Assembly: GCA_965200225.1 (NCBI GenBank)
Contig: CBDATM010000001.1
Coordinates: 1,681,182-1,745,181, forward strand
DNA: 64,000 nt
Direction: 5' to 3'
Source of the DNA: Gammaproteobacteria bacterium
GTDB lineage: Bacteria; Pseudomonadota; Gammaproteobacteria; Steroidobacterales; Foliamicaceae
Notes under the pieces: generated by a model
Told to the model about the DNA's origin: nothing
The model's database searches: none
Seen by the model: only the letters and a program-made list of their open reading frames with translations
Shown: positions 1 through 64,000 of the stretch, piece by piece
How positions within the stretch are numbered: position 1 is the first letter of the stretch
Layout: each line of letters begins with the position of its first letter
Program-made: the position numbers and the translations under genes

Positions 1-1826
1 TTTGCGACCATATTGAGAAAAACGCGCCCCATATCCTGGGTGACCAGATTCATGGGCTTGAGGTCGTCTGCCAGTTCCTGCTCGATGGTGACGTTGAAGT
101 CCTTGTTTGTCGCTCGCGCGCTGTGATAGGCGAGGCGCATGTGCTCGTCCAGCAAGAGATTGAGGTCGGTGGCCTGAGATTCCCCGCTGCCGCTTCCCAT
201 TTTCAGCATGTCACGCACAATCCTGTCGGCACGTCCGCCGTGATGTCCGATCCGTTCCAGATTGGACTCGAGATCGCCCAATATTTCCTCGATCAGACTG
301 CGTTGATCTTCATCGAACTTGTCCGTTTCCTCCTCCAGAGTTTCCTGCAACTCCTCCACAAGCTCCCCGGAGGCCTCCGAAAAGTTTTTCACGAAATTCA
401 AGGGATTGCGGATCTCGTGCGCCACACCCGCCGTAAGCTCGCCCAACTCGGCCAGCTTTTCGCGCATGATGATCTGATCCTGGGCCTTATGCAATTCCTG
501 CAAGACCTTTTCCAGTTCGTCGTTCTTGTTCTGTACCTCCATGGCCATTTGTTCCACCAGGTCCACGCGTTGCGCCTTGAGCGAGGCATCGCGGAACACT
601 TCCAGCGCTGCCGCCATATCAGCCACCTCGTCACGGCCATGCACTTCCACTTTGGTTTGCAGGTCGCCGGCAGCCATTCTGCGCATTTGCTGCACAAGGT
701 CTCCCAGACGGCGCAGCAGATTGCCGACAAACAGCCACCCTGCCAGGATCCCGGAGGCGATCGCTATCAAGGTAACCCCCAGCAACAAGGTGCGCCCGAA
801 TTCCATTGTGGCGGTGGCGGTGTTGCGGGATATCTCGGCAGCGTTACGGGCGCTGTTCACCACGATGTCCGCGGCGGCAACCAGTGCTACTCCCAGGCGG
901 CTGTTATCCGCCAGCAACTGCCTTTCTTCCGCGGCCAGGTCCAGTTCGCGGCGACGTAGAGCGAATCCGGATTCCGGCCCGCTGCCGAGCACTTGCAGAC
1001 GGTCGGTGATTTCCACCAATTCGTATCGAGAGGGGAGTTCGGGAAGCGCCGCAAGGCTGCGGCCGATTGCGGAACTGGCCGTCTCATGGCGTTCCACAAG
1101 GGGTTCCAGCAGTTGCGCGTCCCCCATGGTGAAGGCGCTGAGAAGAAGCTGCCCGGCCGTATCCCCATTGACCTCCAGCTTGCTCAGATGCCGGTACCGC
1201 TTAAGTTCCTCTGCTGACAGGTGATCGGCCTGGGGCACTCTCTCGGAATCCAGGCCCTGGTAGCCGGTAATGGCGTAAAAATACTGATTGTCGATGATCG
1301 GTCCGAGAATGCGCTTGAGACGTTCGCTCAGCAGCGTGATCTCCAGCCGCAATTCCTGGATTCTATTCGCCAGCACGAAACGTTGCTCCACTGATCGGTC
1401 CAGTTGTTCGATGTTGGCAATCAAGGCGTCCGCCTGCTCCTGCACGCGCTTGACTTCGGCAGGGTCTGCGCCAGCGTCCTGCTCCAGGGCCCCGATTCGG
1501 TGCACGAAAGCCTCCTGGTTTTCCTGGATCGATTTGCGCACCTCTTCCAGTTCCGCTGGCGTGGACGCAGAGGCCAGCCGCGGCGCGGCGGCCACCAGGG
1601 CTCCGCTTTGTTCCGCTACCTCAAACGCTCCGGTAATCTGGGGAAAGCTTTGGTCGACGACCTCGCGCTGAGTGTTCGCTATGGTGTTGAAGGAAAACAG
1701 GCTGCTTGCGCTGGCCAGCAGGATCAGCACCATAGCGGTGCCGATTCCGGCGTACATCCGCCATGAAATCTTGTGCCGGGCCTTCAGGGATTTCGAGAAC
1801 AAATGCGAGAAGAGCTGATTCTTCAT
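1..1826 (-). CDS. Sensor histidine kinase (N-terminus present, C-terminus runs off the left edge)
   Basis: Absent from the ORF track because no stop lies in the window. The reverse complement from 1826 reads ATG AAG AAT CAG CTC TTC TCG = MKNQLFSHLFSKSLKARHKISW (N-terminal TM). The same frame, spot-checked at 1260-1320, gives LKRILGPIIDNQYFYAITGY. It contains the H-box MREKLAELGELTAGVAHEIRNPLNFV (rc of 390-467). The plus-strand ORF 123..959 is its antisense shadow. Confidence 0.8.
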   Translation of the reverse strand, partial: MKNQLFSHLFSKSLKARHKISWRMYAGIGTAMVLILLASASSLFSFNTIANTQREVVDQSFPQITGAFEVAEQSGALVAAAPRLASASTPAELEEVRKSIQENQEAFVHRIGALEQDAGADPAEVKRVQEQADALIANIEQLDRSVEQRFVLANRIQELRLEITLLSERLKRILGPIIDNQYFYAITGYQGLDSERVPQADHLSAEELKRYRHLSKLEVNGDTAGQLLLSAFTMGDAQLLEPLVERHETASSAIGRSLAALPELPSRYELVEITDRLQVLGSGPESGFALRRRELDLAAEERQLLADNSRLGVALVAAADIVVNSARNAAEISRNTATATMEFGRTLLLGVTLIAIASGILAGWLFVGNLLRRLGDLVQQMRRMAAGDLQTKVEVHGRDEVADMAAALEVFRDASLKAQRVDLVEQMAMEVQNKNDELEKVLQELHKAQDQIIMREKLAELGELTAGVAHEIRNPLNFVKNFSEASGELVEELQETLEEETDKFDEDQRSLIEEILGDLESNLERIGHHGGRADRIVRDMLKMGSGSGESQATDLNLLLDEHMRLAYHSARATNKDFNVTIEQELADDLKPMNLVTQDMGRVFLNMVA

Positions 1827-1833
1827 TCGTTGA

Positions 1834-2970
1834 TTACTTCGTTGTGGCTATCGCACTGTACTGGCCGCGGCGATTCAGGCTGGTAAGAAATACGGTTTCC
1901 GAGCCCTGTAAATCGCCCTCCTGGCTGAAGTCGATCGCATAGCCTCCGATATCGAAGCGCCCCAACTGGCGGAGCACGGGGAGCAACTCCTCGCGCTTGG
2001 GTTCGGGGCCTGCTTCCTGCATTGCGACTACCGCCATGCGACCCGCCAGATAACCTTCCAGTGACACGAATCCGATGTCCGCATCCGGAGACGTAGCTTG
2101 CATGGCGGCACGGTATTCCTTCACCACCGTCGGCGAGTCGCCGTTGGGAAGCGGCACCACCTGGGTAACCAGCACACCCTCGGCAGCCGACCCCAGCCCT
2201 TCGGTAAAAACATTGCCGCCCGCAAAGGAGGTGGTGAAAAACACCGCCCCGAACTCAAGCTTGCGGGCCCACTTTATGAATGCCGCGACCGGTTCCGGCG
2301 CGCCCACGATGATTACCACCTCCGGGTCGCCATCGCGCAGGTCCAGCAAGGCGGTCTTGACTGCCGTGGTGTTGCGGGGATATACGGCGGTAGCCACAAG
2401 CTCCAGCTCGCGGCGCTGCATGGCCAGTTGCGCGCCGCGGAATCCAGCTCTTCCGAACGAATCATCCTGATAGGCCACGGCAACTCGGCTGAGCCCCAGA
2501 GAGGAGGTGAGATGGGCCACCATGGCCTCGGTTTCCTGGTAGTACGAGGCACGCAGGTTGATCACGTTCGGCCACTGTCCATCACGCAGGAAAGGCGCTC
2601 CGGTGAATGGCGCGATATAGGGCAGCCCGGCCTCGGCAGCCACCGGAACGGATGAACGGGCGGTCGGCGTGCCCACGGATCCGATCAATGCGAATACTCC
2701 ATGATCGTTGATCAGCTTGCGAACGTTCTCGATTGCCTCCTCGGGCTCGTAGCCGTCGTCCAGAGAGACCAGTTCCAGCTCGCGCCCGTGCACCCCGCCA
2801 TTTTGATTGGCTTCGTAGAAAGCGGCGCGTATCCCCGCTCGCATCGCTTCGCCCAGACCCTTGGCCGGGCCGCTGAAAGCCGCTGACTGCCCGAACAGAA
2901 CCCGGTCCTCTTCAACTTGCAACTCGGCGCTCGCGCCTGAACAGATCATGAGCGCCAGCAGCCCGCTCAT
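1834..2970 (-). CDS. Periplasmic substrate-binding protein, Leu/Ile/Val-binding (type 1 PBP) family
   Basis: ORF 1834..3084. The likely start is the internal Met at 2970, which gives the signal peptide MSGLLALMICSGASA. Family-typical stretch: LFGQSAAFSGPAKGLGEAMRAGIRAAFYEANQNGGVHGRELELVSLDDGYEPEEAIENVRKLINDHGVFALIGSVGTPT. The stop lies 7 nt upstream of the kinase start. Confidence 0.8.
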   Translation of the reverse strand: MSGLLALMICSGASAELQVEEDRVLFGQSAAFSGPAKGLGEAMRAGIRAAFYEANQNGGVHGRELELVSLDDGYEPEEAIENVRKLINDHGVFALIGSVGTPTARSSVPVAAEAGLPYIAPFTGAPFLRDGQWPNVINLRASYYQETEAMVAHLTSSLGLSRVAVAYQDDSFGRAGFRGAQLAMQRRELELVATAVYPRNTTAVKTALLDLRDGDPEVVIIVGAPEPVAAFIKWARKLEFGAVFFTTSFAGGNVFTEGLGSAAEGVLVTQVVPLPNGDSPTVVKEYRAAMQATSPDADIGFVSLEGYLAGRMAVVAMQEAGPEPKREELLPVLRQLGRFDIGGYAIDFSQEGDLQGSETVFLTSLNRRGQYSAIATTK

Positions 2971-3022
2971 GGCGCCGACGTGTCGGATCGGGCTCCTGCG
3001 GCAGTATGAGCGGGTCACGATC

Positions 3023-3439
3023 CTATCGCCGTTTCCAGAGCGTAAGTTTGTTGAGGTTGTCCACCCTGGCGTAGCTGACTTCATCCATCATCTCCCGCAC
3101 CAGATGAATGCCCAAGCCGCCGATCTGCCGGTCCTCAAGTCCGGCTTCCAGATCCGGTTCCGGCGTGTCGTTGAGGGGATCAAATGGTCTGGCTTCGTCT
3201 ACGAATTGAATGGTTACAACCTCTTCGCCGGACTCCAGGACGATGTCGAACGCCTTGCTTTCGTCATTTGCGTAACCGTGTTCGATGATGTTGATCCCGA
3301 TCTCCTCAATCACCAAATGAATCTTGAAGACAAGATCAACGGGCCAATCTTCGCTGAGAGCGAACGCCTTGATCTTTTGTTCGATAGGCGCCAGATGCTT
3401 GCGGCTGGCCTGGACCCGGAATGTCGCCTTCTCGCTCAT
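3023..3439 (-). CDS. Anti-sigma regulatory factor / Ser-Thr protein kinase (RsbW/SpoIIAB-like HATPase)
   Basis: 138 aa. Motifs IHLVIEEIGINIIEHGY and RQIGGLGIHLVREMMDEVSY are typical of RsbW-type GHKL kinases. The gene sits directly downstream of the PP2C response regulator. Confidence 0.75.
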   Translation of the reverse strand: MSEKATFRVQASRKHLAPIEQKIKAFALSEDWPVDLVFKIHLVIEEIGINIIEHGYANDESKAFDIVLESGEEVVTIQFVDEARPFDPLNDTPEPDLEAGLEDRQIGGLGIHLVREMMDEVSYARVDNLNKLTLWKRR

Positions 3440-3463
3440 TCACTTTGCCCGACACGATGCAGC

Positions 3464-4663
3464 TTACCCGAGACGATGCAGCACAGCGCAAGTAATATCA
3501 TCGGATTGCGGGTGGGTTCGGGCAAATTCCCGCACTGCCTTCAAAACCAGTTGGCTGGCTTCCTTGGAGTTTCCCGGCGGGCTTTCGGCGAACAGTCTGC
3601 GCAAGCGCTCCAGTCCGAATTCTTCCTCTTCCGGGTTTGTCGCTTCGGACACGCCATCCGTATAGAGAAACAGAAATTGACCTGGCTGCAGAGTCACCGT
3701 TTGCGACTCGAATTGCATTCCCGCCATGATACCCAAGGCGATGCCTGTGTCTCCATCAAGGAGTTCGGATGTTCCGTCCGGCCTCAGGATCAATGGGGGG
3801 TTGTGTCCGCCGTTGCTGTAGTTCAGGACGCCGGTGGCCGGGTTATAGACGGTATAGAAGAGGGTCACGAACATGTTGGCGGTGTTTCCGTCTTCCAACT
3901 GTTCGTTCACGACCTTGAGCGCGTCGCCAGGATTCTCCGTGCCAATGGCCGCGCCCTTCAGGGTCGTTCGGCTGGCCATCATGAACAATGCGGCTGGCAC
4001 GCCCTTGTCGGATACGTCTCCGATTGCGAGACCGATCTTGCCATCTTCCAGGGGGAAGAAATCGTAAAAATCCCCGCCTACGTTGCGAGCCGGAACCATG
4101 ATTCCATACAGTTCGTAGTCCGCGGTTTTCGGAAAGCTCTTGGGCAGGACCGACTGCTGCATATTGTGGGCCACCGTCAACTCGCTTTGCAGCGAAACGA
4201 GCTTGCCGCGCGCCTTTTCCGCCTCTCGCCAGTCAGTCAGTTGTTGCAGCCCGCGATTGATCGTCGTTCGCAGGTCCTTGAAGTCGATTGGTTTGGTAAC
4301 GAAGTCAAACGCGCCGCGATTCATGGCCGCGCGAATGTTCTTGATGTCGCCGTAGGCCGAGATCACCACAGCTCGGAGGTCGTCATTGACTTCCGGGATT
4401 TTCTCCAGCAGCGTAAGCCCGTCCATGCGCGGCATGTTGATATCGGACAGCACCAGATCGACGCTTTCGTTTCCCTTGAGCTTTTCCAGCGCGTCCATGC
4501 CATCGTGGGCAAACAGGAAGGCGAACTTGCCGGAGCGAATATCGCGGCGCATCCTCTGACGCACCAGTTGCTCCAGGTCAGGCTCATCGTCCACGACCAG
4601 TATCAGATGTGGAGGGTTGCTGCTCAAGATTTTGCCCTCGCCTCTGGCCGCCACTATACCCAT
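3464..4663 (-). CDS. Response regulator receiver fused to PP2C/SpoIIE phosphatase (RsbU-like)
   Basis: 399 aa. The receiver domain shows LILVVDDEPDLEQL...DLVLSDINMPRMDGLTLLEKI...KPIDFKDL. The C-terminal SpoIIE-type PP2C domain shows VGGDFYDFF...GDVSDKGVPAALFM...LYTDGVSEA. Confidence 0.85.
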   Translation of the reverse strand: MGIVAARGEGKILSSNPPHLILVVDDEPDLEQLVRQRMRRDIRSGKFAFLFAHDGMDALEKLKGNESVDLVLSDINMPRMDGLTLLEKIPEVNDDLRAVVISAYGDIKNIRAAMNRGAFDFVTKPIDFKDLRTTINRGLQQLTDWREAEKARGKLVSLQSELTVAHNMQQSVLPKSFPKTADYELYGIMVPARNVGGDFYDFFPLEDGKIGLAIGDVSDKGVPAALFMMASRTTLKGAAIGTENPGDALKVVNEQLEDGNTANMFVTLFYTVYNPATGVLNYSNGGHNPPLILRPDGTSELLDGDTGIALGIMAGMQFESQTVTLQPGQFLFLYTDGVSEATNPEEEEFGLERLRRLFAESPPGNSKEASQLVLKAVREFARTHPQSDDITCAVLHRLG

Positions 4664-4955
4664 GCGATTATAGCTTCAATTTTACCATCATTCTCCCGAT
4701 TGCGCGGTGTGTGTGTTTGGCGCGAGAGGGGATAATACGCGCCTGCCCGCCTTGCAATTACCGAGATGCTGCCTGCCTGTTTTGGCCGTACGATCCAGAT
4801 CAGGCGCTGTTTCCGCCGCGCCAGTCAAGCCGTAAACGCCCCGTCGGCACGAAGGAACAGGAACAAAGGGCTACCTGCTCAGTGCGCAAGGTCCTAGCTT
4901 CGCGTTTGTGGCAGTCTGGTAATATCCGTATTTTTCGGGCAGAGGATCGCTGACG

Positions 4956-5849
4956 GTGTTCAATAGTCCCTTTCGCGGAGAGGCGCTGGCCAGCCGTGGC
5001 CAGCGGCAACAGATCGACCATCTCCTTCGCACGACGGCGCCGCACGAGCGGCCGCTGCTTGCCAGCGTTGGCGCCTTGCTGCTCGCTTTCCTGGCCTGGG
5101 CGCTGTTTGGCAGCGTCGTGCGCGACGTAACGATAGACGGCGTTCTCGTTGCGCCGGGCGCGCGGCATGACCTCGTCTCCCTGGTGCCGGGCCATCTGCT
5201 GGAGTTCCTGGTCGAGCCGGGCGAACAAGTTGTGGAAGGACAGCTGATCGCGCGACAGAGCGCGCCGGAGCTCGACCGTGAGATCGCAGCGGCGCGCAAC
5301 AGGTTTGAACTGCTTGAAGCGGGAGAGCCGTCGGGCGCTGGCGAAGCCTCGGATAGCAGCGTGGCCGCGGCCCGGATGGCGCTTCGACAACTTGAGGCGC
5401 AGCGTACGGTCCGGGAACAGATCGTCAGCCACGTCGGAGGCGAGGTTACGGCCCTGCGGGTGGCCCCTGGAACGTATCTGGTTCCCGGCACCGCAGTCTT
5501 GCAGGTCCGGGTCCCGGATGCGCAGCCGCCGCGGGCCGTAGTGCAGGCCGCCCCCCATGTCGCGCAGCGCATTCGCGGGGGGATGCAGGCGTCGGTTGAG
5601 GTGGCGGTGCCCGGCGGCACGGTGCGTCAGGTGGCGGGGGAAGTTGCAGCGGTTAGCGCAGCTCCGCTGCCGGACTGGCTGGCGGCGCTGGGGCCGGCGG
5701 CTGCCGAGTCATCCGAGTCATCCGGGCGGGTTGACATCATCCTCCATGACGCGGCCGATCTCGCGGCGATCGACGGAGCGCCGGCGCGGGTACGCATCGT
5801 GCTCGGCCGCGTGCGGCCGGCTGTTCTCCTCTACGCCCAGTCGTCCTGA
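4956..5849 (+). CDS. HlyD-family secretion adaptor of the NHLM bacteriocin export system
   Basis: 297 aa with a GTG start. It begins FNSPFRGEALASRGQRQQIDHLL, followed by a single TM helix (LLASVGALLLAFLAWALFGSV) and a lipoyl-like hairpin. It lies immediately upstream of the C39-ABC gene, in the order typical of NHLM transport triads. Confidence 0.7.
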   Translation: MFNSPFRGEALASRGQRQQIDHLLRTTAPHERPLLASVGALLLAFLAWALFGSVVRDVTIDGVLVAPGARHDLVSLVPGHLLEFLVEPGEQVVEGQLIARQSAPELDREIAAARNRFELLEAGEPSGAGEASDSSVAAARMALRQLEAQRTVREQIVSHVGGEVTALRVAPGTYLVPGTAVLQVRVPDAQPPRAVVQAAPHVAQRIRGGMQASVEVAVPGGTVRQVAGEVAAVSAAPLPDWLAALGPAAAESSESSGRVDIILHDAADLAAIDGAPARVRIVLGRVRPAVLLYAQSS

Positions 5850-5863
5850 TAGCGCCAGCCACT

Positions 5864-8062
5864 ATGCCGAAGACAAAGCGAGCGCGCCGCCCGATCAGGA
5901 ATCGGCAGCGCGTGACCACGCCGCTGCGGATGCAGACCCACGTCACCGAGTGCGCCGCAGCCTGCTTGGGCAGCGTGCTCGCCTATTTTGGGCGCTGGGT
6001 GTCGCTGTCGGAACTGCGCGAGCGGTGCGAGGTCAGCCGCGACGGCTCATCGGCGGCGGGCGTCTTGCGCGCCGCCCGGCACTACGGTCTGGAGTGCAAG
6101 GGTTGGCACGGCGGGGTGCGGCAACTGAAGAAGCTGGAACTGCCGCTCATCCTGTTCTGGGAATTCCGGCACTTTCTGATCCTTGAGGGCTTCGATAAAC
6201 GCCGCTTCTTCCTGAACGATCCGGCAGTCGGCCGCCGCACCGTGTCTGCGGAAGAGTTCGCCAAGGGATTCACGGGCGTTGCATTGCGCTTCCAGCGCGG
6301 ACCGAAGTTCGAGCGCGGCGGCGTTCGGCCGAGTCTGTTGCAGCACCTGCCGCAATGGCTGCATGGCGCCTGGGGCACGCTGGCCTACGCGGCTGCCTGC
6401 GGGCTGTTGCTGGCCGCGCTGGCGCTGGTGACGCCTGCCGCGCTAGCGCTGTTCGTGGATCAGGTGCTGGGAGAGGGCGAGCCGTGGGGCGCGATGCTGG
6501 CTACGGCGATGGCAGGCGGCGCCGCGCTGTCCTATCTGCTCGGCTGGATGAAGCAGCGCTGGCTGCGGCGCCTGTCCATCGGAATGGCCGTGCTGGCTGG
6601 AAACCATTTCATGACCCGACTGCTGCGCCTGCCGATCTCCTACTTCGACCACAGGCTCGTGGGTGACCTTACAACCCGCATCGTGTCCGTCGACCGCATT
6701 GCCCGCGGGTTGGCGGAGCACTTCTCCGGCGTCCTGATCGAGATGGCGATGAGCGCAATTTTCCTGGCCGTCATACTGGCGTATTCGCCGTACCTGGGGC
6801 TTTTTGTCCTCGCGCTGGCGGTGGTGAACGGGGTTCTCGTGCGTGTGATCGCGCGCCTTCGGACCGACCGGAACTACGTGCTGACCACGGAGCAGGGGGC
6901 ATTCATCGGCGTCGGCATGGCTATGCTCCATCAGGGCGACAACTTGCGCATGACCGTCGCCGACGATGGCTTCTTCGACCGCTGGAGCGGACACCAGGCG
7001 CGCGAGCTGGTTGCCCGGCACCGGTTCCTGGAGGCTGGCCACATCATCACGGCTCTGCCGCAACTCTTCCTGGCGCTGGGGAATGCCGCCGTGCTGCTGT
7101 TCGGGGCGGCCCAGGTCATGAGCGGTCAGTTGACCTTGGGGGCGCTGGCAGGGCTCTACCTCGTTGCGGGCATGTTCCTGGGCCCGATCGGACGGTTCGT
7201 CGAACTCGCCGACGAGCGGCAGGCTCTGGAGGCCGATCTGATGCGTCTCGAGGACATCACGTCTACCGCGCAGGATCCTGTGGCTGCGGACCGGCAGGAT
7301 GTGGCGGGGCGCATCGCGACCATCGACAACCGGCTGCGGCTGGTCGGCCGGTTGGAGTTGCGAGGCGTAACCTTCGGTTACAACCGGAACCGGCCTCCGC
7401 TGCTCGACAACTTCAGTCTGATCATCGAACCGGGCCAGCGGATCGCGGTGGTGGGTCCCAGCGGGTCCGGGAAATCGACCCTCGCCAAGCTGGTCGCGGG
7501 CATCCATCAGCCATGGTCCGGCGAGATTCTGCTGGACGGTCATCCGCGCGACAAGATTCCCGAAGAAGTGCTGGCGCGCTCGGTGTCCATGGTTGACCAG
7601 CGGATCATTCTGTTTTCGTCCACGGTGCGCGACAACATTACCCTGTGGAATCCCGCCGTTCCCGAACACGATCTGGTGGCCGCCGCCCGCGACGCCTGCA
7701 TCCACAAAGAAATTCTCGCCAGACCACTGGGCTACAAGACGCCCGTCAGCGAGGGCGGGGTCAACTTCAGCGGTGGTCAGCGGCAGCGGCTGGAGATTGC
7801 CCGCGCTTTGGTGAGCAATCCGACCTTGCTGGTTCTGGACGAGGCCACCAGCGCATTGGACGCCTCCACCGAGGCGGATGTCGAAGACGCGCTGCGCCGC
7901 CGCGGTGCCAGTTGCCTTATCGTCGCGCATCGGCTGAGCACGATTCGGGACTGCGACGAAATCATCTTTCTCGCCGAGGGCAAGACGGTGCAGCGCGGCG
8001 GCCATGAGGAACTGATGGCAGACAGCGAAGGACCGTACTATCAGCTTGTCCGCTCCGGTTGA
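5864..8062 (+). CDS. ABC transporter with N-terminal C39 (double-glycine) peptidase domain, NHLM system peptidase/ATP-binding protein
   Basis: 732 aa. The C39 catalytic-Cys context is QTHVTECAAACLGSVLAYFGRWVSL. It has a six-TM ABC membrane domain, Walker A GPSGSGKST, signature FSGGQRQRLEIARAL and Walker B LLVLDEATSALD. Confidence 0.9.
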   Translation: MPKTKRARRPIRNRQRVTTPLRMQTHVTECAAACLGSVLAYFGRWVSLSELRERCEVSRDGSSAAGVLRAARHYGLECKGWHGGVRQLKKLELPLILFWEFRHFLILEGFDKRRFFLNDPAVGRRTVSAEEFAKGFTGVALRFQRGPKFERGGVRPSLLQHLPQWLHGAWGTLAYAAACGLLLAALALVTPAALALFVDQVLGEGEPWGAMLATAMAGGAALSYLLGWMKQRWLRRLSIGMAVLAGNHFMTRLLRLPISYFDHRLVGDLTTRIVSVDRIARGLAEHFSGVLIEMAMSAIFLAVILAYSPYLGLFVLALAVVNGVLVRVIARLRTDRNYVLTTEQGAFIGVGMAMLHQGDNLRMTVADDGFFDRWSGHQARELVARHRFLEAGHIITALPQLFLALGNAAVLLFGAAQVMSGQLTLGALAGLYLVAGMFLGPIGRFVELADERQALEADLMRLEDITSTAQDPVAADRQDVAGRIATIDNRLRLVGRLELRGVTFGYNRNRPPLLDNFSLIIEPGQRIAVVGPSGSGKSTLAKLVAGIHQPWSGEILLDGHPRDKIPEEVLARSVSMVDQRIILFSSTVRDNITLWNPAVPEHDLVAAARDACIHKEILARPLGYKTPVSEGGVNFSGGQRQRLEIARALVSNPTLLVLDEATSALDASTEADVEDALRRRGASCLIVAHRLSTIRDCDEIIFLAEGKTVQRGGHEELMADSEGPYYQLVRSG

Positions 8063-11060
8063 ACTCATGGGATGCGCCGCCAGCCAGCTTGCCGATCTGG
8101 TCGCAGATTGGGGAACTGCCGTGTCCTGTGCCGGGAATCAGCCAGTTGACCTCGGCGACCCGCAGTGGGTCTGGTTTGTTGAGAAAGGCGCCGTGGACCT
8201 GTTCCTGATCGAGCGTCAGGACGGGGTAGAGCGGGCGGCGCGCCAACACGCGCTGCGCGCCAGACCCGGGCAGCTCCTGCCAGGCGTTGCGCCGCAGGCA
8301 GGTCCCACCACCCTTGGCCTGATCGCCAAGGGCAGCCCGGAAACAGTATTGTGGCGCCTGCCTGCCGACCGCCTCACCGATATCGAACCGGCGACGGTGG
8401 CGGCGCGGACCGACGAGTGGCTGACAGGCATCTCCGAAATGCTGGTCCGGGACGTGCAGTACGCGCCGCGGGCGGACGCGCTCGTCGATCCGGGACAGTT
8501 CGTCGAGCGTAGCGAGGGCACGGTGTCGGCGCGGCGCGGAGTTGCCTGGGTGTCGGCGCCGCCAGCGGGCTCGGGACTGTTTCTGGGCGTAACGGACCCG
8601 GTCGCTGAGATGCCTAGGGCCAGACCCGGCGCACAGCGTCCGTCCGCCGCCGGAGACCCGCAGGAGAGCGCGCCGCAGTCCGAAGTCGCCGGAAGATTCG
8701 TGGCGCTCACGCCGTCCAGTTGGCTGACCCTGACTGGTCCGGTACGGCTATCAGCCTGCTCCACCGAGACCCTGGCGAAAGAAGGCCGCCTGCTGGCCGC
8801 CTTGGCGGATTTCTACGCCGTGGCATTGTCCGCGGAACGGCTCAATCGAATGCTGGCGGTAGTCGATCAGACAAATGAGGAACGAGCCAGAGTCAGCAGC
8901 CGGCGGACTGCGGAGGATAGTGCCCGCCGTCGGCTGCTCGGCGTGGGCGGGCGCTCGCAGGAATGGGATGCGACCGCGGGGGACTCCGTCCTCCTGGAAG
9001 CGCTGCGGATCGTCGGGCGTCACGCAGGCATTTCTTTCAGGATGTCCGAAGCAACGGAACTCACCAACCCCGTCGCTCTCCTGCGTTATATTCTGGATGT
9101 GTCCGGGGTGCGCGGCCGCCGGGTGCGACTGGTTGCCGAAGACCGCTGGTGGCTTGGCGACAGCGGTGCCATGCTGGCTTTCCGGGCCGGTGACGAGCAG
9201 CCCGTTGCGTTGCTGCCGGGCCCGCTGGGACGCTATCGGGAAGTTGACCCCGTAACGGGGCGTTGCAGGCCGATCTCAGCCGCGCGCGCGGCTGAGATCG
9301 GAGCCAGCGCGTGGGCGTTCCACCGCCCCCTGCCTGCAGGCCGCGTCGGCCTGTGGAAGCTGCTCCGGTTTGCAGGGCAAGGAATGCTCGGCGATGTTGC
9401 GCGATTCGTAGCCCCCGGGGTGCTCGGCGGACTCCTGATGGTGTTGCCGGCCGTGATGCTGGGCTTCGTAGTTGCCGACGTCATCCCTGCCGGCTCCAAC
9501 GGCCTGCTGCACACGGCGGCCGCCATGGTGGCGGCAGGCGCGATCATCGGGGGGTTGCTCCATCTTCTCCAGCAGATGGCGCTGATGCGCCTGGAAGGAC
9601 GAGCCACGTCGCGCGTTGAAGCCGCATTCTGGGACCGTCTGCTACGGTTGCCCGGGCGTCTGCTGCGCCGCTATCCGACTGGAGACTTGGCCATGCGCGG
9701 CATGACCTTCCAGCAACTCCGCGACGTTCTGCAAAACGTGGTGGGCAATGCGTTTCTGTCGGTGGTCTTTCTGCTGCCGGCCTATCTCGTCATCTATCTC
9801 TACGATGCCGCGCTCGGCGGCGTATCCCTGGCCTTCGGCATACTGTCGCTGTCGGTTACGCTGATCTTCGGGCTGCGGCAGTTCGCCCCTCAGGCTCGCG
9901 TGTTGCGGGCCACTCACCGAGTGGCTGCCGGGCTGTTCCAGCTTTTGAACGGCGTATCCAAGCTGCGCGCCGAGGGCGCGGAAGGTTCGGCGTTCGCGGC
10001 CTGGGCGCAAGATTACCGAAAGCAGAAAGAGGCCGAACTGGAGGTCGGCGCCTTGGAGGCGCACCTGCACGGGCTCGGAGCGGCCCTGCCTCTGCTGGCT
10101 GGAGCGGTCCTGTTGACGGAGGCGACGTTGACGGGCGCCGGAACGGTAACGATCTCCGACTTCCTGGTTGTTTTCGCAGCGTTCCTGGGGTTTCAGGCGG
10201 CGGCGACCCGCTTGAATGCATCGTTCACCTCGCTGGCCGCCCTCCGCCCGGCCTTGGAGCGAGTGCGGCCGTTCCTTGAGGAATCCGCCGCCGAAGACGC
10301 CGAGGGCGAACCCGTAGAACGCCTGGGCGGGGAGATTCTGTTCGACCACATCAGTTTCAGCTACGACCCGGACGGTCCGCTGGTTCTCGACGACGTTTCG
10401 ATGCGCGTCCAGCCTGGCGAGTTCGTCGCCATCGCGGGCGAATCGGGCGCAGGCAAGAGCACCCTTCTGCGGCTCGCGCTGGGCCTGGACCAGCCATCTG
10501 CCGGAGTGGTGTACTACGATGGCCGCGATCTGAGACAACTCAACGCGAGGCAGCTACGTCGGCAGCTCGGCGTTGTGCCGCAGGACGTGCGGCTCCAGCC
10601 GGTGGATATCCTGGACAATATTGCCGGAGCGCAGGAAGAGGAAGGCGCGAAGGATGTCTGGCAGAGCGCTTGGCAGGCGGCGCGGGTGGCGAACGTGGAC
10701 CGTACGATAGCAACGATGCCGATGGGGATGCTGACGGCGGTCGGGATCAGCGGCGCCGAGGCCTCGGGGGGCGAGAGCCAGCGCATCACCATCGCTGGCG
10801 CGCTGGCGCGCAACCCCCGCATCCTGCTGCTGGACGAAGCGACCAACTGGCTCGACAACGATAGCCAAGCCGCGGTAATGCGCAACCTTGCCGACCTGTC
10901 CGCCACGCGGATCATCATCGCCCACCGCCTCTCCACCTTGCGTCTGGTGGATCGCATCTACGTGATGCAGGCGGGGAAGGTGGTTCAGGCCGGAACATTC
11001 AAGGAACTGGAGGCAACCGAGGGAGCTTTCCGCGACCTTGTGCGCCGCCAGATGGCCTGA
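8046..11060 (+). CDS. Second NHLM-system ABC transporter (no peptidase; N-terminal cNMP-binding-like domain)
   Basis: 1004 aa from TTG 8046. An alternative ATG at 8067 lies 5 nt after the upstream stop. The long N-terminal extension is followed by a TM domain, Walker A GESGAGKST, signature ASGGESQRITIAGAL and Walker B ILLLDEATNWLD. Confidence 0.85.
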   Translation: MSAPVELMGCAASQLADLVADWGTAVSCAGNQPVDLGDPQWVWFVEKGAVDLFLIERQDGVERAARQHALRARPGQLLPGVAPQAGPTTLGLIAKGSPETVLWRLPADRLTDIEPATVAARTDEWLTGISEMLVRDVQYAPRADALVDPGQFVERSEGTVSARRGVAWVSAPPAGSGLFLGVTDPVAEMPRARPGAQRPSAAGDPQESAPQSEVAGRFVALTPSSWLTLTGPVRLSACSTETLAKEGRLLAALADFYAVALSAERLNRMLAVVDQTNEERARVSSRRTAEDSARRRLLGVGGRSQEWDATAGDSVLLEALRIVGRHAGISFRMSEATELTNPVALLRYILDVSGVRGRRVRLVAEDRWWLGDSGAMLAFRAGDEQPVALLPGPLGRYREVDPVTGRCRPISAARAAEIGASAWAFHRPLPAGRVGLWKLLRFAGQGMLGDVARFVAPGVLGGLLMVLPAVMLGFVVADVIPAGSNGLLHTAAAMVAAGAIIGGLLHLLQQMALMRLEGRATSRVEAAFWDRLLRLPGRLLRRYPTGDLAMRGMTFQQLRDVLQNVVGNAFLSVVFLLPAYLVIYLYDAALGGVSLAFGILSLSVTLIFGLRQFAPQARVLRATHRVAAGLFQLLNGVSKLRAEGAEGSAFAAWAQDYRKQKEAELEVGALEAHLHGLGAALPLLAGAVLLTEATLTGAGTVTISDFLVVFAAFLGFQAAATRLNASFTSLAALRPALERVRPFLEESAAEDAEGEPVERLGGEILFDHISFSYDPDGPLVLDDVSMRVQPGEFVAIAGESGAGKSTLLRLALGLDQPSAGVVYYDGRDLRQLNARQLRRQLGVVPQDVRLQPVDILDNIAGAQEEEGAKDVWQSAWQAARVANVDRTIATMPMGMLTAVGISGAEASGGESQRITIAGALARNPRILLLDEATNWLDNDSQAAVMRNLADLSATRIIIAHRLSTLRLVDRIYVMQAGKVVQAGTFKELEATEGAFRDLVRRQMA

Positions 11061-11094
11061 TCGGCCGCTGGCGGGGATCAGGAAGAATCAGGCC

Positions 11095-12240
11095 GTGGAC
11101 CAATGTGAGCGGTTGGACCTTGCCGAAGAGCGTCTTGTCCGCGAGGCAAATTCGCTGGGCGCGCTGCTCGACGGTCTGCGACAGCGCTGGTCTCCCGCAC
11201 TCATCAATGACACCGAATGGGCGCGGCTGATGGAGCGGGCGCGGGCGTTTCCCGCGACCATGGCCTCCTGCCTGTTCGGGTTCGAGTTGCCGCTCCATGA
11301 CGCTCGGCCGCGAGCGGACCTGGGCGTCGGTCTCAACAGCGGGAGTCGTTCGGCTGCATCGTTCTGCGGCGCGGCGCGGCCGGAAGACGAAGACGCGGAA
11401 CCTTGCAAGAGGCGTCTGGCCGCCCTGCTGGCCACGGCGCAACAGCCGGATTCCGCTCTCTGTCGAGTCGGCGGGCGGCGACCCCATTTCATGCTGGAGT
11501 ACGACATCGGGTCGGCTCAAGGCGCCGCCCCGGACCCGGGCATCTTCTTCTACCCGATGCAGGATCGCGTGACTGCGGGCGGTCCGGCAGGCGAGTGGCC
11601 ACAGGACCTCGGGGCGGCGGCCCGCTCCGTCGCTGCGGCTGTCGGCAGACCCATGGACGACCGTGCCGGTCGCCGGATTGAGCAGCTTTGCCTGACGATG
11701 CCGCCCGGCGCATCCATTGGCTCGGTGGGGGCCTTTCCGGTGCGCGGCGCCGACGTACGGTTGGCCGTGATGGGATTCCGGCGCGCAGACAAACTTGCCG
11801 CCTTCCTCGACCGCGCCGGATGGACAGGGCAGCGCGCGGTGGTTGCCGACACGGCATCATCAATGGCGCTGCTTGGCGCCCACGGACGCGTGGGGCTCAA
11901 CATTGATGTGCTTGCCGACGGCTTGGGGGCGCGGCTGGGACTGAGCTTTTACGTCGATCCGTGGCCTTGGGCCCGCCGCCAGTGGCGCGGGCTGCTTGAT
12001 TACGCGCGCCACACCGGCTTGGCGGTTCCGGCGAAACTGGACGCGCTCGGCGATGCACTGCCACCGATGGACATGCTCTTGGGTCGCAGCGGCTCCTTTC
12101 AACTCCTGCACGGCATCCACCACGTCAAATTCGTGGTGGATGCCGAACGCATCACCGAGATCAAGGCCTATGACCTCCTGATGCTGCGTCCTTTTCTTGA
12201 CCGGGCGGCGCAGCCGCCCGGTCAAGACCCCGTGCCCTAA
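11095..12240 (+). CDS. Hypothetical protein of the RiPP locus (no family recognised)
   Basis: The ORF is open from 11038. GTG 11095 is preceded by AGGAAG with a 9-nt spacer. No motif I can assign with confidence. Its stop codon overlaps the stop of the convergent precursor A (CTAA at 12237-12240). Confidence 0.5.
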   Translation: MDQCERLDLAEERLVREANSLGALLDGLRQRWSPALINDTEWARLMERARAFPATMASCLFGFELPLHDARPRADLGVGLNSGSRSAASFCGAARPEDEDAEPCKRRLAALLATAQQPDSALCRVGGRRPHFMLEYDIGSAQGAAPDPGIFFYPMQDRVTAGGPAGEWPQDLGAAARSVAAAVGRPMDDRAGRRIEQLCLTMPPGASIGSVGAFPVRGADVRLAVMGFRRADKLAAFLDRAGWTGQRAVVADTASSMALLGAHGRVGLNIDVLADGLGARLGLSFYVDPWPWARRQWRGLLDYARHTGLAVPAKLDALGDALPPMDMLLGRSGSFQLLHGIHHVKFVVDAERITEIKAYDLLMLRPFLDRAAQPPGQDPVP

Positions 12241-12509
12241 GAGCAGCCGCTAAAATAGCTGCCGGAGACGCTCTCGAGTTGTTCCTCGTCGAGGTCGGGC
12301 AGCGGCGGCAGGGCGAGATGGGCGTTTTGCATGTCGCCCTCATGCACATGCACATTCATGCCTTCGGGCACGTCAACGCCGAATTCGCGGCTGATCACGG
12401 CCTTGGGGTCGGCCACCAACTCCGCGCGGAATTCAACGCTCTCGATTGACTTCTCGACGATCTGCTTGTAGAGATTCTCCGTCGTGGTCATCATGCTTTC
12501 GATGCTCAT
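12237..12509 (-). CDS. NHLP-leader RiPP precursor A (core YFSGCS)
   Basis: 90 aa. The NHLP-type leader is SVEFRAELVADPKAVISREFGVDVPEGMNVHVHEGDMQNAHLALPPLPDLDEEQLESVSG, followed by S-YFSGCS-stop. The RBS is AAGGAG, 8 nt before the ATG. The gene is divergent from the cyclodehydratase. Confidence 0.9.
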   Translation of the reverse strand: MSIESMMTTTENLYKQIVEKSIESVEFRAELVADPKAVISREFGVDVPEGMNVHVHEGDMQNAHLALPPLPDLDEEQLESVSGSYFSGCS

Positions 12510-12796
12510 AATTTTTCTCCTTTATTCAGTATGTCAAATAAACAAGGCTCGGATTAACAAGCGCATGTCGCTTGCCAACATGCCTCGCGCCAAACCTCTG
12601 CCGCCTATCATACTCCATTCCACTCCTCCCCCGATGCTTGGCAATATCAACAAGGATCGCGCGGCAACGTGCTGAACGCAGGCGAACGCAGCGGACACTA
12701 TGCCGGGCATGTAATTAGGTGAGATAATCGGGTTGCGAGGAACCAAGGATTGGGGCCAGCAAGCGTCGCGCGCCAGACGGCGTGGAGGAGGAACCG

Positions 12797-15118
12797 ATGC
12801 AAAGACAGGTGTCAGAGGCGGGCTGGGGCGCAGGGCGGGGGATTCTGAAGCGGACCACCGCGGCCGACCGCGGGCTTGTGGAGACGCCGTCGCTGACCCC
12901 GCACCTTGATTTCTTTGCGGTTGAAGCAGGGCGGACGCTGCTGGTTTCCGAGAGCTTCAACACGTTGATCCGCGGGCAGGTCCACCAGGACCTGCTGCCG
13001 CTGCTCGACGGCCGCTCCCGGCAGGCCGTGGCGGCCGCGCTCGCCGGCCGCCACGCGGCCGCGGACGTGGCGTCGGCGCTGGCGTCGCTGGCGTCGCGCG
13101 GCTACGTTGTCTCGGGCGACTACGCCATGGACCGGGGCCGGGCGGCGTTCTGGTCGGCGCTGGGCGCCTCGCCGCGCTGGGCGGAGCAGCGCCTGCGGAA
13201 TGCGCGGGTGGCCGCGCTCGGCGACGAAGGGCGCCTTGCCCGGCGCCTCGGGGACCTGGGGGCGCCGGCCGCCGCCGACGGCCGGACTTTGCGGGTCACG
13301 GTCTGCGGCGACTATCTGGACAGCTGTCACGCCGGCCTCAACCGGCGCCGGATCGCGTCCGGCGAGCCGTGGATGCTGCTGGCGCCGGAAGGCGGCCGTC
13401 CGCTGTTTGGGCCGGTTTTCCAGCCAGCCGGGCAAGGACCGTGCTGGGCCTGCCTCGCCCATCGCCTGCGGGGGCATCGCGAAGTTCACGAGTTCGCGCG
13501 CCGGATTGCCGGCAGCGGCTGTGTTCCGGCGCCGAAGGCGTCCGAGCCGGTCGTGGTGGAAGCGGTGTACGATCTGGCCGCCGCCGAGATCGCCAAGTGG
13601 CTGGTCTTCGACTCGCTGGCGCCGCTGCACGAGAACGTCATCTCGCTGGACGTGCTCGGCTTGCAAAGCGCGCGGCATTTTCTGGCGCGCCGCCCGCAGT
13701 GCCGCGTTTGCGGGGACGCGGCGCTGTATCGCCCCGACCGTCCGCCAGCGCCCGTGCGGCTGCGGCCAAGTCCCAAGCGCGCGCGCAGCAGCGGCGGCGC
13801 GCGCTCGGTTCCTCCTGAAGCGACCCTGGCGCGTTACCGGCATCTGATCAGCCCGGTAACCGGCGTGGTTTCCTGGCTTGAGCGGGCGACCGGCGAGACC
13901 GATCCGTGGTCGCATGTGTACTACGCCCGGGGCACCTTGGCGCCGCAGGGCGTCAGCGACCTGGGAATGCTGCGCCGCCGCCTGGGGATGACCAGCGCAG
14001 GCAAGGGCAGCACCGCGAGGCAATCCCGGGCGAGCGCCCTGGGCGAGGCGGTCGAGCGCTGCAGCGGAGTCTTTCATGGCGACGAAATCCGCTGCCGCCG
14101 CAGTTACTCGGACTTTGTGGCGGCGGGCGGGTCCGAAGCCATTCACCCCAACGAAGTGCAGTTGTTCAGCGATCGGCAGTTCGACGAACGCGAACGCCGC
14201 AACGCCGCCGCCCGGCAGCACAACCTGATTCCGGAGCGCCTCGACCCCGACGCGAAAATCGACTGGTCGCCGGTCTGGTCGCTGACGCAGGAGCGCCACC
14301 GGTACCTGCCAACGTCGCTCTTGTACTACTTCGGAGCGCCGGCGAGCGCGTTCCAGTTTCGGGCTGATTCGAACGGTTGCGCGGCGGGCAACACCCTGGA
14401 AGAGGCGATTCTCCAGGGATTCTTCGAGCTGGCGGAACGCGACGCCTTCGCGATCTGGTGGTATAACCGGTTGCGCCTGCCCGGCGTGGACCTGGAGAGC
14501 TTCGCGGACGACTTCCTGTCGTCGGCAGCGGAATACTACCGCGGCCGCCGGCGCAGCCTCTGGGCGCTGGACGCGACCAGCGACCTCGGCATTCCGGTGT
14601 TCGTCGCCCTCTCCCGGCGCGCTGATCGCAAAACGGCCGGCCACGACGAGATCATGTACGGGATAGGGGCGCACGCCGAACCGCGCATCGCGATTCTGCG
14701 CGCCGTATGCGAACTGAATCAGATGATCTCCTTTTTCGACATCAGCGCCCCCAGGAGCGATGGCCGGTGGCGGCCCTGGGACCGGCCGGTCAAGCTGGCG
14801 GACAACCCGTGGCTGACGCCGGCTCCCGGCGTCGCCCTGCGCGGCCGCTGGGATCACGCCGTTGCCGCCGAAGATGACGCGCGGGAAGACATTGAGCGCT
14901 GCCGGGCGCTGGTCGAAGCCAAGGGGCTGGAGTTGCTGGTCCTCGACCAGACCCGGCCCGACATCGGCATGCCGGTGGCGCGGGTCATTGTGCCCGGCCT
15001 CCGTCACTTCTGGCGGCGGTTAGCGCCGGGCCGCCTGTACGATGTGCCGGTCAGGACGGGGCAGCGCCCCGCCCCGAGCTCGGAGGGCGATCTCAACCCC
15101 CTTCCGGTCCTGGTCTGA
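12797..15118 (+). CDS. Fused TOMM cyclodehydratase, copy 1 (E1/ThiF-like SagC-type N-terminus + YcaO/SagD domain)
   Basis: The ORF is open from 12782. ATG 12797 follows GGAGGAGGAA. The N-terminal half shows GPCWACLAHRLRGHREVHEF and RRPQCRVCGD. The YcaO half shows SAGKGSTARQSRASALGEAVERCSG and NGCAAGNTLEEAILQGFFELAERDAFAIWWYN. Confidence 0.9.
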   Translation: MQRQVSEAGWGAGRGILKRTTAADRGLVETPSLTPHLDFFAVEAGRTLLVSESFNTLIRGQVHQDLLPLLDGRSRQAVAAALAGRHAAADVASALASLASRGYVVSGDYAMDRGRAAFWSALGASPRWAEQRLRNARVAALGDEGRLARRLGDLGAPAAADGRTLRVTVCGDYLDSCHAGLNRRRIASGEPWMLLAPEGGRPLFGPVFQPAGQGPCWACLAHRLRGHREVHEFARRIAGSGCVPAPKASEPVVVEAVYDLAAAEIAKWLVFDSLAPLHENVISLDVLGLQSARHFLARRPQCRVCGDAALYRPDRPPAPVRLRPSPKRARSSGGARSVPPEATLARYRHLISPVTGVVSWLERATGETDPWSHVYYARGTLAPQGVSDLGMLRRRLGMTSAGKGSTARQSRASALGEAVERCSGVFHGDEIRCRRSYSDFVAAGGSEAIHPNEVQLFSDRQFDERERRNAAARQHNLIPERLDPDAKIDWSPVWSLTQERHRYLPTSLLYYFGAPASAFQFRADSNGCAAGNTLEEAILQGFFELAERDAFAIWWYNRLRLPGVDLESFADDFLSSAAEYYRGRRRSLWALDATSDLGIPVFVALSRRADRKTAGHDEIMYGIGAHAEPRIAILRAVCELNQMISFFDISAPRSDGRWRPWDRPVKLADNPWLTPAPGVALRGRWDHAVAAEDDAREDIERCRALVEAKGLELLVLDQTRPDIGMPVARVIVPGLRHFWRRLAPGRLYDVPVRTGQRPAPSSEGDLNPLPVLV

Positions 15119-15132
15119 AGGACGTTCTGCCG

Positions 15133-16515
15133 ATGCCCCTCAGCGACCTGCTTCACGAGCCGTCAATCCATGTTCGCACATGGGGCCGATCGGCGATCAG
15201 CCATTCTCGCTACAGCTCCTCGTTCGTAGGCTCGATCCGGAATAACCCGGTGCGGCTGGGTCCGTACGGCCGCGATTTCGAGGCGGCCCACAACCTGCTT
15301 GTGGCGGGCGCACCGCTTGCCGAACTCCACGCTGCCGTCGTCGAGGGGGGCAGCGTGGAGCGCGCCGCCGAGTACCTGGTTTGGCTGGAGCGGTTCAATC
15401 GGTTCGGGGGCATTGAGTTCCCGCTGGTCGACGAGACGGGCGAACGCGCCGTCATCCTCCCGCAGCAGGACACGTTCGTGCCTACCATGGCGCCGGACGC
15501 TCCGGCCGCCAGTACCTCGCTCGAACGCTTTGCCTTTTTGCGGCGCGGGAACGACGCGTGGCTGCTGGAGTCGCCCCTGGTTGGCGCGCAAGTTCAGCTT
15601 GTCGACCTCGCCGCGCTTGATAGCGATGTCGTCCGTCGCGCGCTTAACGGGATGGGCTTTCTCGATGCGGCCCGGCCGGACAGCGATGCGCGTCGTATTG
15701 CGCTCGCCCAGTGGGAGTTCCACGATCTGCTGTTCCACACCCGTGAGCGGCGCGGGTGGAATCGTGAACCGGCTGGCGCCGCGTTCCCGTTCATCGACCA
15801 GATCGAGCCGCTGCCTGCAGTGCGGCCGGCCTGGCCCGGCAAGCGCATCGCCCTGCCTCGCGCTCCGGATGCCGTCGCGGGGGAGCCCTTCGCGGCGGTG
15901 CTCGCACGGCGTTGCTCCGAGCGGGCGTACGATGCAGCCCACCCGATCACGCTGGCCGATCTCGGCGCGCTGCTCGACCGCGCCGCGCGCATCCGCTCGT
16001 CCATGGCGCATCCGGTACGCGACATCAAGGGTCGAACCGCCGAATTCGAAATCACTTTTCGTCCCTATCCTACGGGCGGCGCGAGCCACGAGCTGGAGAT
16101 CTATCCGATTGTGGACTTTTGCGTCGGACTCAAATCCGGTTGCTATCACTACGATGCGTCCGCCCACGAGTTGGTGCGGATCTCGGAGCGTACCCGGGAG
16201 ATCGACAAACTTCTGCGGTTTGCGCGGAGCGCAACGGCTGATCTGGCCCGGCCGCAGATTCTGCTGGGCGTAACGGCGCGCTTCGCTCGCGTCATGTGGA
16301 AGTACCGGGCGTTCTGTTACGCCATGATCCTGCGCGACACCGGGGCACTCTACCAGACGCTGTATCTCGCAGCCACCGAACTCGGCTTGTCGCCTTGCGC
16401 CATCGGCAGCGGCAACAGCCTCCTGTTCTCGCAAGTCACCGGTCTCGACCCGCTGATCGAGGGCAATGTCGGCGAGTTCATTCTCGGCGGCCGACCTGCA
16501 GCGTCCGCATCCTGA
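15133..16515 (+). CDS. SagB-type FMN-dependent azoline dehydrogenase, copy 1
   Basis: 460 aa. The nitroreductase-fold C-terminal half shows RRCSERAYD...FRPYPTGGASHELEIYP...LYLAATELGLSPCAIGSG. It starts 14 nt after the cyclodehydratase stop. Confidence 0.9.
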   Translation: MPLSDLLHEPSIHVRTWGRSAISHSRYSSSFVGSIRNNPVRLGPYGRDFEAAHNLLVAGAPLAELHAAVVEGGSVERAAEYLVWLERFNRFGGIEFPLVDETGERAVILPQQDTFVPTMAPDAPAASTSLERFAFLRRGNDAWLLESPLVGAQVQLVDLAALDSDVVRRALNGMGFLDAARPDSDARRIALAQWEFHDLLFHTRERRGWNREPAGAAFPFIDQIEPLPAVRPAWPGKRIALPRAPDAVAGEPFAAVLARRCSERAYDAAHPITLADLGALLDRAARIRSSMAHPVRDIKGRTAEFEITFRPYPTGGASHELEIYPIVDFCVGLKSGCYHYDASAHELVRISERTREIDKLLRFARSATADLARPQILLGVTARFARVMWKYRAFCYAMILRDTGALYQTLYLAATELGLSPCAIGSGNSLLFSQVTGLDPLIEGNVGEFILGGRPAASAS

Positions 16516-16604
16516 CACGCGGAACTGCCCGCAGAGCCGCAAGGATTCCAGGTTGCGGGCATTTCTACCTTGCGTTGACACTTCCCCCCGCAACCCGTAC
16601 AAAA

Positions 16605-16641
16605 ATCCGGCGGCCAACGCAAACGCTGCGGGCCGCCGGAT
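16605..16641. terminator. GC-rich hairpin, bidirectional terminator-like (copy 1 of a duplicated element)
   Basis: Perfect 11-bp stem ATCCGGCGGCC (16605-16615) / GGCCGCCGGAT (16631-16641). An A5 run lies on the left and TGATTT on the right. Confidence 0.6.
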
Positions 16642-16666
16642 TGATTTGGGAGTTGAAATAGGCGGA

Positions 16667-16713
16667 TTAGAACGCCGGCCGCCAAGTTGCCCGGAAGTAG
16701 TAGAAGCCGCCAT
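16667..16713 (-). pseudogene. 47-bp relic of the 3' end of the TonB-dependent receptor gene
   Basis: Identical to 21335-21381 (stop codon plus the last 15 codons of the receptor). Homology stops abruptly at 16713/16714. Confidence 0.85.
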
Positions 16714-16875
16714 ATTGTGCCCGGCCTCCGTCACTTCTGGCGGCGGTTAGCGCCGGGCCGCCTGTACGATGTGCCGGTCAGGACGGGGCAGCGCCCCGCC
16801 CCGAACTCGGAGGGCGATCTCAACCCCCTTCCGGTCCTGATCTGAAGGACGGCCTCCCGATAGCCTTCAGCGACC
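16714..16875 (+). pseudogene. 162-bp relic of the cyclodehydratase 3' end plus the sagB 5' end
   Basis: Colinear with 14987-15148. The first ~135 nt have 2 mismatches. The last ~25 nt (intergenic spacer and the first sagB codons) have 6 mismatches. There is no upstream coding context. Confidence 0.85.
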
Positions 16876-16901
16876 GATGAGAAACGCCCTGATTCTGCGA
16901 T

Positions 16902-17177
16902 CTAGCAGGAGCCGCAATGAATATAGCCGCCGGAGACGCTCTCGAGTTGTTCCTCGTCGAGGTCGGGCAGCGGCGGCAGGGCGAGATGGGCGTTTTGCAT
17001 GTCGCCCTCATGCACATGCACATTCATGCCTTCGGGCACGTCAACGCCGAATTCGCGGCTGATCACGGCCTTGGGGTCGGCCACCAACTCCGCGCGGAAT
17101 TCAACGCTCTCGATTGACTTCTCGACGATCTGCTTGTAGAGATTCTCCGTCGTGGTCATCATGCTTTCGATGCTCAT
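16902..17177 (-). CDS. NHLP-leader RiPP precursor B (core YIHCGSC)
   Basis: 91 aa. The leader is identical to precursor A up to LESVSG, followed by G-YIHCGSC-stop. Confidence 0.9.
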   Translation of the reverse strand: MSIESMMTTTENLYKQIVEKSIESVEFRAELVADPKAVISREFGVDVPEGMNVHVHEGDMQNAHLALPPLPDLDEEQLESVSGGYIHCGSC

Positions 17178-17464
17178 AATTTTTCTCCTTTATTCAGTAT
17201 GTCAAATAAACAAGGCTCGGATTAACAAGCGCATGTCGCTTGCCAACATGCCTCGCGCCAAACCTCTGCCGCCTATCATACTCCATTCCACTCCTCCCCC
17301 GATGCTTGGCAATATCAACAAGGATCGCGCGGCAACGTGCTGAACGCAGGCGAACGCAGCGGACACTATGCCGGGCATGTAATTAGGTGAGATAATCGGG
17401 TTGCGAGGAACCAAGGATTGGGGCCAGCAAGCGTCGCGCGCCAGACGGCGTGGAGGAGGAACCG

Positions 17465-19786
17465 ATGCAAAGACAGGTGTCAGAGGCGGGCTGGGGCGCA
17501 GGGCGGGGGATTCTGAAGCGGACCACCGCGGCCGACCGCGGGCTTGTGGAGACGCCGTCGCTGACCCCGCACCTTGATTTCTTTGCGGTTGAAGCAGGGC
17601 GGACGCTGCTGGTTTCCGAGAGCTTCAACACGTTGATCCGCGGGCAGGTCCACCAGGACCTGCTGCCGCTGCTCGACGGCCGCTCCCGGCAGGCCGTGGC
17701 GGCCGCGCTCGCCGGCCGCCACGCGGCCGCGGACGTGGCGTCGGCGCTGGCGTCGCTGGCGTCGCGCGGCTACGTTGTCTCGGGCGACTACGCCATGGAC
17801 CGGGGCCGGGCGGCGTTCTGGTCGGCGCTGGGCGCCTCGCCGCGCTGGGCGGAACAGCGCCTGCGGAATGCGCGGGTGGCCGCGCTCGGCGACGAAGGGC
17901 GCCTTGCCCGGCGCCTCGGGGACCTGGGGGCGCCGGCCGCCGCCGACGGCCGGACTTTGCGGGTCACGGTCTGCGGCGACTATCTGGACAGCTGTCACGC
18001 CGGCCTCAACCGGCGCCGGATCGCGTCCGGCGAGCCGTGGATGCTGCTGGCGCCGGAAGGCGGCCGTCCGCTGTTTGGGCCGGTTTTCCAGCCAGCCGGG
18101 CAAGGACCGTGCTGGGCCTGCCTCGCCCATCGCCTGCGGGGGCATCGCGAAGTTCACGAGTTCGCGCGCCGGATTGCCGGCAGCGGCTGTGTTCCGGCGC
18201 CGAAGGCGTCCGAGCCGGTCGTGGTGGAAGCGGTGTACGATCTGGCCGCCGCCGAGATCGCCAAGTGGCTGGTCTTCGACTCGCTGGCGCCGCTGCACGA
18301 GAACGTCATCTCGCTGGACGTGCTCGGCTTGCAAAGCGCGCGGCATTTTCTGGCGCGCCGCCCGCAGTGCCGCGTTTGCGGGGACGCGGCGCTGTATCGC
18401 CCCGACCGTCCGCCGGCGCCCGTGCGGCTGCGGCCAAGTCCCAAGCGCGCGCGCAGCAGCGGCGGCGCGCGCTCGGTTCCTCCTGAAGCGACCCTGGCGC
18501 GTTACCGGCATCTGATCAGCCCGGTAACCGGCGTGGTTTCCTGGCTTGAGCGGGCGACCGGCGAGACCGATCCGTGGTCGCATGTGTACTACGCCCGGGG
18601 CACCTTGGCGCCGCAGGGCGTCAGCGACCTGGGAATGCTGCGCCGCCTCCTGGGGATGATCAGCGCAGGCAAGGGCAGCACCGCGAGGCAATCCCGGGCG
18701 AGCGCCCTGGGCGAGGCGGTCGAGCGCTGCAGCGGAGTCTTTCATGGCGACGAAATCCGCTGCCGCCGCAGTTACTCGGACTTTGTGGCGGCGGGCGGGT
18801 CCGAAGCCATTCACCCCAACGAAGTGCAGTTGTTCAGCGATCGGCAGTTCGACGAACGCGAACGCCGCAACGCCGCCGCCCGGCAGCACAACCTGATTCC
18901 GGAGCGCCTCGACCCCGACGCGAAAATCGACTGGTCGCCGGTCTGGTCGCTGACGCAGGAGCGCCACCGGTACCTGCCAACGTCGCTCTTGTACTACTAC
19001 ACAGCGTCAGAGAGCGCGTCTCATTTTCAGGCCGATCCCAACGGTTGCGCGGCGGGCAACACCCTGGAAGAGGCGATTCTCCAGGGATTCTTCGAGCTGG
19101 CGGAACGCGACGCCTTCGCGATCTGGTGGTATAACCGGTTGCGCCTGCCCGGCGTGGACCTGGAGAGCTTCGCGGACGACTTCCTGTCGTCGGCAGCGGA
19201 ATACTACCGCGGCCGCCGGCGCAGCCTCTGGGCGCTGGACGCGACCAGCGACCTCGGCATTCCGGTGTTCGTCGCCCTCTCCCGGCGCGCTGATCGCAAA
19301 ACGGCCGGCCACGACGAGATCATGTACGGGATAGGGGCGCACGCCGAACCGCGCATCGCGATTCTGCGCGCCGTATGCGAACTGAATCAGATGATCTCCT
19401 TTTTCGACATCAGCGCCCCCAGGAGCGATGGCCGGTGGCGGCCCTGGGACCGGCCGGTCAAGCTGGCGGACAACCCGTGGCTGACGCCGGCTCCCGGCGT
19501 CGCCCTGCGCGGCCGCTGGGATCACGCCGTTGCCGCCGAAGATGACGCGCGGGAAGACATTGAGCGCTGCCGGGCGCTGGTCGAAGCCAAGGGGCTGGAG
19601 TTGCTGGTCCTCGACCAGACCCGGCCCGACATCGGCATGCCGGTGGCGCGGGTCATTGTGCCCGGCCTCCGTCACTTCTGGCGGCGGTTAGCGCCGGGCC
19701 GCCTGTACGATGTGCCGGTCAGGACGGGGCAGCGCCCCGCCCCGAGCTCGGAGGGCGATCTCAACCCCCTTCCGGTCCTGGTCTGA
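17465..19786 (+). CDS. Fused TOMM cyclodehydratase, copy 2
   Basis: Offset by exactly 4,668 bp from copy 1. The protein is identical except RRRLGMT>RRLLGMI and the patch FGAPASAFQFRADS>YTASESASHFQADP. Confidence 0.9.
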   Translation: MQRQVSEAGWGAGRGILKRTTAADRGLVETPSLTPHLDFFAVEAGRTLLVSESFNTLIRGQVHQDLLPLLDGRSRQAVAAALAGRHAAADVASALASLASRGYVVSGDYAMDRGRAAFWSALGASPRWAEQRLRNARVAALGDEGRLARRLGDLGAPAAADGRTLRVTVCGDYLDSCHAGLNRRRIASGEPWMLLAPEGGRPLFGPVFQPAGQGPCWACLAHRLRGHREVHEFARRIAGSGCVPAPKASEPVVVEAVYDLAAAEIAKWLVFDSLAPLHENVISLDVLGLQSARHFLARRPQCRVCGDAALYRPDRPPAPVRLRPSPKRARSSGGARSVPPEATLARYRHLISPVTGVVSWLERATGETDPWSHVYYARGTLAPQGVSDLGMLRRLLGMISAGKGSTARQSRASALGEAVERCSGVFHGDEIRCRRSYSDFVAAGGSEAIHPNEVQLFSDRQFDERERRNAAARQHNLIPERLDPDAKIDWSPVWSLTQERHRYLPTSLLYYYTASESASHFQADPNGCAAGNTLEEAILQGFFELAERDAFAIWWYNRLRLPGVDLESFADDFLSSAAEYYRGRRRSLWALDATSDLGIPVFVALSRRADRKTAGHDEIMYGIGAHAEPRIAILRAVCELNQMISFFDISAPRSDGRWRPWDRPVKLADNPWLTPAPGVALRGRWDHAVAAEDDAREDIERCRALVEAKGLELLVLDQTRPDIGMPVARVIVPGLRHFWRRLAPGRLYDVPVRTGQRPAPSSEGDLNPLPVLV

Positions 19787-19800
19787 AGGACGTTCTGCCG

Positions 19801-21183
19801 ATGCCCCTCAGCGACCTGCTTCACGAGCCGTCAATCCATGTTCGCACATGGGGCCGATCGGCGATCAGCCATTCTCGCTACAGCTCCTCGTTCGTAGGCT
19901 CGATCCGGAATAACCCGGTGCGGCTGGGTCCGTACGGCCGCGATTTCGAGGCGGCCCACAACCTGCTTGTGGCGGGCGCACCGCTTGCCGAACTCCACGC
20001 TGCCGTCGTCGAGGGGGGCAGCGTGGAGCGCGCCGCCGAGTACCTGGTTTGGCTGGAGCGGTTCAATCGGTTCGGGGGCATTGAGTTCCCGCTGGTCGAC
20101 GAGACGGGCGAACGCGCCGTCATCCTCCCGCAGCAGGACACGTTCGTGCCTACCATGGCGCCGGACGCTCCGGCCGCCAGTACCTCGCTCGAACGCTTTG
20201 CCTTTTTGCGGCGCGGGAACGACGCGTGGCTGCTGGAGTCGCCCCTGGTTGGCGCGCAAGTTCAGCTTGTCGACCTCGCCGCGCTTGATAGCGATGTCGT
20301 CCGTCGCGCGCTTAACGGGATGGGCTTTCTCGATGCGGCCCGGCCGGACAGCGATGCGCGTCGTATTGCGCTCGCCCAGTGGGAGTTCCACGATCTGCTG
20401 TTCCACACCCGTGAGCGGCGCGGGTGGAATCGTGAACCGGCTGGCGCCGCGTTCCCGTTCATCGACCAGATCGAGCCGCTGCCTGCAGTGCGGCCGGCCT
20501 GGCCCGGCAAGCGCATCGCCCTGCCTCGCGCTCCGGATGCCGTCGCGGGGGAGCCCTTCGCGGCGGTGCTCGCACGGCGTTGCTCCGAGCGGGCGTACGA
20601 TGCAGCCCACCCGATCACGCTGGCCGATCTCGGCGCGCTGCTCGACCGCGCCGCGCGCATCCGCTCGTCCATGGCGCATCCGGTACGCGACATCAAGGGT
20701 CGAACCGCCGAATTCGAAATCACTTTTCGTCCCTATCCTACGGGCGGCGCGAGCCACGAGCTGGATATCTATCCGATTGTGGACTTTTGCGTCGGACTCA
20801 AATCCGGTTGCTATCACTACGATGCGTCCGCCCACGAGTTGGTGCGGATCTCGGAGCGTACCCGGGAGATCGACAAACTTCTGCGGTTTGCGCGGAGCGC
20901 AACGGCTGATCTGGCCCGGCCGCAGATTCTGCTGGGCGTAACGGCGCGCTTCGCTCGCGTCATGTGGAAGTACCGGGCGTTCTGTTACGCCATGATCCTG
21001 CGCGACACCGGGGCACTCTACCAGACGCTGTATCTCGCAGCCACCGAACTCGGCTTGTCGCCTTGCGCCATCGGCAGCGGCAACAGCCTCCTGTTCTCGC
21101 AATTCACCGGTCTCGACCCGCTGATCGAGGGCAATGTCGGCGAGTTCATTCTCGGCGGCCGACCTGCAGCGTCCGCATCCTGA
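19801..21183 (+). CDS. SagB-type dehydrogenase, copy 2
   Basis: Offset by 4,668 bp from copy 1. There are two substitutions (ELEIYP>ELDIYP, SQVTGL>SQFTGL). Confidence 0.9.
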   Translation: MPLSDLLHEPSIHVRTWGRSAISHSRYSSSFVGSIRNNPVRLGPYGRDFEAAHNLLVAGAPLAELHAAVVEGGSVERAAEYLVWLERFNRFGGIEFPLVDETGERAVILPQQDTFVPTMAPDAPAASTSLERFAFLRRGNDAWLLESPLVGAQVQLVDLAALDSDVVRRALNGMGFLDAARPDSDARRIALAQWEFHDLLFHTRERRGWNREPAGAAFPFIDQIEPLPAVRPAWPGKRIALPRAPDAVAGEPFAAVLARRCSERAYDAAHPITLADLGALLDRAARIRSSMAHPVRDIKGRTAEFEITFRPYPTGGASHELDIYPIVDFCVGLKSGCYHYDASAHELVRISERTREIDKLLRFARSATADLARPQILLGVTARFARVMWKYRAFCYAMILRDTGALYQTLYLAATELGLSPCAIGSGNSLLFSQFTGLDPLIEGNVGEFILGGRPAASAS

Positions 21184-21272
21184 CACGCGGAACTGCCCGC
21201 AGAGCCGCAAGGATTCCAGGTTGCGGGCATTTCTACCTTGCGTTGACACTTCCCCCCGCAACCCGTACAAAA

Positions 21273-21309
21273 ATCCGGCGGCCAACGCAAACGCTGCGGG
21301 CCGCCGGAT
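21273..21309. terminator. Bidirectional hairpin between sagB-2 and the convergent TonB receptor
   Basis: Same 11-bp stem as 16605-16641. On the minus strand the hairpin is followed by TTTTTGT. Confidence 0.65.
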
Positions 21310-21334
21310 TGATTTGGGAGTTGAAATAGGCGGA

Positions 21335-23899
21335 TTAGAACGCCGGCCGCCAAGTTGCCCGGAAGTAGTAGAAGCCGCCATTAAACCCGAACGGCGATTG
21401 CTCCGGGTAGATCAGACCGGCTACTTCGCCGTTGGGGTTGGTGCTGGGGTACTCGTCAAAGGCGTTTTGCAGGCCCACCAGAAGCGAGAGGGATTCGTTC
21501 ACTTCGTAAGACACCTCCAGATCGACCAGAACGCTCGGATCCGGCTCGAACGCTACCGAACCGTCGTTGGTGGGAGCATCGTAGTAGGCCCCGTAATACC
21601 GCGCACGCGCCATGAAGCGCCACGGCCCCATCAAGTGCGTCCAGGTTCCCGTCAGGCGGAAATCCGGGCGCCCTTCTTCGATTTGCCGCCGACGGTTTTC
21701 CGACGTGAAGTCGGGGTTGTACTTGGTGAGATCAATATTCGACCAGTTACCCACCACGGTGATGTTGGAAGAACCGCTACCCAGGTCAAACGGCCAGCTG
21801 GCGACCAGATCGATGCCGGAGGCCTCCACGGTCTGCAGATTCGAGAAGAATCGCACCGAGGTAAAGCTGCTTGCGTCGGACACGCCGGCAGCCAGCAATG
21901 TCTGAATGTCGGATTCGGTAAGAGTGAAGCGACTGGTGAAGGAGATCCGGTCCTCAATCTCGATGTTGTAATAGTCCAGCGTTACGTTCAGGTCACCGGT
22001 AGTAAACACTAGGCCCAGGGTTACGTTCACCGACTCCTCGGGGGTTAGGGGCTGGGCACCCTTCTGCTGCGCCACCGGATTGGTGGGCGGCAAGGTGGCG
22101 ATGTCGGCCAAGGCCCCCATGTTGAACTCCGTGGTTACATTGCGCAGGTTCGCCTGCCCCGAAGTGGGAACCCGAAAGCCGGTGCTCACTGCGCCGCGTA
22201 CCGCTACCGCGTCGGAAATCTGGAAGCGCGCCGCCAGCTTTCCATCCAGGGTGTCGCCGAACTCCGAATAATTCTCGAATCGCACGGCGGCGCCCAGCAG
22301 CAACTGCTCGCTTACGTTCGACTCAAGGTCAACATAGGCGGCGTAAGCGCTGATCGTGCTCTCGCCGGCATCGCCCGGCTGGAATCCGGGAAATCCGTTG
22401 GAGCCAACGCCAAAGCCCTGCGAGGCCAGACCGTATTCGAGGTTGGGATCGATATAGAAAGAGTTGGGATCGCCGTTTTCGATCTTGAAGGTTTCATCAC
22501 GAGCTTCCAGTCCCATGGCCACATTCACCGGTTCCGACATGCCGATATCCAGCGGTTTGGACAGATCAATGTTGACCACCCGGTCGATTTCCGTATAGGC
22601 GCCGGCGTTGTAGTAGACGGGAATGTCATTGCGCAGCGCCAGCAATTGCGGGTTGATCGTGTTGTAGATGTAGAACTGGGCATAGCTGCGCCCGGCTGTC
22701 ACGCTGAGGTCATAGAACCAACCGTTGTCCATTTCGCCGCGCAGCCCGCCCGCCGCTGCCAGATCATGAATATAGCCGCCGAACTGAGGAGTGAATCCGC
22801 CGGGGAATTTTTCGATCAGCGAATAGCAGTTCGGGTCGGTGCGAATGGCAGCCAGAGCGGCGGCATCCGGCACGTTGTTCACGATCCGCACCACCGGGCA
22901 GTTGCCGGTTCCGTCGCCGGAGAGATCCGCCACCTTGACCGTGGACGTTCCGTCGGGCAACACCGGCCCCTTGAACACGCCGCCTCGAGTGTGCGGATTC
23001 CGAAAGTAGAAGCCGCCTTCCACCTGGCGCTTGGACCAGTTTCCGAAAGCGTAGAACTCCTGACTGTTGCTCATATCCGCTCCGAGATTGGCCATGAACT
23101 TGAAATCGTCGGAAATTTCCGGAGCGCCCCAGATCTGCGCCGGAACGCGCACATGGGTATTGCCTGCGTCAATCAGCGCTTGAGCATCTGCGCGCTGCGC
23201 GCTGCGGCTGGTGGGGTCGGACTCCTTCCATTCGAAGCTCAGGTTGGCGAAGCCGCGATCGGTAAGCGGCAGGCCCAGGTTGCCGGCCAGTGTCAATGCG
23301 TCTCCGTCTCCCTCGAAGTGCGTGCCCCACTTGGCGTCCAGGACTGCGCCTTCGGCATCCTCCTTCAATACGAAATTCATGATGCCGGCAATGGCGTCGG
23401 AGCCGTATTGCGCCGATGCGCCGTCGCGCAGCACCTCAAGCCGGTCCAGGGCGATGGCGGGAATGGCGGACAGGTCAGGGCCTTGCGAACCGCCGGATAT
23501 GCCTGCGCCCAGCAGCGCGATAACCGCCGCACGGTGCCGCCGCTTTCCATTCACCAGCACCAGCGTGGCGTCCGGCGGGAGCGAGCGAAGAGTGGCCGGA
23601 CGCACCAGCGTGGCCGCGTCGCTGATCGGTTCCTGGCTGACGCCATAGGAAGGAACCAGCGCGGAAATCAGGTTGTCCATGTCGGAATCGCCATGGGCGA
23701 GGAACTCGTCCCCGCCGATCACGTCCACCGGCACCGGCGAGTCGGCCGCCGAGCGGTCGCGGCGCCTGGAGCCTACAACCACGATTTCTTCCAGGGCTTC
23801 GGCGGATTGCTGGCTCTGGGAAAGCGCAGGCGCGGCTGGGATTGTTGCGAGAACAAGAACAATCGGCAGGGTGGCTAATCTATTTATATTGAAAAACAT
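21335..23899 (-). CDS. TonB-dependent outer-membrane receptor
   Basis: 854 aa with a signal peptide (MFFNINRLATLPIVLVLATIPAAPALS). The plug domain shows EEIVVVGSRRR...DSPVPVDVI...LEVLRDGASAQYGSDAIAGIMNFVLK. The C-terminus is YFRATWRPAF, ending in a terminal Phe. Confidence 0.9.
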   Translation of the reverse strand: MFFNINRLATLPIVLVLATIPAAPALSQSQQSAEALEEIVVVGSRRRDRSAADSPVPVDVIGGDEFLAHGDSDMDNLISALVPSYGVSQEPISDAATLVRPATLRSLPPDATLVLVNGKRRHRAAVIALLGAGISGGSQGPDLSAIPAIALDRLEVLRDGASAQYGSDAIAGIMNFVLKEDAEGAVLDAKWGTHFEGDGDALTLAGNLGLPLTDRGFANLSFEWKESDPTSRSAQRADAQALIDAGNTHVRVPAQIWGAPEISDDFKFMANLGADMSNSQEFYAFGNWSKRQVEGGFYFRNPHTRGGVFKGPVLPDGTSTVKVADLSGDGTGNCPVVRIVNNVPDAAALAAIRTDPNCYSLIEKFPGGFTPQFGGYIHDLAAAGGLRGEMDNGWFYDLSVTAGRSYAQFYIYNTINPQLLALRNDIPVYYNAGAYTEIDRVVNIDLSKPLDIGMSEPVNVAMGLEARDETFKIENGDPNSFYIDPNLEYGLASQGFGVGSNGFPGFQPGDAGESTISAYAAYVDLESNVSEQLLLGAAVRFENYSEFGDTLDGKLAARFQISDAVAVRGAVSTGFRVPTSGQANLRNVTTEFNMGALADIATLPPTNPVAQQKGAQPLTPEESVNVTLGLVFTTGDLNVTLDYYNIEIEDRISFTSRFTLTESDIQTLLAAGVSDASSFTSVRFFSNLQTVEASGIDLVASWPFDLGSGSSNITVVGNWSNIDLTKYNPDFTSENRRRQIEEGRPDFRLTGTWTHLMGPWRFMARARYYGAYYDAPTNDGSVAFEPDPSVLVDLEVSYEVNESLSLLVGLQNAFDEYPSTNPNGEVAGLIYPEQSPFGFNGGFYYFRATWRPAF

Positions 23900-23966
23900 G
23901 AGTCGTTCTCCGATTTCGAAGTAATGGGAATAAAGCCAACTTCCATGAAAGGCACATAGATAAGGG

Positions 23967-23996
23967 AAAAAAATTATAGCCGCAAATATATGCGGC
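23967..23996 (-). terminator. Rho-independent terminator of the CDF gene
   Basis: The minus-strand reading is GCCGCA-TATATT-TGCGGC followed by TATAATTTTTTT. The stem is at 23979-23984 / 23991-23996 and the A-run on the plus strand at 23967-23973. Confidence 0.7.
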
Positions 23997-24014
23997 TTGG
24001 GCTGTCAGAGTCTG

Positions 24015-25022
24015 TCAGCCCGCGCTGGGGCTGCTGAAGTGGTGATTTTCGGTGCAGCCGTTGTGCGAGTGTTCCAACTGAATGGTGATGTGATGGATGT
24101 TGAAATCGCGGCAAACGATTTCCCGCAGTTGCGCCAGCAGCGAATCGAACGGGCTGCCGTAACCCGGCTCCACCGACACATGCGCAGTCAATGCGTCGTT
24201 GCCGGGTGAAAGGGTCCACACATGAATGTCATGCACCCGCCCCACGCCGTCCACCGCTTCCATTCGCCTGCCCAGATCGTGGACATCCACATGGTCCGGC
24301 ACGCCTTCCAGCAGCACGTGAATCACCTTGGTCAGCAGCCGACAGGTGCTCGCCAGGATCAGGCCGCCCACCAGTATGCTCACGATGGGATCGGCCAGAT
24401 TCCATCCGAACCCCCACACCAGGGCGCCGGAAACGATCACGCTTGCCGACCCTGCCAGGTCGGCGAGGATGTGCATGAAGGCGGCCTGCACGTTCACATT
24501 GTGCTTCGCCGAACCGTGCAGGATCCGGGCGGCCGCCAGATTCACCAGCAGGCCGATCAGGCCGATGGCCAGCACGGTCAGCCCCTGCACCTCGGTGGGG
24601 TTGGAAAAGCGCTCGATCGCTTCGCGAATCACCCCGCCGGCGATCAGCCACAGAAACAGCACGTTCAGCAGCGCCGCAAGGATTTCGAGGCGGTAATAAC
24701 CGTAGGTCCGCCGCGCCGTGTGGGCCTTGCGTGAAAGAACCATGGCGCCCAGCGCCAGCCCGATGGCCGCGCCATCGGCCAGCATATGCCCCGCGTCGGC
24801 CAGCAGCGCCAGACTGCCGGAGAGGATGCCGCCCGCCACCTCGACCAGCATGAAGCCCAAGATCAAGACCAGGGCGATTGTCAGGCTCTTGCGGCTGGCG
24901 GAGTGCAGTGCTTCCGAATGGTCGTGCGCGTGATGCTCGTGGTGCTCGCGATGCTGGTGATGTTCGCGATGCTGCTGGTGCTCGCGATGCTCGTGGTGCG
25001 CGTTTCGAACTGTGCGGGACAC
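24015..25022 (-). CDS. Cation diffusion facilitator (CzcD/ZitB-like Zn/Co/Cd efflux protein) with His-rich N-terminus
   Basis: This is the C-terminal 335 codons of the composite ORF 24015..25742. GTG 25022 is preceded by GGAAGG. The N-terminus is VSRTVRNAHHEHREHQQHREHHQHREHHEHHAHDH. CDF motifs present: SGSLALLADAGHMLADG, FMHILADLAGS and VHDIHVWTLSPG. Confidence 0.8.
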   Translation of the reverse strand: MSRTVRNAHHEHREHQQHREHHQHREHHEHHAHDHSEALHSASRKSLTIALVLILGFMLVEVAGGILSGSLALLADAGHMLADGAAIGLALGAMVLSRKAHTARRTYGYYRLEILAALLNVLFLWLIAGGVIREAIERFSNPTEVQGLTVLAIGLIGLLVNLAAARILHGSAKHNVNVQAAFMHILADLAGSASVIVSGALVWGFGWNLADPIVSILVGGLILASTCRLLTKVIHVLLEGVPDHVDVHDLGRRMEAVDGVGRVHDIHVWTLSPGNDALTAHVSVEPGYGSPFDSLLAQLREIVCRDFNIHHITIQLEHSHNGCTENHHFSSPSAG

Positions 25023-25027
25023 AGGCG

Positions 25028-25825
25028 TCAACCCTTCCTGCCTCGCAAGGCCGATCCCGCGTAGGAGAGGGCGAACAGCAGCGCTGCCAGCGTCACGATG
25101 GTCGGGCCGGTGGGAGTGTCCCAGTACCAGGATGCCGTCAGACCGGCAACCACCGAGACCGTTCCCAGCAGCGCCGCGCTTACCGCCATGGTCTCCGGCG
25201 TGCGCGAGAACGGGCGCGCCGCTGCCGCGGGAATAATCAGCATGGCGGTAATCAGCAGGGCGCCGATCACCTTGATGGACACCGCCACCACGATCGCCAG
25301 CGCCGCCATCAGGATCAGTTGTTCCCGTTTCGGGGAAATGCCCGAGCCGTGAGCCAGCGCAGCGCTGAGTGTTGTCGTAAGCAGCGCTTCCCAGCGCCAC
25401 GCCAGCAGACCCAGCACCAGCGCCGCGCCTCCCCAGATCACGGCGAGATCGCCGCGGGTAACGGCCAGCAACTCGCCGAACAGCCAGGCTTCCACATTGA
25501 CCGCCCGCGGCGCTGCCAGCGATACCGCCACCAGGCCGATAGCCAGGCCGGCATGGGACGCCACGCCGAGCAGGGTGTCCATGGCGAAGCCGCGTCCCGC
25601 GAGCGAAGATACGCCCACCGCCACTGCCGCGGCCACTACCAGCACCCCCAGCATGAGGGATACCTGGAAAACCAGCGCCAGAGCGATACCCAGAATTGCC
25701 GCGTGGGCAGTTGCATCGCCGAAGTAAGCAATGCGGCGCCACACCACGAAACAGCCGAGCGGGCCGGCGGCGAGCGCCACGCCGATGCCGGCAAGACAGG
25801 CCCGAACCAGAAAGTCGTCGAGCAT
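25028..25825 (-). CDS. znuB: Zinc ABC transporter permease
   Basis: The start is at the internal Met (MLDDFLVRACLAGIGVALAAGPLGCFVVWRRIAYFGDATAHAAILG). Its ATG overlaps the znuC stop (TAATG). Confidence 0.85.
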   Translation of the reverse strand: MLDDFLVRACLAGIGVALAAGPLGCFVVWRRIAYFGDATAHAAILGIALALVFQVSLMLGVLVVAAAVAVGVSSLAGRGFAMDTLLGVASHAGLAIGLVAVSLAAPRAVNVEAWLFGELLAVTRGDLAVIWGGAALVLGLLAWRWEALLTTTLSAALAHGSGISPKREQLILMAALAIVVAVSIKVIGALLITAMLIIPAAAARPFSRTPETMAVSAALLGTVSVVAGLTASWYWDTPTGPTIVTLAALLFALSYAGSALRGRKG

Positions 25826-26547
25826 TACCCGGGTCGCTTCATGAGTTCGTCTTCCTCCTGGAAGCGGTGGAATGTCAGCACATCCTGCTCCAGTTCCCCG
25901 AACAGGGCGCGATATTCCATGCCGGACGACACCACGGTGGGCGGTCCTTCGCACCATATGATGCCGTTCAGCCCGATCACGCGGTCGGTGGCGCGCATCA
26001 CCACATGCAGATCGTGGCTGATCATCAACACTCCGCAGTTCAGCCGGGTGCGGAAATCCTCAACCAGCCCGTAGAGCGCTGCAATTCCCGGCTGGTCCAG
26101 CCCCTGCGCCGGTTCGTCCAGCATCAGCAGATGCGGTTTGGCCAGCAATGCGCGCGCCAGCAGCACGCGTTGAAACTGTCCGCCGGAAAGCTCCGTCATC
26201 TGCTGTTCGGCAACGTCGGGCACGCCTGTTTCGGCGAGCGTGTGCTCGATTTCGGCCTGATTGCGCCGGGCGCCAAGACGCAGAAAGCGACGGACCGTGA
26301 GCGGCAATGTGGTGTCCAGATGCAGACGCTGCGGCACATAGCCGATGCGCAGGCCATGCGCTCGTTCGACGCGGCCCTGCTGCACCGCTATGGCGCCGAT
26401 CATCGCGCGCAGCAGCGTGGTCTTGCCGGCGCCGTTCGGGCCCACCACCGTTACGATTTCTCCGCGCTCGACGCGCAGATCGATGTCGAACAGCACCAGA
26501 CGCTCGTTCAGGCGCACCGACAGCGAGTGAGCGGCAATCAGGCTCAT
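25825..26547 (-). CDS. znuC: Zinc ABC transporter ATP-binding protein
   Basis: 240 aa. Walker A GPNGAGKTT, signature LSGGQFQRVLLARAL, Walker B LLMLDEPAQGLD. The gene is divergent from znuA. Confidence 0.85.
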   Translation of the reverse strand: MSLIAAHSLSVRLNERLVLFDIDLRVERGEIVTVVGPNGAGKTTLLRAMIGAIAVQQGRVERAHGLRIGYVPQRLHLDTTLPLTVRRFLRLGARRNQAEIEHTLAETGVPDVAEQQMTELSGGQFQRVLLARALLAKPHLLMLDEPAQGLDQPGIAALYGLVEDFRTRLNCGVLMISHDLHVVMRATDRVIGLNGIIWCEGPPTVVSSGMEYRALFGELEQDVLTFHRFQEEDELMKRPG

Positions 26548-26621
26548 GAAGCGGAATGATAGGGGAAACGCCGGGTGATACTATCCGTGCTTCCTGCTTA
26601 CGGTTCTCTGTCAGATTCTCC

Positions 26622-27563
26622 ATGCGTCTTCGTTTCTCGGCAATCCTCTCCTGCATGCTTGTCCTCACGTTGGCTACGCCTGCTCATGCCGTGCGGGTGG
26701 TTACCGATTTCCCCCCGGTCCATTCGCTGGTTGCACGTGTGATGAAGGATCTCGGCACGCCGGAGTTCATTGTGCCTCCGGGCGTTTCTCCGCACCATTA
26801 CGCCATGCGGCCGTCTCAGGCGCGCACCCTTGCCAGAGCCGAAGTCATCTTCTGGGTGGGCGAGTCGCTGGCGCCGTGGTTTGGAAGGGCGATTGAAGGT
26901 TTGGCCGAAGACGCTCGCAGCGTGGAACTCATGGACGCGCCCGGAGTGATGCTGCTGGATTTTCCCGAGCGCGGCGGCAGGACGGGGCGCGAGGATCGGC
27001 ATGGGGATTCGCACTCGCATTCGCACTCGCATTCGCACGAAGGAGCGGACCCGCATATCTGGCTCGATCCTGAAAACGCCAAGGCAATATTGCTTGTCGT
27101 GGCGGAAACGCTGGCTCAGGCTGATCCTGAAAACAAGGCTGCTTATCTCGCCAACGCGGCAGCCGGCACCGCCGAACTGGATGCGCTCATGCGCCAGACC
27201 GAGGAAATTCTGGCGCCGGCGCGCGGCGGAGCCTTCGTTACCGCGCATGATGCCTATCAGTATTTCGAGCGCCGTTTTGCGTTTTCTTCTGCCGGCGCAG
27301 TGGCGAGTGGAGATGCGGAATCGCCGACGCCGGCCAGAATGGCGCGTATTCAGCGGACGATTCGCGAACAGAATGTGCAGTGCGCATTCATCGAACCGCA
27401 ACTGGATGACAGGCTGCTTCGGGCTGCTGCCGAAGGATCCAGCGCCCGCATCGGCGTGCTGGACCCGACCGGCGAAAGGCTGGAGCCCGGGCTTTCCCTC
27501 TATCCCGCGCTGATCAAGGGGCTGGCCCGCGATCTGGCAAGCTGCCTCTCCGTTGCCGAGTGA
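26622..27563 (+). CDS. znuA: Periplasmic zinc-binding protein with His-rich loop
   Basis: The ORF is open from 26556. Met at 26622 gives the signal peptide MRLRFSAILSCMLVLTLATPAHA. The His-rich loop is GREDRHGDSHSHSHSHSHEGADPHIWLDP. The cluster-9 SBP motif AHDAYQYFERRF is present. Confidence 0.85.
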   Translation: MRLRFSAILSCMLVLTLATPAHAVRVVTDFPPVHSLVARVMKDLGTPEFIVPPGVSPHHYAMRPSQARTLARAEVIFWVGESLAPWFGRAIEGLAEDARSVELMDAPGVMLLDFPERGGRTGREDRHGDSHSHSHSHSHEGADPHIWLDPENAKAILLVVAETLAQADPENKAAYLANAAAGTAELDALMRQTEEILAPARGGAFVTAHDAYQYFERRFAFSSAGAVASGDAESPTPARMARIQRTIREQNVQCAFIEPQLDDRLLRAAAEGSSARIGVLDPTGERLEPGLSLYPALIKGLARDLASCLSVAE

Positions 27564-27566
27564 GCC

Positions 27567-27615
27567 TGCAAGCCGGCGCGCGAATGACCTTGCATGCTGG
27601 CGCGCGAATGACCTT
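27567..27615. repeat. 24-bp tandem duplication in the znuA-receptor intergenic region
   Basis: TGCA(A/T)GC(C/T)GGCGCGCGAATGACCTT occurs twice. The 17-nt core GGCGCGCGAATGACCTT lies at 27575-27591 and 27599-27615. The repeat ends 19 nt before ATG 27634. Confidence 0.8.
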
Positions 27616-27633
27616 CTGATTCTCTATCAGTTC

Positions 27634-30330
27634 ATGACCAGAGTGCTTGTCCTGGGCGCCGCGGCGCTGGTGGCCGTCTTCGCTGATGCCGTCTTCGCTG
27701 ATGCCTCTGTCGGCGTCGCGGCTGCGGCCGAACCCGACGTGATCGAAGAGATCGTGGTAACGGCTGGCACTGGCAGCCGTATCGTGCGCCAGGAAGATTC
27801 GCCTTCGCCACTTTCGGTCTACGACAGCCAGAACTTGCAGGATTCGGGGCTGAAGGACATTCGGGACCTCGTAGGCGCCCTGGCGATCAATGCCGGCGCC
27901 GAAAACAACTCCGACAACCTGACCCAGAACTTCACCGTCGGCACCGCCAATATCAACTTGCGCGGGCTCGGCGTGGCGTCCACGCTGGTATTGCTGAATG
28001 GCAGAAGGCAGGTTGTGTCTGCCGCGCAAACCGACGACGGCTCCAGTTTTGTGGACCTCGCGGCCCTGGTGCCCATGCTCGCGGTTGAGCGGGTGGAAAT
28101 ACTCCGGGCCGGCGCCGCTGCGATTTACGGCTCGGAAGCCGTCGCGGGAGTGGCTAACTTCATCACCCGGCGCGGCTTTCAAGGACTGGAGTTTCAGGCG
28201 GAATACCGCAGCCGCGCGGGTAATGGCTCGCAGAACGACGTTACGCTGGATGGCGTGGTCGGTGGGCAGTTCGGCGGTGGCGCCGGCGAGTTCCTGGCGG
28301 CCGCAAGCTATCTGGACCGCAGCAGCCTGGTGTTGATCGAAGTAGATTGGCTGCGGCCGGCCACCAGCGGTTTTGGCCATCCGGGCAGCTTCAATGTGCC
28401 CTCGCTAGCGCGCACCCTGGCCGACCCCGGTTGCGAGGATTACGAGGGCTTGTTGCAGGAATTGCCGGGCGACAGCACCATCTGCCGCTTCGATTACGGC
28501 CCGCAATTGACAGCGGTGCCCAACGAAAAACGTTTGCAGACCTGGGGGCGCGTGGATTGGCGTATCGGCGAGACAGGGAGTTTCTGGGCCGAACTCGGCT
28601 ACGCGAGCAACGACATCAACCGCGACGTGTCGCCGAGCTTTCCGGTTTTGAGCACGCCGCTGATTCCGGCCTACCACCCGGGCAATCCGTTTGGCGAAGA
28701 CGTTTTCTTTCAGGGCCGTCCCTATGGTTACGGGGAACCGCCGGAAATCAATTTCTACCAGCACGACACCGTTCGTCTGGCCGTGGGCGTGGAGGGCCGG
28801 TTTTCGCCCGCTGTCGCATGGAATGTTTCCGCGGTGCGCGCGGGGAACGATGCGCTGCTCAACCCGCGGGATGTGATTGCCGACAACTTTCAGGCCGCCC
28901 TGTCGGGATTTGGCGGCGGCGCCTGCAATGCGGGGACGGCTGCGCCGGAGAACGCCGGCAGGGACGGGTGCCTGTTCTTCAATCCTTTCAGTTCGAGCTT
29001 CAGCGCACAGCCGGGCGAGCCCCTTCACAACGCCGCGGAACTGCGCGACTTCATCATCGGCGACTACCTGGGCGATGGGAAGTCGCGGCTCACGACGCTG
29101 GAGGCCAATGTGACGGGCGTGCTGCCCTGGCGCAGCGCGAGCTATGCGGTGGGCGTGCAGTATCGGGACCGCTCTCTGAATTACAGCTACGACGACATTA
29201 CCCGCCGGGATGGCTTCGCCTTCCTGATCGGCAACCCGGACTTCACGGCGGATGACGACGTACGCGCCGCCTACGGCGAGCTCTGGCTGCCCCTTTCCGG
29301 GCGCCTGGAGATGACCGCCGCCATGCGTTACGAAGATTATCGAGGCAGCGCCAGGGACACCCTCGATCCCAAGCTCGCCTTGCTGTTTCGTGCCACCGAT
29401 TCGATTGCGCTGCGCGGCTCCTTCAGCACATCGTTTCGCTCGCCGTCCCCCTTCCAGACACTCGGGGCGCAAACCAACTTTTCGAACATCATCGATTACG
29501 ACGGGTCGAGGACCTTTGCGGGTCGGCGTACCCTGGGCGATCCGAATCTGAAACCGGAGACATCCCGCGCGTTCAATATCGGAGTGACCTGGCAGCGCGG
29601 CGACGACCTTGCATTCAATGCCGACTACTGGCGCTATTCGTTCGAGGATGTGCTGCGCAAGGAAAACGCCCAGGCCATCGTGAACGCGGACCCCTTCGAC
29701 CCGCGCATCGAACGAACCGCCGCGGGTACGATTTCCATCGTAAACGTTGCGTTCATCAACGCCGACCGGATCGAAACCAGCGGCCTGGACCTGTCGGTTC
29801 GCGCTCGCGTGAACATGCGCGGCGGGCTTCTTGAAGTGTGGGGAGAAGCAACTTGGCTGAGCCGCTACGACGTGACCAACGCCGGAGTGTCCGTCGACGC
29901 GCTGGGCAAGCTCAACCGCGCCAACCTTGGCGTGCCGAACCAGCGCTTCAGGGCTACCGGCGGCGCTTCCTGGTCCCGCAACGCGATGCAGCTTACCGGG
30001 CTTGTCACGCACGTAGGACGCTATGAGGACGATGCCGGCGGCGCCATCAACAGCTTTACCACGCTGGACCTGAATCTCCGCTGGACGCTGGACGCACTTG
30101 TGCGCGGCAGCAGCGGCAGCCGCATCGGCACTGGCATTCGCAGCAACAGCGCCATCGGCAGCAACAGCAACAGCAACGGCCGTATCGACAGCGGCATTTT
30201 CCTTACCTTGGGCGTGGCCAACCTGCTGGCCGAAGACCCGCCCTTCGTGAATATCGCCGGCAGCTACGATCCACGCTCCGCCGACCCGCGCGGCCGGCGA
30301 GTGTTTCTGTCGCTCCGATTCACGCGGTAG
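27634..30330 (+). CDS. TonB-dependent outer-membrane receptor (next to znuA; ZnuD-like by context only)
   Basis: The ORF is open from 27553. Met at 27634 gives the signal peptide MTRVLVLGAAALVAVFADA. The plug domain shows IEEIVVTAGTGSRI...LSVYDSQNL...VEILRAGAAAIYGSEAVAGVANFITR. The C-terminus is FLSLRFTR. Confidence 0.85.
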   Translation: MTRVLVLGAAALVAVFADAVFADASVGVAAAAEPDVIEEIVVTAGTGSRIVRQEDSPSPLSVYDSQNLQDSGLKDIRDLVGALAINAGAENNSDNLTQNFTVGTANINLRGLGVASTLVLLNGRRQVVSAAQTDDGSSFVDLAALVPMLAVERVEILRAGAAAIYGSEAVAGVANFITRRGFQGLEFQAEYRSRAGNGSQNDVTLDGVVGGQFGGGAGEFLAAASYLDRSSLVLIEVDWLRPATSGFGHPGSFNVPSLARTLADPGCEDYEGLLQELPGDSTICRFDYGPQLTAVPNEKRLQTWGRVDWRIGETGSFWAELGYASNDINRDVSPSFPVLSTPLIPAYHPGNPFGEDVFFQGRPYGYGEPPEINFYQHDTVRLAVGVEGRFSPAVAWNVSAVRAGNDALLNPRDVIADNFQAALSGFGGGACNAGTAAPENAGRDGCLFFNPFSSSFSAQPGEPLHNAAELRDFIIGDYLGDGKSRLTTLEANVTGVLPWRSASYAVGVQYRDRSLNYSYDDITRRDGFAFLIGNPDFTADDDVRAAYGELWLPLSGRLEMTAAMRYEDYRGSARDTLDPKLALLFRATDSIALRGSFSTSFRSPSPFQTLGAQTNFSNIIDYDGSRTFAGRRTLGDPNLKPETSRAFNIGVTWQRGDDLAFNADYWRYSFEDVLRKENAQAIVNADPFDPRIERTAAGTISIVNVAFINADRIETSGLDLSVRARVNMRGGLLEVWGEATWLSRYDVTNAGVSVDALGKLNRANLGVPNQRFRATGGASWSRNAMQLTGLVTHVGRYEDDAGGAINSFTTLDLNLRWTLDALVRGSSGSRIGTGIRSNSAIGSNSNSNGRIDSGIFLTLGVANLLAEDPPFVNIAGSYDPRSADPRGRRVFLSLRFTR

Positions 30331-30517
30331 CGTTATGTGGCTTGCAGCCAAGCCGCTGCCTTGAGTCGCAGTTTCCACGGATAGCAGATGGCATACGCAT
30401 GATGACTGCCCACGATTTTGATCGAAGTCTTGCCCATCGGGCGTAGAGCCAGCAGACACGTAGCAACGCGGGATTCAGCCGCAGGCACATCGGCGGCAAA
30501 CGAAAATCCCCAACCGT

Positions 30518-32473
30518 TCATCGGTACCCCGCCTCCCAGCACAGCCCGTCAATCGCGATGTCGTAGTCCATACGCTCCCCGCCCCAGCCGCAGCGAGCCG
30601 TGCCGGCATCAATGTCCAGCCCCCGCGCCGCGTTGAACGCCGCCAGCGCCTCTCCGCCAGGGGAGGGCACCCTGTCTTCGACCTCGCTCTCGACTTTGCC
30701 TTTATCTTTGCCCTGGTATTCGCCTTTCGCTTTCTCTTTTCCCTCGCTCTCACCCACGCCTCTGTCTTCTCCTGTACATTTCCTCTCACCCCCGCCTTCG
30801 CCCTTACATTTCCTCTCGCTCTCGCCCCCGCCTCCACAGAGACGTTTCCGCGGAAACGCCCCGGAACTGCGCAGAAACATCCCGGACCTCCGCGGAAATG
30901 CCCCAAGCGCCGTGCCCGCAGGCGGCAGAACCCGTCCATCCGGGCGCAAGAACTCGATCTCTCCCCCACGCACGCGAACCCCATAACCCCCTTCATGCAC
31001 CTGGCGATGATGAAACGAACACAAGGTCACCAGGTTGCCCAAGGCCGTCTCGCCCCCATCCGCCCAATGCCGGATGTGATGCGCATGCACATAGCGGGAA
31101 CGGTCACACCCCGGAAACCGACAGCCTCCATCGCGAACACGCAAAGCACGTCGGATCGCCGGCGGCACGGCCCGGGTACGCCGACCCACCGCCAGCGGTT
31201 CACCCTTGGCGCCTTTAACCACACCGACCAAGGCCCCATCGCAACTCAAACGCCGGGCCGTCTCCACCGCCACGCAGCCGCCGTGCTCGAATGACGCTCC
31301 GCTGCTCTCGGGCACATCGCACAACGCATCATGGGCGATATGCACCACCACCTCATGAGCGCCGTTGGCCGAGCCCGAGCACTTCCCGGCCAGGAACCCC
31401 TCAAGGATATGCCCCAGCGCATCCGCGCGCCTCTGGCTCACGCTGATACGAGGCGTTTCCGCGGAAACGCCTGACGCTGCCTTTCCACTACGTTGAGATT
31501 GTGCCGATTGCATTCCGTACGTTTCCGCGGAAACGTCGGCAGTCTCCGCATTCGAATTCGCCGCGCAGGCCTCGGCGGAAGTCCCAGCGTGCTCCGCGTC
31601 CCCAGAGCATTCGCCTCGTTCATCGCGTTCATCGCGCTCGTCACGTTTTCCCCGTCCGTCTCGTTCGTCCTGTTGGTCCCGTTCATCCAGTTCCGCCTGG
31701 GCCGCATCCAGCGCCTTGAGCAACATCTCCCCCAACTCAGCCGGCAAGCAAGCTTCCAACTTCACGCTGCCATCCGCTTCACGGCGACAGTCCAGATAGC
31801 GCCGCTCGTGCAACTCCCGGGCTTCGTTGCGCTCCAACTCGCGCTGCACCCGGCGAAAACCCCGTACCGTACGCTCCACATGCGCCGCCGTGCCATGCAA
31901 GGCAATGTTCAACAGAGAATCTTCTGTTTCTGCCGTGGCTACCCGGGTCACTGCCCGCACCTTGGAATAAGACAGCCGCCCTGCACTGAAGGCTTTCCTG
32001 ATCTTGGGCAGCGATTCCAAGGCCCTTGCCGTTCGCACCTTTTCCCGGGCTGCTCCCGAGCTGATGCCGCATTGCCAGTTCAGCCAGTGCGCGCAACTGG
32101 CCACGCCATGCTGAGCCCAGCCTTCCTTGCGGTCGAACTCCGCCAGCAGCGCCAGGAACTGCGCCGTGGCGGCGTTGATGGGCCCCCACAACTCGGTGAT
32201 CCGCGCTTCCAGCTTGTCGAGTTCGGCCTTTTCGCGAGTCCGTTCGGCCATCCACTCCTCGCTGCCCGGGCGGAACTGCCGCGCTTTGGGCGGTGAGGGA
32301 AGCGGGACTGGGGATGAGGCAGACGCGACAGGGGGTAAGACAGGTTCGACGGGCGGAAAATGAGGCTCCACAGCCCCAGCTACAGTTGAAGAAAGCTCGA
32401 CCGAATTCGGTTCAAGCGCCGGGCGCTGGGCATCGCAAACGGAGGCGTTGGGAGCGGTGCAATGAAGGTCCAT
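30518..32473 (-). CDS. DUF222 / HNH endonuclease family protein
   Basis: The start at MDLHCTAPN (32473) is preceded by AAAGGAG. The HNH motif is CRFPGCDRSRYVHAHHIRHWADGGETALGNLVTLCSFHHRQVHEGG. The DUF222-type N-terminal half shows LLAEFDRKEGWAQHGVASCAHWLNWQCGIS. There are acidic and basic low-complexity inserts. Confidence 0.8.
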   Translation of the reverse strand: MDLHCTAPNASVCDAQRPALEPNSVELSSTVAGAVEPHFPPVEPVLPPVASASSPVPLPSPPKARQFRPGSEEWMAERTREKAELDKLEARITELWGPINAATAQFLALLAEFDRKEGWAQHGVASCAHWLNWQCGISSGAAREKVRTARALESLPKIRKAFSAGRLSYSKVRAVTRVATAETEDSLLNIALHGTAAHVERTVRGFRRVQRELERNEARELHERRYLDCRREADGSVKLEACLPAELGEMLLKALDAAQAELDERDQQDERDGRGKRDERDERDERGECSGDAEHAGTSAEACAANSNAETADVSAETYGMQSAQSQRSGKAASGVSAETPRISVSQRRADALGHILEGFLAGKCSGSANGAHEVVVHIAHDALCDVPESSGASFEHGGCVAVETARRLSCDGALVGVVKGAKGEPLAVGRRTRAVPPAIRRALRVRDGGCRFPGCDRSRYVHAHHIRHWADGGETALGNLVTLCSFHHRQVHEGGYGVRVRGGEIEFLRPDGRVLPPAGTALGAFPRRSGMFLRSSGAFPRKRLCGGGGESERKCKGEGGGERKCTGEDRGVGESEGKEKAKGEYQGKDKGKVESEVEDRVPSPGGEALAAFNAARGLDIDAGTARCGWGGERMDYDIAIDGLCWEAGYR

Positions 32474-32994
32474 ATCGGGGCTCCTTTCAGTCCCTTGACA
32501 GAGTTTGAAATATAGCATGAATAGATAATAAAATCAATCTATTATGTGCTATTTTGCACTCTATTTTGATGCTGTTTTAGCGCTTTTTCCTTGTGCTTTT
32601 TGACGTGCTCTTTCACATGCTCATTCAGCGCACTTCCACGCGCATTTCCACGCGCACTTCCACGCGCACTTCGACGCGCATTCATGGTCCTTTTCTTGTG
32701 CCACTAACCGCTACCGAAGAGTGCCTCCAAGCAACTGGGGACTTTTACTTCGGCACAACTGGGGAAATTTACTTCGGCATTGACAGCAGCCGTTGCCGGG
32801 ACCAAATGCGAAGCCCCGCTACCGCTTGCCAAGTGCCATTTGGAGCCTTGTTCAGGCCAGCCGAATCCGGTCAGGCCCACATGTCCTGACCTGCACAGAC
32901 CCCGCACAAAGCCCGCACAGCAGGCGGCCTTCGGTGGTAGAATGGCGGCTGTTTGAAACGTGTTGCGCCGCCTGAGTCGCGGCGCATTTTCTGC

Positions 32995-35520
32995 ATGGCC
33001 CGGCCCGTTCCTGAAATCGTACCGGTAAAGCTCGAAGAAGAGATGCGCCGGTCCTATCTGGACTATGCGATGTCTGTCATCGTGGGGCGCGCCCTCCCCG
33101 ACGTTCGCGACGGCCTCAAACCCGTTCACCGGCGCATTCTCCACGCGATGCGGGAACTCGGGAACCTCCACGACCGCCCGTACAAGAAATCGGCCCGAAT
33201 TGTCGGCGACGTGATCGGCCGCTTCCACCCGCACGGTGACACGGCGGTGTACGACGCCATCGTTCGCATGGCGCAGGATTTTTCGCTTCGCTACCCGCTG
33301 GTGGACGGCCAGGGCAACTTCGGTTCCATGGACGGGGACTCGCCGGCCGCCATGCGCTACACCGAGATTCGCATGGCGCCCATCGCTGCCCTCATGCTCG
33401 CCGACATCGACCGCGAGACGGTGGATTTCGTCGACAACTACGACGGCGTGGAGCGCGAACCCACGGTATTGCCGGCCCGGCTTCCCAACCTGCTCGTTAA
33501 CGGCGCCTCGGGCATTGCCGTAGGCATGGCGACCAATATTCCGCCTCACAACCTGCGCGAAGTGATCGATGCGGCCCTGGCGCTCAGCCGTGACCCGGAG
33601 ATCAGCATCATGGAGTTGATGGAGATCCTTCCCGGGCCCGATTTTCCAACCGCCGCGCAGATCGTCGATGATGCCGGAGCCGCGTCCGCCTACGCGACCG
33701 GGCGCGGAACCATCCTGCTCCGGGCGCGGTCGGAAATCGAGGAGGGGCCGTCCCGAAGCGCGATTGTCTTTTCCGAGCTTCCCTACCGGGTCAACAAGGC
33801 GCGCTGCGTGGAGAAGATCGCGGAGTTGGCGCGCAAGAAGGTCATCGCCGGCATCCAGGAGGTGCGCGACGAATCGGACAAGGACGGACTTCGCGTGGTG
33901 GTGGATCTGCGGCGCGACGCCAGCCCTGAAATCGTGCTGAACAACCTGTATCGCCGCACGCCGCTGGAGTCCAGCTTCGGCATCAATATGGTGGCGCTGT
34001 GCGGCGGCCGTCCGCAGTTGCTCAACCTCAAGGAACTGCTCGGGTATTTCCTCGATCATCGCCGCGACGTGGTGACCCGCCGCAGCGTCCATGATCTGCG
34101 TCAGGCCAAGGCGCGCGCCCATGTTCTGGAGGGATTGACGGTAGCGCTGGCCAACATCGACGAAGTGGTGGCGCTGATCAGGGCCTCGAAGAACGCCCAG
34201 GAAGCGCGCGAGGCGCTGACCGGCAGGATATGGCACCCCGGCGCCGTCCGCGGGCTGCTGGAACGCACTCCCGGCGCGCCCACGGAGCTGCCGAACCTCG
34301 GCGAGCGGGGTTACCGGCTTTCGGATCGTCAGGCCCGGGCCATCCTGGCCTTGCGCCTGCAGCGGCTAACCGGGCTGGAGCAGAATGCCATTCTGGAGGA
34401 ATACGGCAATCTGCTTGCCAGAATGCAGCAACTGGCGGAAATTCTTCGCGATCCCGACCGGTTGCTGGAGGTGATACGCAGCGAACTGGCGGAATTGCGG
34501 GAGGAATTCGGAGACGCGCGCCGAACCGAGATCATTACCGATTACAGCCAGGTGGCCGACGAAGACCTCATCCCGCGCCGGGACCTGCTGGTTACCCTGT
34601 CCTGGCGCGGCTACGTCAAGACCCAGGAACTGGAGACCTTCCGGACCCAGGGACGCGGGGGCAGAGGCAAACGAGGCGCTTCGGTGGGCGAGGAGGACTT
34701 CATTGACCAGCTCCTGGTCACGAATTCTCATTCCACCTTGCTGTGTTTCACCGACCGGGCGCGGGTCTATCAGCTCCGGCCCTTCGAGATTCCCACGCAA
34801 AGCCGCGAAACCCGCGGTTTGCCGATCGCCAACCTGCTGCCCGGCCTGGAAGAAGGCGAGCGGGTCAATTCCGTGCTTCCGGTGGAATCTTTCGACGACG
34901 GCCGTTTCGTGTTCATGGCCACTAGCCGCGGACGGGTCAAGAAAACCCGCCTGGATGCCTTCGCCAGGATTCGCCGCACCGGAATCTACGCATTGAGCCT
35001 CAAGGGCGAGGATCGTCTCGTGGAGGCTGCGATAACCGATGGCCACAGCGACGTGATCCTGTTGGCGAGCAACGGGCGGGCGGCGCGATTCTCGGAAACT
35101 GCAGTGCGCCCCATGGGAAGGACGGCCGCCGGGGTGATCGGCCAGCGTCTGAAGAAGAAGCATGCGGTGGTGGCGGCGCTGATCGTGGACGCGGACGATG
35201 CCGTCAACGAGGATGTCTGGGTTCTTCAGGCAACCAACAAGGGCTTTGGCAAGCGGACGGCGGTATCGGAGTTTCCCCGCAAGGGCAGGGCGAGCCAGGG
35301 CGTCATTTCGATTCGCACGGAAGGGCGCAACGGCAAGTTGATCGGCGCCGCGCGCGTTCGTCCCGGCGACGAGGCGATGCTGATGACGGCTGGCGGCACG
35401 CTGCTTCGCACCGCTGTGGACGATGTATCCGCGCAGGGCCGCTATTCGCACGGCGTGCGCCTCATGCGTCCGGACAAGGGCGACCGGGTTGCGGTGTTCT
35501 GCACCCTCGCCGGCGACTAG
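32995..35520 (+). CDS. gyrA: DNA gyrase subunit A
   Basis: Starts [49 protein letters not shown]. The active-site region is [10 protein letters not shown]. Confidence 0.95.
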
Positions 35521-35585
35521 GACCCGGGGGAAGATAAAATTCATAATCGGGATTTGTCTTTTGATTTATGAAAGAGGTGCGGGTT

Positions 35586-36005
35586 ATGTCTCAGTTATAT
35601 GACAGTGATTTTTATTTATGGCCTGATAATCCTAGCGTAGATAGTTGGGTTCTTAATATTACGGCTTCACGCTACGAAATCGCTGATTTGCTTTCCGACA
35701 GCCCTAGCCTTAAGAGCCACTTTAAAGACCTTATGAAAAACTCGAAAAGAGGGTCGCTAGCGAGGTTGTCTCGCAAAAGCCTATCTTTTGAGAATAAAAG
35801 TATTTCTGAAGCGAGGGAAGAAGTTAGAAAATACACTCCAACCGCATGGTCAACAGAAGAGGCTCTTGGATTTAGTCTACGAGATATATGGTCAGGGGTT
35901 TCTCCGACGGTTGAAATAACGCTACCAGTCAAACTGCATAGGAAGGTCAGTAAGGTCAATCCAGAGGAAATAGAGAACTCTATACCTTATGTGTCTAAAA
36001 AGTAG
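35586..36005 (+). CDS. DUF29-like protein, apparently internally deleted (AT-rich insert)
   Basis: MSQLYDSDFYLW matches the DUF29 N-terminus. It then jumps to ...RYEIADLLSDSPSLKSHF, a DUF29 C-terminal-type motif. The RBS is AGAGGTG. The segment is far more AT-rich than its flanks. Confidence 0.5.
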   Translation: MSQLYDSDFYLWPDNPSVDSWVLNITASRYEIADLLSDSPSLKSHFKDLMKNSKRGSLARLSRKSLSFENKSISEAREEVRKYTPTAWSTEEALGFSLRDIWSGVSPTVEITLPVKLHRKVSKVNPEEIENSIPYVSKK

Positions 36006-36023
36006 AGGCGGAAGGCGAGAAGA

Positions 36024-37103
36024 ATGTCACGGGTGGTTAACTTCAGCGCCGGGCCGGCGGGTCTGCCGCTTCCCGTGCTGGAGCAGGCGCGCGACGAGTT
36101 GCTGAGCTGGCAGGGACGCGGGCTTTCGGTCATGGAGGACAGCCACCGGGGGCGTCCCTTCGTGGAACTGGCCGAGCGGTCCGAGCAGGACTTGCGAGCA
36201 CTGCTTTCGATTCCGGACGATTATTCCGTGCTGTTCATGCAGGGCGGCGCCACGCTGCAATTCGCCACCGTGCCGATGACGCTGGCCAGGGCGGGGCAGG
36301 GCGTTGATTATCTGATTACCGGGCACTGGGGCAAAAAGGCCGCCTCCGAAGCCGCCAAGCTGCGCCCCTTGCGCGTCATTGCCGATGGCGCGGCTCTCGG
36401 CTACCGATCGGTTCCCGCTCCGGAGGACTGGGACACGGGGGCGGATGCCGCCTTTCTGCACTACACCGCCAACGAGACTCTTCACGGGCTGGAAATCGAC
36501 CCGCCGCCAAGCGTGGACTACGCGCCGCTGGTGTGTGACATGTCATCCACGCTGCTTTCGCGGCCGGTCCCGGTGGAACGTTTCGGCCTGATCTACGCCT
36601 GCGCCCAGAAGAACATCGGCCCGGCCGGCGTAACCGTGGTGATCATCAGCCCGGAACTGCTCGACCGGATCCCGGAGGGCACGCCGCTGGCGCTGAATTA
36701 CCGCAAGATCGCGGCGGCGGGCTCCATGCTGAACACGCCCGCGACCTTTCCCTGGTATGTGGCGTCGCTGGTGTTCCGCTGGGTGGCCGGGCAGGGCGGC
36801 CTGGAAGGCCTTGCCGAACGCAACCGGCGCAAGGCCAAACTCCTGTATGACTACATCGATGGTTCGGATTTCTATGCCAACCGGGTCGACGCCCGCTGGC
36901 GCTCCTGGATGAACGTGCCGTTCACGCTGGCCGACTCCTCGCTGGACGGGCGGTTTCTGGAGGCGGCCGAACAGCAGGGGCTGTATGGACTTAAGGGCCA
37001 TCGCGCGGTAGGCGGGATGCGCGCGTCAATCTACAATGCGATGCCCGAAGAGGGCGTGCGGGCGCTGGTGAGCTTCATGCAGGAATTCGAGCGCAACGCC
37101 TGA
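36024..37103 (+). CDS. serC: Phosphoserine aminotransferase
   Basis: 359 aa. Starts MSRVVNFSAGPAGLPLPVLEQARDELLSWQGRGLSVME and contains YACAQKNIGPAGVTVVII (PLP-Lys context). Confidence 0.9.
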   Translation: MSRVVNFSAGPAGLPLPVLEQARDELLSWQGRGLSVMEDSHRGRPFVELAERSEQDLRALLSIPDDYSVLFMQGGATLQFATVPMTLARAGQGVDYLITGHWGKKAASEAAKLRPLRVIADGAALGYRSVPAPEDWDTGADAAFLHYTANETLHGLEIDPPPSVDYAPLVCDMSSTLLSRPVPVERFGLIYACAQKNIGPAGVTVVIISPELLDRIPEGTPLALNYRKIAAAGSMLNTPATFPWYVASLVFRWVAGQGGLEGLAERNRRKAKLLYDYIDGSDFYANRVDARWRSWMNVPFTLADSSLDGRFLEAAEQQGLYGLKGHRAVGGMRASIYNAMPEEGVRALVSFMQEFERNA

Positions 37104-37138
37104 AGCCCGCAGCGTTTCGCATCGGCACGGTACCACTC

Positions 37139-38314
37139 ATGTTCAACATCCGGATCTATAACAACATCGCCAGCGAGGGTCTTGCGCGCCTGCCGTCCGA
37201 GCGCTACGCGGCGCCGTCCGGCCATGAGGCGCCGGACGGCATACTGCTGCGCTCCCAGGACCTGCATTCCATTGAGATTCCGCAAAGCGTGCAGGTGGTG
37301 GCGCGGGCGGGGGCCGGCGTCAACAACATTCCGGTGGATACCCTCGCCGGGCGTGGCGTCCCGGTGCTCAATGCGCCCGGGGCCAACGCCAATGCCGTCA
37401 AGGAGGTGGTGATGGCCGGCATGCTGCTGGCGGCGCGCAACATTCTTCCGGCATGGGACCATCTGCGCGTCCTGGACCTTCCGGCCGAGCAACTTCACAA
37501 GGCCGTTGAGTCTCAGAAGAAGCAGTTCGCCGGCCGGGAACTGTCGGGGCGGATCATGGGCGTGGTCGGGCTGGGTGCGGTAGGCGTGAAGGTGGCCAAC
37601 GCAATGGTCGGGCTGGGAATGAAGGTGTCCGGCTACGATCCCGCGCTGGCGCTGGACCGGGCCTGGGAATTGTCGGCGCGGGTCGGCAAGGGGCGCAGCC
37701 TCGAGCACGTGTTCGCCGGCGCCGACTTTGTGAGCGTCCATGTGCCGCTGATGGACTCCACCCGCGGCCTGGTGTCCGGCGACTTGATCCGCAGCATGCG
37801 CAAGGGCGGCGTGCTGCTGAATTTCGCCCGCGGCGGCATCGTGAATTTGGAGGCGGTGATCGAAGCGCTGGATTCGGACTGGCTTTCCGCCTATGTTTGC
37901 GATTTCCCCGAACCTGAGCTGCTGCGTCATCCCAGGGCGATCCTGCTGCCGCATCTGGGGGCGTCCACTTCCGAGGCCGAAGTCAATTGCGCGGTGACGG
38001 CCGCTGAGAACTTGCGGGCCTACCTGGAGGACGGCAACGTGCGAGGCTCGGTCAACTTTCCGGTGATCGACCTTCCCCGGCGGGACGGTTATCGGCTCAC
38101 GATCGCCAATGCCAACGTTCCCTGGATCGTGGCCAAGGTATCCGCCTTGCTTGCGGAAGAGAACCTCAATATCGAGTACATGATGAACATGTCGCGCGGC
38201 CGGCTGGCCTACACCATGCTGGACCTCAACGTTCAGGCTCCCGACAGGGTCATCCGGCGGCTGGGCGAGATGGATGGCATTCTTCGAGTGAGGGATCTCG
38301 GGCGGGCGGCCTAG
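37139..38314 (+). CDS. serA: D-3-phosphoglycerate dehydrogenase-like 2-hydroxyacid dehydrogenase with C-terminal ACT domain
   Basis: 391 aa. NAD-binding motif GVVGLGAVGVKVA. Catalytic region LLNFARGGIV...PHLGASTSEAE. The ACT-like tail is YRLTIANANVPWIVAKVSALLAEENLNIEYM. Confidence 0.75.
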   Translation: MFNIRIYNNIASEGLARLPSERYAAPSGHEAPDGILLRSQDLHSIEIPQSVQVVARAGAGVNNIPVDTLAGRGVPVLNAPGANANAVKEVVMAGMLLAARNILPAWDHLRVLDLPAEQLHKAVESQKKQFAGRELSGRIMGVVGLGAVGVKVANAMVGLGMKVSGYDPALALDRAWELSARVGKGRSLEHVFAGADFVSVHVPLMDSTRGLVSGDLIRSMRKGGVLLNFARGGIVNLEAVIEALDSDWLSAYVCDFPEPELLRHPRAILLPHLGASTSEAEVNCAVTAAENLRAYLEDGNVRGSVNFPVIDLPRRDGYRLTIANANVPWIVAKVSALLAEENLNIEYMMNMSRGRLAYTMLDLNVQAPDRVIRRLGEMDGILRVRDLGRAA

Positions 38315-38474
38315 CGCCGCGGCCGTCTGCACCCGCGCTGATGCGACTGCATGAGCCGGTTACGGCATCAGGGGGCTGTCCCGCAAGGGCAATCTCAAGG
38401 GTAATCTTCTGAATTCCTGGCGCGTAAGCCGCACCGGCGCTTCTTCAGCTCATTCAGCTTCTTCAGCGCCACCA

Positions 38475-39752
38475 GTGCCGCGGACCTTGCTTGTGCCGGG
38501 CGACAAGTCGATCTCGCATCGCGCGGTCATGCTCGCCGCGCTGGCCGAGGGGGAAAGCGAAATCGTCAACTTCCTTCCGGGAAGCGACTGTATGGCGACC
38601 GTGGCGGCCCTTGAGAAGCTCGGAGTCGGCGTTGCGTGGCAGGCCCGCGATCATCTTCTGGTTCGAGGCGCGCCGCGGCTGCGCTCGCCCGCCGAGCCGC
38701 TCGACTGCGGTAATTCCGGCACCGCGATGCGCCTTCTGGCGGGTCTTGTTGCGGGCCGGAACATTTCGGCGCAATTGCGGGGCGATGACTCGCTGAGTAG
38801 CCGGCCGATGCGCCGGGTGGTGGAGCCCCTGCGCCGCATGGGCGCCCGTATCGAAGCACTGGGGCGGGACGGCCGTCCTCCCTTGCGGATCGATGCAGGA
38901 GAAGGGTTGCATGGCATCTCCTTTGCGCCGTCCGTACCCAGCGCGCAGGTGAAATCGGCCGTGCTGCTGGCTGGTCTGGGCGCGCAGGGAGACACCTGTG
39001 TGAGTGAATCCACTCCTACCCGGGATCACACGGAGCGAATGCTGCCCAGCTTCGGGGTCTCGTTGCAGCGCGGCAAGGGATTGGTCTGCCTGACCGGCGG
39101 CCAGCCGCTGCGCGCGTCGAGAATCCAGGTGCCTGGAGATTTTTCCTCGGCGGCGTTTCTCCTTCTTGCGGGCGTGATCGGGCGGATTGAAGTTCGCGTC
39201 GATTCCGTGGGGGTGAATCCGGGGCGCACCGGATTTTTGCGAATTCTGGAGCGGATGGGTGCCCGGTTTCGGATCCTGGCGGACCGCGAGGCGGGCGCCA
39301 AAACGGATGGCGAGCCTGTGGCGGATCTGGTGGCGGTCCCCGCGCCCCTGCAAGGCGCCCGGCTACCTGCTTCGCTGGTTCCGTCGGCGATTGACGAGAT
39401 GCCGGCAATCTTTGCGGCGGCGGCCTGCGCCCGGGGCCGGACCGTGATCGAGGGCGCTGCGGAACTGCGGGTTAAGGAGAGCGACCGTATCGCCGTGATG
39501 GTGGCCGGTCTCAGAGCGCTGGGCGTGGCCTGCGAAGAGAGCGTCGATGGAGCCAGCATACGCGGAGGGCCGGTGCGCGGCGGCGAGGTGGACGCGCAAG
39601 GCGACCACCGTGTGGCCATGGCCTTCTCGATCCTCGCTCTCGCCGCCACGGCCCCCATCATCGTGCACGGCGTGGAGTTGGTGGATTCGTCGTTTCCGGG
39701 GTTCGCGGAGGCCGCGCGGCAAGTGGGGCTGACCATTGAACCGATCGACTGA
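38475..39752 (+). CDS. aroA: 3-phosphoshikimate 1-carboxyvinyltransferase (EPSP synthase, class II-like)
   Basis: VPGDKSISHRAVMLAALAEGESEIVNFLPGSDC... The annotated GTG start leaves only 6 residues before PGDKS. No canonical in-frame start lies upstream (only a CTG at 38409), so the start is uncertain. Confidence 0.85.
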   Translation: MPRTLLVPGDKSISHRAVMLAALAEGESEIVNFLPGSDCMATVAALEKLGVGVAWQARDHLLVRGAPRLRSPAEPLDCGNSGTAMRLLAGLVAGRNISAQLRGDDSLSSRPMRRVVEPLRRMGARIEALGRDGRPPLRIDAGEGLHGISFAPSVPSAQVKSAVLLAGLGAQGDTCVSESTPTRDHTERMLPSFGVSLQRGKGLVCLTGGQPLRASRIQVPGDFSSAAFLLLAGVIGRIEVRVDSVGVNPGRTGFLRILERMGARFRILADREAGAKTDGEPVADLVAVPAPLQGARLPASLVPSAIDEMPAIFAAAACARGRTVIEGAAELRVKESDRIAVMVAGLRALGVACEESVDGASIRGGPVRGGEVDAQGDHRVAMAFSILALAATAPIIVHGVELVDSSFPGFAEAARQVGLTIEPID

Positions 39753-39778
39753 ACGTCCGTTGACTGAACATCCGTCGC

Positions 39779-40507
39779 GTGAGCTCCCGTCAACTGAACG
39801 TCCAGCGGCCTTGGCCCGTGTCTGAAGCGCCCGTAATCGCGATTGACGGGCCGGCCGGCGCCGGCAAGGGTGTGGTGGCGCGCTATCTCGCCAGGCGGCT
39901 GGGTTGGCGCCGGCTCGACAGCGGGGCCTTGTACCGGGCGGTGGCGCTTGCCCTGCTGCGGGAGGGGCTGGCGGACGCGGATGAAACGCGAATCGCCGCG
40001 TATCTGAATGCTTGCCGCTTTGCATTCGAAGCGGCCCCGGATGGCGAGCGCGTGCTCCTGAATGACGAAGACGTAAGCGCGGAAATCCGCAGCGAGAAGG
40101 TGGGCGTGGCGGCTTCTCGCGTAGCCCCTCTTGCCGTAGTGCGCCGGTTTCTGCTTTCCCGGCAACGCCGTTTTCGCCAGGCGCCGGGCCTGGTGGCGGA
40201 GGGGCGCGACATGGCGTCGGTGGTGTTTCCGGATGCGCTACTCAGCATCTATCTTCAAGCGAGTCCCCAAAAGCGCGCCGAACGCCGTCATAAGCAATTG
40301 AAGAAAAAGGGAATCAATGCTAATATGGCGGATCTGATTCGTGATCTGGCGGAACGTGACCGTCGGGACTCGGACCGGCCGCTGGCGCCGCTGAAGCAGG
40401 TGCGTCAGGCCGAGGTGCTGGACACCACCGCGCTGAATGTTCAGGAAACAAAAAATGCGGCGTGGCGCCTGGTAACGCAGAGCTTGCCGGAGGCAGCCGC
40501 CGGATAA
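39779..40507 (+). CDS. cmk: Cytidylate kinase
   Basis: VIAIDGPAGAGKGVVARYLARRLGWRRLDSGALYR. The true start may lie slightly downstream of 39779. Confidence 0.9.
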   Translation: MSSRQLNVQRPWPVSEAPVIAIDGPAGAGKGVVARYLARRLGWRRLDSGALYRAVALALLREGLADADETRIAAYLNACRFAFEAAPDGERVLLNDEDVSAEIRSEKVGVAASRVAPLAVVRRFLLSRQRRFRQAPGLVAEGRDMASVVFPDALLSIYLQASPQKRAERRHKQLKKKGINANMADLIRDLAERDRRDSDRPLAPLKQVRQAEVLDTTALNVQETKNAAWRLVTQSLPEAAAG

Positions 40508-40612
40508 CGGATCAGTATTGACATGGGCGTCCACCGGGAAGGCGGGCGCGTTGCAAGGCAACCGCGAGCGCAACGGGAAAGGGCGCACGCGATTCTCCGA
40601 GGCCCTTAATTA

Positions 40613-42307
40613 ATGGCAGAAAGTTTCGCAGAGTTGGTTGAGGCCAATCTCGCCACCAAGAATTTCCGTCCGGGAGAGATACTCTCGGCTCAGGTAATCG
40701 ATATCAGTCCTGAAATCGTTACGGTCAGCGCCGGGCTGAAGTCCGAGGCGCTGATCCCCGCCAGCCAGTTCCTGGACGAGACTGGCGAACTGGAAGTGGA
40801 TATCGGCGACGAAGTGGAAGTGGTCCTGGACTGGATGGAGGACGGGTTCGGCGAAACCCGCCTGTCGAGGGAGCGGGCCAAGCGAACGCGCGTCTGGGAG
40901 AGCCTGGAAACCGCGTTCGAGCAGCAGGAGATCGTGCATGGCGCCATCAGCGGGCGTGTCAAGGGCGGCTTCACCGTGGACGTTTCCAGCGTGCGCGCGT
41001 TTCTGCCGGGTTCGCTGGTGGACATGCATCCGATCCGCGACACCACCCACCTCGAGGGACGCAAGCTCGATTTCAAGGTCATCAAACTCGACCGCAGGCG
41101 CAACAACGTGGTGGTGTCGCGGCGGGCCGTGATTGAAGAGTTGCACAGCGCCGAGCGCGCTGCCCTGCTGGCCAGCCTGGAAGAAGGACAGGTGGTCAAT
41201 GGGACCGTCAAGAACCTCACCGATTACGGCGCGTTCGTGGGTCTGGGCGGCATCGACGGCCTGCTGCACGTGACCGACATGGCCTGGAGGCGCGTCAAGC
41301 ACCCGTCCGAAGTGGTCCAGGTGGGACAGGAGCTTCAAGTGAAGATTCTCCGCTTCGACAGCGAGCGCAATCGTGTTTCGCTGGGGCTGAAGCAGTTGGG
41401 CGAGGATCCCTGGGTGGACATCGGCCGGCGCTATCCGCGCCACACGCGGCTGTTCGGGACCGTTACCAACGTGGCCGATTACGGCTGCTTCGTGCAGATC
41501 GAGGAAGGCGTGGAAGGGCTGGTGCACGTATCGGAGATGGATTGGACCAGCAAGAACGTCAACCCGGGCAAGATCGTGCACGTCGGCCAGGAAGTCGAGG
41601 TCATGGTGCTGGACATCAGCGAAGAGCGGCGCCGCGTTTCCCTGGGCCTCAAGCAGTGCATGGAGAACCCATGGCAGGACTTCGCCAACAACTACAAGCG
41701 GGACGACCGCGTTACCGGCAAGGTCCGCTCCATGACCGATTTCGGCATATTCATCGGGCTTGAGGGCAATATCGACGGCCTGGTTCACCTTTCCGATTTG
41801 TCCTGGGACGTTCCTGGCGAGGAGGCGGTGCGCAACTATCGCAAGGGCCAGGAAGTGGAAGCCGTGGTGCTTTCGGTCGATCCGGACCGGGAGCGCATCT
41901 CGTTGGGCATCCGGCAGTTGCAGGGCGACCCGCTGGCCACTTTCCTCCGCAAGCATCCCAAGGGCAGCATTGTGACCGCCGTTGTGCAGAATGTGGAGCA
42001 ACGCCGGCTGGAGTTGGAGTTGGAGGAAGGCGTGACGGGCAGAATGCGGGCCGCGGAGTTGTCGCGCGAGCATGTGGACGATGCGCGGCTGCGGGTCAAG
42101 CAGGGCCAGTCCATCCAGGCCCGGATTGTTGGCGTGGACCGCAAGGCCAGAGTGGTTTCACTTTCGGTGCGCGCCATGGAAGAGCAGGCCGAAGCCGAGG
42201 CTTTGCGCGACTACGAGGCGGAAGTCGGCGACCGGATCAAGGGCGCCACTCTCGGTGAATTGTTGCGAAGCCAGCAGGAGCGGGACGCCAGGGAGGCGGA
42301 GGAATGA
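40613..42307 (+). CDS. rpsA: 30S ribosomal protein S1
   Basis: 564 aa. Starts [13 protein letters not shown] and has six S1 repeats (for example [27 protein letters not shown]). Confidence 0.95.
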
Positions 42308-42368
42308 GTTCGGCGAAGAGCAGCCGAGTCCACTCCATTGACTGAAATTCCAGGGGGTAGAAGGCATC

Positions 42369-42740
42369 ATGAGTTCATCCTTGCCAGCGGCATCCCGTGA
42401 TGCCATTACCCGGTCCGAGTTGATTCGGATCGTCATACGCAGGCTGCTCAAGGACGAGCGGTTCAGCTATTTTTCCGCCGCCGACCTCGAAGCCTCGGTC
42501 AAACACGTCGTCGAGCTGATGGCGCAGACGCTGGCCTCCGGCGGCGGCATCGAGATCCGCGGGTTCGGCAGTTTCAAACTGAGCTACCGGCGGGCGCGCA
42601 TCGGACGCAATCCGCGAACCGGCGAGGCCGTGGCCATTGCCAGCAAGTACGTGCCCAAGTTCCGGCCGGGCAAGCGGTTGCGCGAGCGCGTGAACACTTC
42701 GGCCAAGCATTTGGCCGACGGCTCCACGGCGCGGCGTTAG
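42369..42740 (+). CDS. ihfB: Integration host factor subunit beta
   Basis: ITRSELIRIV...IEIRGFGSFKLSYRRARIGRNPRTGEAVAIASKYVPKFRPGKRLRERVN. Confidence 0.9.
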   Translation: MSSSLPAASRDAITRSELIRIVIRRLLKDERFSYFSAADLEASVKHVVELMAQTLASGGGIEIRGFGSFKLSYRRARIGRNPRTGEAVAIASKYVPKFRPGKRLRERVNTSAKHLADGSTARR

Positions 42741-42782
42741 GCGGCGTCAGGTGGCGCTTGGCGGCTGCGGACAGTTGTCAGT

Positions 42783-43064
42783 ATGGCGACGACCGCGATA
42801 GCACGCTGGGCAAAGCGCATCGCTTACACGCTGTTGCTGCTCCTCATCGTTGCGCCGGCCGCGGTCCTGGCGCTTCTGAACCCCGGGCTGATCGTCGTGG
42901 ACCTGGCGTTCGCGGAATTCGCGCTTTCCAGGCCCCTCGCGTTCACCGTCGTTTTCGGCCTCGGCTGGCTGTTCGGCCTGCTATGCGCCACCGGGGCGCG
43001 GCTCAGGCGGCGCGCCCGGAGCGGCAGCGTGGCGGAAAGCGCGGAAAACCGCAAGAACGACTAG
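42783..43064 (+). CDS. lapA: Lipopolysaccharide assembly protein A (DUF1049, YciS-like)
   Basis: 93 aa with two TM segments. It sits immediately upstream of lapB, as in other proteobacteria. Confidence 0.7.
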   Translation: MATTAIARWAKRIAYTLLLLLIVAPAAVLALLNPGLIVVDLAFAEFALSRPLAFTVVFGLGWLFGLLCATGARLRRRARSGSVAESAENRKND

Positions 43065-43203
43065 AAGAACGGCGAGAACAACGGCTGTAAGATCGGCGAG
43101 AACAACGGCGGGAAGAACGACTGGTAAGCGGTGAGCAGAGCGACGGAAGAATGACCGGAGCGCCGCCGCGCCCGATTGGCTGAATCCAGGGCCTGTTAGC
43201 ACT

Positions 43204-44322
43204 ATGCCTTCCGATTTAACGGTTACGCTGGCCGCAATCATTATCGTCGTTGCGATTCTGGGCTATTGGTTCGGGCGCTCGGGAGAGAACTCCGACCGGC
43301 TGAACTGGCGCTTCCGGAAATTTGCCGAAGGACTGCCGAGGCGTTCGGAGAAGGCGGTCGACGCCTATTTGCGCGAAGCGGAAAAGGAGCAGAGGCAGCC
43401 CGACGCCGCTTTCGAGCTGGCCGCCTATTTCCGATCGGCCGGAGATTGGCGGCGCGCTCTCCAGATCCATGAATCGCTTGCCGCCCGGACAGACCTTGAC
43501 CCGGGCGCCAGGGCTCAGGCAGGACTGGAAATCGGAGACGATTACCGCTCCGCCGGTATGCTGGACCGCGCCGAGAAGGCGTATGCCACAACGGCCGAGT
43601 ATGCCCCTCTGAGGCTCGAAGCCTTGCGGCGCAGGTTGCGTATCTGCGAGCAACTTCAGGACTGGGAACGGGCGTTGCGGGTGGCGGAGCCCGTGGTCCG
43701 CGAGGACCGGGAGTTGGGCCGCCGTCTCCGCTGCCACTACTTGTGCCAGCTTGCGGCGGATCAGGCGCAGGCGGGGAATGTCCGGCAGGCTCGGAAGTTG
43801 TGGAAGCGGGCGGCGAGGGAGTCGCAGGCTTGTCCGCGGCCCGCCGTGGACCGGGCGCTGCTGGGTGACGATCCCTTCGGCAGGCGCTTTGCGGCAGCCT
43901 CCAGTCATCCCGAGTTCGCCGAATGGATACTGGCGGGATTGGGGCAAAAGAGCGGTTTGGCGTCCGAGGCGCTGGACCGGGAACTTTCCCGGCTGCTGCG
44001 GAAAGTTCCCGGCCTGGGTTCGCGTGTGGCCACGGCGCTGCTGCTGGCGCCTGATCTCCTCTGCCGCAGCTCAGCGGAATGCCTGTTCAGCGCCCTGCGC
44101 GAAACCTACCCGGCCTACGGCAGGATCTATGCGACAGGTTCGCCCTCGGCGTTTACTTCCCGGTCCCTCAACGAACTTCGCGATGAGCTTCGCAAGGCGG
44201 TAAGCGGCATGTCGCGCTGGCGCTGCGCTGACTGCGGCCATGAAGACGAAAACCACGCATGGCTCTGCGTGGAATGCGGAGGCTGGGAAACAGCGCGTTT
44301 AATTTCGCCATTTTCGGTCTGA
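43204..44322 (+). CDS. lapB: Lipopolysaccharide assembly protein B (TPR + C-terminal rubredoxin-like zinc finger)
   Basis: 372 aa with an N-terminal TM helix and TPR repeats. The C-terminus is WRCADCGHEDENHAWLCVECGGWETARL. Confidence 0.85.
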   Translation: MPSDLTVTLAAIIIVVAILGYWFGRSGENSDRLNWRFRKFAEGLPRRSEKAVDAYLREAEKEQRQPDAAFELAAYFRSAGDWRRALQIHESLAARTDLDPGARAQAGLEIGDDYRSAGMLDRAEKAYATTAEYAPLRLEALRRRLRICEQLQDWERALRVAEPVVREDRELGRRLRCHYLCQLAADQAQAGNVRQARKLWKRAARESQACPRPAVDRALLGDDPFGRRFAAASSHPEFAEWILAGLGQKSGLASEALDRELSRLLRKVPGLGSRVATALLLAPDLLCRSSAECLFSALRETYPAYGRIYATGSPSAFTSRSLNELRDELRKAVSGMSRWRCADCGHEDENHAWLCVECGGWETARLISPFSV

Positions 44323-44454
44323 ATGGCTTCAGGGGCTATTTTTCGCGAAACGCGTCGTTTTTCGATCTTCATTTCACGGCTTCGCCCGGTCACACTGCCT
44401 GCCTGTATCCGCTCCACAACGGAGCGGAGCTCAGCGCCACAAGGAGAGCCCAGA

Positions 44455-44745
44455 ATGAACAGATGGATAGCCGCCGCCGTGATCATGGCCCTGGCCCCCT
44501 GCCTGCTTTTTGCAGGCCCGGTGAACGTCAACAAGGCCGATGCGGAAACGATTGCCCGCGAACTGCAGGGAATAGGACCCGCCAAGGCCAGAGCCATCGT
44601 GGATTACCGTAAGAGCAACGGACCATTTGAAGCCGTTGAAGATCTTATGAAAGTTAAAGGTATTGGTCGTAAAGTATTGGAAGATAACAGGAAGAATATA
44701 CTCTTGGAGGATAAGAACAACGACTCCTCCGAAACCGTTCTCTGA
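44455..44745 (+). CDS. comEA: ComEA-type helix-hairpin-helix DNA-binding protein
   Basis: Met at 44455 follows AAGGAG and gives the signal peptide MNRWIAAAVIMALAPCLLFA. It continues VNVNKADAETIARELQGIGPAKARAIVDYRKSNGPFEAVEDLMKVKGIG. Confidence 0.75.
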   Translation: MNRWIAAAVIMALAPCLLFAGPVNVNKADAETIARELQGIGPAKARAIVDYRKSNGPFEAVEDLMKVKGIGRKVLEDNRKNILLEDKNNDSSETVL

Positions 44746-44813
44746 ATTTGACGCGGACCCCGATATTTCCCGTCTCCCGGATTAACCCTACACCCCCTCC
44801 CTTGACAGGGCTA

Positions 44814-44843
44814 GCGGCAGGCTCATCCCTGCCGCTTTTTTTT
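44814..44843 (+). terminator. Rho-independent terminator of comEA
   Basis: GCGGCAGG (44814-44821), loop CTCATC, CCTGCCGC (44828-44835), then T8 (44836-44843). Confidence 0.85.
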
Positions 44844-44852
44844 CGCTGGCGT

Positions 44853-44996
44853 CCGGCGTCCTGGTTTGCGCGCTATCGCCTTCCGTCTCTGTGGGGACAC
44901 GCTACGAGCACATCCTTGTGGGCTCTGCTCGGGCATCCTGCCCTCGCAAGGTCCCCACAGAGACGGAAGGCGATAGCGCGCAAACCAGGACGCCGG
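44853..44996. repeat. 144-bp element with perfect 45-bp inverted-repeat arms
   Basis: Left arm 44853-44897 is CCGGCGTCCTGGTTTGCGCGCTATCGCCTTCCGTCTCTGTGGGGA. Right arm 44952-44996 is its exact reverse complement. The spacer is 54 nt and has its own partial hairpin. Confidence 0.9.
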
Positions 44997-45016
44997 TGCA
45001 AAATTCGGCGCGATGG

Positions 45017-46324
45017 TTACGGCTCCTGGTGAGAAATGTGGTCCAGGTCGCCGGTTTTGATGTGCAGGTCTCGCTGCGGATACGGGATTTCCACGCCATG
45101 CTCGCGGAACAGCCGCCACAGCTCCAGCATGACTTCGCTCTTGACGTTGGATACGCCGCCGCTGGCATCCTGGATCCAGAAGCGGATTTCCAGTTCGATG
45201 GCCGAGTCGCCGAATGCCTTGACCAGGCAGCGGGGCGCCGGGTCGTCAAGCACGCGGCGTTGCCCGCGCGCCGCCTGTCTTCCCAGGCGGGTGGCCAATT
45301 CGAGATCGGTTTTGTAGTGTACGCCCACCGACACCCTAAGGCGGCTGTTGGCGTCCGTGTGGGTCCAGTTGGACACCGGCTGGGTAATCAGCGTTTCATT
45401 GGGTATCAGGTGCTCGATGCCGTCGCGCGTGATGATCGAAACATAGCGCGCGCCCAGCTTGTTGACCCAGCCGTAGGTGTTCTCCACGGTCACGACGTCG
45501 CCGGGTTTGATCGACTTGTCCATGAGGAGAATTACGCCGCTGATCAGATTGGACACGATCTTCTGCAGCCCGAAACCCACGCCGAAGCCGACGGCGCCGC
45601 CGATTACCGCCAGGGCCGTGAGATCGATGCCCGCCGCGCTTACGGTGATCAGTATCGCCAGTACGTAGAGTCCGACCCGCAGCGCCTTGTTCATCAGCAC
45701 CCGGCCGGCCGGGGTTACCCAATCGGCGTCCTGGAGTTGGCGTTCCGTAAGCCGGGAAATGAAAGCCGCCAGACTCAGGAACAAACCCAGCAGAAGGGCG
45801 ACGGCGAGGACCTGGTAGAGATTGAGTTGGAAGGTTTCACCCAGAGCGAAGGCGAACGGCGGGTTCTTGAGTGCTTCGATGGTGGGGTCCAGCAAGCCCC
45901 CGATACTGAGCACTGCCATTCCGTAGGCAATGACCGCCGTTATCCGGGACAGCATGGGGTTGCGGATCAGGCGCGACACCAGGCGCACAATGATCCATGC
46001 CGACACCAATGTCGTAAGGATGTTCAGCATCCATGCGTTGACGCCCGCTGCCATGTAGATCCCCAACAGAACGCTGAGAAGGCCAAGCCATAACAACGGC
46101 CAGAGGAGGGGCTCCAGAATGCGCCGCGCGCTTTCCAGGCCCGGGCGGTTCCGGCAACGATCCAGAATTTTCGGGTGGGCCCGCCAGCTGATGAAAAAAG
46201 CGCTGGCGCACAATAGTCCGGCGAGTGCTGCCTGCCACAGGCTTACGGCAATGGGAACATCCGGGGGGATTATTCCGAGAATCGCATCCCGGACGCGATT
46301 CAGCAGTGGCATCAGTTCTTCCAT
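45017..46324 (-). CDS. Mechanosensitive ion channel family protein (MscS-like)
   Basis: 435 aa with multiple TM helices. The conserved MscS core is ISGVILLMDKSIKPGDVVTVENTYGWVNKLGARYVSIITRDGIEHLIPNETL. Confidence 0.85.
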   Translation of the reverse strand: MEELMPLLNRVRDAILGIIPPDVPIAVSLWQAALAGLLCASAFFISWRAHPKILDRCRNRPGLESARRILEPLLWPLLWLGLLSVLLGIYMAAGVNAWMLNILTTLVSAWIIVRLVSRLIRNPMLSRITAVIAYGMAVLSIGGLLDPTIEALKNPPFAFALGETFQLNLYQVLAVALLLGLFLSLAAFISRLTERQLQDADWVTPAGRVLMNKALRVGLYVLAILITVSAAGIDLTALAVIGGAVGFGVGFGLQKIVSNLISGVILLMDKSIKPGDVVTVENTYGWVNKLGARYVSIITRDGIEHLIPNETLITQPVSNWTHTDANSRLRVSVGVHYKTDLELATRLGRQAARGQRRVLDDPAPRCLVKAFGDSAIELEIRFWIQDASGGVSNVKSEVMLELWRLFREHGVEIPYPQRDLHIKTGDLDHISHQEP

Positions 46325-46387
46325 GGGCTGGCCTGCAGGGGCCTCCTTTTGCTTCTATCGGCGGTTGTCCGCGGTGAATGCGGTAGT

Positions 46388-46463
46388 TGGCTCCCCGGGC
46401 CGGACTCGAACCAGCGACCAATTGGTTAACAGCCAACCGCTCTACCTACTGAGCTACCGGGGA
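46388..46463 (-). tRNA. tRNA-Asn (anticodon GUU), CCA encoded
   Basis: The reverse complement folds as TCCCCGG-TA-GCTC-AGTAGGTA-GAGC-G-GTTGG-CTGTTAA-CCAAT-TGGTC-GCTGG-TTCGAGT-CCGGC-CCGGGGA-G-CCA. Confidence 0.9.
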
Positions 46464-46606
46464 AGCGCAGCGATCAACGAAGGGAACAACGCAACAGAAC
46501 GACGGCGAAAGCTTGTGGGGCGTGGCGTGTTGAAGCGCATGGTGGTGTTGGGTGTAACGCTGGGGTGGTTTCAGTAGTGTGCTCGACGGTTTGTGGGGGG
46601 AGGGGG

Positions 46607-47791
46607 TCAGGAGAGGAGGTGGTTGAGGCGGCGCATGGCTTCGCGCAGGTCGTCCATGCTGCAGGCGAACGAGAATCGGATGTGTCCGGTAGCGCCAAAC
46701 GCGGCGCCGGGGACCAGTGCCACCTCGGCTTCCGAGAGGATCCATTCGGCCAGCTCGGTGTCGTTGCTCAGCCCCTGCTGCCGAATGGCTTCCTGGGCGT
46801 CGGCGAACATGTAGAACGCGCCTTGCGCCGGGGCGCAGCGCATGCCGGGCAAGGCGTTGACCGACTCGTAGGTGTATTCGTAGCGCTCCTTGAAGGCGTC
46901 GCGCATGGTGGACAGCATCGACTGATCGCCTCCCAGCGCTGCGGCGGCGGCCGCCTGCGAGATGCTGCTGGGGTTGGCCGTGGTCTGGCTGCAGAGCTTG
47001 CGCATGGCGCTGACCAGATCCGCGTTGGCGCCCGCATAGCCGATGCGCCAGCCGGTCATGGCGTAGGCTTTGGAAACGCCGTTCACCGTAACGATGCGAT
47101 CCCGCATTCCGGTCCAAACCTGGGCGGGCGTCAGCCAGGGCGTGTCGCCCCAGTAAATGTGCTCGTAAATGTCGTCGGACACGACGACGATGCGCTCGTG
47201 CGCGCTCAGCACTTCGCCCAGGGTCTCCAGTTCCGGCCGGGTGTAGCTGATCCCGGTTGGGTTGCCCGGGGTATTGAAGAAAATCATCCGGGTGCGCTCG
47301 GTGATAGCTGCTTCCACTTGTTCGGGCGCCACCTTGTAGCCGGTTTCGATGCCGGCGGACACGATGACCGGCGTTCCGTCGCACAATTTGACGATGTCGG
47401 GGTAGGAGACCCAGTAGGGCGCAAGGATGATTGCTTCATCGCCAGGGTTGAGCAGGGCCGCGGAGGTGTTGAAGAGGACCTGCTTGGCGCCGGCGCCGAC
47501 GGAAATCTGCGACGGCTCGAATTCAAGCCCGTTGTCGCGCGCGAACTTGTTGCAGATGGCGCGCTTGAGCGCCGGCGTGCCGTCGGCCGCGGTGTAGCGC
47601 GTGTCGCCGGCCTCCATCGCCGCTGCTGCCGCGGCGCGAACGTGCTGCGGGGTGTCGAAGTCCGGCTCGCCCGCGCTGAGGCTGAGAACGTCGCGGCCCG
47701 CAGCGCGCATCTCGCGGGCCAGGGTGGAAACGGCGATTGTGGCCGAGGGCTTGACCCGCTGGACCCGCTCGGATAGCTGAATGGAACTCAT
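46607..47791 (-). CDS. Class I/II pyridoxal-phosphate aminotransferase (aspartate aminotransferase-like)
   Basis: The internal Met at 47791 gives [48 protein letters not shown]. The PLP-Lys context is [17 protein letters not shown]. Confidence 0.85.
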
Positions 47792-47853
47792 GACAATGCC
47801 CAATGGTTCTGCTGGCAACCGGTATTTTACGGGCACGGCGGGGTCGTGGCGGG

Positions 47854-47993
47854 ATGATGATGAGCCTTCTCCGGACGCAGCCTTCTCCGGACGCAGCTTT
47901 GGTCGGACGCAGCTTTCTCGGGACGCTGCCTTTTCCAGACGCAGCCTTCTCCGGCCTTCTCCGGATGCAGCCTTCTCCAATGATGATGAGCCT
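47854..47993. repeat. Degenerate 16-bp tandem array (about 7 units) bracketed by a 14-bp direct repeat
   Basis: The units CCTTCTCCGGACGCAG and variants run from 47865 to about 47980. ATGATGATGAGCCT occurs at 47854-47867 and again at 47980-47993. The array lies in the divergent aspC/uvrB promoter region. Confidence 0.85.
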
Positions 47994-48035
47994 GAATGCG
48001 CCCTTCTCGCTGCTTGCGGATGCTACAGTGCCGCC

Positions 48036-50072
48036 ATGGAGGCGGATCGGTTCGAACTGCAGGCGGATTTCCAGTTGTCCGGCGATCAGCCCGGCGCGGT
48101 GGATGCGCTTTGCGAGGGCCTGGGCCTCGGTCTTGCCCGGCAGACTCTTCTCGGAGTGACCGGCTCGGGGAAGACCTATACCCTGGCCAGCGTGGTGGCC
48201 CGTCAGCAGCGCCCGGCGCTGGTGCTGGCGCCCAACAAGACGCTGGCAGCGCAGCTCTACGGGGAATTCCGGGATTTCTTCCCGGGTAACCGGGTGGAGT
48301 ATTTCGTCTCGTACTACGACTACTATCAACCCGAGGCCTATGTGCCGTCCACCGATACCTATATCGAGAAGGACGCCTCCATCAACAGCCATATCGAGCA
48401 GATGCGGCTGTCGGCCACCAAGGCGCTGATGGAGCGCAAGGACACCATCGTGGTGGCGACCGTATCGGCGATTTACGGGCTGGGCGATCCCGACGCCTAC
48501 TTTCAGATGATTCTGCACCTGGTGCGGGGCGACCGGGTCGATCAGCGCGACCTGCTGCGCCGGCTCGCCGATCTGCAGTACACCCGCAACGAAGCGGAAC
48601 TGAGGCAGGGCACGTTCCGGGTGCGGGGCGACATTCTGGACGTATTCCCGGCCGAATCGGAGCGCGAAGCGGTGCGGGTCCAGCTTTTCGACGACGAAGT
48701 GGAGGACATCCGCTACTTCGATCCCCTGACCGGCGAAATGAGCCGGCGCGTGCCGCGAGTCACGATCTACCCCAAAACCCACTATGTGACGCCCCGGGAG
48801 ACGCTGGAAGGCGCGGTGGGCAAGATCCGCCGGGAGCTGCGCAGCCGCCTGAACGTATTGCGCGCCGATCAGCGCCTGGTGGAAGCGCAACGCCTGGAGC
48901 AGCGCACCCTGTTCGATATCGAGATGATGCTGGAGGTGGGCTACTGCACCGGGATCGAGAACTACAGCCGCTATCTGTCCGGACGCGAGGTCGGCGAGCC
49001 GCCGCCGTGCCTGTTCGACTACGTTCCGGCCGACGCGCTGCTGTTCGTGGACGAGAGTCATGTGACGCTGCCGCAGCTCGGCGGCATGTTCCGAGGCGAC
49101 CGTTCACGCAAGGAAACGCTGGTCCGCTACGGCTTCCGCCTGCCTTCGGCGCTGGACAACCGGCCGCTGCGCTTCCAGGAGTTCGAGCGGATTTCGCCGC
49201 AAACGATCTACGTTTCGGCCACGCCCGGACCGTTCGAGCACGAGCATTCCGACGCATTGGTGGAGCAGGTGGTTCGTCCTACCGGGCTGGTTGACCCGTC
49301 GGTGGAGCTACGCCCCGCGTCGCGCCAGGTGGACGATGTGCTTTCCGAAATCGCGCTGCGCGTGGAGCGCAACGAGCGCGTTCTCATTACGACGCTGACC
49401 AAGCGCATGGCCGAGGACCTTACGGAATTCCTGGACGAGCACGGCGTGCGCGTGCGCTACCTGCATTCCGACATCGACACGGTGGAACGGGTGGAGATCA
49501 TCCGCGACCTGCGCCTGGGAGCTTTCGACGTGCTGGTGGGCATCAACCTGTTGCGCGAGGGCCTGGACATGCCGGAAGTGTCGCTGGTGGCGATCTTCGA
49601 CGCCGACAAGGAGGGTTTTCTGCGCTCCGAGCGCTCGCTGATTCAGACCATCGGCCGGGCCGCGCGCAACCTCAACGGAATGGCCATCCTGTATGCGGAC
49701 AAGCGCACCGGCGCAATTCGCGGCGCCCTGGAGGAAACCGACCGCCGCCGCGCCCGACAAATCGAATTCAACCGCGAACACGGCATCGAACCGCGTGGCA
49801 TCCAAAAGGAAGTGCCCGACATTATGGAAGGCGCGGTGGTGCGGGGCCGCCGCCGCCGAGGCAGCGCCCGAAAGGTAGCGGAACGAGTATCCGAATATCG
49901 CACCATGACCCCCGAGCAAGTCATGAAAAAGATCAAGCAACTCGAAAAGCGAATGTACCGCCACGCCCAGGATCTCGAATTCGAGGAAGCCGCCGCGCTG
50001 CGCGACGAAATCCACCTCCTGCGCCGCGACGGCCTCGGCATCCCCGAATCAAGCGATCCGCTGGCGTCCTGA
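48036..50072 (+). CDS. uvrB: Excinuclease ABC subunit B
   Basis: The internal Met at 48036 gives [29 protein letters not shown]...[12 protein letters not shown]. The C-terminal UVR domain is [15 protein letters not shown]. Confidence 0.95.
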
Positions 50073-50264
50073 CGCCACCGCGCGCCGGGCCTCAATACGC
50101 GCCGCGGCCCGTTCCGCCTGCTGTCGAGGATTGTCCGCCGGCACCAGCCGCGCGACAGGCTTGCCATATCGCGTAATCGTCACGCTTTCGCCGCGCGCAA
50201 CCCGGTCAAGCAGTTTTGGCAGATGAGTCCTGTCCGCACAGGCGCCGATATGATCCATGAGCAT
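50049..50264 (-). CDS. Phd/YefM-family type II antitoxin (orphan)
   Basis: 71 aa. [29 protein letters not shown] is the Phd/YefM core. Its last 8 codons are antisense to the uvrB 3' end, and there is no room for a downstream toxin. Confidence 0.65.
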
Positions 50265-50492
50265 TCCCTCTTCGGAGTCAGTCCAGGACGAACTATACGA
50301 CTATCGGACCGGGGTACGTGTTCTTGATCTCTGAGGCTTTGCATCTCGTGCATCGCGCAGCCCGCTCACGATTCGCCGGTGTTGTGCGTGCCGTACCGCG
50401 GACACTGGCTGCCGGCGCGCGGCGCTGGTCTGCAACCCCTTTCAGCCATGAGGCACGGTGCTCAAACTTCGTGGCGAACTGGGACCAGATAA

Positions 50493-51122
50493 CTATCCCG
50501 AAAAATAACTGCGCCGAAACAACCTGTCTGTCCGCCTTTTCCAGGTAATTCGGCACTCCACTGCACTGGCTGCAGCCGTTGTGGGAGGTCGAGCCTTGCT
50601 AACCGCTACGCCTTCGTGGCCTCCCCAGATTTTTGCGACCTGTTTGCCGTTCGTGTCTTCCTGCAATTCGACCCGGGTAACACAGCCGCCAAAGATCATC
50701 ATTCCATAGCGCAAGCTTTCGGTCTCCTTCGCATCTGTGGAGACATGCCACCATGCTTCGCAATAAATGACCGGGAACTCTTTGCTTGTGTTGGCCCTTC
50801 TGACCACCTTTTGCGCCAATCCCTCGTCGTCGAGCACGCGGAATCCGCAGGAAGCGCCGTAATGGCCGTCGTCTTCCCGCATGACGAAGAGATGCTCGCC
50901 TTCACCCTCGTTAAAATCCAGAAGCTGATTGCCTGCTTCATAGCGGTTCCGTTGCATTGTCACCGTGAACGGGACCGTGGAATAGCAGCGTCGTAAGGTA
51001 TCTTTTCTCTCGGTATCAAGCGGCCATTCCACGCGGACAAAACTGCTTGTCGGCGGTGGGCGCGCGTCTTTGTCCTTCTGCGCCTCAAGCCGTTCGCGTA
51101 GTTCCGCTGATACCTGCCTCAT
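50493..51122 (-). CDS. Hypothetical protein
   Basis: ORF 50493..51158. ATG 51122 gives MRQVSAELRERLEAQKDKD. No recognisable motif. It lies in the AT-richer island. Confidence 0.4.
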   Translation of the reverse strand: MRQVSAELRERLEAQKDKDARPPPTSSFVRVEWPLDTERKDTLRRCYSTVPFTVTMQRNRYEAGNQLLDFNEGEGEHLFVMREDDGHYGASCGFRVLDDEGLAQKVVRRANTSKEFPVIYCEAWWHVSTDAKETESLRYGMMIFGGCVTRVELQEDTNGKQVAKIWGGHEGVAVSKARPPTTAAASAVECRITWKRRTDRLFRRSYFSG

Positions 51123-51266
51123 GATGTTAGATGTAGATGATCTCGGCAATGTCCCCAAGCGGCCCTATAGACACACAAATCTCTTTCAAATTACGCCGTG
51201 GTGCCCGTGGCAACCACACGAACCGATACTCACTCTGATAGGCGTGCCGAAAGTGCTTGAGGAAAG

Positions 51267-52343
51267 CTAGGGCACCGCCTCGCCTTCATCGAAGCGGGAG
51301 AAGAAGGCTTTCCGGTCCACCCGATCAAGTGCGGCAGCCGTCCAATCCAGCACTTCGACCAGGTCTAGCGATTGCAGGCGCCCGGGACCGGAGAGTTGCT
51401 GAAACAGTGCTCGCAGCACCGGCGCGCGCAAATGCCAGACTGCTTCGTGCCAATTGAACTTTTCTTCGGGAGTTGGTGCTTTCCTTGCCCATAGCACCCA
51501 TGCAGAAAACACGCCGTAGAACAGGGTTTGCACCAGCGTCGAGCGGAAGAAGCGCGAGCCACTATCCCCCTTGAAGCGGATACCCAGCGCCTCCTCCAGC
51601 GCTGAACTCAGAGCATCGAGTTGTGGTGCGTCCCCCGCCGCCTCGACCCGCGCAAGCCCGTCGCGCGCGTAGGAGGCGAGTAGCCATGCCAGATCATTGG
51701 GCTCCGCCAGCGCTGCCCGATGCGACAACACACGCAACAGGTACTCGCCGAAACTCCTGGCGATTGTTGGGGCATCATCGCGCCCTTTGTTGGGAAGAAG
51801 GTCTTCGCCCGCACGATATTCGGCGGTGTCCTGACGAACTCTGCCGGCGAAGGCGCGCGGCTTTGCCAGATGCTCAAGAAATTCGCTTTCGCTTTCGGCC
51901 AACCGGAAGGATTCCAGCTTTACGGGTTGTCCGCTATCGTCTTCACCTATCAGCACGAAATCGCGCATGTTTGTTACCAGCACCTGACGATAGCGCTGCC
52001 AGTAGCGACTGACCTGATCGCCCTGGGCAGTGAGCCAAGCGTCGTTGCTCACCGACTTTATTTCCACCACGCCTCGCTCCGGCGTCTGCCCCTTTCGCGG
52101 CTCACGTCGTTGCAGTTGTTTCGCCGCGTATAGGCCGATATCAGGACGTCCCGCGCCTTGGTTGGCCAATTCTCGAACGCAGAAGACCTTCGGCTTGAGT
52201 ATCGCTCCAACTGCATTCAGCAAGTTCACCAGCGGAGCGGATAGCGACCCCTCCGCCGTCGCACCCCCTGATGCGCGGATTATTCGCAGGTCGTCAAGAT
52301 AGGTTGTGACCGCCTGAACAAGTTTTGATTCGGTTGCCGCCAT
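51267..52343 (-). pseudogene. N-terminal fragment of a type IIG/MmeI-like restriction-modification enzyme (nuclease + helical domains, methyltransferase missing)
   Basis: The PD-(D/E)xK-like motif is GRPDIGLY...GVVEIKSV. STLVQTLFYGVFSAWVLWAR resembles the conserved QT-x-YGLF helix. The ORF stops at ...FFSRFDEGEAVP, just before the point where the FYE-FL / SAM-binding module normally follows. Confidence 0.55.
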
Positions 52344-52408
52344 GCCCGCTTTATCGCCAATACTTCCGCATTATGCATTTGCGAGTGCTTGAGCGTGGCA
52401 CGCGATCT

Positions 52409-53234
52409 TCAGAAAAGCCTGTCCTGTGGGCTGATGGCCAACTCTCCGCCTTCTTGGTCTTGGATCAGCTGTTTCATTTTCAAATCGCGGATAGATTGGT
52501 TCAGGTGTTTGGGTAACCACGGTAGCGGAAGAAGAGCTTTTTGGAGATTTTCCTTTTTCGCTGCTCCTGATCCCAACTGCTCAAGCACCCAACTTCGCAG
52601 TTGTCCGAGGTCGGGCTCTCTTTCGATCAGGGCGAGTTGGTTTGGATTGTAGGAATTGAGGATGTAGAAGTCTCCGTCTGGACACGCTTTCCAGACGCAC
52701 TTCTTCATCAAGTCGCGCCCCTGCTTATGATTGGTCAGGTGAAGAAGAAAGCAACGCACTGCCTTGTTTCCGCGCATCATGCGAATATGTGTGCGCCATT
52801 TTGCGCCCACTCGTTCCATGAGCAAGCGTGCCGCCTCGTCGGCTCTTTCAACCGGGGAATCGAGCTTGGCGAGACCTTGCCAGTCTTCGCATCCGAATAT
52901 CTCATCCAAGTTGGATGCCTGACCATGATCCGCAGCGGGTCCCTGGCATATTGCCATGTCCAACTCCCTCCACATCACATTGACGAAGAGTTCCACATGT
53001 GAAAATTTCATCAACTTCTTCAGAAGCGACCAGGGTATATTGAATCCGTAGGGGTCTACGAAAATGAAAGCCGGTGCCATCTGCTTGTTTTGGCTTCTCA
53101 GGCGCTCAACCAACTTCTGAAGATATGTGAAAGCGTCCTCTGTTCAAGTAATCCCGAATGAGCTTGTGCTTGATACGCTGAAAGGGGCCGTAGTCTTCCC
53201 AGTAATGCGGCGTTGGGTCCTTGTAAGGTGCCAT
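52409..53234 (-). pseudogene. Three-Cys-motif partner protein TcmP, internally deleted and frameshifted
   Basis: ATG 53234 (RBS GGGAGCAAGG) gives MAPYKDPTPHYWEDYGPFQRIKHKLIRDYLN and then a stop at 53106. A second frame continues EDAFTYLQKLVERLRSQNKQMAPAFIFVDPYGFNIPW... to 52409. The central DxFAGxG-type region expected between the two parts is absent. Confidence 0.6.
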
Positions 53235-53247
53235 CCTTGCTCCCATT

Positions 53248-53973
53248 TCAGTGCGGCGGGAACTCGTCGTAGGTCCTGCCGTTCAGCGTGCGGCCGTTTT
53301 TGTGCTTGCGAACTCCGCCCCATTGCTTGAAGAAAAAAGGCACGCCGTCGCGTCGGCATTGTTCCAGGATTCTCAGCACCCAGCTTTCCCGCATGGGCCG
53401 AGCGCGGGGGCCGCTTTCTCCGCCCACGATGGCCCAATCAATGCCTCGAAGGTCGATTTCGCCAAGGTCTTCCAGAAGAGGTTCAATCGACAGGAAGCGC
53501 ACAGCAGCAGGCGTATCGCGCAAGGCTTCCAGGCGCGGGAGCCCCTGGTGCTGATTTTCCACGCTCACGCCGAACCACGCATTCGGCAGTTCCCCCATCC
53601 ACGAAAGCTTTCCGGTGAGTAACTCGCGCATGCGCTGGTGCCGTTTGGTCAGCACCTGATAGGTGTGGTGCGGAGTGCCTTGCATTACGCGCCCCACCTT
53701 GCCGATGTAGGCGTGCGGCACATCGGGATGAAACAGGTCGCTCATGGAGTTCACGAACACCCGGCGCGGCTTCCTCCAGCGATAAGGTTCTTCCAGCTTT
53801 GATGGGACGAGGAGAAGATCGAAGCCCTGTTCGAACGGGTGTCCCGCAACGCCCCGGAATCGCTCGGCGAACCGGTGGGCGTAGCAAAGCGCGCATCCTG
53901 CGCTGATCTTGGTGCAGCCTCGGACGGGATTCCAGGTTGCGTCCGTCCACTCGATTCTGCTGCCGTCAGCCAT
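53248..53973 (-). CDS. Phage Gp37/Gp68 family (DUF5131) three-Cys-motif protein
   Basis: 241 aa. Starts MADGSRIEWTDATWNPVRGCTKISAGCALCYA and contains FVNSMSDLFH...FLSIEPLLEDLG...DWAIVGGESGP...FFFKQWGG. Confidence 0.8.
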   Translation of the reverse strand: MADGSRIEWTDATWNPVRGCTKISAGCALCYAHRFAERFRGVAGHPFEQGFDLLLVPSKLEEPYRWRKPRRVFVNSMSDLFHPDVPHAYIGKVGRVMQGTPHHTYQVLTKRHQRMRELLTGKLSWMGELPNAWFGVSVENQHQGLPRLEALRDTPAAVRFLSIEPLLEDLGEIDLRGIDWAIVGGESGPRARPMRESWVLRILEQCRRDGVPFFFKQWGGVRKHKNGRTLNGRTYDEFPPH

Positions 53974-54086
53974 GCGCGTCCTCCTGGGCCAGTGGCGACT
54001 GCGCGCAGAATATGCCAGGAGCGCGATGGTCAGGAGTCATCACGGCACGTGAGGAAATCAGGCGGGTCAGGCAAGCCCTGCGTTCG

Positions 54087-54476
54087 TTATAACTTGATCA
54101 GCAGGGTAACAAGAAAGACGATCTGGGCAATGAGATCCCCGGTCCCGAACACTATGATGTTGCTCTGCAGTCGGTCAAGAGTGGCACCAAGCCGAGGGAA
54201 GCCTTTATCCAACCGATCGCAGCGCTCATGAAAGTACTTCCGATACCGATCGAAACATGCACCGACCTGCCGCCCAACTTGGCCGGAATGACTTCCGGTG
54301 GATTTCTCAAGACGATTGAGTCGTTCGCCGGTAGACTTCTCAAGCCGTTCAATATCCGCCCTGGTTGCGAGCTGCTTGCCTTGTTGATGAATGGTCCGGG
54401 CTATGACTTCGGCGGGTTTGCGCTCGAGACCGGCGGCTTCGATATCGTGCGATGTCAGCAAGATATCGAGTTCCAT
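54087..54476 (-). CDS. DUF1640-like tail-anchored coiled-coil protein, paralog 1
   Basis: 129 aa. MELDILLTSHDIEAAGLERKPAEVIARTIHQQGKQLATRADIERLEKSTGERLNRLEKSTG..., ending in the C-terminal hydrophobic anchor IIVFGTGDLIAQIVFLVTLLIKL. Confidence 0.7.
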   Translation of the reverse strand: MELDILLTSHDIEAAGLERKPAEVIARTIHQQGKQLATRADIERLEKSTGERLNRLEKSTGSHSGQVGRQVGACFDRYRKYFHERCDRLDKGFPRLGATLDRLQSNIIVFGTGDLIAQIVFLVTLLIKL

Positions 54477-54551
54477 GGCAACCTCCCTATAACGTTGTCA
54501 CCTGTAATGCGGCAGCAGCAGGATTGCCACTGCCATATGCTGCGCATTATA
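54477..54551 (-). promoter_or_regulatory. Conserved leader of DUF1640 paralog 1 (TATAAT block, 10-bp hairpin, RBS)
   Basis: The minus-sense reading is TATAAT GCGCAGCATAT GGCAGTGGCA-ATCC-TGCTGCTGCC GCATTACAGGTGACAACGTTATAGGGAGGTTGCC ATG. The hairpin arms are at 54511-54520 / 54525-54534 and the TATAAT at 54546-54551. Confidence 0.55.
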
Positions 54552-54820
54552 GCGCCCTCGCTAAATCCGGCCAGACAATTGACGTGGATGTAACTACAGG
54601 CGATATTGAAGCGGTGGGGGAGTTTGTGGGAGGCACAATGCTCTTCGCGGAAGGTGATGCCAGCCCGCTTCCCGGAGTGGCGGTCTTGGAATCCCCGGGC
54701 ATCGGAGTCGATCCCATGAACCGGTGGCTGAAAAATTTGCCTGCCGTGCGCCTCAAGTGGCAGCAGTAAAAGGCCGGCCAGCCCCGCGATTTTGGCGACA
54801 AACAATGAGGAGATCTCGAA

Positions 54821-55081
54821 ATGACCCAGAACGACAGCAACAAAAACAGCGAATCCCAGGTGCAGCAAGACATCCGCAAAAGCAAGGTGCGCGTATGCGT
54901 AACCTACCTGATGAGCCTGACTTACGCGGTAGCATCTCTTGGGCTTATTGCATCGCTGATGTGGCTGGAGAAATACGACTTGACTTTGGGCGTATTCTCT
55001 GGAGTAGCCTCTACAACAGCGGCGATATTCTCGTTCTGGTTTGGTTCACGAGGCGCTTCCTCGAAGAGCAATAGTCAATAG
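54821..55081 (+). CDS. Small two-TM membrane protein
   Basis: 86 aa. The RBS GAGGAG lies 8 nt upstream. Hydrophobic segments are VCVTYLMSLTYAVASLGLIASLMW and LGVFSGVASTTAAIFSFWF. It sits directly upstream of the KAP NTPase. Confidence 0.55.
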   Translation: MTQNDSNKNSESQVQQDIRKSKVRVCVTYLMSLTYAVASLGLIASLMWLEKYDLTLGVFSGVASTTAAIFSFWFGSRGASSKSNSQ

Positions 55082-55179
55082 TCGGACTCCTGCTAAACAA
55101 GACAAAACTTGAGGAAGGGTCGACCGGGAGCAATGGCAATGACACGTCCATACAAGTACAACGCCAAAGGAGCTATGCA

Positions 55180-56556
55180 GTGAGACTGGCCCCCAAACCC
55201 TTGGAGATAGGCGAAGAGGCTGGTTTTAAGGATACGGACCTGTTTGGTTACAAGGAGTTTGGCAAGCGGCTCGCCAACTTGGTTGAATCCCTGGAAGGAT
55301 CTTCGGTTGTTGCTTTTGACGGGCCTTGGGGAAGCGGCAAAACCACTTTCATTCTTCAGTGGGCAGGGTTGCTGCGAAAAAGAGGGGCCGCAGTGATTCG
55401 CTTCGATGCGTTCGAGAACGACCACCAGCATGACGCCTTCTTTTCACTGGCAGGCGAGTTTTTTGCATACGCTGACCAATCGGCAAACATAGGCGATGAG
55501 AGGAAAAAGGCCTTTGTCGAAAAAGCAGCGGCGGTCGGGAAGACTATAGGACTTGCAGGAATCCAGGCTGGAATCAATTGGGCCTCGGGAGGATTGCTGA
55601 ATCCAGACCTTGCAAAAATCACCGAGGATATCCGCAAGGCCTCACTTGACCGGATTAAAGAGTGAACTAAGGGGGCCGAGAAAGAGCGTAAGCTGGTAAG
55701 GGATTTTCGAGATAGTCTTTCGACCCTCGCGCAGGCCACGCAATCTCACGGAAGCCAATCTGAGGATGGGCAACAAAATGTGAGCAAGCCTCTCGTTTTC
55801 ATTATTGACGAGTTGGACCGGTGCAAACCGACCTTCGCCTTGAATCTGATTGAGCGCATCAAGCACCTGTTTTCCGTGGATGGGATCTGCTTCGTTCTGG
55901 TGGCCAATTTCAAGGCGCTGGAAGAGTCCATTTCAAGGACATACGGCCTGCATGACGCAAGAACTTGCCTGGAAAAATTCTGGCAGATTCGCGTTTGCTT
56001 GCCGGATGCACAGTCTTCGCATTTTTCTGACACCAACCGTGCTCGTTATATTGGGTATCTTCGCGAACATCTGAGTGAAATGCTCGGCCCATCTCCTTTC
56101 GAGACGCTGGAAGAATTGTCTAGAATCCAGGGTTGTTCTCTCCGAACCATGGAGCGAATATTTCTAAATCTCGCACTTGCTTACAACTCGGTTAACGTAC
56201 AAAAAAGAGAGTCGCGCTATCTCACGGAAATTGCTGTCGGGTTATGCGTGATGAAAACAATCGATCCAGAGCTGTACGAAAGGGCACGAACAGGCGCTAT
56301 TACACTCGCCGAAGCACGGAGTTTCATGAAATTTGAATCTTGGCGGGGGAGTCGGCAAGAGGATGTGGAGAATCTCTGGTTCTGTGCCGCGGCTACCGAC
56401 GACGAACTTTCTGCAGAGCCAGAACGTCTGGAGCGCTTCAAAACCGGGACCGAGACGTATCAAGACGGCGTAATCAGCAGAGACATTGAACAGCGCAGAC
56501 GTGATTTAATCCCGAAGACCTGTGGGCACATTGACGAGTTTTCCCAATACGATTAA
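55180..56556 (+). pseudogene. KAP-family P-loop NTPase interrupted by one in-frame TGA (55663-55665)
   Basis: The GTG start is preceded by AAAGGAG. Walker A is FDGPWGSGKTTF. The stop falls after ...LDRIKE, and the same frame continues TKGAEKERKLV...SKPLVFIIDELDRCKP (Walker B) to 56556. ORFs 55180..55665 and 55780..56556 share one reading frame. Confidence 0.7.
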
Positions 56557-56638
56557 GCACAGTCGGACACGCAATGAGGGACGCGCGGAGCGGCGCTGGC
56601 TGCCAGGATCAAAGGGCTATCGCCGCCTCGTTTCGGTT

Positions 56639-56932
56639 TTACTTGGAGATATGCAGCGTGATCTGCAGATCGCCGTCGAGCGCTGCGATCATCTTCATAA
56701 GGCGATCCAGCGTGATCCGTCCAAGCTCGGCATTTCGGATGCGTGAAAAGTCCTCTGCGGCGAAGCGGGTCCGGGCAACTGCTTTCGGCACCGAAAGCCC
56801 GCGGTCGTCCAGCGTCGCGATGATCCGCGCGGCAAGGACCGCCTTGGCCTGTTTCAGGTCTGCTTCGGGATCACCCATGTCGCGAAACACATTGCCGCTT
56901 CCTTCCAGCAGTTCGGAATCGTTCTCGTTCAT
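56639..56932 (-). CDS. XRE-family HTH antitoxin (HigA-2-like), orphan
   Basis: 97 aa. GSGNVFRDMGDPEADLKQAKAVLAARIIATLDDRGLSVPKAVARTRFAAEDFSRIRN...LDRLMKMIAALDGDLQITL matches the GNVFxDLG-type antitoxin pattern. Confidence 0.65.
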   Translation of the reverse strand: MNENDSELLEGSGNVFRDMGDPEADLKQAKAVLAARIIATLDDRGLSVPKAVARTRFAAEDFSRIRNAELGRITLDRLMKMIAALDGDLQITLHISK

Positions 56933-56970
56933 TGCAACAACTCCCGTTTCAATCGCGCCAACCGGCTTGC
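56929..56970 (-). pseudogene. 13-codon C-terminal stub of the cognate RelE/HigB-type toxin
   Basis: The minus-sense reading ...ASRLARLKRELLQ-TGA overlaps the antitoxin ATG (ATGA). Upstream of 56970 the sequence switches to the conserved 3' tail of DUF1640 unit 2. Confidence 0.5.
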
Positions 56971-57014
56971 GAGGAAATCAGGCGGGCCAGGTGGGCAGGC
57001 AAGCCCCGCGTTCG

Positions 57015-57404
57015 TTATAACTTGATCAGCAGAGTAAAGAGAAAGAGGATCTGGGCAATGAGTATTCCGGTCCCGAACAGTATGATGTTGGTCTGCAGTC
57101 GGTCAAGAGTGGCATCAAGCCGAGCGAAGCTTTTGTCCAACTGATCGGAGCGCTCACAAAAGCTCTTCTCAAACCGATCGAAACACGCACCGATCTGTCG
57201 TCCAACTTGGTCGGAATGACCTCCGGTGGATCTCTCAAGACGATGTAGTCGTTCGCCGGTAGACTTCTCAAGTCGTTCAATATCCGCCCCGGTTGCAAGC
57301 TGCTTGCGTTGTTCATGAATGGCCCGGGCTATGACTTCGGCGGGTTTGCGCTCGAGACCGGCGGCTTCAATGTCGTGCGATGTCTGCCAGATATCGAGTT
57401 CCAT
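57015..57404 (-). CDS. DUF1640-like tail-anchored coiled-coil protein, paralog 2
   Basis: 129 aa. MELDIWQTSHDIEAAGLERKPAEVIARAIHEQRKQLATGADIERLEKSTGERLHRLERSTG...IILFGTGILIAQILFLFTLLIKL. Confidence 0.7.
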   Translation of the reverse strand: MELDIWQTSHDIEAAGLERKPAEVIARAIHEQRKQLATGADIERLEKSTGERLHRLERSTGGHSDQVGRQIGACFDRFEKSFCERSDQLDKSFARLDATLDRLQTNIILFGTGILIAQILFLFTLLIKL

Positions 57405-57479
57405 GGCAACCTCCCTATAACGTTGTCACCTGTAATCCGGCAACAGCAGGATCGCTACCGCCGTGTGCTGTGGATTATA
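57405..57479 (-). promoter_or_regulatory. Conserved leader of DUF1640 paralog 2
   Basis: Same architecture as paralog 1. The hairpin is GGCGGTAGCG-ATCC-TGCTGTTGCC (arms 57439-57448 / 57453-57462) and the TATAAT is at 57474-57479. Confidence 0.55.
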
Positions 57480-57494
57480 GGGCCTTCGCAAAAT

Positions 57495-57791
57495 GAGGCG
57501 CTTGGGGACTGGCGAGGTGGTTGTTTGACGCAGGATCAGGCGGCGGCCTTGCTGGGGGTGAGCGCGCGGACGTTTCGGCGGTGGATGGTTCGGTATGGCG
57601 AGGACGGCATGGAGGGTTTGCGGGATCGCCGGGTGTCGCGGGCCTCGCACCGCGCGGCGCCGGTGGACGAGGTGATGCGGATGGTCAACCGGTATCGCAC
57701 GCCCCACGAGGGCTGGAACATTCGCCACTACTATTCCTGGTATCGGCGCGAGCGGGAAATTGAAATATGCAGGCCGTTGATTCAAAATTGA
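57495..57791 (+). mobile_element. N-terminal HTH fragment of an ISNCY-type (integrase-fold) transposase
   Basis: LTQDQAAALLGVSARTFRRWMVRYGEDGMEGLRDRRVSRASHRAAPVDEVMRMVNRYRTPHEGWNIRHYYSWYRRE is followed by a stop. There is no DDE catalytic domain and I saw no terminal repeats. Confidence 0.5.
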
Positions 57792-57816
57792 ACAGTCGCA
57801 TCCGGGAGCATGTCCA

Positions 57817-58509
57817 GTGACCAGAACTCGAACGCGCACGATCGACCCCCGAGACCTGCCCGCCTACACAATCTCGGAAGCCGCGCACTACTTGGCCGTG
57901 CCCGCGATGACCATTCGCTATTGGTCGGTGGGACGCGGCCACTACGAGCCGCTGATCGAAGCACCCGAAGGCAAGCCGCAGCTGCTCTCGTTTCTCAATC
58001 TCGCGGAACTTCATATCCTCGCCGCCATTCGGCGCAAGCACGGGGTGAAGATGCCGAGCATTCGACGGGCGATCCAGTACCTGGCGGAGGACACCTGGCA
58101 GGGCTTTCACACGCGCCACCCGTTGATCAGCCTCCAGCTGGAAACGGATGGCCTTGACCTGTTCACCGAGCGATACGGGCAGCTGGTCAATATCAGCCGG
58201 GAGGGCCAGATGGCCATGCGGCAGATTATCAGCGTGGCGCTCCGCCGGATCAGCCGCGACGCCGCCGGCGTCCCGATCAAGCTCTATCCGTTCACGCGGG
58301 CCGCCATGGACGACACGCCCACGACGGTCGTCATCGACCCGCGGCTCTCCGCCGGACGCCCCGTCATCAACGGCACCGGGCTTGCCACTGAAATCATCGC
58401 CGAACGCTACAAGGCGGGTGAATCCATCAGCGATCTGGCGCGTGACTACGAGCGCGGAAATGAGGAAATTGAAGAAGCGGTCCGGTGCGAACTCCAGGCC
58501 GCAGCTTGA
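57817..58509 (+). CDS. DUF433 antitoxin-like protein with N-terminal MerR-like HTH extension
   Basis: 230 aa. The N-terminus shows YTISEAAHYLAVPAMTIRYW. The C-terminal DUF433 core is DPRLSAGRPVINGTGLATEIIAERYKAGESISDLARDYERGNEEIEEAV. Confidence 0.7.
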   Translation: MTRTRTRTIDPRDLPAYTISEAAHYLAVPAMTIRYWSVGRGHYEPLIEAPEGKPQLLSFLNLAELHILAAIRRKHGVKMPSIRRAIQYLAEDTWQGFHTRHPLISLQLETDGLDLFTERYGQLVNISREGQMAMRQIISVALRRISRDAAGVPIKLYPFTRAAMDDTPTTVVIDPRLSAGRPVINGTGLATEIIAERYKAGESISDLARDYERGNEEIEEAVRCELQAAA

Positions 58510-58920
58510 ACCGACGCTTTTTCTTGATCGCAATCTCGGCAAGCGCTTAGTCGCGGATCGACTTCGCTCGGAGGGGATACCGGCGAGGTGCATGACGACC
58601 ACCTGCCGCTGGACGCGCCGGACGAGGATTGGATCGCGCTTGTCGGATCCAAGAGCTGGATTGCGATTACGAAGGACAAAAACGTTCGTTATCGATCCGC
58701 CGAGCACGAGTCGATACGCATCCATTCGGCGCGGGTTATCGTAATTCGCATGAAAAACGCAACCGGGTCAGACAACGCCGAACTGCTCGTGAAAGGATGG
58801 CGGAGAATCGTCCGGTTCGCGGCAAAGACGCCCCCTCCGTTCGTAGCCCGAATCAATCGGAGCGGCACAGTCAAACCATACGACATTCTGAAGCCTGCCG
58901 CCATCACAGACTCTAGCTGA
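58460..58920 (+). pseudogene. DUF5615 (PIN-like, Mut7-C-like) toxin candidate, frameshifted
   Basis: One frame reads ...LEPTLFLDRNLGKRLVADRLRSEGIPA up to about 58585. The rest of the domain, VHDDHLPLDAPDEDWIALVGSKSWIAITKDKNVRYR..., is in another frame from 58588. A 1-nt deletion in CCGGCG(G)AGGTG would explain the shift. Confidence 0.6.
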
Positions 58921-58956
58921 CAAAATCACCCCGCTTAATTTGTCACGCCCGGCCCC

Positions 58957-59085
58957 AAAGTATTTCCGATACTGATCGAAACACGCACCGATCTGTCGTC
59001 CAACTTGGTCGGAATGACCTCCGGTGGATTTCTCAAGACGATGTAGTCGTTCGCCGGTCGACTTCTCAAGTCGTTCAATATCTGC
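58957..59085 (-). pseudogene. Internal fragment (~43 codons) of a fourth DUF1640-like gene
   Basis: It encodes ...ADIERLEKSTGERLHRLEKSTGGHSDQVGRQIGACFDQYRKYF. It lacks both the start and the membrane anchor. The sequence is a mosaic of paralog-2-like and paralog-1-like stretches, and it abuts the stop of the AAA ATPase gene. Confidence 0.75.
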
Positions 59086-59090
59086 GCGGG

Positions 59091-60263
59091 TTATTCGCAT
59101 GGAGTGCGCAGGTCGATTTCGTGGATTCTGCGTAATGGAAGTGCGGTGATGTGGTCGGTTAGCGGATACTCTCGCTCTCCCGGATAGACCACCCAGAGAT
59201 GCTCGAGTCTCAGGTCGTCCATGACGATGTGCATGGACCGGGTAGTGCGGGGCGCGTCCGTGCATTTGAATTCGAATCCCCAACGCCGGCCGCGCCTGTG
59301 CAGCATGAGATCCAGTTCGGCGCCGCGCTGCGTTCGGTAGAACCAGGCGTCGCGCTCCCCGTGGGCGATCAGCGTTTGCTCCAGCGAGAATCCTTCCCAA
59401 CTGGCTCCGTAGCGGGGATGCAGGGGCAGCTCCTGCGCGGACCGGATGCCGAGCAGAAAGTGGAGGATGCCGCTGTCTCTGATGTACGTCTTGGGGGACT
59501 TGACCAGGCGTTTGCCCAGATTCTCGAACCACGGGGGCAGGATTCGCGCCATGAAGGTGCCAGCCAGGAGGTCGCGATAATGGTTCACGGCGGTTTCGCT
59601 CACGTCCATGGATCGAGCCAGCTCCGAGGCGTTCCAGGTTTGTCCGTGAAAGTGGGCCAGCATTCTCCAGAAGTGCGCCAGGGCTGTCGGGGAAACGCGC
59701 GATCCCAGTCCGGGAATGTCTCTTTCGAGAAACGTGCGGGAAAACCCGTCCATCCACCTTGTCCACGCGTTGCCGGACGGTGCCAGGAACGCGCGCGGAA
59801 AGCCGCCGCGCATCCACAACTGCTGCTGATTGCCGACCTCCGTTTCAGCGATGGAAAAACCGCCCGCTTCCACAAACTGAATTCTTCCCGCCAGCGTTTC
59901 CGACACGCCCCGGATCCGATCCAACGATGCGCTTCCCAGCAGAAGAAACACGGCCTTTCGTTGCGGATCGTCGCAAATCGGCCGCAAGAGCTCGAACAGT
60001 TGAGGCAACCGTTGCACTTCGTCCACCACCACCAGCCCCTCGCTGGCTCGCAACACCGTTTCCGGGATCGTGGAAAGGGCTTCCCGGGCGGCGGCTGTTT
60101 CGAGGTCGTAGAGCGTGGACGGCCCTTCCCAGGAAGCCATCACCTGTTGCGCGAGCGTCGTCTTGCCCACCTGTCGAGCGCCCAGGATCGCTACCACCGG
60201 CGCTTCATCAAGACCTCGCCGTATCGCTTCCAAAAGCCTGGGACGTTGAACAAGCCGCTTCAT
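59091..60263 (-). CDS. AAA+ ATPase with C-terminal DUF4143 domain
   Basis: 390 aa. Walker A is ILGARQVGKTTL and Walker B is LVVVDEVQRLP. The DUF4143-type region shows YIRDSGILHFLLG...RGAELDLML. Confidence 0.8.
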   Translation of the reverse strand: MKRLVQRPRLLEAIRRGLDEAPVVAILGARQVGKTTLAQQVMASWEGPSTLYDLETAAAREALSTIPETVLRASEGLVVVDEVQRLPQLFELLRPICDDPQRKAVFLLLGSASLDRIRGVSETLAGRIQFVEAGGFSIAETEVGNQQQLWMRGGFPRAFLAPSGNAWTRWMDGFSRTFLERDIPGLGSRVSPTALAHFWRMLAHFHGQTWNASELARSMDVSETAVNHYRDLLAGTFMARILPPWFENLGKRLVKSPKTYIRDSGILHFLLGIRSAQELPLHPRYGASWEGFSLEQTLIAHGERDAWFYRTQRGAELDLMLHRRGRRWGFEFKCTDAPRTTRSMHIVMDDLRLEHLWVVYPGEREYPLTDHITALPLRRIHEIDLRTPCE

Positions 60264-60456
60264 AATTGTCGTATATTCTACTTCTTGAAATGAATATTCA
60301 ACAATTATTTCGGTATATTATTTCGGTGCATTCTCGCTGAAAGGTGCATTCTGGCTGAAATATGAAAAACGACGCGAAAAGGTGCCATTACCCTGGGGCC
60401 GGCGCGAAATTTAATAAAACTTGAATCTTGGCGCGGGCCAGAAAGCCCTATGTTCG

Positions 60457-61056
60457 TTACGTATTCATGTTCATCAGCAGGGTAACCACCGCGGCGATCA
60501 GAGTAAGGATGAACGCGCTCCCGAATCCTATGATGGTCATAATCGTCTGGTTGAACCGGGTCTCAAGCCGGGCGTCAAGGCGTTCGACGGATTTCTCAAG
60601 CCGTCCGATATCCTGGTCAACCCGATCGAAGCGCTCTCCGGTCTCCCGGCGAAGTTGTTCGACATCCGCCTTGGTTGCTTTGCCAAGCTGTTCGACATCC
60701 GCCTTGGTTGCTTTGCCAAGCTGTTCGAGGTCCGCCTTGGTTGCTTTGCCGAGCTGTTCGAGGTCCGCCTTGGTTGCTTTGCCGAGCTGTTCGACATCCG
60801 CCTTGGTTGCTTTGCCGAGCTGTTCGACATCCGCCTTGGTTGCTTTGCCGAGCTGTTCGACATCCGCCTTGGTTGCTTTGCCGAGCTGTTCGACATCCGC
60901 CTTGGTTGCTTTGCCCAGTTGTTCGAGGTCCGCCTTGGTGGCGAGCGGTCTGCGGTGTTCGTGAATGGCCCGGGATATGGCTTCCGCGGGTTTGCGCTCC
61001 AGGCCGGCGGCTTCGATGTCGTGCGCCGTCTGCAAGGTATCTTGATCCAGTTCCAT
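60457..61056 (-). CDS. DUF1640-like tail-anchored coiled-coil protein, paralog 3, with expanded 11-residue repeats
   Basis: The start is at the internal Met 61056 (MELDQDTLQTAHDIEAAGLERKPAEAISRAIHEHRRPLAT). Nine KAD(V/L)EQLGKAT repeats follow. The C-terminal anchor is IMTIIGFGSAFILTLIAAVVTLLM. Confidence 0.75.
   Translation of the reverse strand: MELDQDTLQTAHDIEAAGLERKPAEAISRAIHEHRRPLATKADLEQLGKATKADVEQLGKATKADVEQLGKATKADVEQLGKATKADVEQLGKATKADLEQLGKATKADLEQLGKATKADVEQLGKATKADVEQLRRETGERFDRVDQDIGRLEKSVERLDARLETRFNQTIMTIIGFGSAFILTLIAAVVTLLMNMNT
60657..60942. repeat. 33-bp tandem repeat, 8 full units plus a partial one (coding)
   Basis: The unit GTTCGA(C/G)(A/G)TCCGCCTTGGTTGCTTTGCC(A/G)AGCT starts at 60657, 60690, 60723, 60756, 60789, 60822, 60855 and 60888, with a partial unit at 60921. 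Confidence 0.9.
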
Positions 61057-61128
61057 GGCAACCTCCTTATGTTGTCGCCTGTAATCTGGCAGCCGCAGGC
61101 TTGCTGCTGCCCAATGCCGCGCATTATA
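61057..61128 (-). promoter_or_regulatory. Conserved leader of DUF1640 paralog 3
   Basis: The hairpin is GGCAGCAGCA-AGCC-TGCGGCTGCC (arms 61088-61097 / 61102-61111, one mismatch). The TATAAT is at 61123-61128 and the RBS is AAGGAGG. Confidence 0.5.
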
Positions 61129-61214
61129 GCGGCCTCGCAAAATCCTGGCACTCTATAATTCAACGCAAGTTCCCACATATTTGAACGCAGGCTCCAACGG
61201 TTACGGTACCCAGT

Positions 61215-61961
61215 ATGAAATTCTTGCGGCTGATCCCACCAGCGCTATTGCTGCTGGCGCCCCTTGCGCTTTATTCCGACGAAGGTACGGATACGGAAGC
61301 TGATATTGTCAGGCTGAAGGAAAAATACGCCAATGCGGACGAAGTGCGGGTTACGCCGATTACGGGCCTTTACGAATTGCGTTTCGGATATCGGCTGGCC
61401 TACGTGGATGCCGAAGGCCGTTTCGGTTTCCTGGGGTCTGGCGACCTGGAGGACGTGGTAACCGGCGAGAACCTTTCCGAGCAGAGACGCGCCGCGGTGC
61501 GCCGCGAACTCATGGCAAGCCTGGACGAGTGGGACACGCTCGATTTCCTGCCGGATGAAACCACCCATCAACTTTTGGTGTTCACCGACGTGGATTGCGG
61601 ATACTGCCGCCGCCTGCATCAGCAGATGGCGGAATATCACCGCCTCGGCATTGGCGTGCGCTATGCGGCCTTCCCGCGTTCGGGTCCGGCCACGGACACC
61701 TGGACCGCCATGCAGTCGATCTGGTGCTCCGATAATCGCTCCGAGGCGTTGACCCGCGCGAAGACGGGTGGTTTCGTGCCGGAGCGCCAATGCGACTCGA
61801 TATCGGTGGAGCGCCACTACGAACTCGGTCGGCAGATCGGCCTCAGCGGGACTCCGGCGTTGCTTACCTCGGACGGGCGGCTTATTCCCGGTTATATCCC
61901 GCCAGCCCGTCTGGCGGCGATGCTCTCCGACAACGAAACCGGTAACGACCCTTCGGAATAG
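61215..61961 (+). CDS. dsbC: Thiol:disulfide interchange protein DsbC/DsbG family
   Basis: 248 aa with a signal peptide. The thioredoxin motif is VFTDVDCGYCRRLHQQM, followed by GTPALLTSDGRLIPGY. Confidence 0.85.
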   Translation: MKFLRLIPPALLLLAPLALYSDEGTDTEADIVRLKEKYANADEVRVTPITGLYELRFGYRLAYVDAEGRFGFLGSGDLEDVVTGENLSEQRRAAVRRELMASLDEWDTLDFLPDETTHQLLVFTDVDCGYCRRLHQQMAEYHRLGIGVRYAAFPRSGPATDTWTAMQSIWCSDNRSEALTRAKTGGFVPERQCDSISVERHYELGRQIGLSGTPALLTSDGRLIPGYIPPARLAAMLSDNETGNDPSE

Positions 61962-62114
61962 CTCGCGGGGTCGGTCCGGCGCGGCTCGGGGTCGGTCCGG
62001 CGCGGCTCAGGGATCCAGGTAGGCGCTCAGCGGCGAGCGGTGCGCTGACTGGCCAGCGCCCGCCATGCGGGGTTCAGCGTTCCCGGCAGGGGGTCAGCGT
62101 CCGGCAAGCGGGAC

Positions 62115-62438
62115 TCAGCGTTCCAGGTACTGGAGCTTGTCGGGGACTTTGCGCCAGTCGTCGGCGTCCGGCGGGGGTTCGCCGGCTTCGGTGATGACCG
62201 GCCATTGCTGCGAGAGTTCCGCGTTCAGCTCCAGAAAGTCTTCCTGGTCTGGCGGAATCTCGTCTTCGGAAACGATGGCGTCCACCGGGCATTCCGGCTC
62301 GCAAAGCGTGCAATCGATGCATTCTTCGGGATCGATCACAAGCATGTTCGGACCTTCGTGGAAGCAGTCCACCGGACAGACTTCCACACAGTCCATCAAC
62401 TTGCACTTGATGCAGCTTTCCAGAACCAGAAAAGTCAT
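62115..62438 (-). CDS. fdxA: 7Fe ferredoxin (Azotobacter FdxA type)
   Basis: [55 protein letters not shown]...KLQYLER. Confidence 0.9.
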
Positions 62439-62511
62439 TGCCCTGAGTTTCCGCTTGGATTTTCCATCGTTTTCGCGCCCATTTTTTCCGCGCCCGGCCG
62501 GGTAATGATAA

Positions 62512-63060
62512 TCAATCCCGGGAGAGCGGGGGAACCGTGTCCATGCTCAACCGGTTGCTCTCGCCGTCGAGATAGCGGCGCAGTGCGATCACTCCGCTTC
62601 GAAAGGCGATGTCGTCGAAAGGGATTTCGTCCGGCGCGAACAAGCCTGTCTCCAGCGATTCCACGCCCGCGGCAAATTTTCCGTCAAGCAACTCGCCACG
62701 AAAGAAAAAATGCACTTGTCCGGCCCCCGGCAGGTCCACAATGGAGAACAACTCGCCCAGGCGCACTTCGGCGCAGGCTTCCTCGCGCGTTTCCCTCTGC
62801 GCCGCTTCCGCAAGCGTCTCGTTCAGTTCCATGAAACCGGCCGGCACGGTCCAGTAGCCCAAGCGCGGCTCGATCGCTCGCCGGCAAAGCAGAATGCGCC
62901 CTTCATGCTCGGCGACGCAACCCACTACGGGTATGGGATTGCGGTAATGCACGAAGTGGCAGACTGGGCAGACTTCCCGCTCGCGGTCCTCGCCGGGAGG
63001 GATGCGGCGCTGTACGGCAGCGCCGCACTGGCCGCAGAACTTGTGGGGGGGCGCAGGCAC
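62512..63060 (-). CDS. NUDIX hydrolase with N-terminal zinc-ribbon
   Basis: CGQCGAAV...[12 protein letters not shown] is followed by the Nudix box [28 protein letters not shown]. The start is uncertain (GTG 63060 has no good RBS). The 354-aa ORF in the track runs through the tRNA-Leu gene and is not credible. Confidence 0.65.
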
Positions 63061-63138
63061 GAGGAGGGTGCTGGGTAGAGTGGCTGGGTAGAGTCGCTGA
63101 AAAAGGGCAGGAGCCGTCAATGGAGCGTTCGGGGACGG

Positions 63139-63222
63139 TGCCGGGAGCGAGACTCGAACTCGCACGGGTTTCACCCCGCCGGATTTTGAGTCCGGTGCGT
63201 CTACCAATTCCGCCATCCCGGC
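63139..63222 (-). tRNA. tRNA-Leu (anticodon CAA)
   Basis: The reverse complement reads GCCGGGA-TG-GCGGAATTGGTAGACGC-A-CCGGA-CTCAAAA-TCCGG-(long variable arm CGGGGTGAAACCCGTG)-CGAGT... with T-arm GCGAG-TTCGAGT-CTCGC and acceptor 3' strand TCCCGGC-A. CCA is not encoded. Confidence 0.85.
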
Positions 63223-63281
63223 GCCGGATGGCAAGGATACACCACACCACGAGCCTGCTGAAGGAAACTGGAGCGCTCTTG

Positions 63282-63418
63282 GCAACCAGCGTCTGGCGCA
63301 ACAGGCTTCGGGCGCAACCAGCTTTCGGTGCAGCAAGCGTCTGGCGCACCAAGCTTCGGGTGCAACGAGTTCTGGCACAACAGGCGTCTGGCGCAACGGG
63401 CTTCTGGTGTAATGTGGC
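63282..63418. repeat. Degenerate 16-bp tandem array (about 8.5 units; alternating units give a 32-bp super-period)
   Basis: The units are GCAACCAGCGTCTGGC / GCAACAGGCTTCGGGC / GCAACCAGCTTTCGGT / GCAGCAAGCGTCTGGC / GCACCAAGCTTCGGGT / GCAACGAGTTCTGGCA / CAACAGGCGTCTGGC / GCAACGGGCTTCTGGT. Confidence 0.85.
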
Positions 63419-63460
63419 GCAATTCGCGTTGCCGGCATGCGACACACCACACCGCCGCGC

Positions 63461-63487
63461 AACCTTTGATGCAGTAGTCGCATCTGT
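63461..63487 (+). promoter_or_regulatory. Candidate ECF-type (sigmaE-like) promoter upstream of the ECF sigma gene
   Basis: AACCTT - 16 nt - TCTGT resembles the GGAACTT-N16-TCTGA class. However, it lies only ~7 nt before the ATG, which is awkward for a normal leader. Confidence 0.25.
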
Positions 63488-63493
63488 GAGGAT

Positions 63494-64000
63494 ATGTCGG
63501 GGTTTGCCAACAAGACCATTGATCCCGCGTTTGTTCGCAGCGCCCAGCGCGGCGATATGAAAGCGCATGAAATCATTTACCGGCAGTTTTCCGGTCCGGT
63601 CTACACCCTTGCTTTGCGGATGACCGGGTCGCCGGCGGTGGCCGAAGATATGCTCCAGGAGACTTTCGTGGAAGTGTTGCGAGGAATTGCCAAGTTTCGG
63701 GGCGAAGCGTCCCTGGCCACGTGGATACGGCGCATTGCCGTGTCCCGCTGCCTCATGCACCTGCGCGCCGCCTGGACCCGCCGACGCCTGCTTTTCTCCG
63801 AAATCGTGAAAGACGGCGGGACCTACGAAATCCCCGCCAACCAGGAGACGCCGGAACTGGCCGTGGACCTGGAGGCGGCGCTGGATACACTCAGCCCTAC
63901 GGCGCGCGCCGTTGTGTGGCTGCACGACGTGGAGGGCTATACCCACGCCGAAATCGCCGACATGATGGATCGGACCCGCAGTTTTTCCAAGTCTCAGTTG
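63494..64000 (+). CDS. ECF-family RNA polymerase sigma factor (3' end beyond the window)
   Basis: Not in the ORF track because there is no stop in the window. ATG 63494 gives MSGFANKTIDPAFVRSAQRGDMKAHEIIYRQFSGPVYTLALRMTGSPAVAEDMLQETFVEVLRGIAKFRGEASLATWIRRIAVSRCL...ARAVVWLHDVEGYTHAEIADMM. Confidence 0.85.
   Translation, partial: MSGFANKTIDPAFVRSAQRGDMKAHEIIYRQFSGPVYTLALRMTGSPAVAEDMLQETFVEVLRGIAKFRGEASLATWIRRIAVSRCLMHLRAAWTRRRLLFSEIVKDGGTYEIPANQETPELAVDLEAALDTLSPTARAVVWLHDVEGYTHAEIADMMDRTRSFSKSQL

Follow-up and report, generated by a model that had tools for sequence, protein, structure and literature searches.

Nested recombination scars of different age between the two cassettes of an NHLP-leader TOMM cluster

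The 206-bp spacer between two near-identical cassettes of a gammaproteobacterial RiPP cluster is built from gene remnants. It is best explained as debris of two recombination events that lie far apart in time, and has no evident function. The remnants form a nested pair of scars, one ancient and travelling with the cluster, the other recent and local, and are a new example of well-known processes. They appear to record how the cluster grew, i.e. by repeated duplication of a partial cassette (precursor and cyclodehydratase without sagB); one such join survived transfer between Acidobacteriota and Gammaproteobacteria, and gene conversion seems to keep the cassettes near-identical whilst the core peptides and one enzyme loop stay distinct.

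Cassette architecture and content of the spacer

The window, i.e. the whole stretch of 64,000 nucleotides analysed here, derives from a gammaproteobacterium near 'Ca. Foliamicus' (UvrB 93-94%). Its cluster has the components of the NHLP-leader TOMM type: NHLP precursors, a 778-aa cyclodehydratase that fuses E1-like and YcaO domains (TIGR03882 and TIGR03604) in the manner of the LynD/TruD-type heterocyclases (E=2e-161 to LynD), a 460-aa SagB dehydrogenase (TIGR03605) and, upstream of the cassettes, an NHLP ABC1, ABC2 and HlyD export set (TIGR03796/03797/03794, respectively), the matches to which are top hits but lie just under or under the trusted cut-offs. A conserved 400-aa protein without annotation is also encoded upstream of the cassettes.

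Table 1. Features of the duplicated cassettes, of the spacer between them and of the adjacent zinc island (window coordinates).
Feature	Position	Strand	Description
Precursor A	12237..12509	-	NHLP-leader RiPP precursor, 90 aa, ends ...ESVSGS/YFSGCS (stop), TIGR03793 E=1.3e-18
Repeat copy 1	12252..16713	+	precursor-A leader, cyclodehydratase-1 (12782-15118), sagB-1 (15133-16515), terminator hairpin, receptor stub
Divergent patch	14331..14371	+	41 bp, 13/21 inter-copy mismatches; copy 2 = 18999-19039
GC-rich hairpin	16604..16641	.	between sagB-1 and receptor stub; copy of 21272-21309
Receptor 3' stub	16667..16713	-	47/47 identical to 21335-21381
Illegitimate join, recent	16713..16714	.	receptor nt -47 joined to cyclodehydratase nt -132
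Cyclodehydratase/sagB stub	16714..16875	+	162 bp, 154/162 identical to 14987-15148 (= 19655-19816), E=2.8e-69
Old join	16875..16879	.	sagB nt 16, GAT, toward precursor stop codon
Orphan spacer	16879..16901	.	23 nt, GAGAAACGCCCTGATTCTGCGAT, flanked GAT...GAT, absent from L002
Precursor B	16902..17177	-	91 aa, ends ...ESVSGG/YIHCGSC (stop), TIGR03793 E=1.8e-19
Repeat copy 2	16920..21381	+	precursor-B leader, cyclodehydratase-2 (17450-19786), sagB-2 (19801-21183), hairpin, 47 nt of intact receptor gene (its 3' end)
TonB-dependent receptor, intact	21335..23899	-	854 aa, Plug + barrel; source of stub
CDF transporter, ZitB-like	24015-25742		zinc island
ZnuA	26556-27563		zinc island
Second receptor	27553-30330		zinc island

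Self-comparison by blastn (positions 11500-24500 as query against the whole window) and column-by-column comparison identify a direct repeat of 4462 bp, ungapped, with 21 mismatches (99.53% identity) and a period of 4668 (Table 1). Only the last ~5 codons of precursor A (12237-12251) fall outside this repeat, and 16902-16919 contains the core codons specific to precursor B. The two copies are near-identical and in direct orientation, as expected of a duplication; however, they are not related as simple head-to-tail units, as 12046-12251 has no homology to 16714-16919. A single simple tandem duplication is therefore insufficient; either a second cassette was already in place, or a further step followed.

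These comparisons reproduced all coordinates of a preliminary description of this DNA, including those of the 162-bp stub. The hairpin it had reported after sagB-1 is real: folding gave -38 and -40 kcal/mol (z=-3.7 and -4.0), and a U-run lies 3' of the hairpin on the minus strand. These properties identify the hairpin as a terminator common to the receptor and sagB genes, which has been copied with the rest of the repeat. The adjoining receptor stub, at the coordinates originally given, spans the stop codon and 44 coding nt (14 complete codons plus 2 nt of the 15th, encoding ...GGFYYFRATWRPAF and the stop); it lacks a start codon and is non-functional. Identity to the receptor gene ends sharply after 16713/21381, and the earlier proposal that the copied segment ended inside this gene stands, with the stub placing that end 47 nt in.

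The receptor itself belongs to the adjacent zinc island and not to the RiPP cluster. Neither a receptor nor a CDF homologue was found beside the cluster in the related loci (L002-L051), and in two related gammaproteobacterial genomes (L098, L099) the homologues of the receptor (81% identity) are surrounded by unrelated genes, with no 'empty site' definable. Because the receptor adjoins the cluster in this genome only, the event that generated the receptor stub happened in place here. This corrects an easy mis-annotation, in that the receptor is an adjacent gene into which the last duplication cut, and not a conserved part of the cluster; a metallophore reading resting on receptor adjacency is weak.

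The second remnant, the cyclodehydratase/sagB stub, has three parts: the terminal 132 nt of the cyclodehydratase gene with its TGA (16843-16845), the 14-nt intergenic spacer and nt 1-16 of sagB, the start codon of which is mutated from ATG to ATA (16860-16862). Its identity to the intact sequence, interrupted by eight mismatches (16805, 16840, 16852, 16853, 16856, 16862, 16863 and 16866), is stepped, falling from 98.5% (135/137) to 76% (19/25) as the preliminary description had indicated. The orphan stretch beyond the stub amounts to 26 nt (16876-16901) when the first GAT is included, and searches of the window and of the fetched loci L001-L097 for its source returned chance matches of <=12-15 nt only.

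Two joins of different age

The join between the two remnants is blunt. Neither parent sequence can be extended across 16713/16714, which is a novel join with 0 nt of microhomology; the preliminary description had positioned the switch correctly, and had allowed it up to 2 nt. The metagenome collection contains no match to a 26-mer that spans this join, which is known from one assembly only.

Comparison with relatives dates the other join. The closest SagB among 5.8 billion proteins has 76% aa identity, so that there is no sister strain for comparison; it is encoded on a 2.09-Mb contig of a Vicinamibacterales MAG (locus L002, identical to L008), where cyclodehydratase and sagB are about 82-83% identical to those of the window at the nucleotide level. 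A genome scan identified nothing closer than this locus, and a scan of metagenome contigs by SagB yielded relatives at <=53% identity only; no genome with the intermediate arrangement preA-cycA-stub-preB-cycB-sagB-receptor was found in either scan. Relatives of the cluster come from sponge or coral MAGs of several phyla. As their hosts belong to different phyla whilst cyclodehydratase and sagB retain this level of identity, the window and L002 clusters are related through horizontal transfer among sponge/coral symbionts.

The L002 locus is collinear with the window across the older join, i.e. the precursor is followed by the reverse complement of sagB nt 1-16, of a 14-nt spacer and of 490 nt of the cyclodehydratase 3' end, and a single blastn alignment spans precursor, join and stub (L002 7359-7796 against window 17170-16714). 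On the plus strand the window reads ...ATAGCCTTCAGCGACC/GAT/(23 nt)/CTAGCAGG; L002, in the same sense, reads ...ATGGCCTTCAGCGATC/AAT/CTAGCAGC, in which sagB nt 16, AAT and CTA (the precursor stop) succeed each other. Homology to functional sagB (...GACCTGCTTCAC...) breaks at the identical nucleotide in both, 3 bases from the precursor stop, and the two joins differ solely by the 23-nt indel flanked by GAT...GAT, which is either an insertion in the window lineage or a small deletion in L002. The L002 stub also retains ancestral states that have been lost from the functional sagB start of L002 (the short 14-nt spacer, TTCAGCGAYC), and an A at 16840 is common to both stubs. The comparators with the old join are L002/L008 and a low-coverage variant, L003, only.

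Since the L002 stub is longer (490 against 162 nt) and no receptor is present at that cluster, the stub/precursor join is older than, and independent of, the receptor join. The preliminary description had assigned the stub/precursor-B join to the history of this array; the presence of this sagB nt 16/precursor-stop join in L002/L008, in another phylum and beside a 490-nt stub, shows that it is not a product of the recent history of the array. The longer L002 stub supports the view of that description that the cyclodehydratase/sagB stub predates the large repeat. It had further proposed two or more illegitimate or unequal recombination events, and at least two non-homologous joins are indeed recorded here. 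Rearrangement and decay are evident in the L002 locus too, where YcaO is truncated at its N-terminus and the extra precursors are frameshifted. An origin of this arrangement from a window-like array by one inversion was considered and set aside as unnecessary, since only the right of the two breakpoints fits.

Gene conversion and the order of events

Within the cyclodehydratase part of the stub (132 nt), the stub and the intact gene of the same genome agree at 130/132 positions in the window and 123/133 in L002, compared with 111-116 between genomes, and 13 site patterns group by genome against 1 that joins the two stubs. A join that is shared, combined with sequence that groups by genome, implies gene conversion, and homogenisation of cassettes A and B by this process is our best reading of the sequences. 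Paralogues are accordingly more similar than orthologues, and the repeat is a mosaic, i.e. a largely homogenised tract that retains old divergence in a short patch and loses identity toward the edges of homology, e.g. at the left repeat end, where identity falls via 12260 and 12254 into diverged but alignable cores (...SVSGS YFSGCS and ...SVSGG YIHCGSC, each followed by the stop). Conversion tracts need flanking homology and fade toward its edge, which accounts for the step from 98% to 76% in the stub; this step had previously been read as prior divergence of the sagB start in a dead cassette, whereas it is the pattern expected of a conversion edge, with sites divided 13:1. Given that the cyclodehydratase part of the stub groups by genome, a common origin of the window and L002 stubs would be argued by the identical breakpoint and the few shared states.

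The mismatches between the repeat copies are also informative. Thirteen fall in the 41-bp divergent patch (copy 1 YYFGAPASAFQFRADS, copy 2 YYYTASESASHFQADP) and 8 in the other 4421 nt. The patch is in frame, changes 8/14 residues and carries synonymous differences in addition; it corresponds to a variable loop of the YcaO domain directly N-terminal to the conserved SNGxAAGNTLEEA motif (about residues 516-529 of LynD). To judge from these letters, the patch is retained old divergence or the product of a separate conversion, and not of point mutation after a recent copy. Together with the diverged but alignable cores it indicates that cassettes A and B are old paralogues kept alike, and not merely a fresh duplicate. 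The complete lack of mismatches between 14372 and 16097 fits a recently copied right-hand part; nevertheless the mismatch density to the left of 14372 (4 singles in 2070 nt) does not differ to a statistically significant extent from that to its right (2 in 2342 nt), so that insertion of 1.7 kb and overwriting of 4.46 kb are not separable.

We consider a history in three steps, comprising an old partial duplication, conversion, and recent local copying with an illegitimate join, to be the probable one, its order and mechanism being reconstructed from the sequence relationships, the blunt join and the old join shared with L002. In the first, ancient step, a unit of precursor (on the minus strand) and cyclodehydratase would have been duplicated in tandem in an ancestor resembling the 'srp' proteusin/azole clusters of sponge symbionts, with breakpoints at the precursor stop codon on the left and after nt 16 of sagB on the right. 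The product would have been X - preA - cycA - (sagB nt 1-16) / preB - cycB - sagB, with the join at 16875/16876; the same sequence would result if a full cassette had been duplicated and one sagB then deleted. In the second step, conversion would have homogenised A and B, except for the core codons, the 41-bp patch in the YcaO loop and the final ~25 nt before the homology edge, which lie beyond the reach of conversion tracts.

The third step would be recent, following the arrival of the cluster beside the receptor, and would have copied the 3' end of cycB, sagB, the terminator and 47 nt of the receptor behind cycA. One side of the copied segment would be homologous, within the cyclodehydratase, and the other a blunt illegitimate join (16713/16714) into cycA nt -132. 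This could have occurred by a single template switch, or by a simple tandem duplication of 16714-21381 from which homologous recombination between cyclodehydratase copies then deleted a segment; either route would yield exactly the observed sequence. Cassette A would thereby have gained its own sagB, with the receptor stub marking the reach of the copied segment. Most simply, the old cassette A never had, or long ago lost, a sagB of its own, and the stub is best read, from the alignments, as the displaced original 3' end of its cyclodehydratase.

The preliminary description instead envisaged a third, older cassette between the present two that was largely deleted to leave the 162-bp stub, and this, combined with a separate duplication ending in the receptor, is the strongest of the alternatives, albeit an unlikely one. 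It is consistent with a stub that predates the large repeat and whose sagB part is the more diverged, and the cluster family has had larger arrays than the present one of two units, since L002 has extra cyclodehydratase fragments and precursor pseudogenes. However, it invokes more events than are needed: the precursor-A core and the stub form the two ends of one old cassette A, which explains both non-repeat flanks of copy 1 and renders a deleted third cassette unnecessary. In addition, the stub/precursor join is common to L002 and hence not recent, and identity of 98.5% in the cyclodehydratase part is hard to reconcile with a remnant that died long ago, unless conversion is assumed here as well.

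Retention of the stub as a functional element, whereby the 3' UTR of the precursor-B mRNA would pair with the cyc-sagB mRNAs and so couple expression of precursor and enzymes, appears improbable from the layout of the locus. No hairpin lies between precursor B and the stub, the next terminator-like hairpin on that strand being 16641-16604, such that a predicted transcript reading on through the stub and the receptor stub would include 162 nt complementary to each of the cyc-sagB junctions; the order of precursor then antisense stub is also conserved in L002. This geometry is, however, automatic when the duplicated unit has its precursor on the opposite strand, and the complementarity (98.5% then 76% in the window, 88% in L002) is explicable by gene conversion. 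It is lowest (76%) right over the sagB ribosome-binding site and start codon, whilst the L002 stub, in its decaying locus, is only 88% identical to its own gene. No stub accompanies precursor A, nor is there one in the clusters L004 and L005.

An assembly artefact, i.e. a mis-join or mis-resolved tandem repeat in the MAG, might be suspected from the confinement of 16713/16714 to one assembly and the unmatched 26-mer across it, and is improbable. The copies are distinguished by 21 fixed differences, including the coherent in-frame 41-bp patch; overlap-based assemblers, to our knowledge, make no joins with 0 nt of shared sequence, unlike the blunt join seen here; and the stub/precursor join was recovered in independent assemblies of other samples (L002 and L003). 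A Logan contig (L001, SRR33991082), which corresponds to 11478-12553, matches the left end (X/precursor-A core) at 100%; this 1076-bp contig provides an exact match to the precursor A protein, and there is no exact match on record for precursor B, SagB, the receptor or the cluster representative P0001. Sister assemblies from the same project carry coverage labels (3x to 2935x) and some are megabase-scale or circular, which would suggest long-read assembly; reads of that kind readily cross a repeat of 4.7 kb.

Equally improbable is one complex event, our first hypothesis, in which precursor, cyclodehydratase, sagB and 47 nt of receptor were duplicated and the junction filled by a 162-bp templated insert and 26-44 nt of untemplated filler (FoSTeS/MMBIR): template switching is known to yield complex junctions with nearby-templated inserts, and the short nearby-derived segment, the blunt 16713/16714 join and the orphan 26-nt spacer on its other side resemble the blunt or micro-homologous joins of that process, but the insertion in one step was rejected because L002 has the same stub/precursor join with a 490-nt stub and no receptor, so that the 'insert' predates the junction and the two did not arise together, a fresh copy would not carry 6/25 mismatches at one end, and the diverged precursor-A core and the YcaO patch would be left unexplained.

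Relation to known systems

According to the reviews by Reams and Roth, bacterial duplication joins reportedly form by illegitimate (RecA-independent) recombination, followed by RecA-dependent expansion and contraction. The window resembles such join points in its multi-kb direct repeat, its novel 0-nt join, the dead stub of a neighbouring gene and the possibility of homologous remodelling, and differs in having two joins of very different ages, 162 bp apart, of which the older travelled between phyla.

A second parallel is offered by the precursor families of cyanobactins and prochlorosins, which are multi-copy genes with conserved leaders and hypervariable cores. As in these concerted RiPP families, leaders and enzymes of the window are about 99.8% identical within the genome whilst the cores differ, and paralogues are closer than orthologues; the same leader/core pattern is seen in L004, where three tandem precursors have near-identical leaders and differing cores. 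In contrast to those families, homogenisation here covers a 2.9-kb unit of precursor and cyclodehydratase, and spares one 41-bp enzyme loop.

The spared patch and the core peptide are between them what distinguishes the two cassettes, and the patch is the most interesting by-product of the analysis. The 14-residue loops that it encodes (FGAPASAFQFRADS and YTASESASHFQADP), which adjoin the SNGxAAG motif, raise the possibility, doubtful at present, that the cassettes are co-specialised enzyme/substrate pairs, in which selection would match each cyclodehydratase to its own core and so spare both core and YcaO loop whilst conversion erases every other difference. Were this so, the loop would be a determinant of core-peptide selectivity in LynD-type heterocyclases, and co-specialisation would also account for the recent gain by cassette A of its own sagB. 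For the engineering of substrate specificity, the spared YcaO loop offers a lead that could be tested cheaply.

The window also shares features with the NHLP/TOMM export system that Haft et al. are said to have described in 2010 and with the srp proteusin clusters, namely a LynD-like fused cyclodehydratase, SagB, NHLP ABC1/ABC2/HlyD proteins and relatives in sponge/coral MAGs. The srp clusters, as far as the account in Nguyen et al. 2021 (JACS, via bioRxiv 10.1101/2023.06.09.544420) extends, encode NHLP precursors with short Cys-rich cores, a YcaO cyclodehydratase and a brominase, and occur across sponge-symbiont phyla, a known spread into which the cross-phylum relation between the window and L002 fits. 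The NHLP leader of the window has an (L/I)xEEQL-type motif (LDEEQL) and its Cys-containing cores are 6-7 residues long, as in srp; unlike srp, the cores YIHCGSC and YFSGCS lack the hallmark terminal Trp, and scanning of the cluster ORFs gave no family match to a halogenase, the other srp hallmark being a peptidyl brominase. The duplicated cassette, and a position abutting the TonB receptor and zinc island in this genome alone, are further differences. Cores in L004 and L005 end ...CW.

Cyclodehydratases without sagB are also present in two other relatives. The second, sagB-less copy of L015 retains homology for about 88 nt of sagB, whereas that of L014 ends 12 nt past the stop; both arose independently, as analogues of the old duplication in the window.

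The YcaO-loop patch and precursor variation

The two 4.46-kb copies differ at 21 positions, of which 13 fall within a single patch of 41 bp. In a YcaO loop of variable sequence, directly ahead of the conserved SNGxAAGNTLEEA motif, this patch replaces eight out of 14 residues. Core peptides aside, nothing else of substance distinguishes the two cassettes.

Features located in the window
Feature	Position	Strand	Sequence
YcaO-loop patch, copy 1	14331-14371		FGAPASAFQFRADS
YcaO-loop patch, copy 2	18999-19039		YTASESASHFQADP
400-aa ORF	11038-12240	(+)	

Immediately before the core, precursor A carries Gly-Ser (12252-12262) whereas precursor B carries Gly-Gly (16920-16930), as do the precursors of the related loci L002 (the closest, from a Vicinamibacterales MAG), L004 and L005; the precursor A core (YFSGCS) is one residue shorter than that of precursor B (YIHCGSC). 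In L004 three precursor genes lie in tandem (12373-14717), with leaders that are identical or one to three residues apart and with differing cores (VAGNCW, GNMGCW and GRWGFCG); a pattern of conserved leader and variable core is common to this array and the window. A methyltransferase is encoded between sagB and the precursors in L004.

The upstream reading frame and left end of the array

The 400-aa ORF adjacent to precursor A has no match in Pfam or NCBIfam; homologues at 25-50% identity occur in many related clusters, where they adjoin precursors or the cyclodehydratase. Its stop and that of precursor A overlap by 4 nt, and a strong hairpin (12198-12227) lies inside its last codons. The junction between this ORF and the end of precursor A is also present in an independent short assembly, a Logan contig of 1076 bp (L001, SRR33991082) identical at 100% to window positions 11478-12553, which covers ~300 nt of the repeat and ends, at 12553, in the precursor promoter.

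The TonB receptor neighbourhood

Within 21335-30330 lie two TonB receptors, the first of them clipped by the duplication, together with a ZitB-like CDF transporter and a ZnuA-type zinc-binding protein, and none of the related clusters among L002-L051 has a receptor nearby. Because the clipped receptor thus keeps company with zinc genes, and none lies near those clusters, its adjacency to the RiPP genes looks accidental and is no indication of a metallophore uptake system.

The cyclodehydratase/sagB boundary and decay in L002

A breakpoint at the boundary between the cyclodehydratase gene and sagB is found in the window, L002, L014 and L015, and this recurrence likely reflects survivorship of those duplications that retain an intact cyclodehydratase. 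L002 contains a perfect 76-bp tandem duplication (9863-9938 = 9939-10014) across the functional cyclodehydratase stop and the sagB start. Second cyclodehydratase copies with no sagB behind them occur in L015 (17840-20297) and L014 (15829-19657), from other MAGs (Vicinamibacterales and Gammaproteobacteria), at 90.5% and 93.7% identity to the respective first copies; that of L015 ends ~88 nt into a sagB stub.

Decay is evident at the L002 locus. Its intact precursor is flanked by two inverted cyclodehydratase fragments, which share 88-89% identity with the functional gene, and two further precursor copies (11406-11681 and 13191-13345) are both frameshifted; at 8126, the first ~190 residues are missing from the YcaO protein. 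A low-coverage variant of L002 7636-9895 from a different sample (L003 6620-6900; ENA ERZ25068762, a 3x contig) has lost the YcaO gene, which could be a real deletion mediated by the inverted repeat or else a fold-back read artefact. The deletion extends about equally far to either side of the axis of the inverted cyclodehydratase repeat, and a short palindromic junction remains.

What the first reader, a model, noticed from the sequence alone, without database searches (positions are those of the whole stretch)
54047..61150. Four copies of a DUF1640-like gene unit punctuate the island, and cargo modules are truncated exactly at unit borders
Three intact paralogs (54087-54476, 57015-57404, 60457-61056) and one internal fragment (58957-59085) all lie on the minus strand within 7 kb. 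Each intact unit (~0.53 kb for the first two) includes a conserved ~95-nt upstream leader. For units 1 and 2 it also includes a conserved ~45-nt 3' tail (GAGGAAATCAGGCGGG..GCAAGCCC.GCGTTCGTTATAA). The neighbouring modules end at these borders. The HigB stub stops at 56970/56971, where the unit-2 tail begins. The ISNCY HTH fragment begins within ~30 nt of the unit-2 upstream border. The fourth copy is cut on both sides and is a mosaic of paralog-1-like (QYRKYF) and paralog-2-like (ERLHRLE.STGGHSDQVGRQIGACFD) sequence. This pattern suggests recombination between the dispersed units has repeatedly deleted or exchanged the intervening cassettes. Alternatively, the DUF1640-like gene may be a recurring component that accompanies each incoming module. 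Either way it is a repeated, promoter-bearing gene family of unknown function that structures the island.
Basis: partly seen in the sequence, partly recalled or inferred. Interest (0 to 1): 0.6.

Follow-up and report, generated by a model that had tools for sequence, protein, structure and literature searches.

The report
Repeated DUF1640-like genes in decaying island
Three intact copies and one fragment of a small membrane-anchored coiled-coil gene (a divergent DUF1640/CCDC90-like family member) are interspersed among mostly broken defence, toxin-antitoxin and IS genes in an 11-kb insertion that related genomes lack; this looks like ordinary duplication and decay, not a new genetic mechanism.

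Summary
Four minus-strand copies exist: u1 54043-54573, u2 56963-57501, u3 60438-61150, and the internal fragment u4 58957-59092. There are no others in the window. Each intact copy is a full transcription unit: TATAAT box, ~90-nt leader, SD, ORF, short 3' tail. Truncated neighbours do abut the borders: a higB stub, an ISNCY fragment, the ATPase stop codon and, newly found, a 71-nt KAP-NTPase remnant.

The proteins are divergent DUF1640/CCDC90-like tail-anchored coiled-coil proteins. They fall below Pfam's threshold directly, but 46 of 50 profile-search relatives match PF07798. Their function in bacteria is unknown.

The units lie in an ~11.1-kb low-GC insertion between uvrB and dsbC. That site is empty in 5 of 5 relatives (UvrB 91-94% identical). 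Much of the cargo is broken.

The order unit-KAP-unit-...-KAP remnant-unit fits old tandem duplication of a [unit + KAP NTPase] block, followed by insertions and deletions. u1 and u2 differ by ~13% at synonymous, non-synonymous and non-coding sites alike, so their borders are real junctions.

Homologous recombination between units does not produce truncated cargo, and the truncations themselves define the borders. This is a new member of a known kind, of low to moderate interest.

The parts
50073..61152 (.). Accessory island of about 11.1 kb inserted in the uvrB-dsbC intergenic region. GC is 52-60%, against 62-70% in most of the rest of the window.
   Evidence: uvrB ends at 50072 and dsbC starts at 61215. 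In 5 of 5 relatives, uvrB is followed directly by dsbC after a ~100-170-nt gap. Alignment of the dsbC promoter places core homology from about 61153. GC profile.
54043..54573 (-). Unit u1 (type A): TATAAT box, ~90-nt leader with a 10-bp hairpin, SD GGGAGG, CDS 54087-54476 (129 aa), 44-nt tail.
   Evidence: An independent Logan contig (L004) is 100% identical over 53572-54508.
56963..57501 (-). Unit u2 (type A): same architecture, CDS 57015-57404 (129 aa), 52-nt tail with an 8-nt insertion.
   Evidence: 87.4% identical to u1 over 532 nt. Sequence. dN/dS against u1 is 0.74.
58957..59092 (-). u4: internal fragment of a type-A unit (codons ~38-82), with no leader, N-terminus, C-terminus or tail.
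   Evidence: 95% identical to u2 and 89% to u1. Informative-site pattern. Its 5' edge lies at the ATPase stop codon 59091-59093.
60438..61150 (-). Unit u3 (type B): leader, CDS 60457-61056 (199 aa) and a short tail. The N-terminal module resembles P0002/P0003, which are encoded elsewhere in the same genome.
   Evidence: A -35 GTGCCA / -10 TATAAT pair was found at 61151-61123.
60656..60939 (-). 8.6-9 tandem 33-nt repeats inside the u3 CDS, encoding 11-residue ATKAD(V/L)EQLGK units (nine ATKAD motifs).
   Evidence: TRF: period 33, 96% matches. D1 family. Motif count. Aligns to the ATKEDIEALRK repeats of PDB 6H9L.
56929..56970 (-). higB (RelE/ParE-type toxin) 3' stub of about 13 codons, with its stop overlapping the higA start (ATGA).
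56639..56932 (-). higA-like HTH_37 antitoxin, intact.
   Evidence: PF13744, E = 4e-17. Plasmid homologues are paired with a RelE/ParE toxin.
57504..57790 (+). ISNCY-family transposase fragment (profile positions 4-95 of 368), cut at both ends.
   Evidence: NF033594, E = 1.5e-13. BLASTP to a Mesorhizobium HTH protein.
55180..56556 (+). KAP-family P-loop NTPase (PADLOC candidate PDC-S20) with one in-frame stop at 55663-55665.
60367..60437 (+). 71-nt remnant of a second KAP NTPase gene (equivalent to residues ~367-390). It ends where the u3 tail begins.
   Evidence: D8 repeat. tblastn E = 1e-4. Local alignment score 49 against shuffles of 19.2 +/- 2.2, with 0 of 1000 reaching it.
59091..60263 (-). 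AAA_14 + DUF4143 ATPase (PADLOC candidate PDC-S01), apparently complete.
   Evidence: profile matched to position 417 of 422.
57817..58920 (+). DUF433/HTH_66 gene (57817-58509) and a frameshifted PIN_10 gene (about 58497-58920).
   Evidence: The frame-merged PIN sequence matches PIN_10 positions 1-82 of 84 at 66.8 bits, against 41.7 bits for the ORF alone.
52409..53973 (-). DUF5131 gene (53248-53973, intact) and its TcmP partner (52409-53113, matching only profile positions 120-262 of 263). Corresponds to PADLOC candidates PDC-M30/M41.
51267..52343 (-). N-terminal fragment of a type IIG restriction-modification enzyme.
   Evidence: PADLOC REase_MTase_IIG, profile positions 65-284 of 1096, E = 4e-5.

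Best explanation
The four copies are paralogues of a lineage-specific subfamily of DUF1640/CCDC90-like proteins. The protein has a small two-helix N-terminal head, a beta-layer motif (L-A-T-K/R-x-D), a coiled-coil stalk of variable length (1 to 9 ATKAD motifs among the five full-length paralogues compared) and one C-terminal membrane helix.

Each intact copy is a self-contained transcription unit: a -35/-10 promoter-like region, a ~90-nt leader, an SD, the ORF and a short 3' hairpin.

The copies sit in an ~11-kb foreign, low-GC island between uvrB and dsbC that close relatives lack. That island is decaying.

The alternating layout is best explained in three steps.
1. An old tandem duplication (or double acquisition) of a [unit + KAP NTPase] block. 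This gives the order u1 - KAP - u2 - ... - KAP remnant - u3, with all units in one orientation and both KAP sequences in the other.
2. A later duplication or whole-unit gene conversion that produced the u1/u2/u4 type-A set.
3. Insertions of toxin-antitoxin, IS and candidate defence genes, then illegitimate deletions whose end points now lie against the units and so define their apparent borders.

Shown: the copies, the borders, the family relationship, the empty site in relatives, the broken cargo and the KAP remnant.
Inferred: the order of events, and that the protein acts as a trimeric membrane-anchored scaffold, by analogy with the solved homologues.
For: Copies and sharp borders.

Family assignment:
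- Profile search gave 418 hits, with 46 of 50 aligned sequences matching PF07798.
- The A2 profile hits PDB 6H9L at E = 1.6e-6, and the wider A3 profile at 1.9e-23.
- The AlphaFold model has mean pLDDT 91 with helices 5-14, 19-34 and 39-128.
- There is a C-terminal hydrophobic helix, and the ATKxD motifs number 1, 1, 1, 2 and 9 across u1, u2, P0003, P0002 and u3.
- The beta-layer motif is described for DUF1640 in PMC4786415.

Island: uvrB is directly followed by dsbC in L011, L012, L013, L015 and L016. GC drop.

Decay of cargo:
- In-frame stop in the KAP NTPase.
- PIN_10 frameshift.
- IIG restriction-modification fragment.
- ISNCY fragment.
- higB stub.
- TcmP matching only positions 120-262 of its profile.

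A second KAP sequence abuts the u3 tail.

u1 against u2: dS = 0.146, dN = 0.108, and leader divergence is 13%. A simulation of 42 random substitutions gives P(ORF stays open) of about 0.2, and 28.5 expected amino-acid changes against 25 observed. Divergence since duplication is therefore close to neutral and uniform, so the homology edges are true junctions.

No inverted terminal repeats or target duplications were seen at the borders on reading by eye; this was not a formal scan. No Pfam, NCBIfam or PADLOC hit for an integrase or a complete transposase was found among the island ORFs scanned.
Against: - Only two of the three inter-unit slots carry KAP sequence, and the remnant is just 71 nt.
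- u3 and the KAP remnant are far more diverged (72-80%) than u1 and u2 (87%). u3 also has a different C-terminal half, so a single tandem-duplication history needs extra events.
- The upstream border falls within a few nucleotides of the same position in four contexts (u1, u2, u3, L001), and u3's border is flush with the island/core junction. Both would also fit a discrete element.
- The subfamily was detected only in this genome (u1-u4 plus P0002 and P0003) and in one partial MAG copy. It was absent from the 22-kb loci read in five relatives (one search covered three of these), and none of the three proteins the word-indexed search returned at E <= 1e-3 came from another genome. This pattern is unusual for a plain housekeeping paralogue.
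- The other genomic copies (P0002, P0003) could not be examined.
Confidence: 0.55

Rival explanations
1. Recombination scaffold. The dispersed direct-repeat units act as portable homology. Recombination between them, within the genome or with incoming DNA, repeatedly deletes or swaps the intervening cassettes.
For: - All units are in direct orientation with different cargo in every slot.
- Identical runs of 48 nt (u1/u2) and 56 nt (u2/u4) exist.
- u2-like and u1-like informative sites are clustered in u4.
- The family has two C-terminal types joined to a shared 5' module.
Against: - Homologous exchange does not truncate cargo at the unit edge, yet four or five junctions are illegitimate joins.
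- u3 shares identical runs of at most 14 nt with u1/u2.
- No strain with alternative cassettes was found, and five relatives have an empty site.
- The mosaic signal cannot be assigned to u4 rather than to a patch in u2.
Confidence: 0.2
2. Selfish or mobile unit. The ~0.53-kb unit is itself a spreading element, for example a non-autonomous mobile cassette or a type-I-toxin-like addiction locus that encodes a membrane protein under a structured leader.
For: - There are at least six copies in one genome. No copy lies within 10 kb of uvrB in the three relatives scanned, and the protein searches found close homologues only in this genome.
- Only one other copy was found among 185,579 species genomes, and only one distant relative in the metagenome scan.
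- The upstream end is sharp and shared in four contexts.
- The end of u3 is flush with the island/core junction.
- The unit carries its own TATAAT box and leader hairpins.
- All five paralogues hit a phage family, phrog_17872.
Against: - No terminal inverted repeats or target-site duplications were seen at the borders on reading by eye; no formal scan was run.
- No transposase or recombinase is associated with the units.
- There is no Rfam match.
- The hairpins show no covariation beyond shuffled controls, and their folding z-scores are only -1 to -2.
- At 112-199 aa with a soluble head, the proteins are unlike type I toxins.
- u1 and u2 look nearly neutral since they diverged.
- Nothing was found in the viral contigs.
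Confidence: 0.1
3. Functional partner of neighbouring defence genes. The tail-anchored coiled-coil protein is a membrane anchor or sensor subunit for the adjacent candidate defence proteins, especially the KAP NTPase. On this view it is retained beside them by selection.
For: - KAP NTPase sequence lies on the tail side of two units.
- Every slot holds a PADLOC candidate: PDC-S20, PDC-S01 or PDC-M30/M41.
Against: - Three plasmid KAP homologues have no DUF1640-like neighbour.
- PADLOC has no model that matches the unit proteins, apart from coiled-coil noise.
- Wider-family members lie in unrelated contexts.
- The resident KAP gene carries a stop codon while the units are intact.
Confidence: 0.1
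4. Assembly artefact. The repeats are products of mis-joined contigs in a metagenome-derived assembly.
For: Short-read contig L004 breaks inside the repeated leader, as repeats often cause.
Against: - The copies differ by 13-22% and have unique flanks.
- L004 reproduces the u1-DUF5131 junction at 100% identity.
- Collapsed or chimeric repeats would be identical to each other, and these are not.
Confidence: 0.03

Closest known systems
DUF1640 / CCDC90-like family (Pfam PF07798; MCUR1 and CCDC90B; prokaryotic homologue PDB 6H9L)
   Same: The architecture matches: head, beta-layer motif (aliphatic-A-T-K-polar-D/E), coiled-coil stalk and C-terminal membrane anchor. The ATKAD(V/L)EQLGK hendecads of u3 align with the ATKEDIEALRK repeats of 6H9L. 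Relatives found by profile search are PF07798 members.
   Different: The window proteins do not reach Pfam's own threshold. Their N-terminal head sequence (HDIEAAGLERKPAE) was found only in this genome, one MAG and, partly, one short distant metagenome homologue (L003). Type-A copies have a non-repetitive, Cys-containing stalk. The bacterial function is unknown.
Borrelia Bdr (Borrelia direct repeat) paralogue family
   Same: Both are multi-copy paralogues within one genome that sit on accessory or mobile DNA. Both have a variable number of short tandem peptide repeats, and both are of unknown function. bdr genes lie in regions reshuffled by homologous recombination (PMC3303823). A B. miyamotoi 18-kDa protein is annotated as DUF1640-domain-containing; that it is a Bdr protein is my assumption and was not checked. 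That Bdr proteins carry a C-terminal membrane anchor and 11-residue repeats comes from my own knowledge, not from a paper read here.
   Different: The NCBIfam Bdr model is not matched (13 bits against a cut-off of 40). The host and replicon type are different. This is an analogy, not demonstrated membership.
Long direct repeat (LDR) / type I toxin-antitoxin loci of E. coli (from my own knowledge, not from a paper or tool)
   Same: Both are repeated units of about 0.5 kb that each carry a promoter, a structured leader and a membrane-protein ORF.
   Different: Type I toxins are under 60 aa and come with an antisense RNA. Here the proteins are 112-199 aa with a soluble head, and no antisense RNA or Rfam family was detected.
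Defence islands or hot spots between conserved core genes
   Same: This is a low-GC insertion between two core genes, filled with restriction-modification, toxin-antitoxin and PADLOC-candidate genes, and it lacks an integrase.
   Different: The site is empty in all five relatives examined, so there is no evidence that it is a recurrent hot spot. In those relatives the variable region lies on the other side of uvrB.

Membership tests
DUF1640 / CCDC90-like (PF07798) | Score above Pfam's gathering threshold | tested here: not met
   u1 and u2 have no PF07798 hit. u3 scores 27.2 bits against a cut-off of 33.5.
DUF1640 / CCDC90-like (PF07798) | Homology to family members by profile search | tested here: met
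   An HMM of the five paralogues found 418 proteins at E <= 1e-3. 46 of the 50 aligned sequences match PF07798, and the precomputed Pfam label of most hits is PF07798.
DUF1640 / CCDC90-like (PF07798) | Beta-layer motif [aliphatic]-A-T-K-[polar]-[D/E] at the start of the stalk (Hartmann et al. 2016, PMC4786415) | tested here: met
   The motif reads LATRAD in u1, LATGAD in u2 (K replaced by G) and LATKAD in u3, P0002 and P0003. It is nearly invariant in the 50-sequence alignment.
DUF1640 / CCDC90-like (PF07798) | Head-stalk-anchor architecture with one C-terminal transmembrane helix | tested here: met
   The AlphaFold model (pLDDT 91) has helices 5-14 and 19-34, a break at 35-38, and helix 39-128. 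The Kyte-Doolittle 19-residue maxima of 2.1-2.4 fall at the C-terminus of all five paralogues.
DUF1640 / CCDC90-like (PF07798) | Sequence match to a solved family member | tested here: met
   6H9L is matched at E = 1.6e-6 (paralogue profile) and 1.9e-23 (wider profile). 6H9M (CCDC90B) is matched at E = 2e-6. The paralogue-profile match to 6H9L covers the stalk repeats only. Foldseek gave no significant match for the long-helix model.
DUF1640 / CCDC90-like (PF07798) | Homotrimeric assembly | not testable with these tools
   Only a monomer was modelled. 6H9L was deposited with three chains.
Borrelia Bdr family | Match to the NCBIfam Bdr models | tested here: not met
   Bdr_N_group1 scores 13.2 bits against a cut-off of 40, E = 0.058, and for u3 only.
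Type I toxin-antitoxin locus | Small (<60 aa) hydrophobic toxin plus a cis- or trans-encoded antisense RNA | tested here: not met
   The proteins are 112-199 aa with a soluble head. There is no Rfam family in 53900-61300 at E <= 1. The PepG1 hit is only 18.7 bits against a cut-off of 70. Antisense transcription itself was not testable.
Transposable element / MITE | Terminal inverted repeats, target-site duplication, or an associated transposase | tested here: not met
   The border sequences of u1 and u2, read directly by eye, show no TIR or TSD. No inverted repeat pairs the unit ends. The only transposase sequence is a 95-codon ISNCY fragment outside the unit.
Integron gene cassette | Promoterless ORF with an attC site next to an integron integrase | tested here: not met
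   The units carry their own TATAAT box. The tail does not fold into a stable imperfect palindrome (z = +0.4 to -1.1). No integrase was found among the island ORFs scanned.
tRNA-integrated genomic island | Integration at a tRNA 3' end with an integrase and flanking direct repeats | tested here: not met
   The island lies between the uvrB stop codon and the dsbC promoter. The tRNA genes are at 46388-46463 and 63137-63222, outside it.

The most novel reading that the evidence does not exclude
The ~0.53-kb unit may be an autonomous, self-propagating module. On this reading a promoter-bearing gene for a tail-anchored coiled-coil protein spreads within a genome and seeds or organises accessory islands. 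Its end is flush with the island/core junction, the upstream end is the same in four contexts, and at least six copies occur in one genome but none in the relatives examined. It might act as an addiction or exclusion factor, or as a membrane partner for KAP-type defence NTPases.
Probability: 0.1. Interest if true: 0.6.

Novelty: new member of a known kind. Interest (0 to 1): 0.27.

Why it matters
Bacterial DUF1640/CCDC90-like proteins are widespread. They occur on phages, plasmids and conjugative elements and as multi-copy families in some genomes, and a structure has been solved, yet no bacterial function is known. This locus is a compact natural example. It shows paralogues with 1 to 9 stalk repeats, two C-terminal types on one shared head and leader, and placement among candidate defence genes. 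That could guide experiments on what the family does.

As a genome-architecture claim it is modest. The pattern is explained by duplication, insertion and deletional decay in an accessory island. It does not reveal a new mechanism of island assembly.

Tried and rejected
- Rfam scan of 53900-61300 at E <= 1 found nothing.
- Leader hairpins: 95% of cells pair, but shuffled controls reach the same value, only one pair changes on both sides, and sliding by -3 still pairs 78%. Folding z-scores are -1.1 to -2.0. A conserved RNA structure is therefore not demonstrated.
- The 3' tail is not a canonical terminator. It has no T-run, the tail folding z-scores are +0.5 to -1.1, and the scanner found no terminator there.
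- Searches for more copies mostly failed. The genome-contig scan gave one partial copy (L001) and the metagenome-contig scan gave one distant 72-aa relative (L003). The viral-contig scans gave none by DNA pattern or by protein.
- P0002 and P0003, paralogues elsewhere in the same 2.57-Mb contig, could not be located.
- Foldseek of the AlphaFold model against the PDB gave no significant match, as expected for a single long helix.
- KAP-DUF1640 partnership: three plasmid KAP loci have unrelated small neighbours.
- Cargo of the island was compared with the variable regions of relatives, and no homology was found.
- An L014 contig that shares a 34-aa ATPase-like peptide turned out to be an unrelated prophage-like contig.
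- Pfam scans of the u1 upstream spacer ORFs (54569-54885) and of ORF 50493-51158 found nothing.
- I tested the idea that u3 (5' part) plus u4 are the two halves of one unit split by insertion of the ATPase. I rejected it because the u3 N-terminus is type B, like P0002/P0003, whereas u4 is type A.

Full report
**What is there**

ORF listing, repeat finding and blastn of each unit against the whole window confirm four minus-strand copies and no others.
- u1 (54043-54566) and u2 (56963-57494) are 87.4% identical over 532 nt.
- u3 shares only a 5' module (60917-61145, 78-80%) and its extreme 3' end with them.
- u4 (58957-59092) is an internal fragment, 95% identical to u2.

In the sense orientation each intact unit reads as follows:
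- a weak -35 region;
- a perfect TATAAT box;
- a ~90-nt leader that can form a 10-bp hairpin and a 6-bp stem around the SD;
- GGGAGG followed by ATG;
- the ORF;
- a short G+C hairpin 3' of the stop codon.

The same leader and N-terminal coding region occur in one other organism, a gammaproteobacterial MAG contig that ends inside the gene (L001). It is 77.5% identical to u3.

**The protein family**

u1 and u2 have no direct Pfam hit, and u3 is below threshold for PF07798 (27.2 bits against 33.5). A profile of the five paralogues was built from the three window copies plus P0002 and P0003, which are encoded elsewhere on the same 2.57-Mb contig. It retrieved 418 proteins from 1.84 billion representatives. 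Of the 50 sequences then aligned (u1, u2, P0002, P0003 and 46 of the best hits), 46 match PF07798.

Several features agree with this assignment.
- All five paralogues compared have the beta-layer motif described for DUF1640 by Hartmann et al. (PMC4786415).
- All have a C-terminal hydrophobic helix.
- The AlphaFold model has a head of two helices, a break and one long helix, with mean pLDDT 91.
- The paralogue profile hits the solved prokaryotic homologue 6H9L. Its ATKEDIEALRK repeats align with the nine ATKAD(V/L)EQLGK hendecads of u3.

The number of ATKAD motifs is 1, 1, 1, 2 and 9 among the paralogues, so stalk length varies. There are two C-terminal types: type A (u1, u2, u4) and type B (u3, P0002, P0003). 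All five also hit phrog_17872, a phage family of unknown function. The label 'DUF1640-like' is therefore right, and the bacterial function remains unknown.

**Where the units sit**

UvrB homologues of 91-94% identity come from Candidatus Foliamicus-like genomes. In all five relatives examined, uvrB is followed directly by dsbC, ferredoxin and NUDIX, exactly as on the two sides of this region. Window 50073 to about 61152 is therefore an 11.1-kb insertion. Its GC content is 52-60% against 62-70% in most of the rest of the window, and no integrase was found among the island ORFs scanned.

Alignment of the dsbC promoter region places the island/core junction within about 3 nt of the u3 upstream border.

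Much of the cargo is broken:
- an N-terminal fragment of a type IIG restriction-modification enzyme;
- a TcmP partner matching only profile positions 120-262 of 263;
- a KAP NTPase with an in-frame stop at 55663-55665;
- a higB gene reduced to about 13 codons;
- a 95-codon ISNCY transposase fragment;
- a frameshifted PIN_10 gene;
- u4 itself.

The intact genes are DUF5131, higA, DUF433, the AAA_14/DUF4143 ATPase and u1-u3.

**Borders**

Identity between u1 and u2 drops from 80-100% to random within about 20 nt at each end. Within the unit, divergence is uniform: dS = 0.146, dN = 0.108 (dN/dS 0.74 overall; 0.44 in the head and 0.90 in the stalk), and 13% in the leader.

A simulation of 42 random substitutions keeps the ORF open in about 20% of trials. 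It yields 28.5 amino-acid changes on average, against 25 observed. Divergence since the u1/u2 split is therefore statistically compatible with neutrality. It follows that the edges are genuine junctions, not the limit of selective constraint.

- The higB stub begins within 8 nt of the end of the u2 tail.
- The ISNCY fragment starts at most 10 nt from the u2 upstream edge.
- The 5' edge of u4 is the ATPase stop codon.

I add two more. A 71-nt remnant of a second KAP NTPase gene (60367-60437, plus strand) ends where the u3 tail begins; its alignment score is 49, against 19.2 +/- 2.2 for shuffles. And the u3 upstream edge is flush with core DNA.

**Interpretation**

Homologous recombination between direct repeats yields clean deletions and hybrid repeats. 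It does not yield cargo genes cut at the repeat edge. All the truncations therefore require illegitimate joins. Since the u1/u2 homology ends wherever either flank was replaced, the coincidence of 'border' and 'truncation point' is largely built in.

Some exchange between type-A copies is plausible. In u4, nine u2-like informative sites and one isolated u1-like site occupy the first ~120 nt, and five u1-like sites fall within its last 14 nt. Identical runs reach 48-56 nt. Even so, the recombinant copy cannot be identified. u3 shares runs of at most 14 nt with the others.

The order along the plus strand is u1, KAP, (higA), u2, (IS fragment, DUF433-PIN), u4, (ATPase), KAP remnant, u3. All units point one way and both KAP sequences point the other way. 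This is most simply read as an old tandem duplication, or double acquisition, of a [unit + KAP NTPase] block. A more recent duplication or conversion among type-A copies followed, and then insertions and deletional decay.

This history is inferred. The KAP remnant is short, and u3 with the remnant is much more diverged than u1 and u2.

**Alternatives**

*A mobile or selfish unit.* This is suggested by lineage-specific amplification: at least six copies here and one partial copy in a MAG. No copy lies in the 22-kb loci read from the relatives (one search scanned three of them), and the protein searches found close homologues only in this genome. It is also suggested by the shared upstream end in four contexts. 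Against it:
- no inverted ends or target duplications were seen on reading the borders by eye;
- no associated recombinase was found;
- there is no Rfam match;
- there is no covariation support for the leader hairpins;
- the protein is unlike type I toxins.

*A functional partnership with KAP NTPases or other defence genes.* This is not supported outside the window. Three plasmid KAP loci lack such a neighbour. In five loci from three contig contexts, wider-family members lie between dnaG and rpoD, in a tandem triplet after a type II secretion operon, and inside a conjugative T4SS element.

*Assembly artefact.* This is unlikely. The copies differ by 13-22%, and an independent contig reproduces the u1-DUF5131 junction exactly.

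**Comparison with known systems**

The proteins belong, at the superfamily level, to DUF1640/CCDC90-like (MCUR1, CCDC90B, 6H9L). The closest biological analogy is the Borrelia Bdr family. That family also has multi-copy paralogues with variable tandem peptide repeats on prophage-plasmids, in regions reshuffled by homologous recombination (PMC3303823). A B. miyamotoi 18-kDa protein is annotated as DUF1640-containing; that it is a Bdr protein is my assumption. However, the NCBIfam Bdr model is not matched, so this is an analogy only.

**Verdict**

The feature is a lineage-specific expansion of a known, functionally uncharacterised family inside a decaying accessory island. It is a new member of a known kind, of low to moderate interest.

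The main limitation is that the rest of the source genome, including the other paralogues, could not be examined.

Noticed in passing
window 12782-16515 and 17450-21183: A two-gene pair is tandemly duplicated with 4668-nt spacing. The pair is a 778-aa YcaO cyclodehydratase and a 460-aa ThcOx/nitroreductase-like oxidase, and the ORF lengths are identical in the two copies. It looks like a duplicated azole-type RiPP maturation cassette.
   Followed up: partly
window 60367-60437 (+): A 71-nt remnant of a second KAP-family NTPase gene lies between the ATPase start and the u3 tail. It is about 73% identical to 56279-56349 of the resident KAP gene.
   Followed up: yes
window 55663-55665: A single in-frame stop codon splits an otherwise full-length KAP NTPase (PADLOC candidate PDC-S20) into ORFs 55180-55665 and 55780-56556, which are in the same frame.
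   Followed up: yes
window ~58497-58920 (+): The PIN_10 toxin gene downstream of the DUF433 gene is frameshifted near 58585. Merging the two frames restores a match to PIN_10 profile positions 1-82 of 84 at 66.8 bits, against 41.7 bits for the ORF alone.
   Followed up: yes
window 61156-61199: Compared with five relatives, the dsbC promoter region carries a 22-nt insertion that looks like a diverged tandem copy of the TATAAT..ACGCAGG segment. It lies directly next to the island junction.
   Followed up: partly
window 60325-60360: Two tandem 18-nt repeats (GGTGCATTCTCGCTGAAA) sit in the AT-rich region just upstream of the AAA_14/DUF4143 ATPase start. They may be an operator.
   Followed up: no
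window 63282-63407: About eight tandem 16-nt repeats (GCAACAAGCTTCTGGC) lie 60 nt from tRNA-Leu(CAA) at 63137-63222.
   Followed up: no
L011, L012, L013, L015 (relatives), upstream of uvrB: In the relatives, the variable region holding restriction-modification, toxin-antitoxin, nucleotidyltransferase and integrase genes lies on the other side of uvrB, beyond the aminotransferase gene. In L013, where both flanks are visible, it lies between the aminotransferase and mscS genes, near where the window has tRNA-Asn. It is not at the uvrB-dsbC site.
   Followed up: no
L008 7463-9225: In an unrelated 5.5-Mb metagenomic genome, three DUF1640/CCDC90-like genes lie in tandem directly after a type II secretion operon. 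This shows that local multi-copy arrays of this family occur elsewhere.
   Followed up: no
L005-L007 8001-8396: A 131-aa family member is conserved between dnaG and rpoD in three related contigs, followed by an unannotated gap of ~0.8 kb. Defence-type genes (DUF2326/MC6/HNH_2, ThsB_TIR, SLFN/AlbA_2) lie nearby.
   Followed up: no

Follow-up and report, generated by a model that had tools for sequence, protein, structure and literature searches.

A stable stem-loop, here called SL1, lies between the promoter and the ribosome-binding site (RBS) of each of the three DUF1640-like paralogs in the 64,000-nucleotide stretch of gammaproteobacterial DNA that was analysed (the window). The comparison of leaders leans toward selection on the structure of the sense-strand RNA, and we consider it somewhat probable that SL1 has a selected role of some kind at the RNA level. 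SL1 appears to be a lineage-specific 5'-proximal stem-loop whose most likely function, which we propose tentatively, is to protect the 5' end of the mRNA in the manner of ompA.

The sense strand of all three paralogs is the minus strand of the window. Paralog 1 (54087-54476) and paralog 2 (57015-57404) each encode 129 aa, with 81% identity between them. The product of paralog 1 is identical to protein P0001 and consists of an N-terminal head, a coiled coil and a C-terminal membrane helix. Paralog 3 (60457-61056) encodes 199 aa and includes 8.6 copies of a 33-nt (11-aa) repeat. This tandem repeat (60656-60939, minus strand; 96% identity) encodes ATKADVEQLGK. ATKAD-type repeats are present in varying number in homologues elsewhere, so the coiled coil apparently varies in length by repeat gain and loss. 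The match of copy 3 to PF07798 scored 27.2 bits against a cut-off of 33.5, and copies 1 and 2 gave no match. The paralogs are below the strict PF07798 threshold, and the label "DUF1640-like" is a fair one on sequence grounds because most of the 399 proteins retrieved by a family profile search contain PF07798.

The order of elements is the same in every copy: a conserved block, TATAAT, a spacer, SL1, another conserved block, GGAGG, GTTGCC and ATG. Perfect TATAAT (-10) boxes are located at 54546-54551 for copy 1, where TTTAGCGAGGGCGC is conserved directly 5', at 57474-57479 for copy 2 and at 61123-61128 for copy 3 (all on the minus strand). The block conserved 5' of TATAAT in all three copies is (A)TTTWGCGARGSCSC. 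The promoter scan found no recognisable -35 box for copies 1 and 2; copy 3 has a -35-like GTGCCA (61146-61151, minus strand) 17 nt 5' of TATAAT, with a promoter score of 10/12. A sigma-54 promoter was rejected on sequence grounds: in copy 1 the GG and GC are spaced one position wrong, and copies 2 and 3 do not have the motif. The 11-nt spacer between TATAAT and SL1 is variable and ends in an invariant GCA plus 3 nt. When the three leaders of the window were aligned with the one known from another organism, G-C-A at nt 6-8 past TATAAT was invariant and the rest of the spacer variable. On the basis of the hexamer spacing and this invariant GCA in a variable spacer, transcription is predicted to start at the A of GCA (54538, 57466 and 61115 for copies 1, 2 and 3), which is 3-5 nt 5' of SL1. 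SL1 is 24 nt long and is followed by 6 nt and then by the conserved ATTACAGGYGACAAC. The start codons (54476, 57404 and 61056) are about 38 nt 3' of it, and GGAGG precedes each ATG. Similarity between the copies begins about 25 nt 5' of TATAAT and stops about 20 nt 3' of the stop codon, except that copies 1 and 2 remain similar for about 60 nt further at the 3' end. Because these bounds enclose the promoter, the leader and the gene, all three belong to the duplicated unit.

SL1 of copy 1 (54511-54534, minus strand; leader of 54087-54476) reads GGCAGUGGCA-AUCC-UGCUGCUGCC and forms 10 bp, or 11 with a closing U-G pair. Copy 2 (57439-57462, minus strand; leader of 57015-57404) reads GGCGGUAGCG-AUCC-UGCUGUUGCC and forms 10 bp, four of them G-U, or 11 bp with a closing C-G pair. 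Copy 3 (61088-61111, minus strand; leader of 60457-61056) reads GGCAGCAGCA-AGCC-UGCGGCUGCC and has an A.G mismatch at position 7. An earlier note on this DNA had described a 10-bp stem with a 4-nt loop between TATAAT and the RBS in all three copies, and the sequence is exactly as claimed. Its sense-strand pairing counts of 10/10, 10/10 and 9/10 for copies 1, 2 and 3 were reproduced; on the antisense strand we counted 8/10, 6/10 and 9/10, respectively. The free energy was -15.6 kcal/mol for the sense strand vs. -10.3 kcal/mol for the antisense strand in copy 1, and -10.1 vs. -5.6 kcal/mol in copy 2. The strand specificity that the note had assigned to the structure thus holds in both energy and pairing for copies 1 and 2 and fails for copy 3, in which both strands give -14.2 kcal/mol and equal pairing. 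SL1 is a stable stem-loop of the sense strand and part of the minimum-energy fold of the leader in copies 1-3, with mean pair probabilities of 0.98 in copy 1, 0.85-0.92 in copy 2 and 0.87 in copy 3. The bases of its loop vary (AUCC, AUCC and AGCC) and are mostly deleted in the homologue from the other organism, on contig L002. The 3' flank of SL1 is GCAUUACAGG, GGAUUACAGG or AGAUUACAGG in the three copies and has no U-tract.

A second hairpin, SL2, adjoins the start codon. In copy 1 (54477-54502, minus strand) its stem is GGUGAC/GUUGCC, the GGGAGG Shine-Dalgarno sequence is in the loop, and the 3' arm adjoins AUG. SL2 is also found in the fold of the leader of copy 2 (57405-57430, minus strand) and in copy 3 (61057-61079, minus strand), where the stem is GGCGAC/GUUGCC and the loop is shorter by 3 nt. 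All 6 pairs of SL2 are formed in all three copies (100% paired), and the sole variation is the change of U-G to C-G in copy 3. When leaders were cut at the predicted start, SL1 and SL2 folded together in 4/4 known sequences (z = -2.1, -1.6, -2.9 and -0.8). Minimum-energy folds in long context were unstable for this GC-rich RNA and not decisive.

Five of the ten SL1 pairs vary among the three window copies. These SL1 changes are always on one side; in the count over the three copies, 6 pairs vary on one side only and 0 on both, and a column-shuffle control on these three copies did not separate the structure from chance. The word "compensatory", which the earlier note had used for the stem changes, is too strong, since all of them are one-sided, to or from G-U; what is observed is a set of pair-preserving transitions. 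Over the four known leaders, parsimony gives about 10 substitutions in the 20 stem columns, 8 transitions and 2 transversions; the transition:transversion ratio in the adjacent coding block is roughly 1:1. Each of the 8 stem transitions leaves the sense strand with a standard pair or a G-U pair, and transitions of the kind that would favour the antisense strand are absent. The two pair-breaking events are the A.G in copy 3 and a U.C in the outside homologue. In total, 38 of 40 cells are paired on the sense strand vs. 31 of 40 on the antisense strand; these four-sequence counts come from a hand alignment, as MAFFT misaligns the L002 hairpin. We compared this outcome (at least 38/40 paired cells) with a neutral simulation having the same number of substitutions, the same tree and a perfect ancestor. 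The simulation gave P = 0.004, 0.015, 0.042 and 0.16 at transition fractions of 0.5, 0.67, 0.8 and 1.0, respectively.

Between copies 1 and 2 the stem differs at 4/20 positions, a divergence at least as high as that of third codon positions (3/29), which indicates a stem sequence that evolves freely yet stays paired. The stem and loop of SL1 drift in sequence and the flanking leader blocks are conserved in sequence; this drift against conserved flanks fits a constraint on structure only. An origin of the minus-strand G-U excess in replication skew was rejected, since a skew scan found GC and AT skew in the region to be flat or slightly opposite. With G-U pairs counted, the 64 kb contains about 30 distinct hairpins of 10 bp or more per strand, or about 1 per 2 kb per strand. 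A single hairpin of SL1 quality is unremarkable, and the signal is that it has kept its position while the copies diverged. The stem consists of a GCA/UGC trinucleotide repeat, and pairing is still 67-77% when it is slid by 3 columns. The four leaders come from two organisms, the window copies are paralogs rather than independent samples, and SL1 was selected post hoc from 64 kb; with these limits, the leaders give suggestive, not conclusive, evidence of a pairing constraint on the sense strand. The earlier note had read the hairpin as a selected RNA element and not a DNA operator. The sense-strand pairing bias agrees with that reading, the evidence for it is thin at four sequences, and an operator becomes only less likely.

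We built a covariance model from the three window leaders, which recovered them at E < 1e-17, with the next sense-independent hit at E = 0.33. The covariance model, the hairpin census and a motif scan found no copies of SL1 in the window beyond the three leaders. Outside the window (including 14 loci), the covariance model found the same leaders only, on Logan contigs L005 and L006 and on L002/L003. The same genome has at least three further paralogs outside the window (P0003, P0004 and P0005). According to protein searches, the MELD..HDIEAAGLERKPAE subfamily to which they belong is very rare: apart from P0001 and P0003-P0005 of this genome, the only member found was P0002, from one other organism. 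The P0002 locus is the JGI metagenome contig L002, whose leader is the same as that of L003, a contig of the gammaproteobacterial MAG PNGco_C_bin10. P0002 and the protein of copy 2 have 45% identity, and in the conserved block 34-52% of third codon positions differ between P0002 and the window copies. The L002 leader retains TATAAT (with an extended -10 TG), GCA, CAGGCGACAAC and AGGAGGTTGCCATGGAAC; TATAAT, the CAGGYGACAAC block and GGAGGUUGCCAUGGAAC are shared despite only 45% protein identity. The arms of its SL1 are recognisable (GGCGGCGUCA / UGCCGCUGCC). Position 8 is U.C, and a deletion of three loop bases together with a G-to-U change removes the top three pairs, leaving 6-7 bp possible in either of two registers. 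The L002 hairpin is the best fold of 30-40 nt of nascent RNA; the full leader is predicted to prefer other folds, and the 64-nt leader cut at the predicted start has SL1 plus SL2 as its minimum-energy fold. The earlier note had held that non-compensatory changes in additional homologues would speak against a selected element. The outside homologue keeps the arms and has lost the top of the stem, and gives neither clear support nor refutation.

Scans of genome contigs and of metagenome contigs with N-terminal peptide patterns yielded one locus each (L003 and L004). The peptide pattern scan of viral contigs gave 0 matches, and BLASTN searches of plasmids and phages with the leader and N-terminus found nothing. 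L004, which is AT-rich and only distantly related, has no leader. In three DUF1640-like subfamilies, represented by L004 (325-345), L009/L010 (L009 2488-2503) and L011 (2487-2503), ATG lies 6-7 nt past a -10 box (TATAAT or TATACT), and from this spacing their mRNAs are apparently leaderless. In the P0006/P0015 subfamily (L007 and L008), a promoter of the TTGACG/TATAGT type is followed by about 60 nt of leader, in which there are a GC-rich hairpin of 8 bp and GGAGG. It thus resembles the SL1 leader in having a promoter, a leader of this length, a hairpin and GGAGG; its hairpin is unlike SL1 in sequence and position, with an uncompensated mismatch in one of two members. Because the more distant DUF1640-like genes either seem to have no leader or have one of another kind, the SL1 leader is, as far as these sequences indicate, a lineage-specific addition and not a trait of the whole DUF1640-like family.

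In the proposed model, each paralog has its own putative promoter, formed by the perfect TATAAT and the conserved block just 5' of it. Transcription would start at the conserved CA 7-8 nt past TATAAT, so that the RNA would begin with 3-5 unpaired bases followed by SL1. Eight bases past SL1, SL2 would hold the Shine-Dalgarno sequence in its loop and pair the bases right before AUG. SL1 would be constrained for pairing rather than for sequence, and sense-strand pairing would be kept through G-U intermediates. We infer that the hairpin forms in vivo and stabilises the message: it may make the RNA less accessible to the pyrophosphohydrolase and to the RNase E pathway that depends on the 5' end, which would give the mRNA a longer life. 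The lack of a U-tract, the unconserved loop, the drifting stem and the conserved flanks suggest that the role of SL1 is a generic one. Among the points against a protector, other DUF1640-like genes manage without any leader, and 3-5 unpaired 5' bases might make protection incomplete; this number is said to have been placed at the upper edge of protection in E. coli by Emory et al. in 1992.

Known stabilisers offer a close comparison. Like those of E. coli ompA and papA and of Bacillus aprE and ermC, SL1 is stable and a few bases from the predicted 5' end, has no U-tract, and is free to vary in the sequence of stem and loop. Protective 5' stem-loops are described as an established mechanism, and the ompA 5' UTR as combining a 5' hairpin with a second element at the ribosome-binding site, in the review PMC3997798 (citing Emory 1992, Bouvet and Belasco 1992 and Arnold 1998). 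The leaders of the paralogs resemble this two-element arrangement, since an RBS element (SL2) follows SL1, and they too precede a membrane-protein gene. They differ in length (about 65 nt vs. 133 nt in ompA). SL1 is unlike the ompA-type stabilisers in that it has no sequence homology to them, and its start site and effect on half-life are predictions here.

The same pairing evidence is also compatible with a regulatory role. SL1 could be a protein or sRNA binding site common to the paralogs, or a switch in which pairing of its 3' arm with CAGG alters access to the Shine-Dalgarno sequence and AUG. AUUACAGGYGACAAC, between and within the hairpins, is conserved in sequence in both organisms, CCUG at the junction of the SL1 loop and 3' arm is complementary to CAGG at the foot of SL2, and the predicted equilibrium fold of L002 pairs the 3' arm of SL1 with the 5' arm of SL2. 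In the window copies, however, this alternative pairing is only 4-5 bp, and SL1 there has a probability of 0.85-0.98. A-N-GGA in the SL2 loop and AUGGA at the start codon are reminiscent of CsrA-type targets. A specific binding site would not usually drift as this stem does, the loop is unconserved in the window and mostly deleted in the homologue, and no candidate partner was identified; we judge a regulatory SL1 to be rather unlikely. SL1 may also be without function, a palindromic CAG/CTG-type stretch inherited with the duplicated unit, whose G-U pattern arose by chance under transition-biased mutation. The hairpin does lie inside the duplicated block, whose ends are about 25 nt 5' of TATAAT and about 20 nt 3' of the stop codon, and it was singled out post hoc from a stretch in which comparable hairpins occur at about 1 per 2 kb per strand. 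Double-sided changes number 0, copy 3 has a mismatch, the homologue is without the top of the stem, and under transitions only the pairing is not unexpected (P = 0.16). At the transition fraction of about 0.5 that is seen in the neighbouring coding sequence, however, P is about 0.004, 8/8 transitions go in the sense-favouring direction, and arms and position are kept in a homologue with 34-52% third-codon difference. We consider a functionless SL1 improbable.

The inverted repeat may instead act in double-stranded DNA, as an operator at about +5 to +28 for a dimeric repressor of all the paralogs. Its site just 3' of the -10 box is typical for repressors, each half-site has 0-3 mismatches to the consensus GGCAGCAGCA, and the outer GGC...GCC is invariant. 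Nevertheless, variation is concentrated in one arm and preserves RNA pairing on one strand only, and the half-sites of copy 2 would differ at 4/10 positions in double-stranded DNA. The three neighbourhoods have no common regulator gene and no similar palindrome lies 5' of other island genes, and we find an operator quite unlikely. We also considered a short upstream reading frame, (M/T)AVAILLLP(H/D)YR-stop, which overlaps SL1 and might be coding now or have been so recently. Read in the AVAILLLP frame, the four stem positions that distinguish copy 1 from copy 2 alter no amino acid, and in copy 1 the frame is headed by ATG (54527-54529). The 3-nt periodicity of the changes follows as well from the GCA-repeat stem, in which only A-to-G keeps pairing. 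The start is absent in copy 2 (ACG), and the TTG of copy 3 is out of frame, one base upstream; there is no Shine-Dalgarno sequence 5' of the frame. In copy 3 three residues of the frame are replaced (V to A, I to S and L to R) and the frame continues into the main gene; in the homologue 1 nt is inserted and 3 nt are deleted. Coding by this frame is accordingly an extremely improbable source of the stem pattern.

The leader was also compared with other classes of element. Like Rfam cis-regulatory leader motifs, it is a small structured piece of 5' UTR that is conserved in front of a single gene family. Against all 4227 Rfam families no leader reached a gathering score, and the best leader E-values (1.3 and 2) were to unrelated families; in the Rfam scan of the window only two tRNAs passed the threshold. 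An intrinsic terminator or attenuator was rejected, as no U-tract follows the stem and the terminator scan did not report these sites. A REP-like dispersed repeat was rejected too, since within the window SL1 occurs only in these leaders. SL1 shares with REP elements and integron attC an imperfect palindrome with strand-specific pairing; unlike them, it is undispersed and lies between promoter and RBS, and there is no recombinase in the annotated neighbourhood.

The stretch that contains the paralogs lies between uvrB and a dsbC-like gene, has a GC content of 0.55-0.58 vs. 0.60-0.68 elsewhere in the window, and is rich in defence and toxin-antitoxin genes. In each case the next gene 3' of the paralog on its strand is of a defence type or antitoxin-like (53248-54476, 56639-57404 and 59091-61056, minus strand). 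Copy 1 precedes a DUF5131 gene and its partner (PDC-M30/M41) with a gap of 113 nt, copy 2 an HTH_37 antitoxin-like gene with a gap of 82 nt, and copy 3 an AAA/DUF4143 ATPase (PDC-S01) with a gap of 193 nt. The terminator scan found no intrinsic terminator in the three gaps between paralog and partner. The promoter of the leader may also feed these downstream genes, and on this possibility a broader hypothesis is based. In this hypothesis, which we regard as very unlikely, SL1-SL2 would be a cis-regulatory RNA of at least six paralogs in a symbiont-type gammaproteobacterium, with one trans-acting factor, a protein or a small RNA, switching the family on or off; the leader could then be a control point of the defence island, in which the coiled-coil gene comes first.

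Several other features of the region were noted. The distant DUF1640-like genes of L009 and L011 adjoin SNase, PIN, HEPN/MNT-type and HigB genes. The window also has a fourth DUF1640-like copy (58933-59092, minus strand), which is truncated to residues ~38-90 and has 79% identity to copy 1. It starts exactly at the end of the AAA/DUF4143 gene, is without leader or N-terminus, and looks like a remnant of rearrangement. A KAP-family P-loop NTPase (PDC-S20-like) is split in two frames (55180-55665 and 55780-56556, plus strand) and is probably a pseudogene or frameshifted. The frame at 57500-57800 (plus strand), just 5' of paralog 2, resembled by eye the N-terminus of a helix-turn-helix transposase (…LGVSARTFRRWMVRYGEDGMEGL…) and is probably a fragment of an insertion sequence. 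A degenerate 16-nt tandem repeat (63282-63407, about 8 copies, 71% matches) lies beside tRNA-Leu(CAA) (63137-63222). Elsewhere in the window there is a large direct duplication (about 12100-21350) with a spacing of 4668 nt, in which 12241-12540 and 16909-17208 have 98% identity; it includes a 162-nt unit at 14987, 16714 and 19655, and several long GC-rich hairpins are repeated.

SL1 probably belongs to an ordinary class of bacterial leader elements and is so far known from two organisms only. If real, it would be one more lineage-restricted 5' UTR stem-loop and would leave the understanding of mRNA leaders unchanged. It would matter more widely only if the paralogs and the downstream defence genes are coordinated through the leader. 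If real, it would also help to annotate promoters and leaders in this uncharacterised family of DUF1640-like membrane coiled-coil genes, which multiply in a defence and toxin-antitoxin island.
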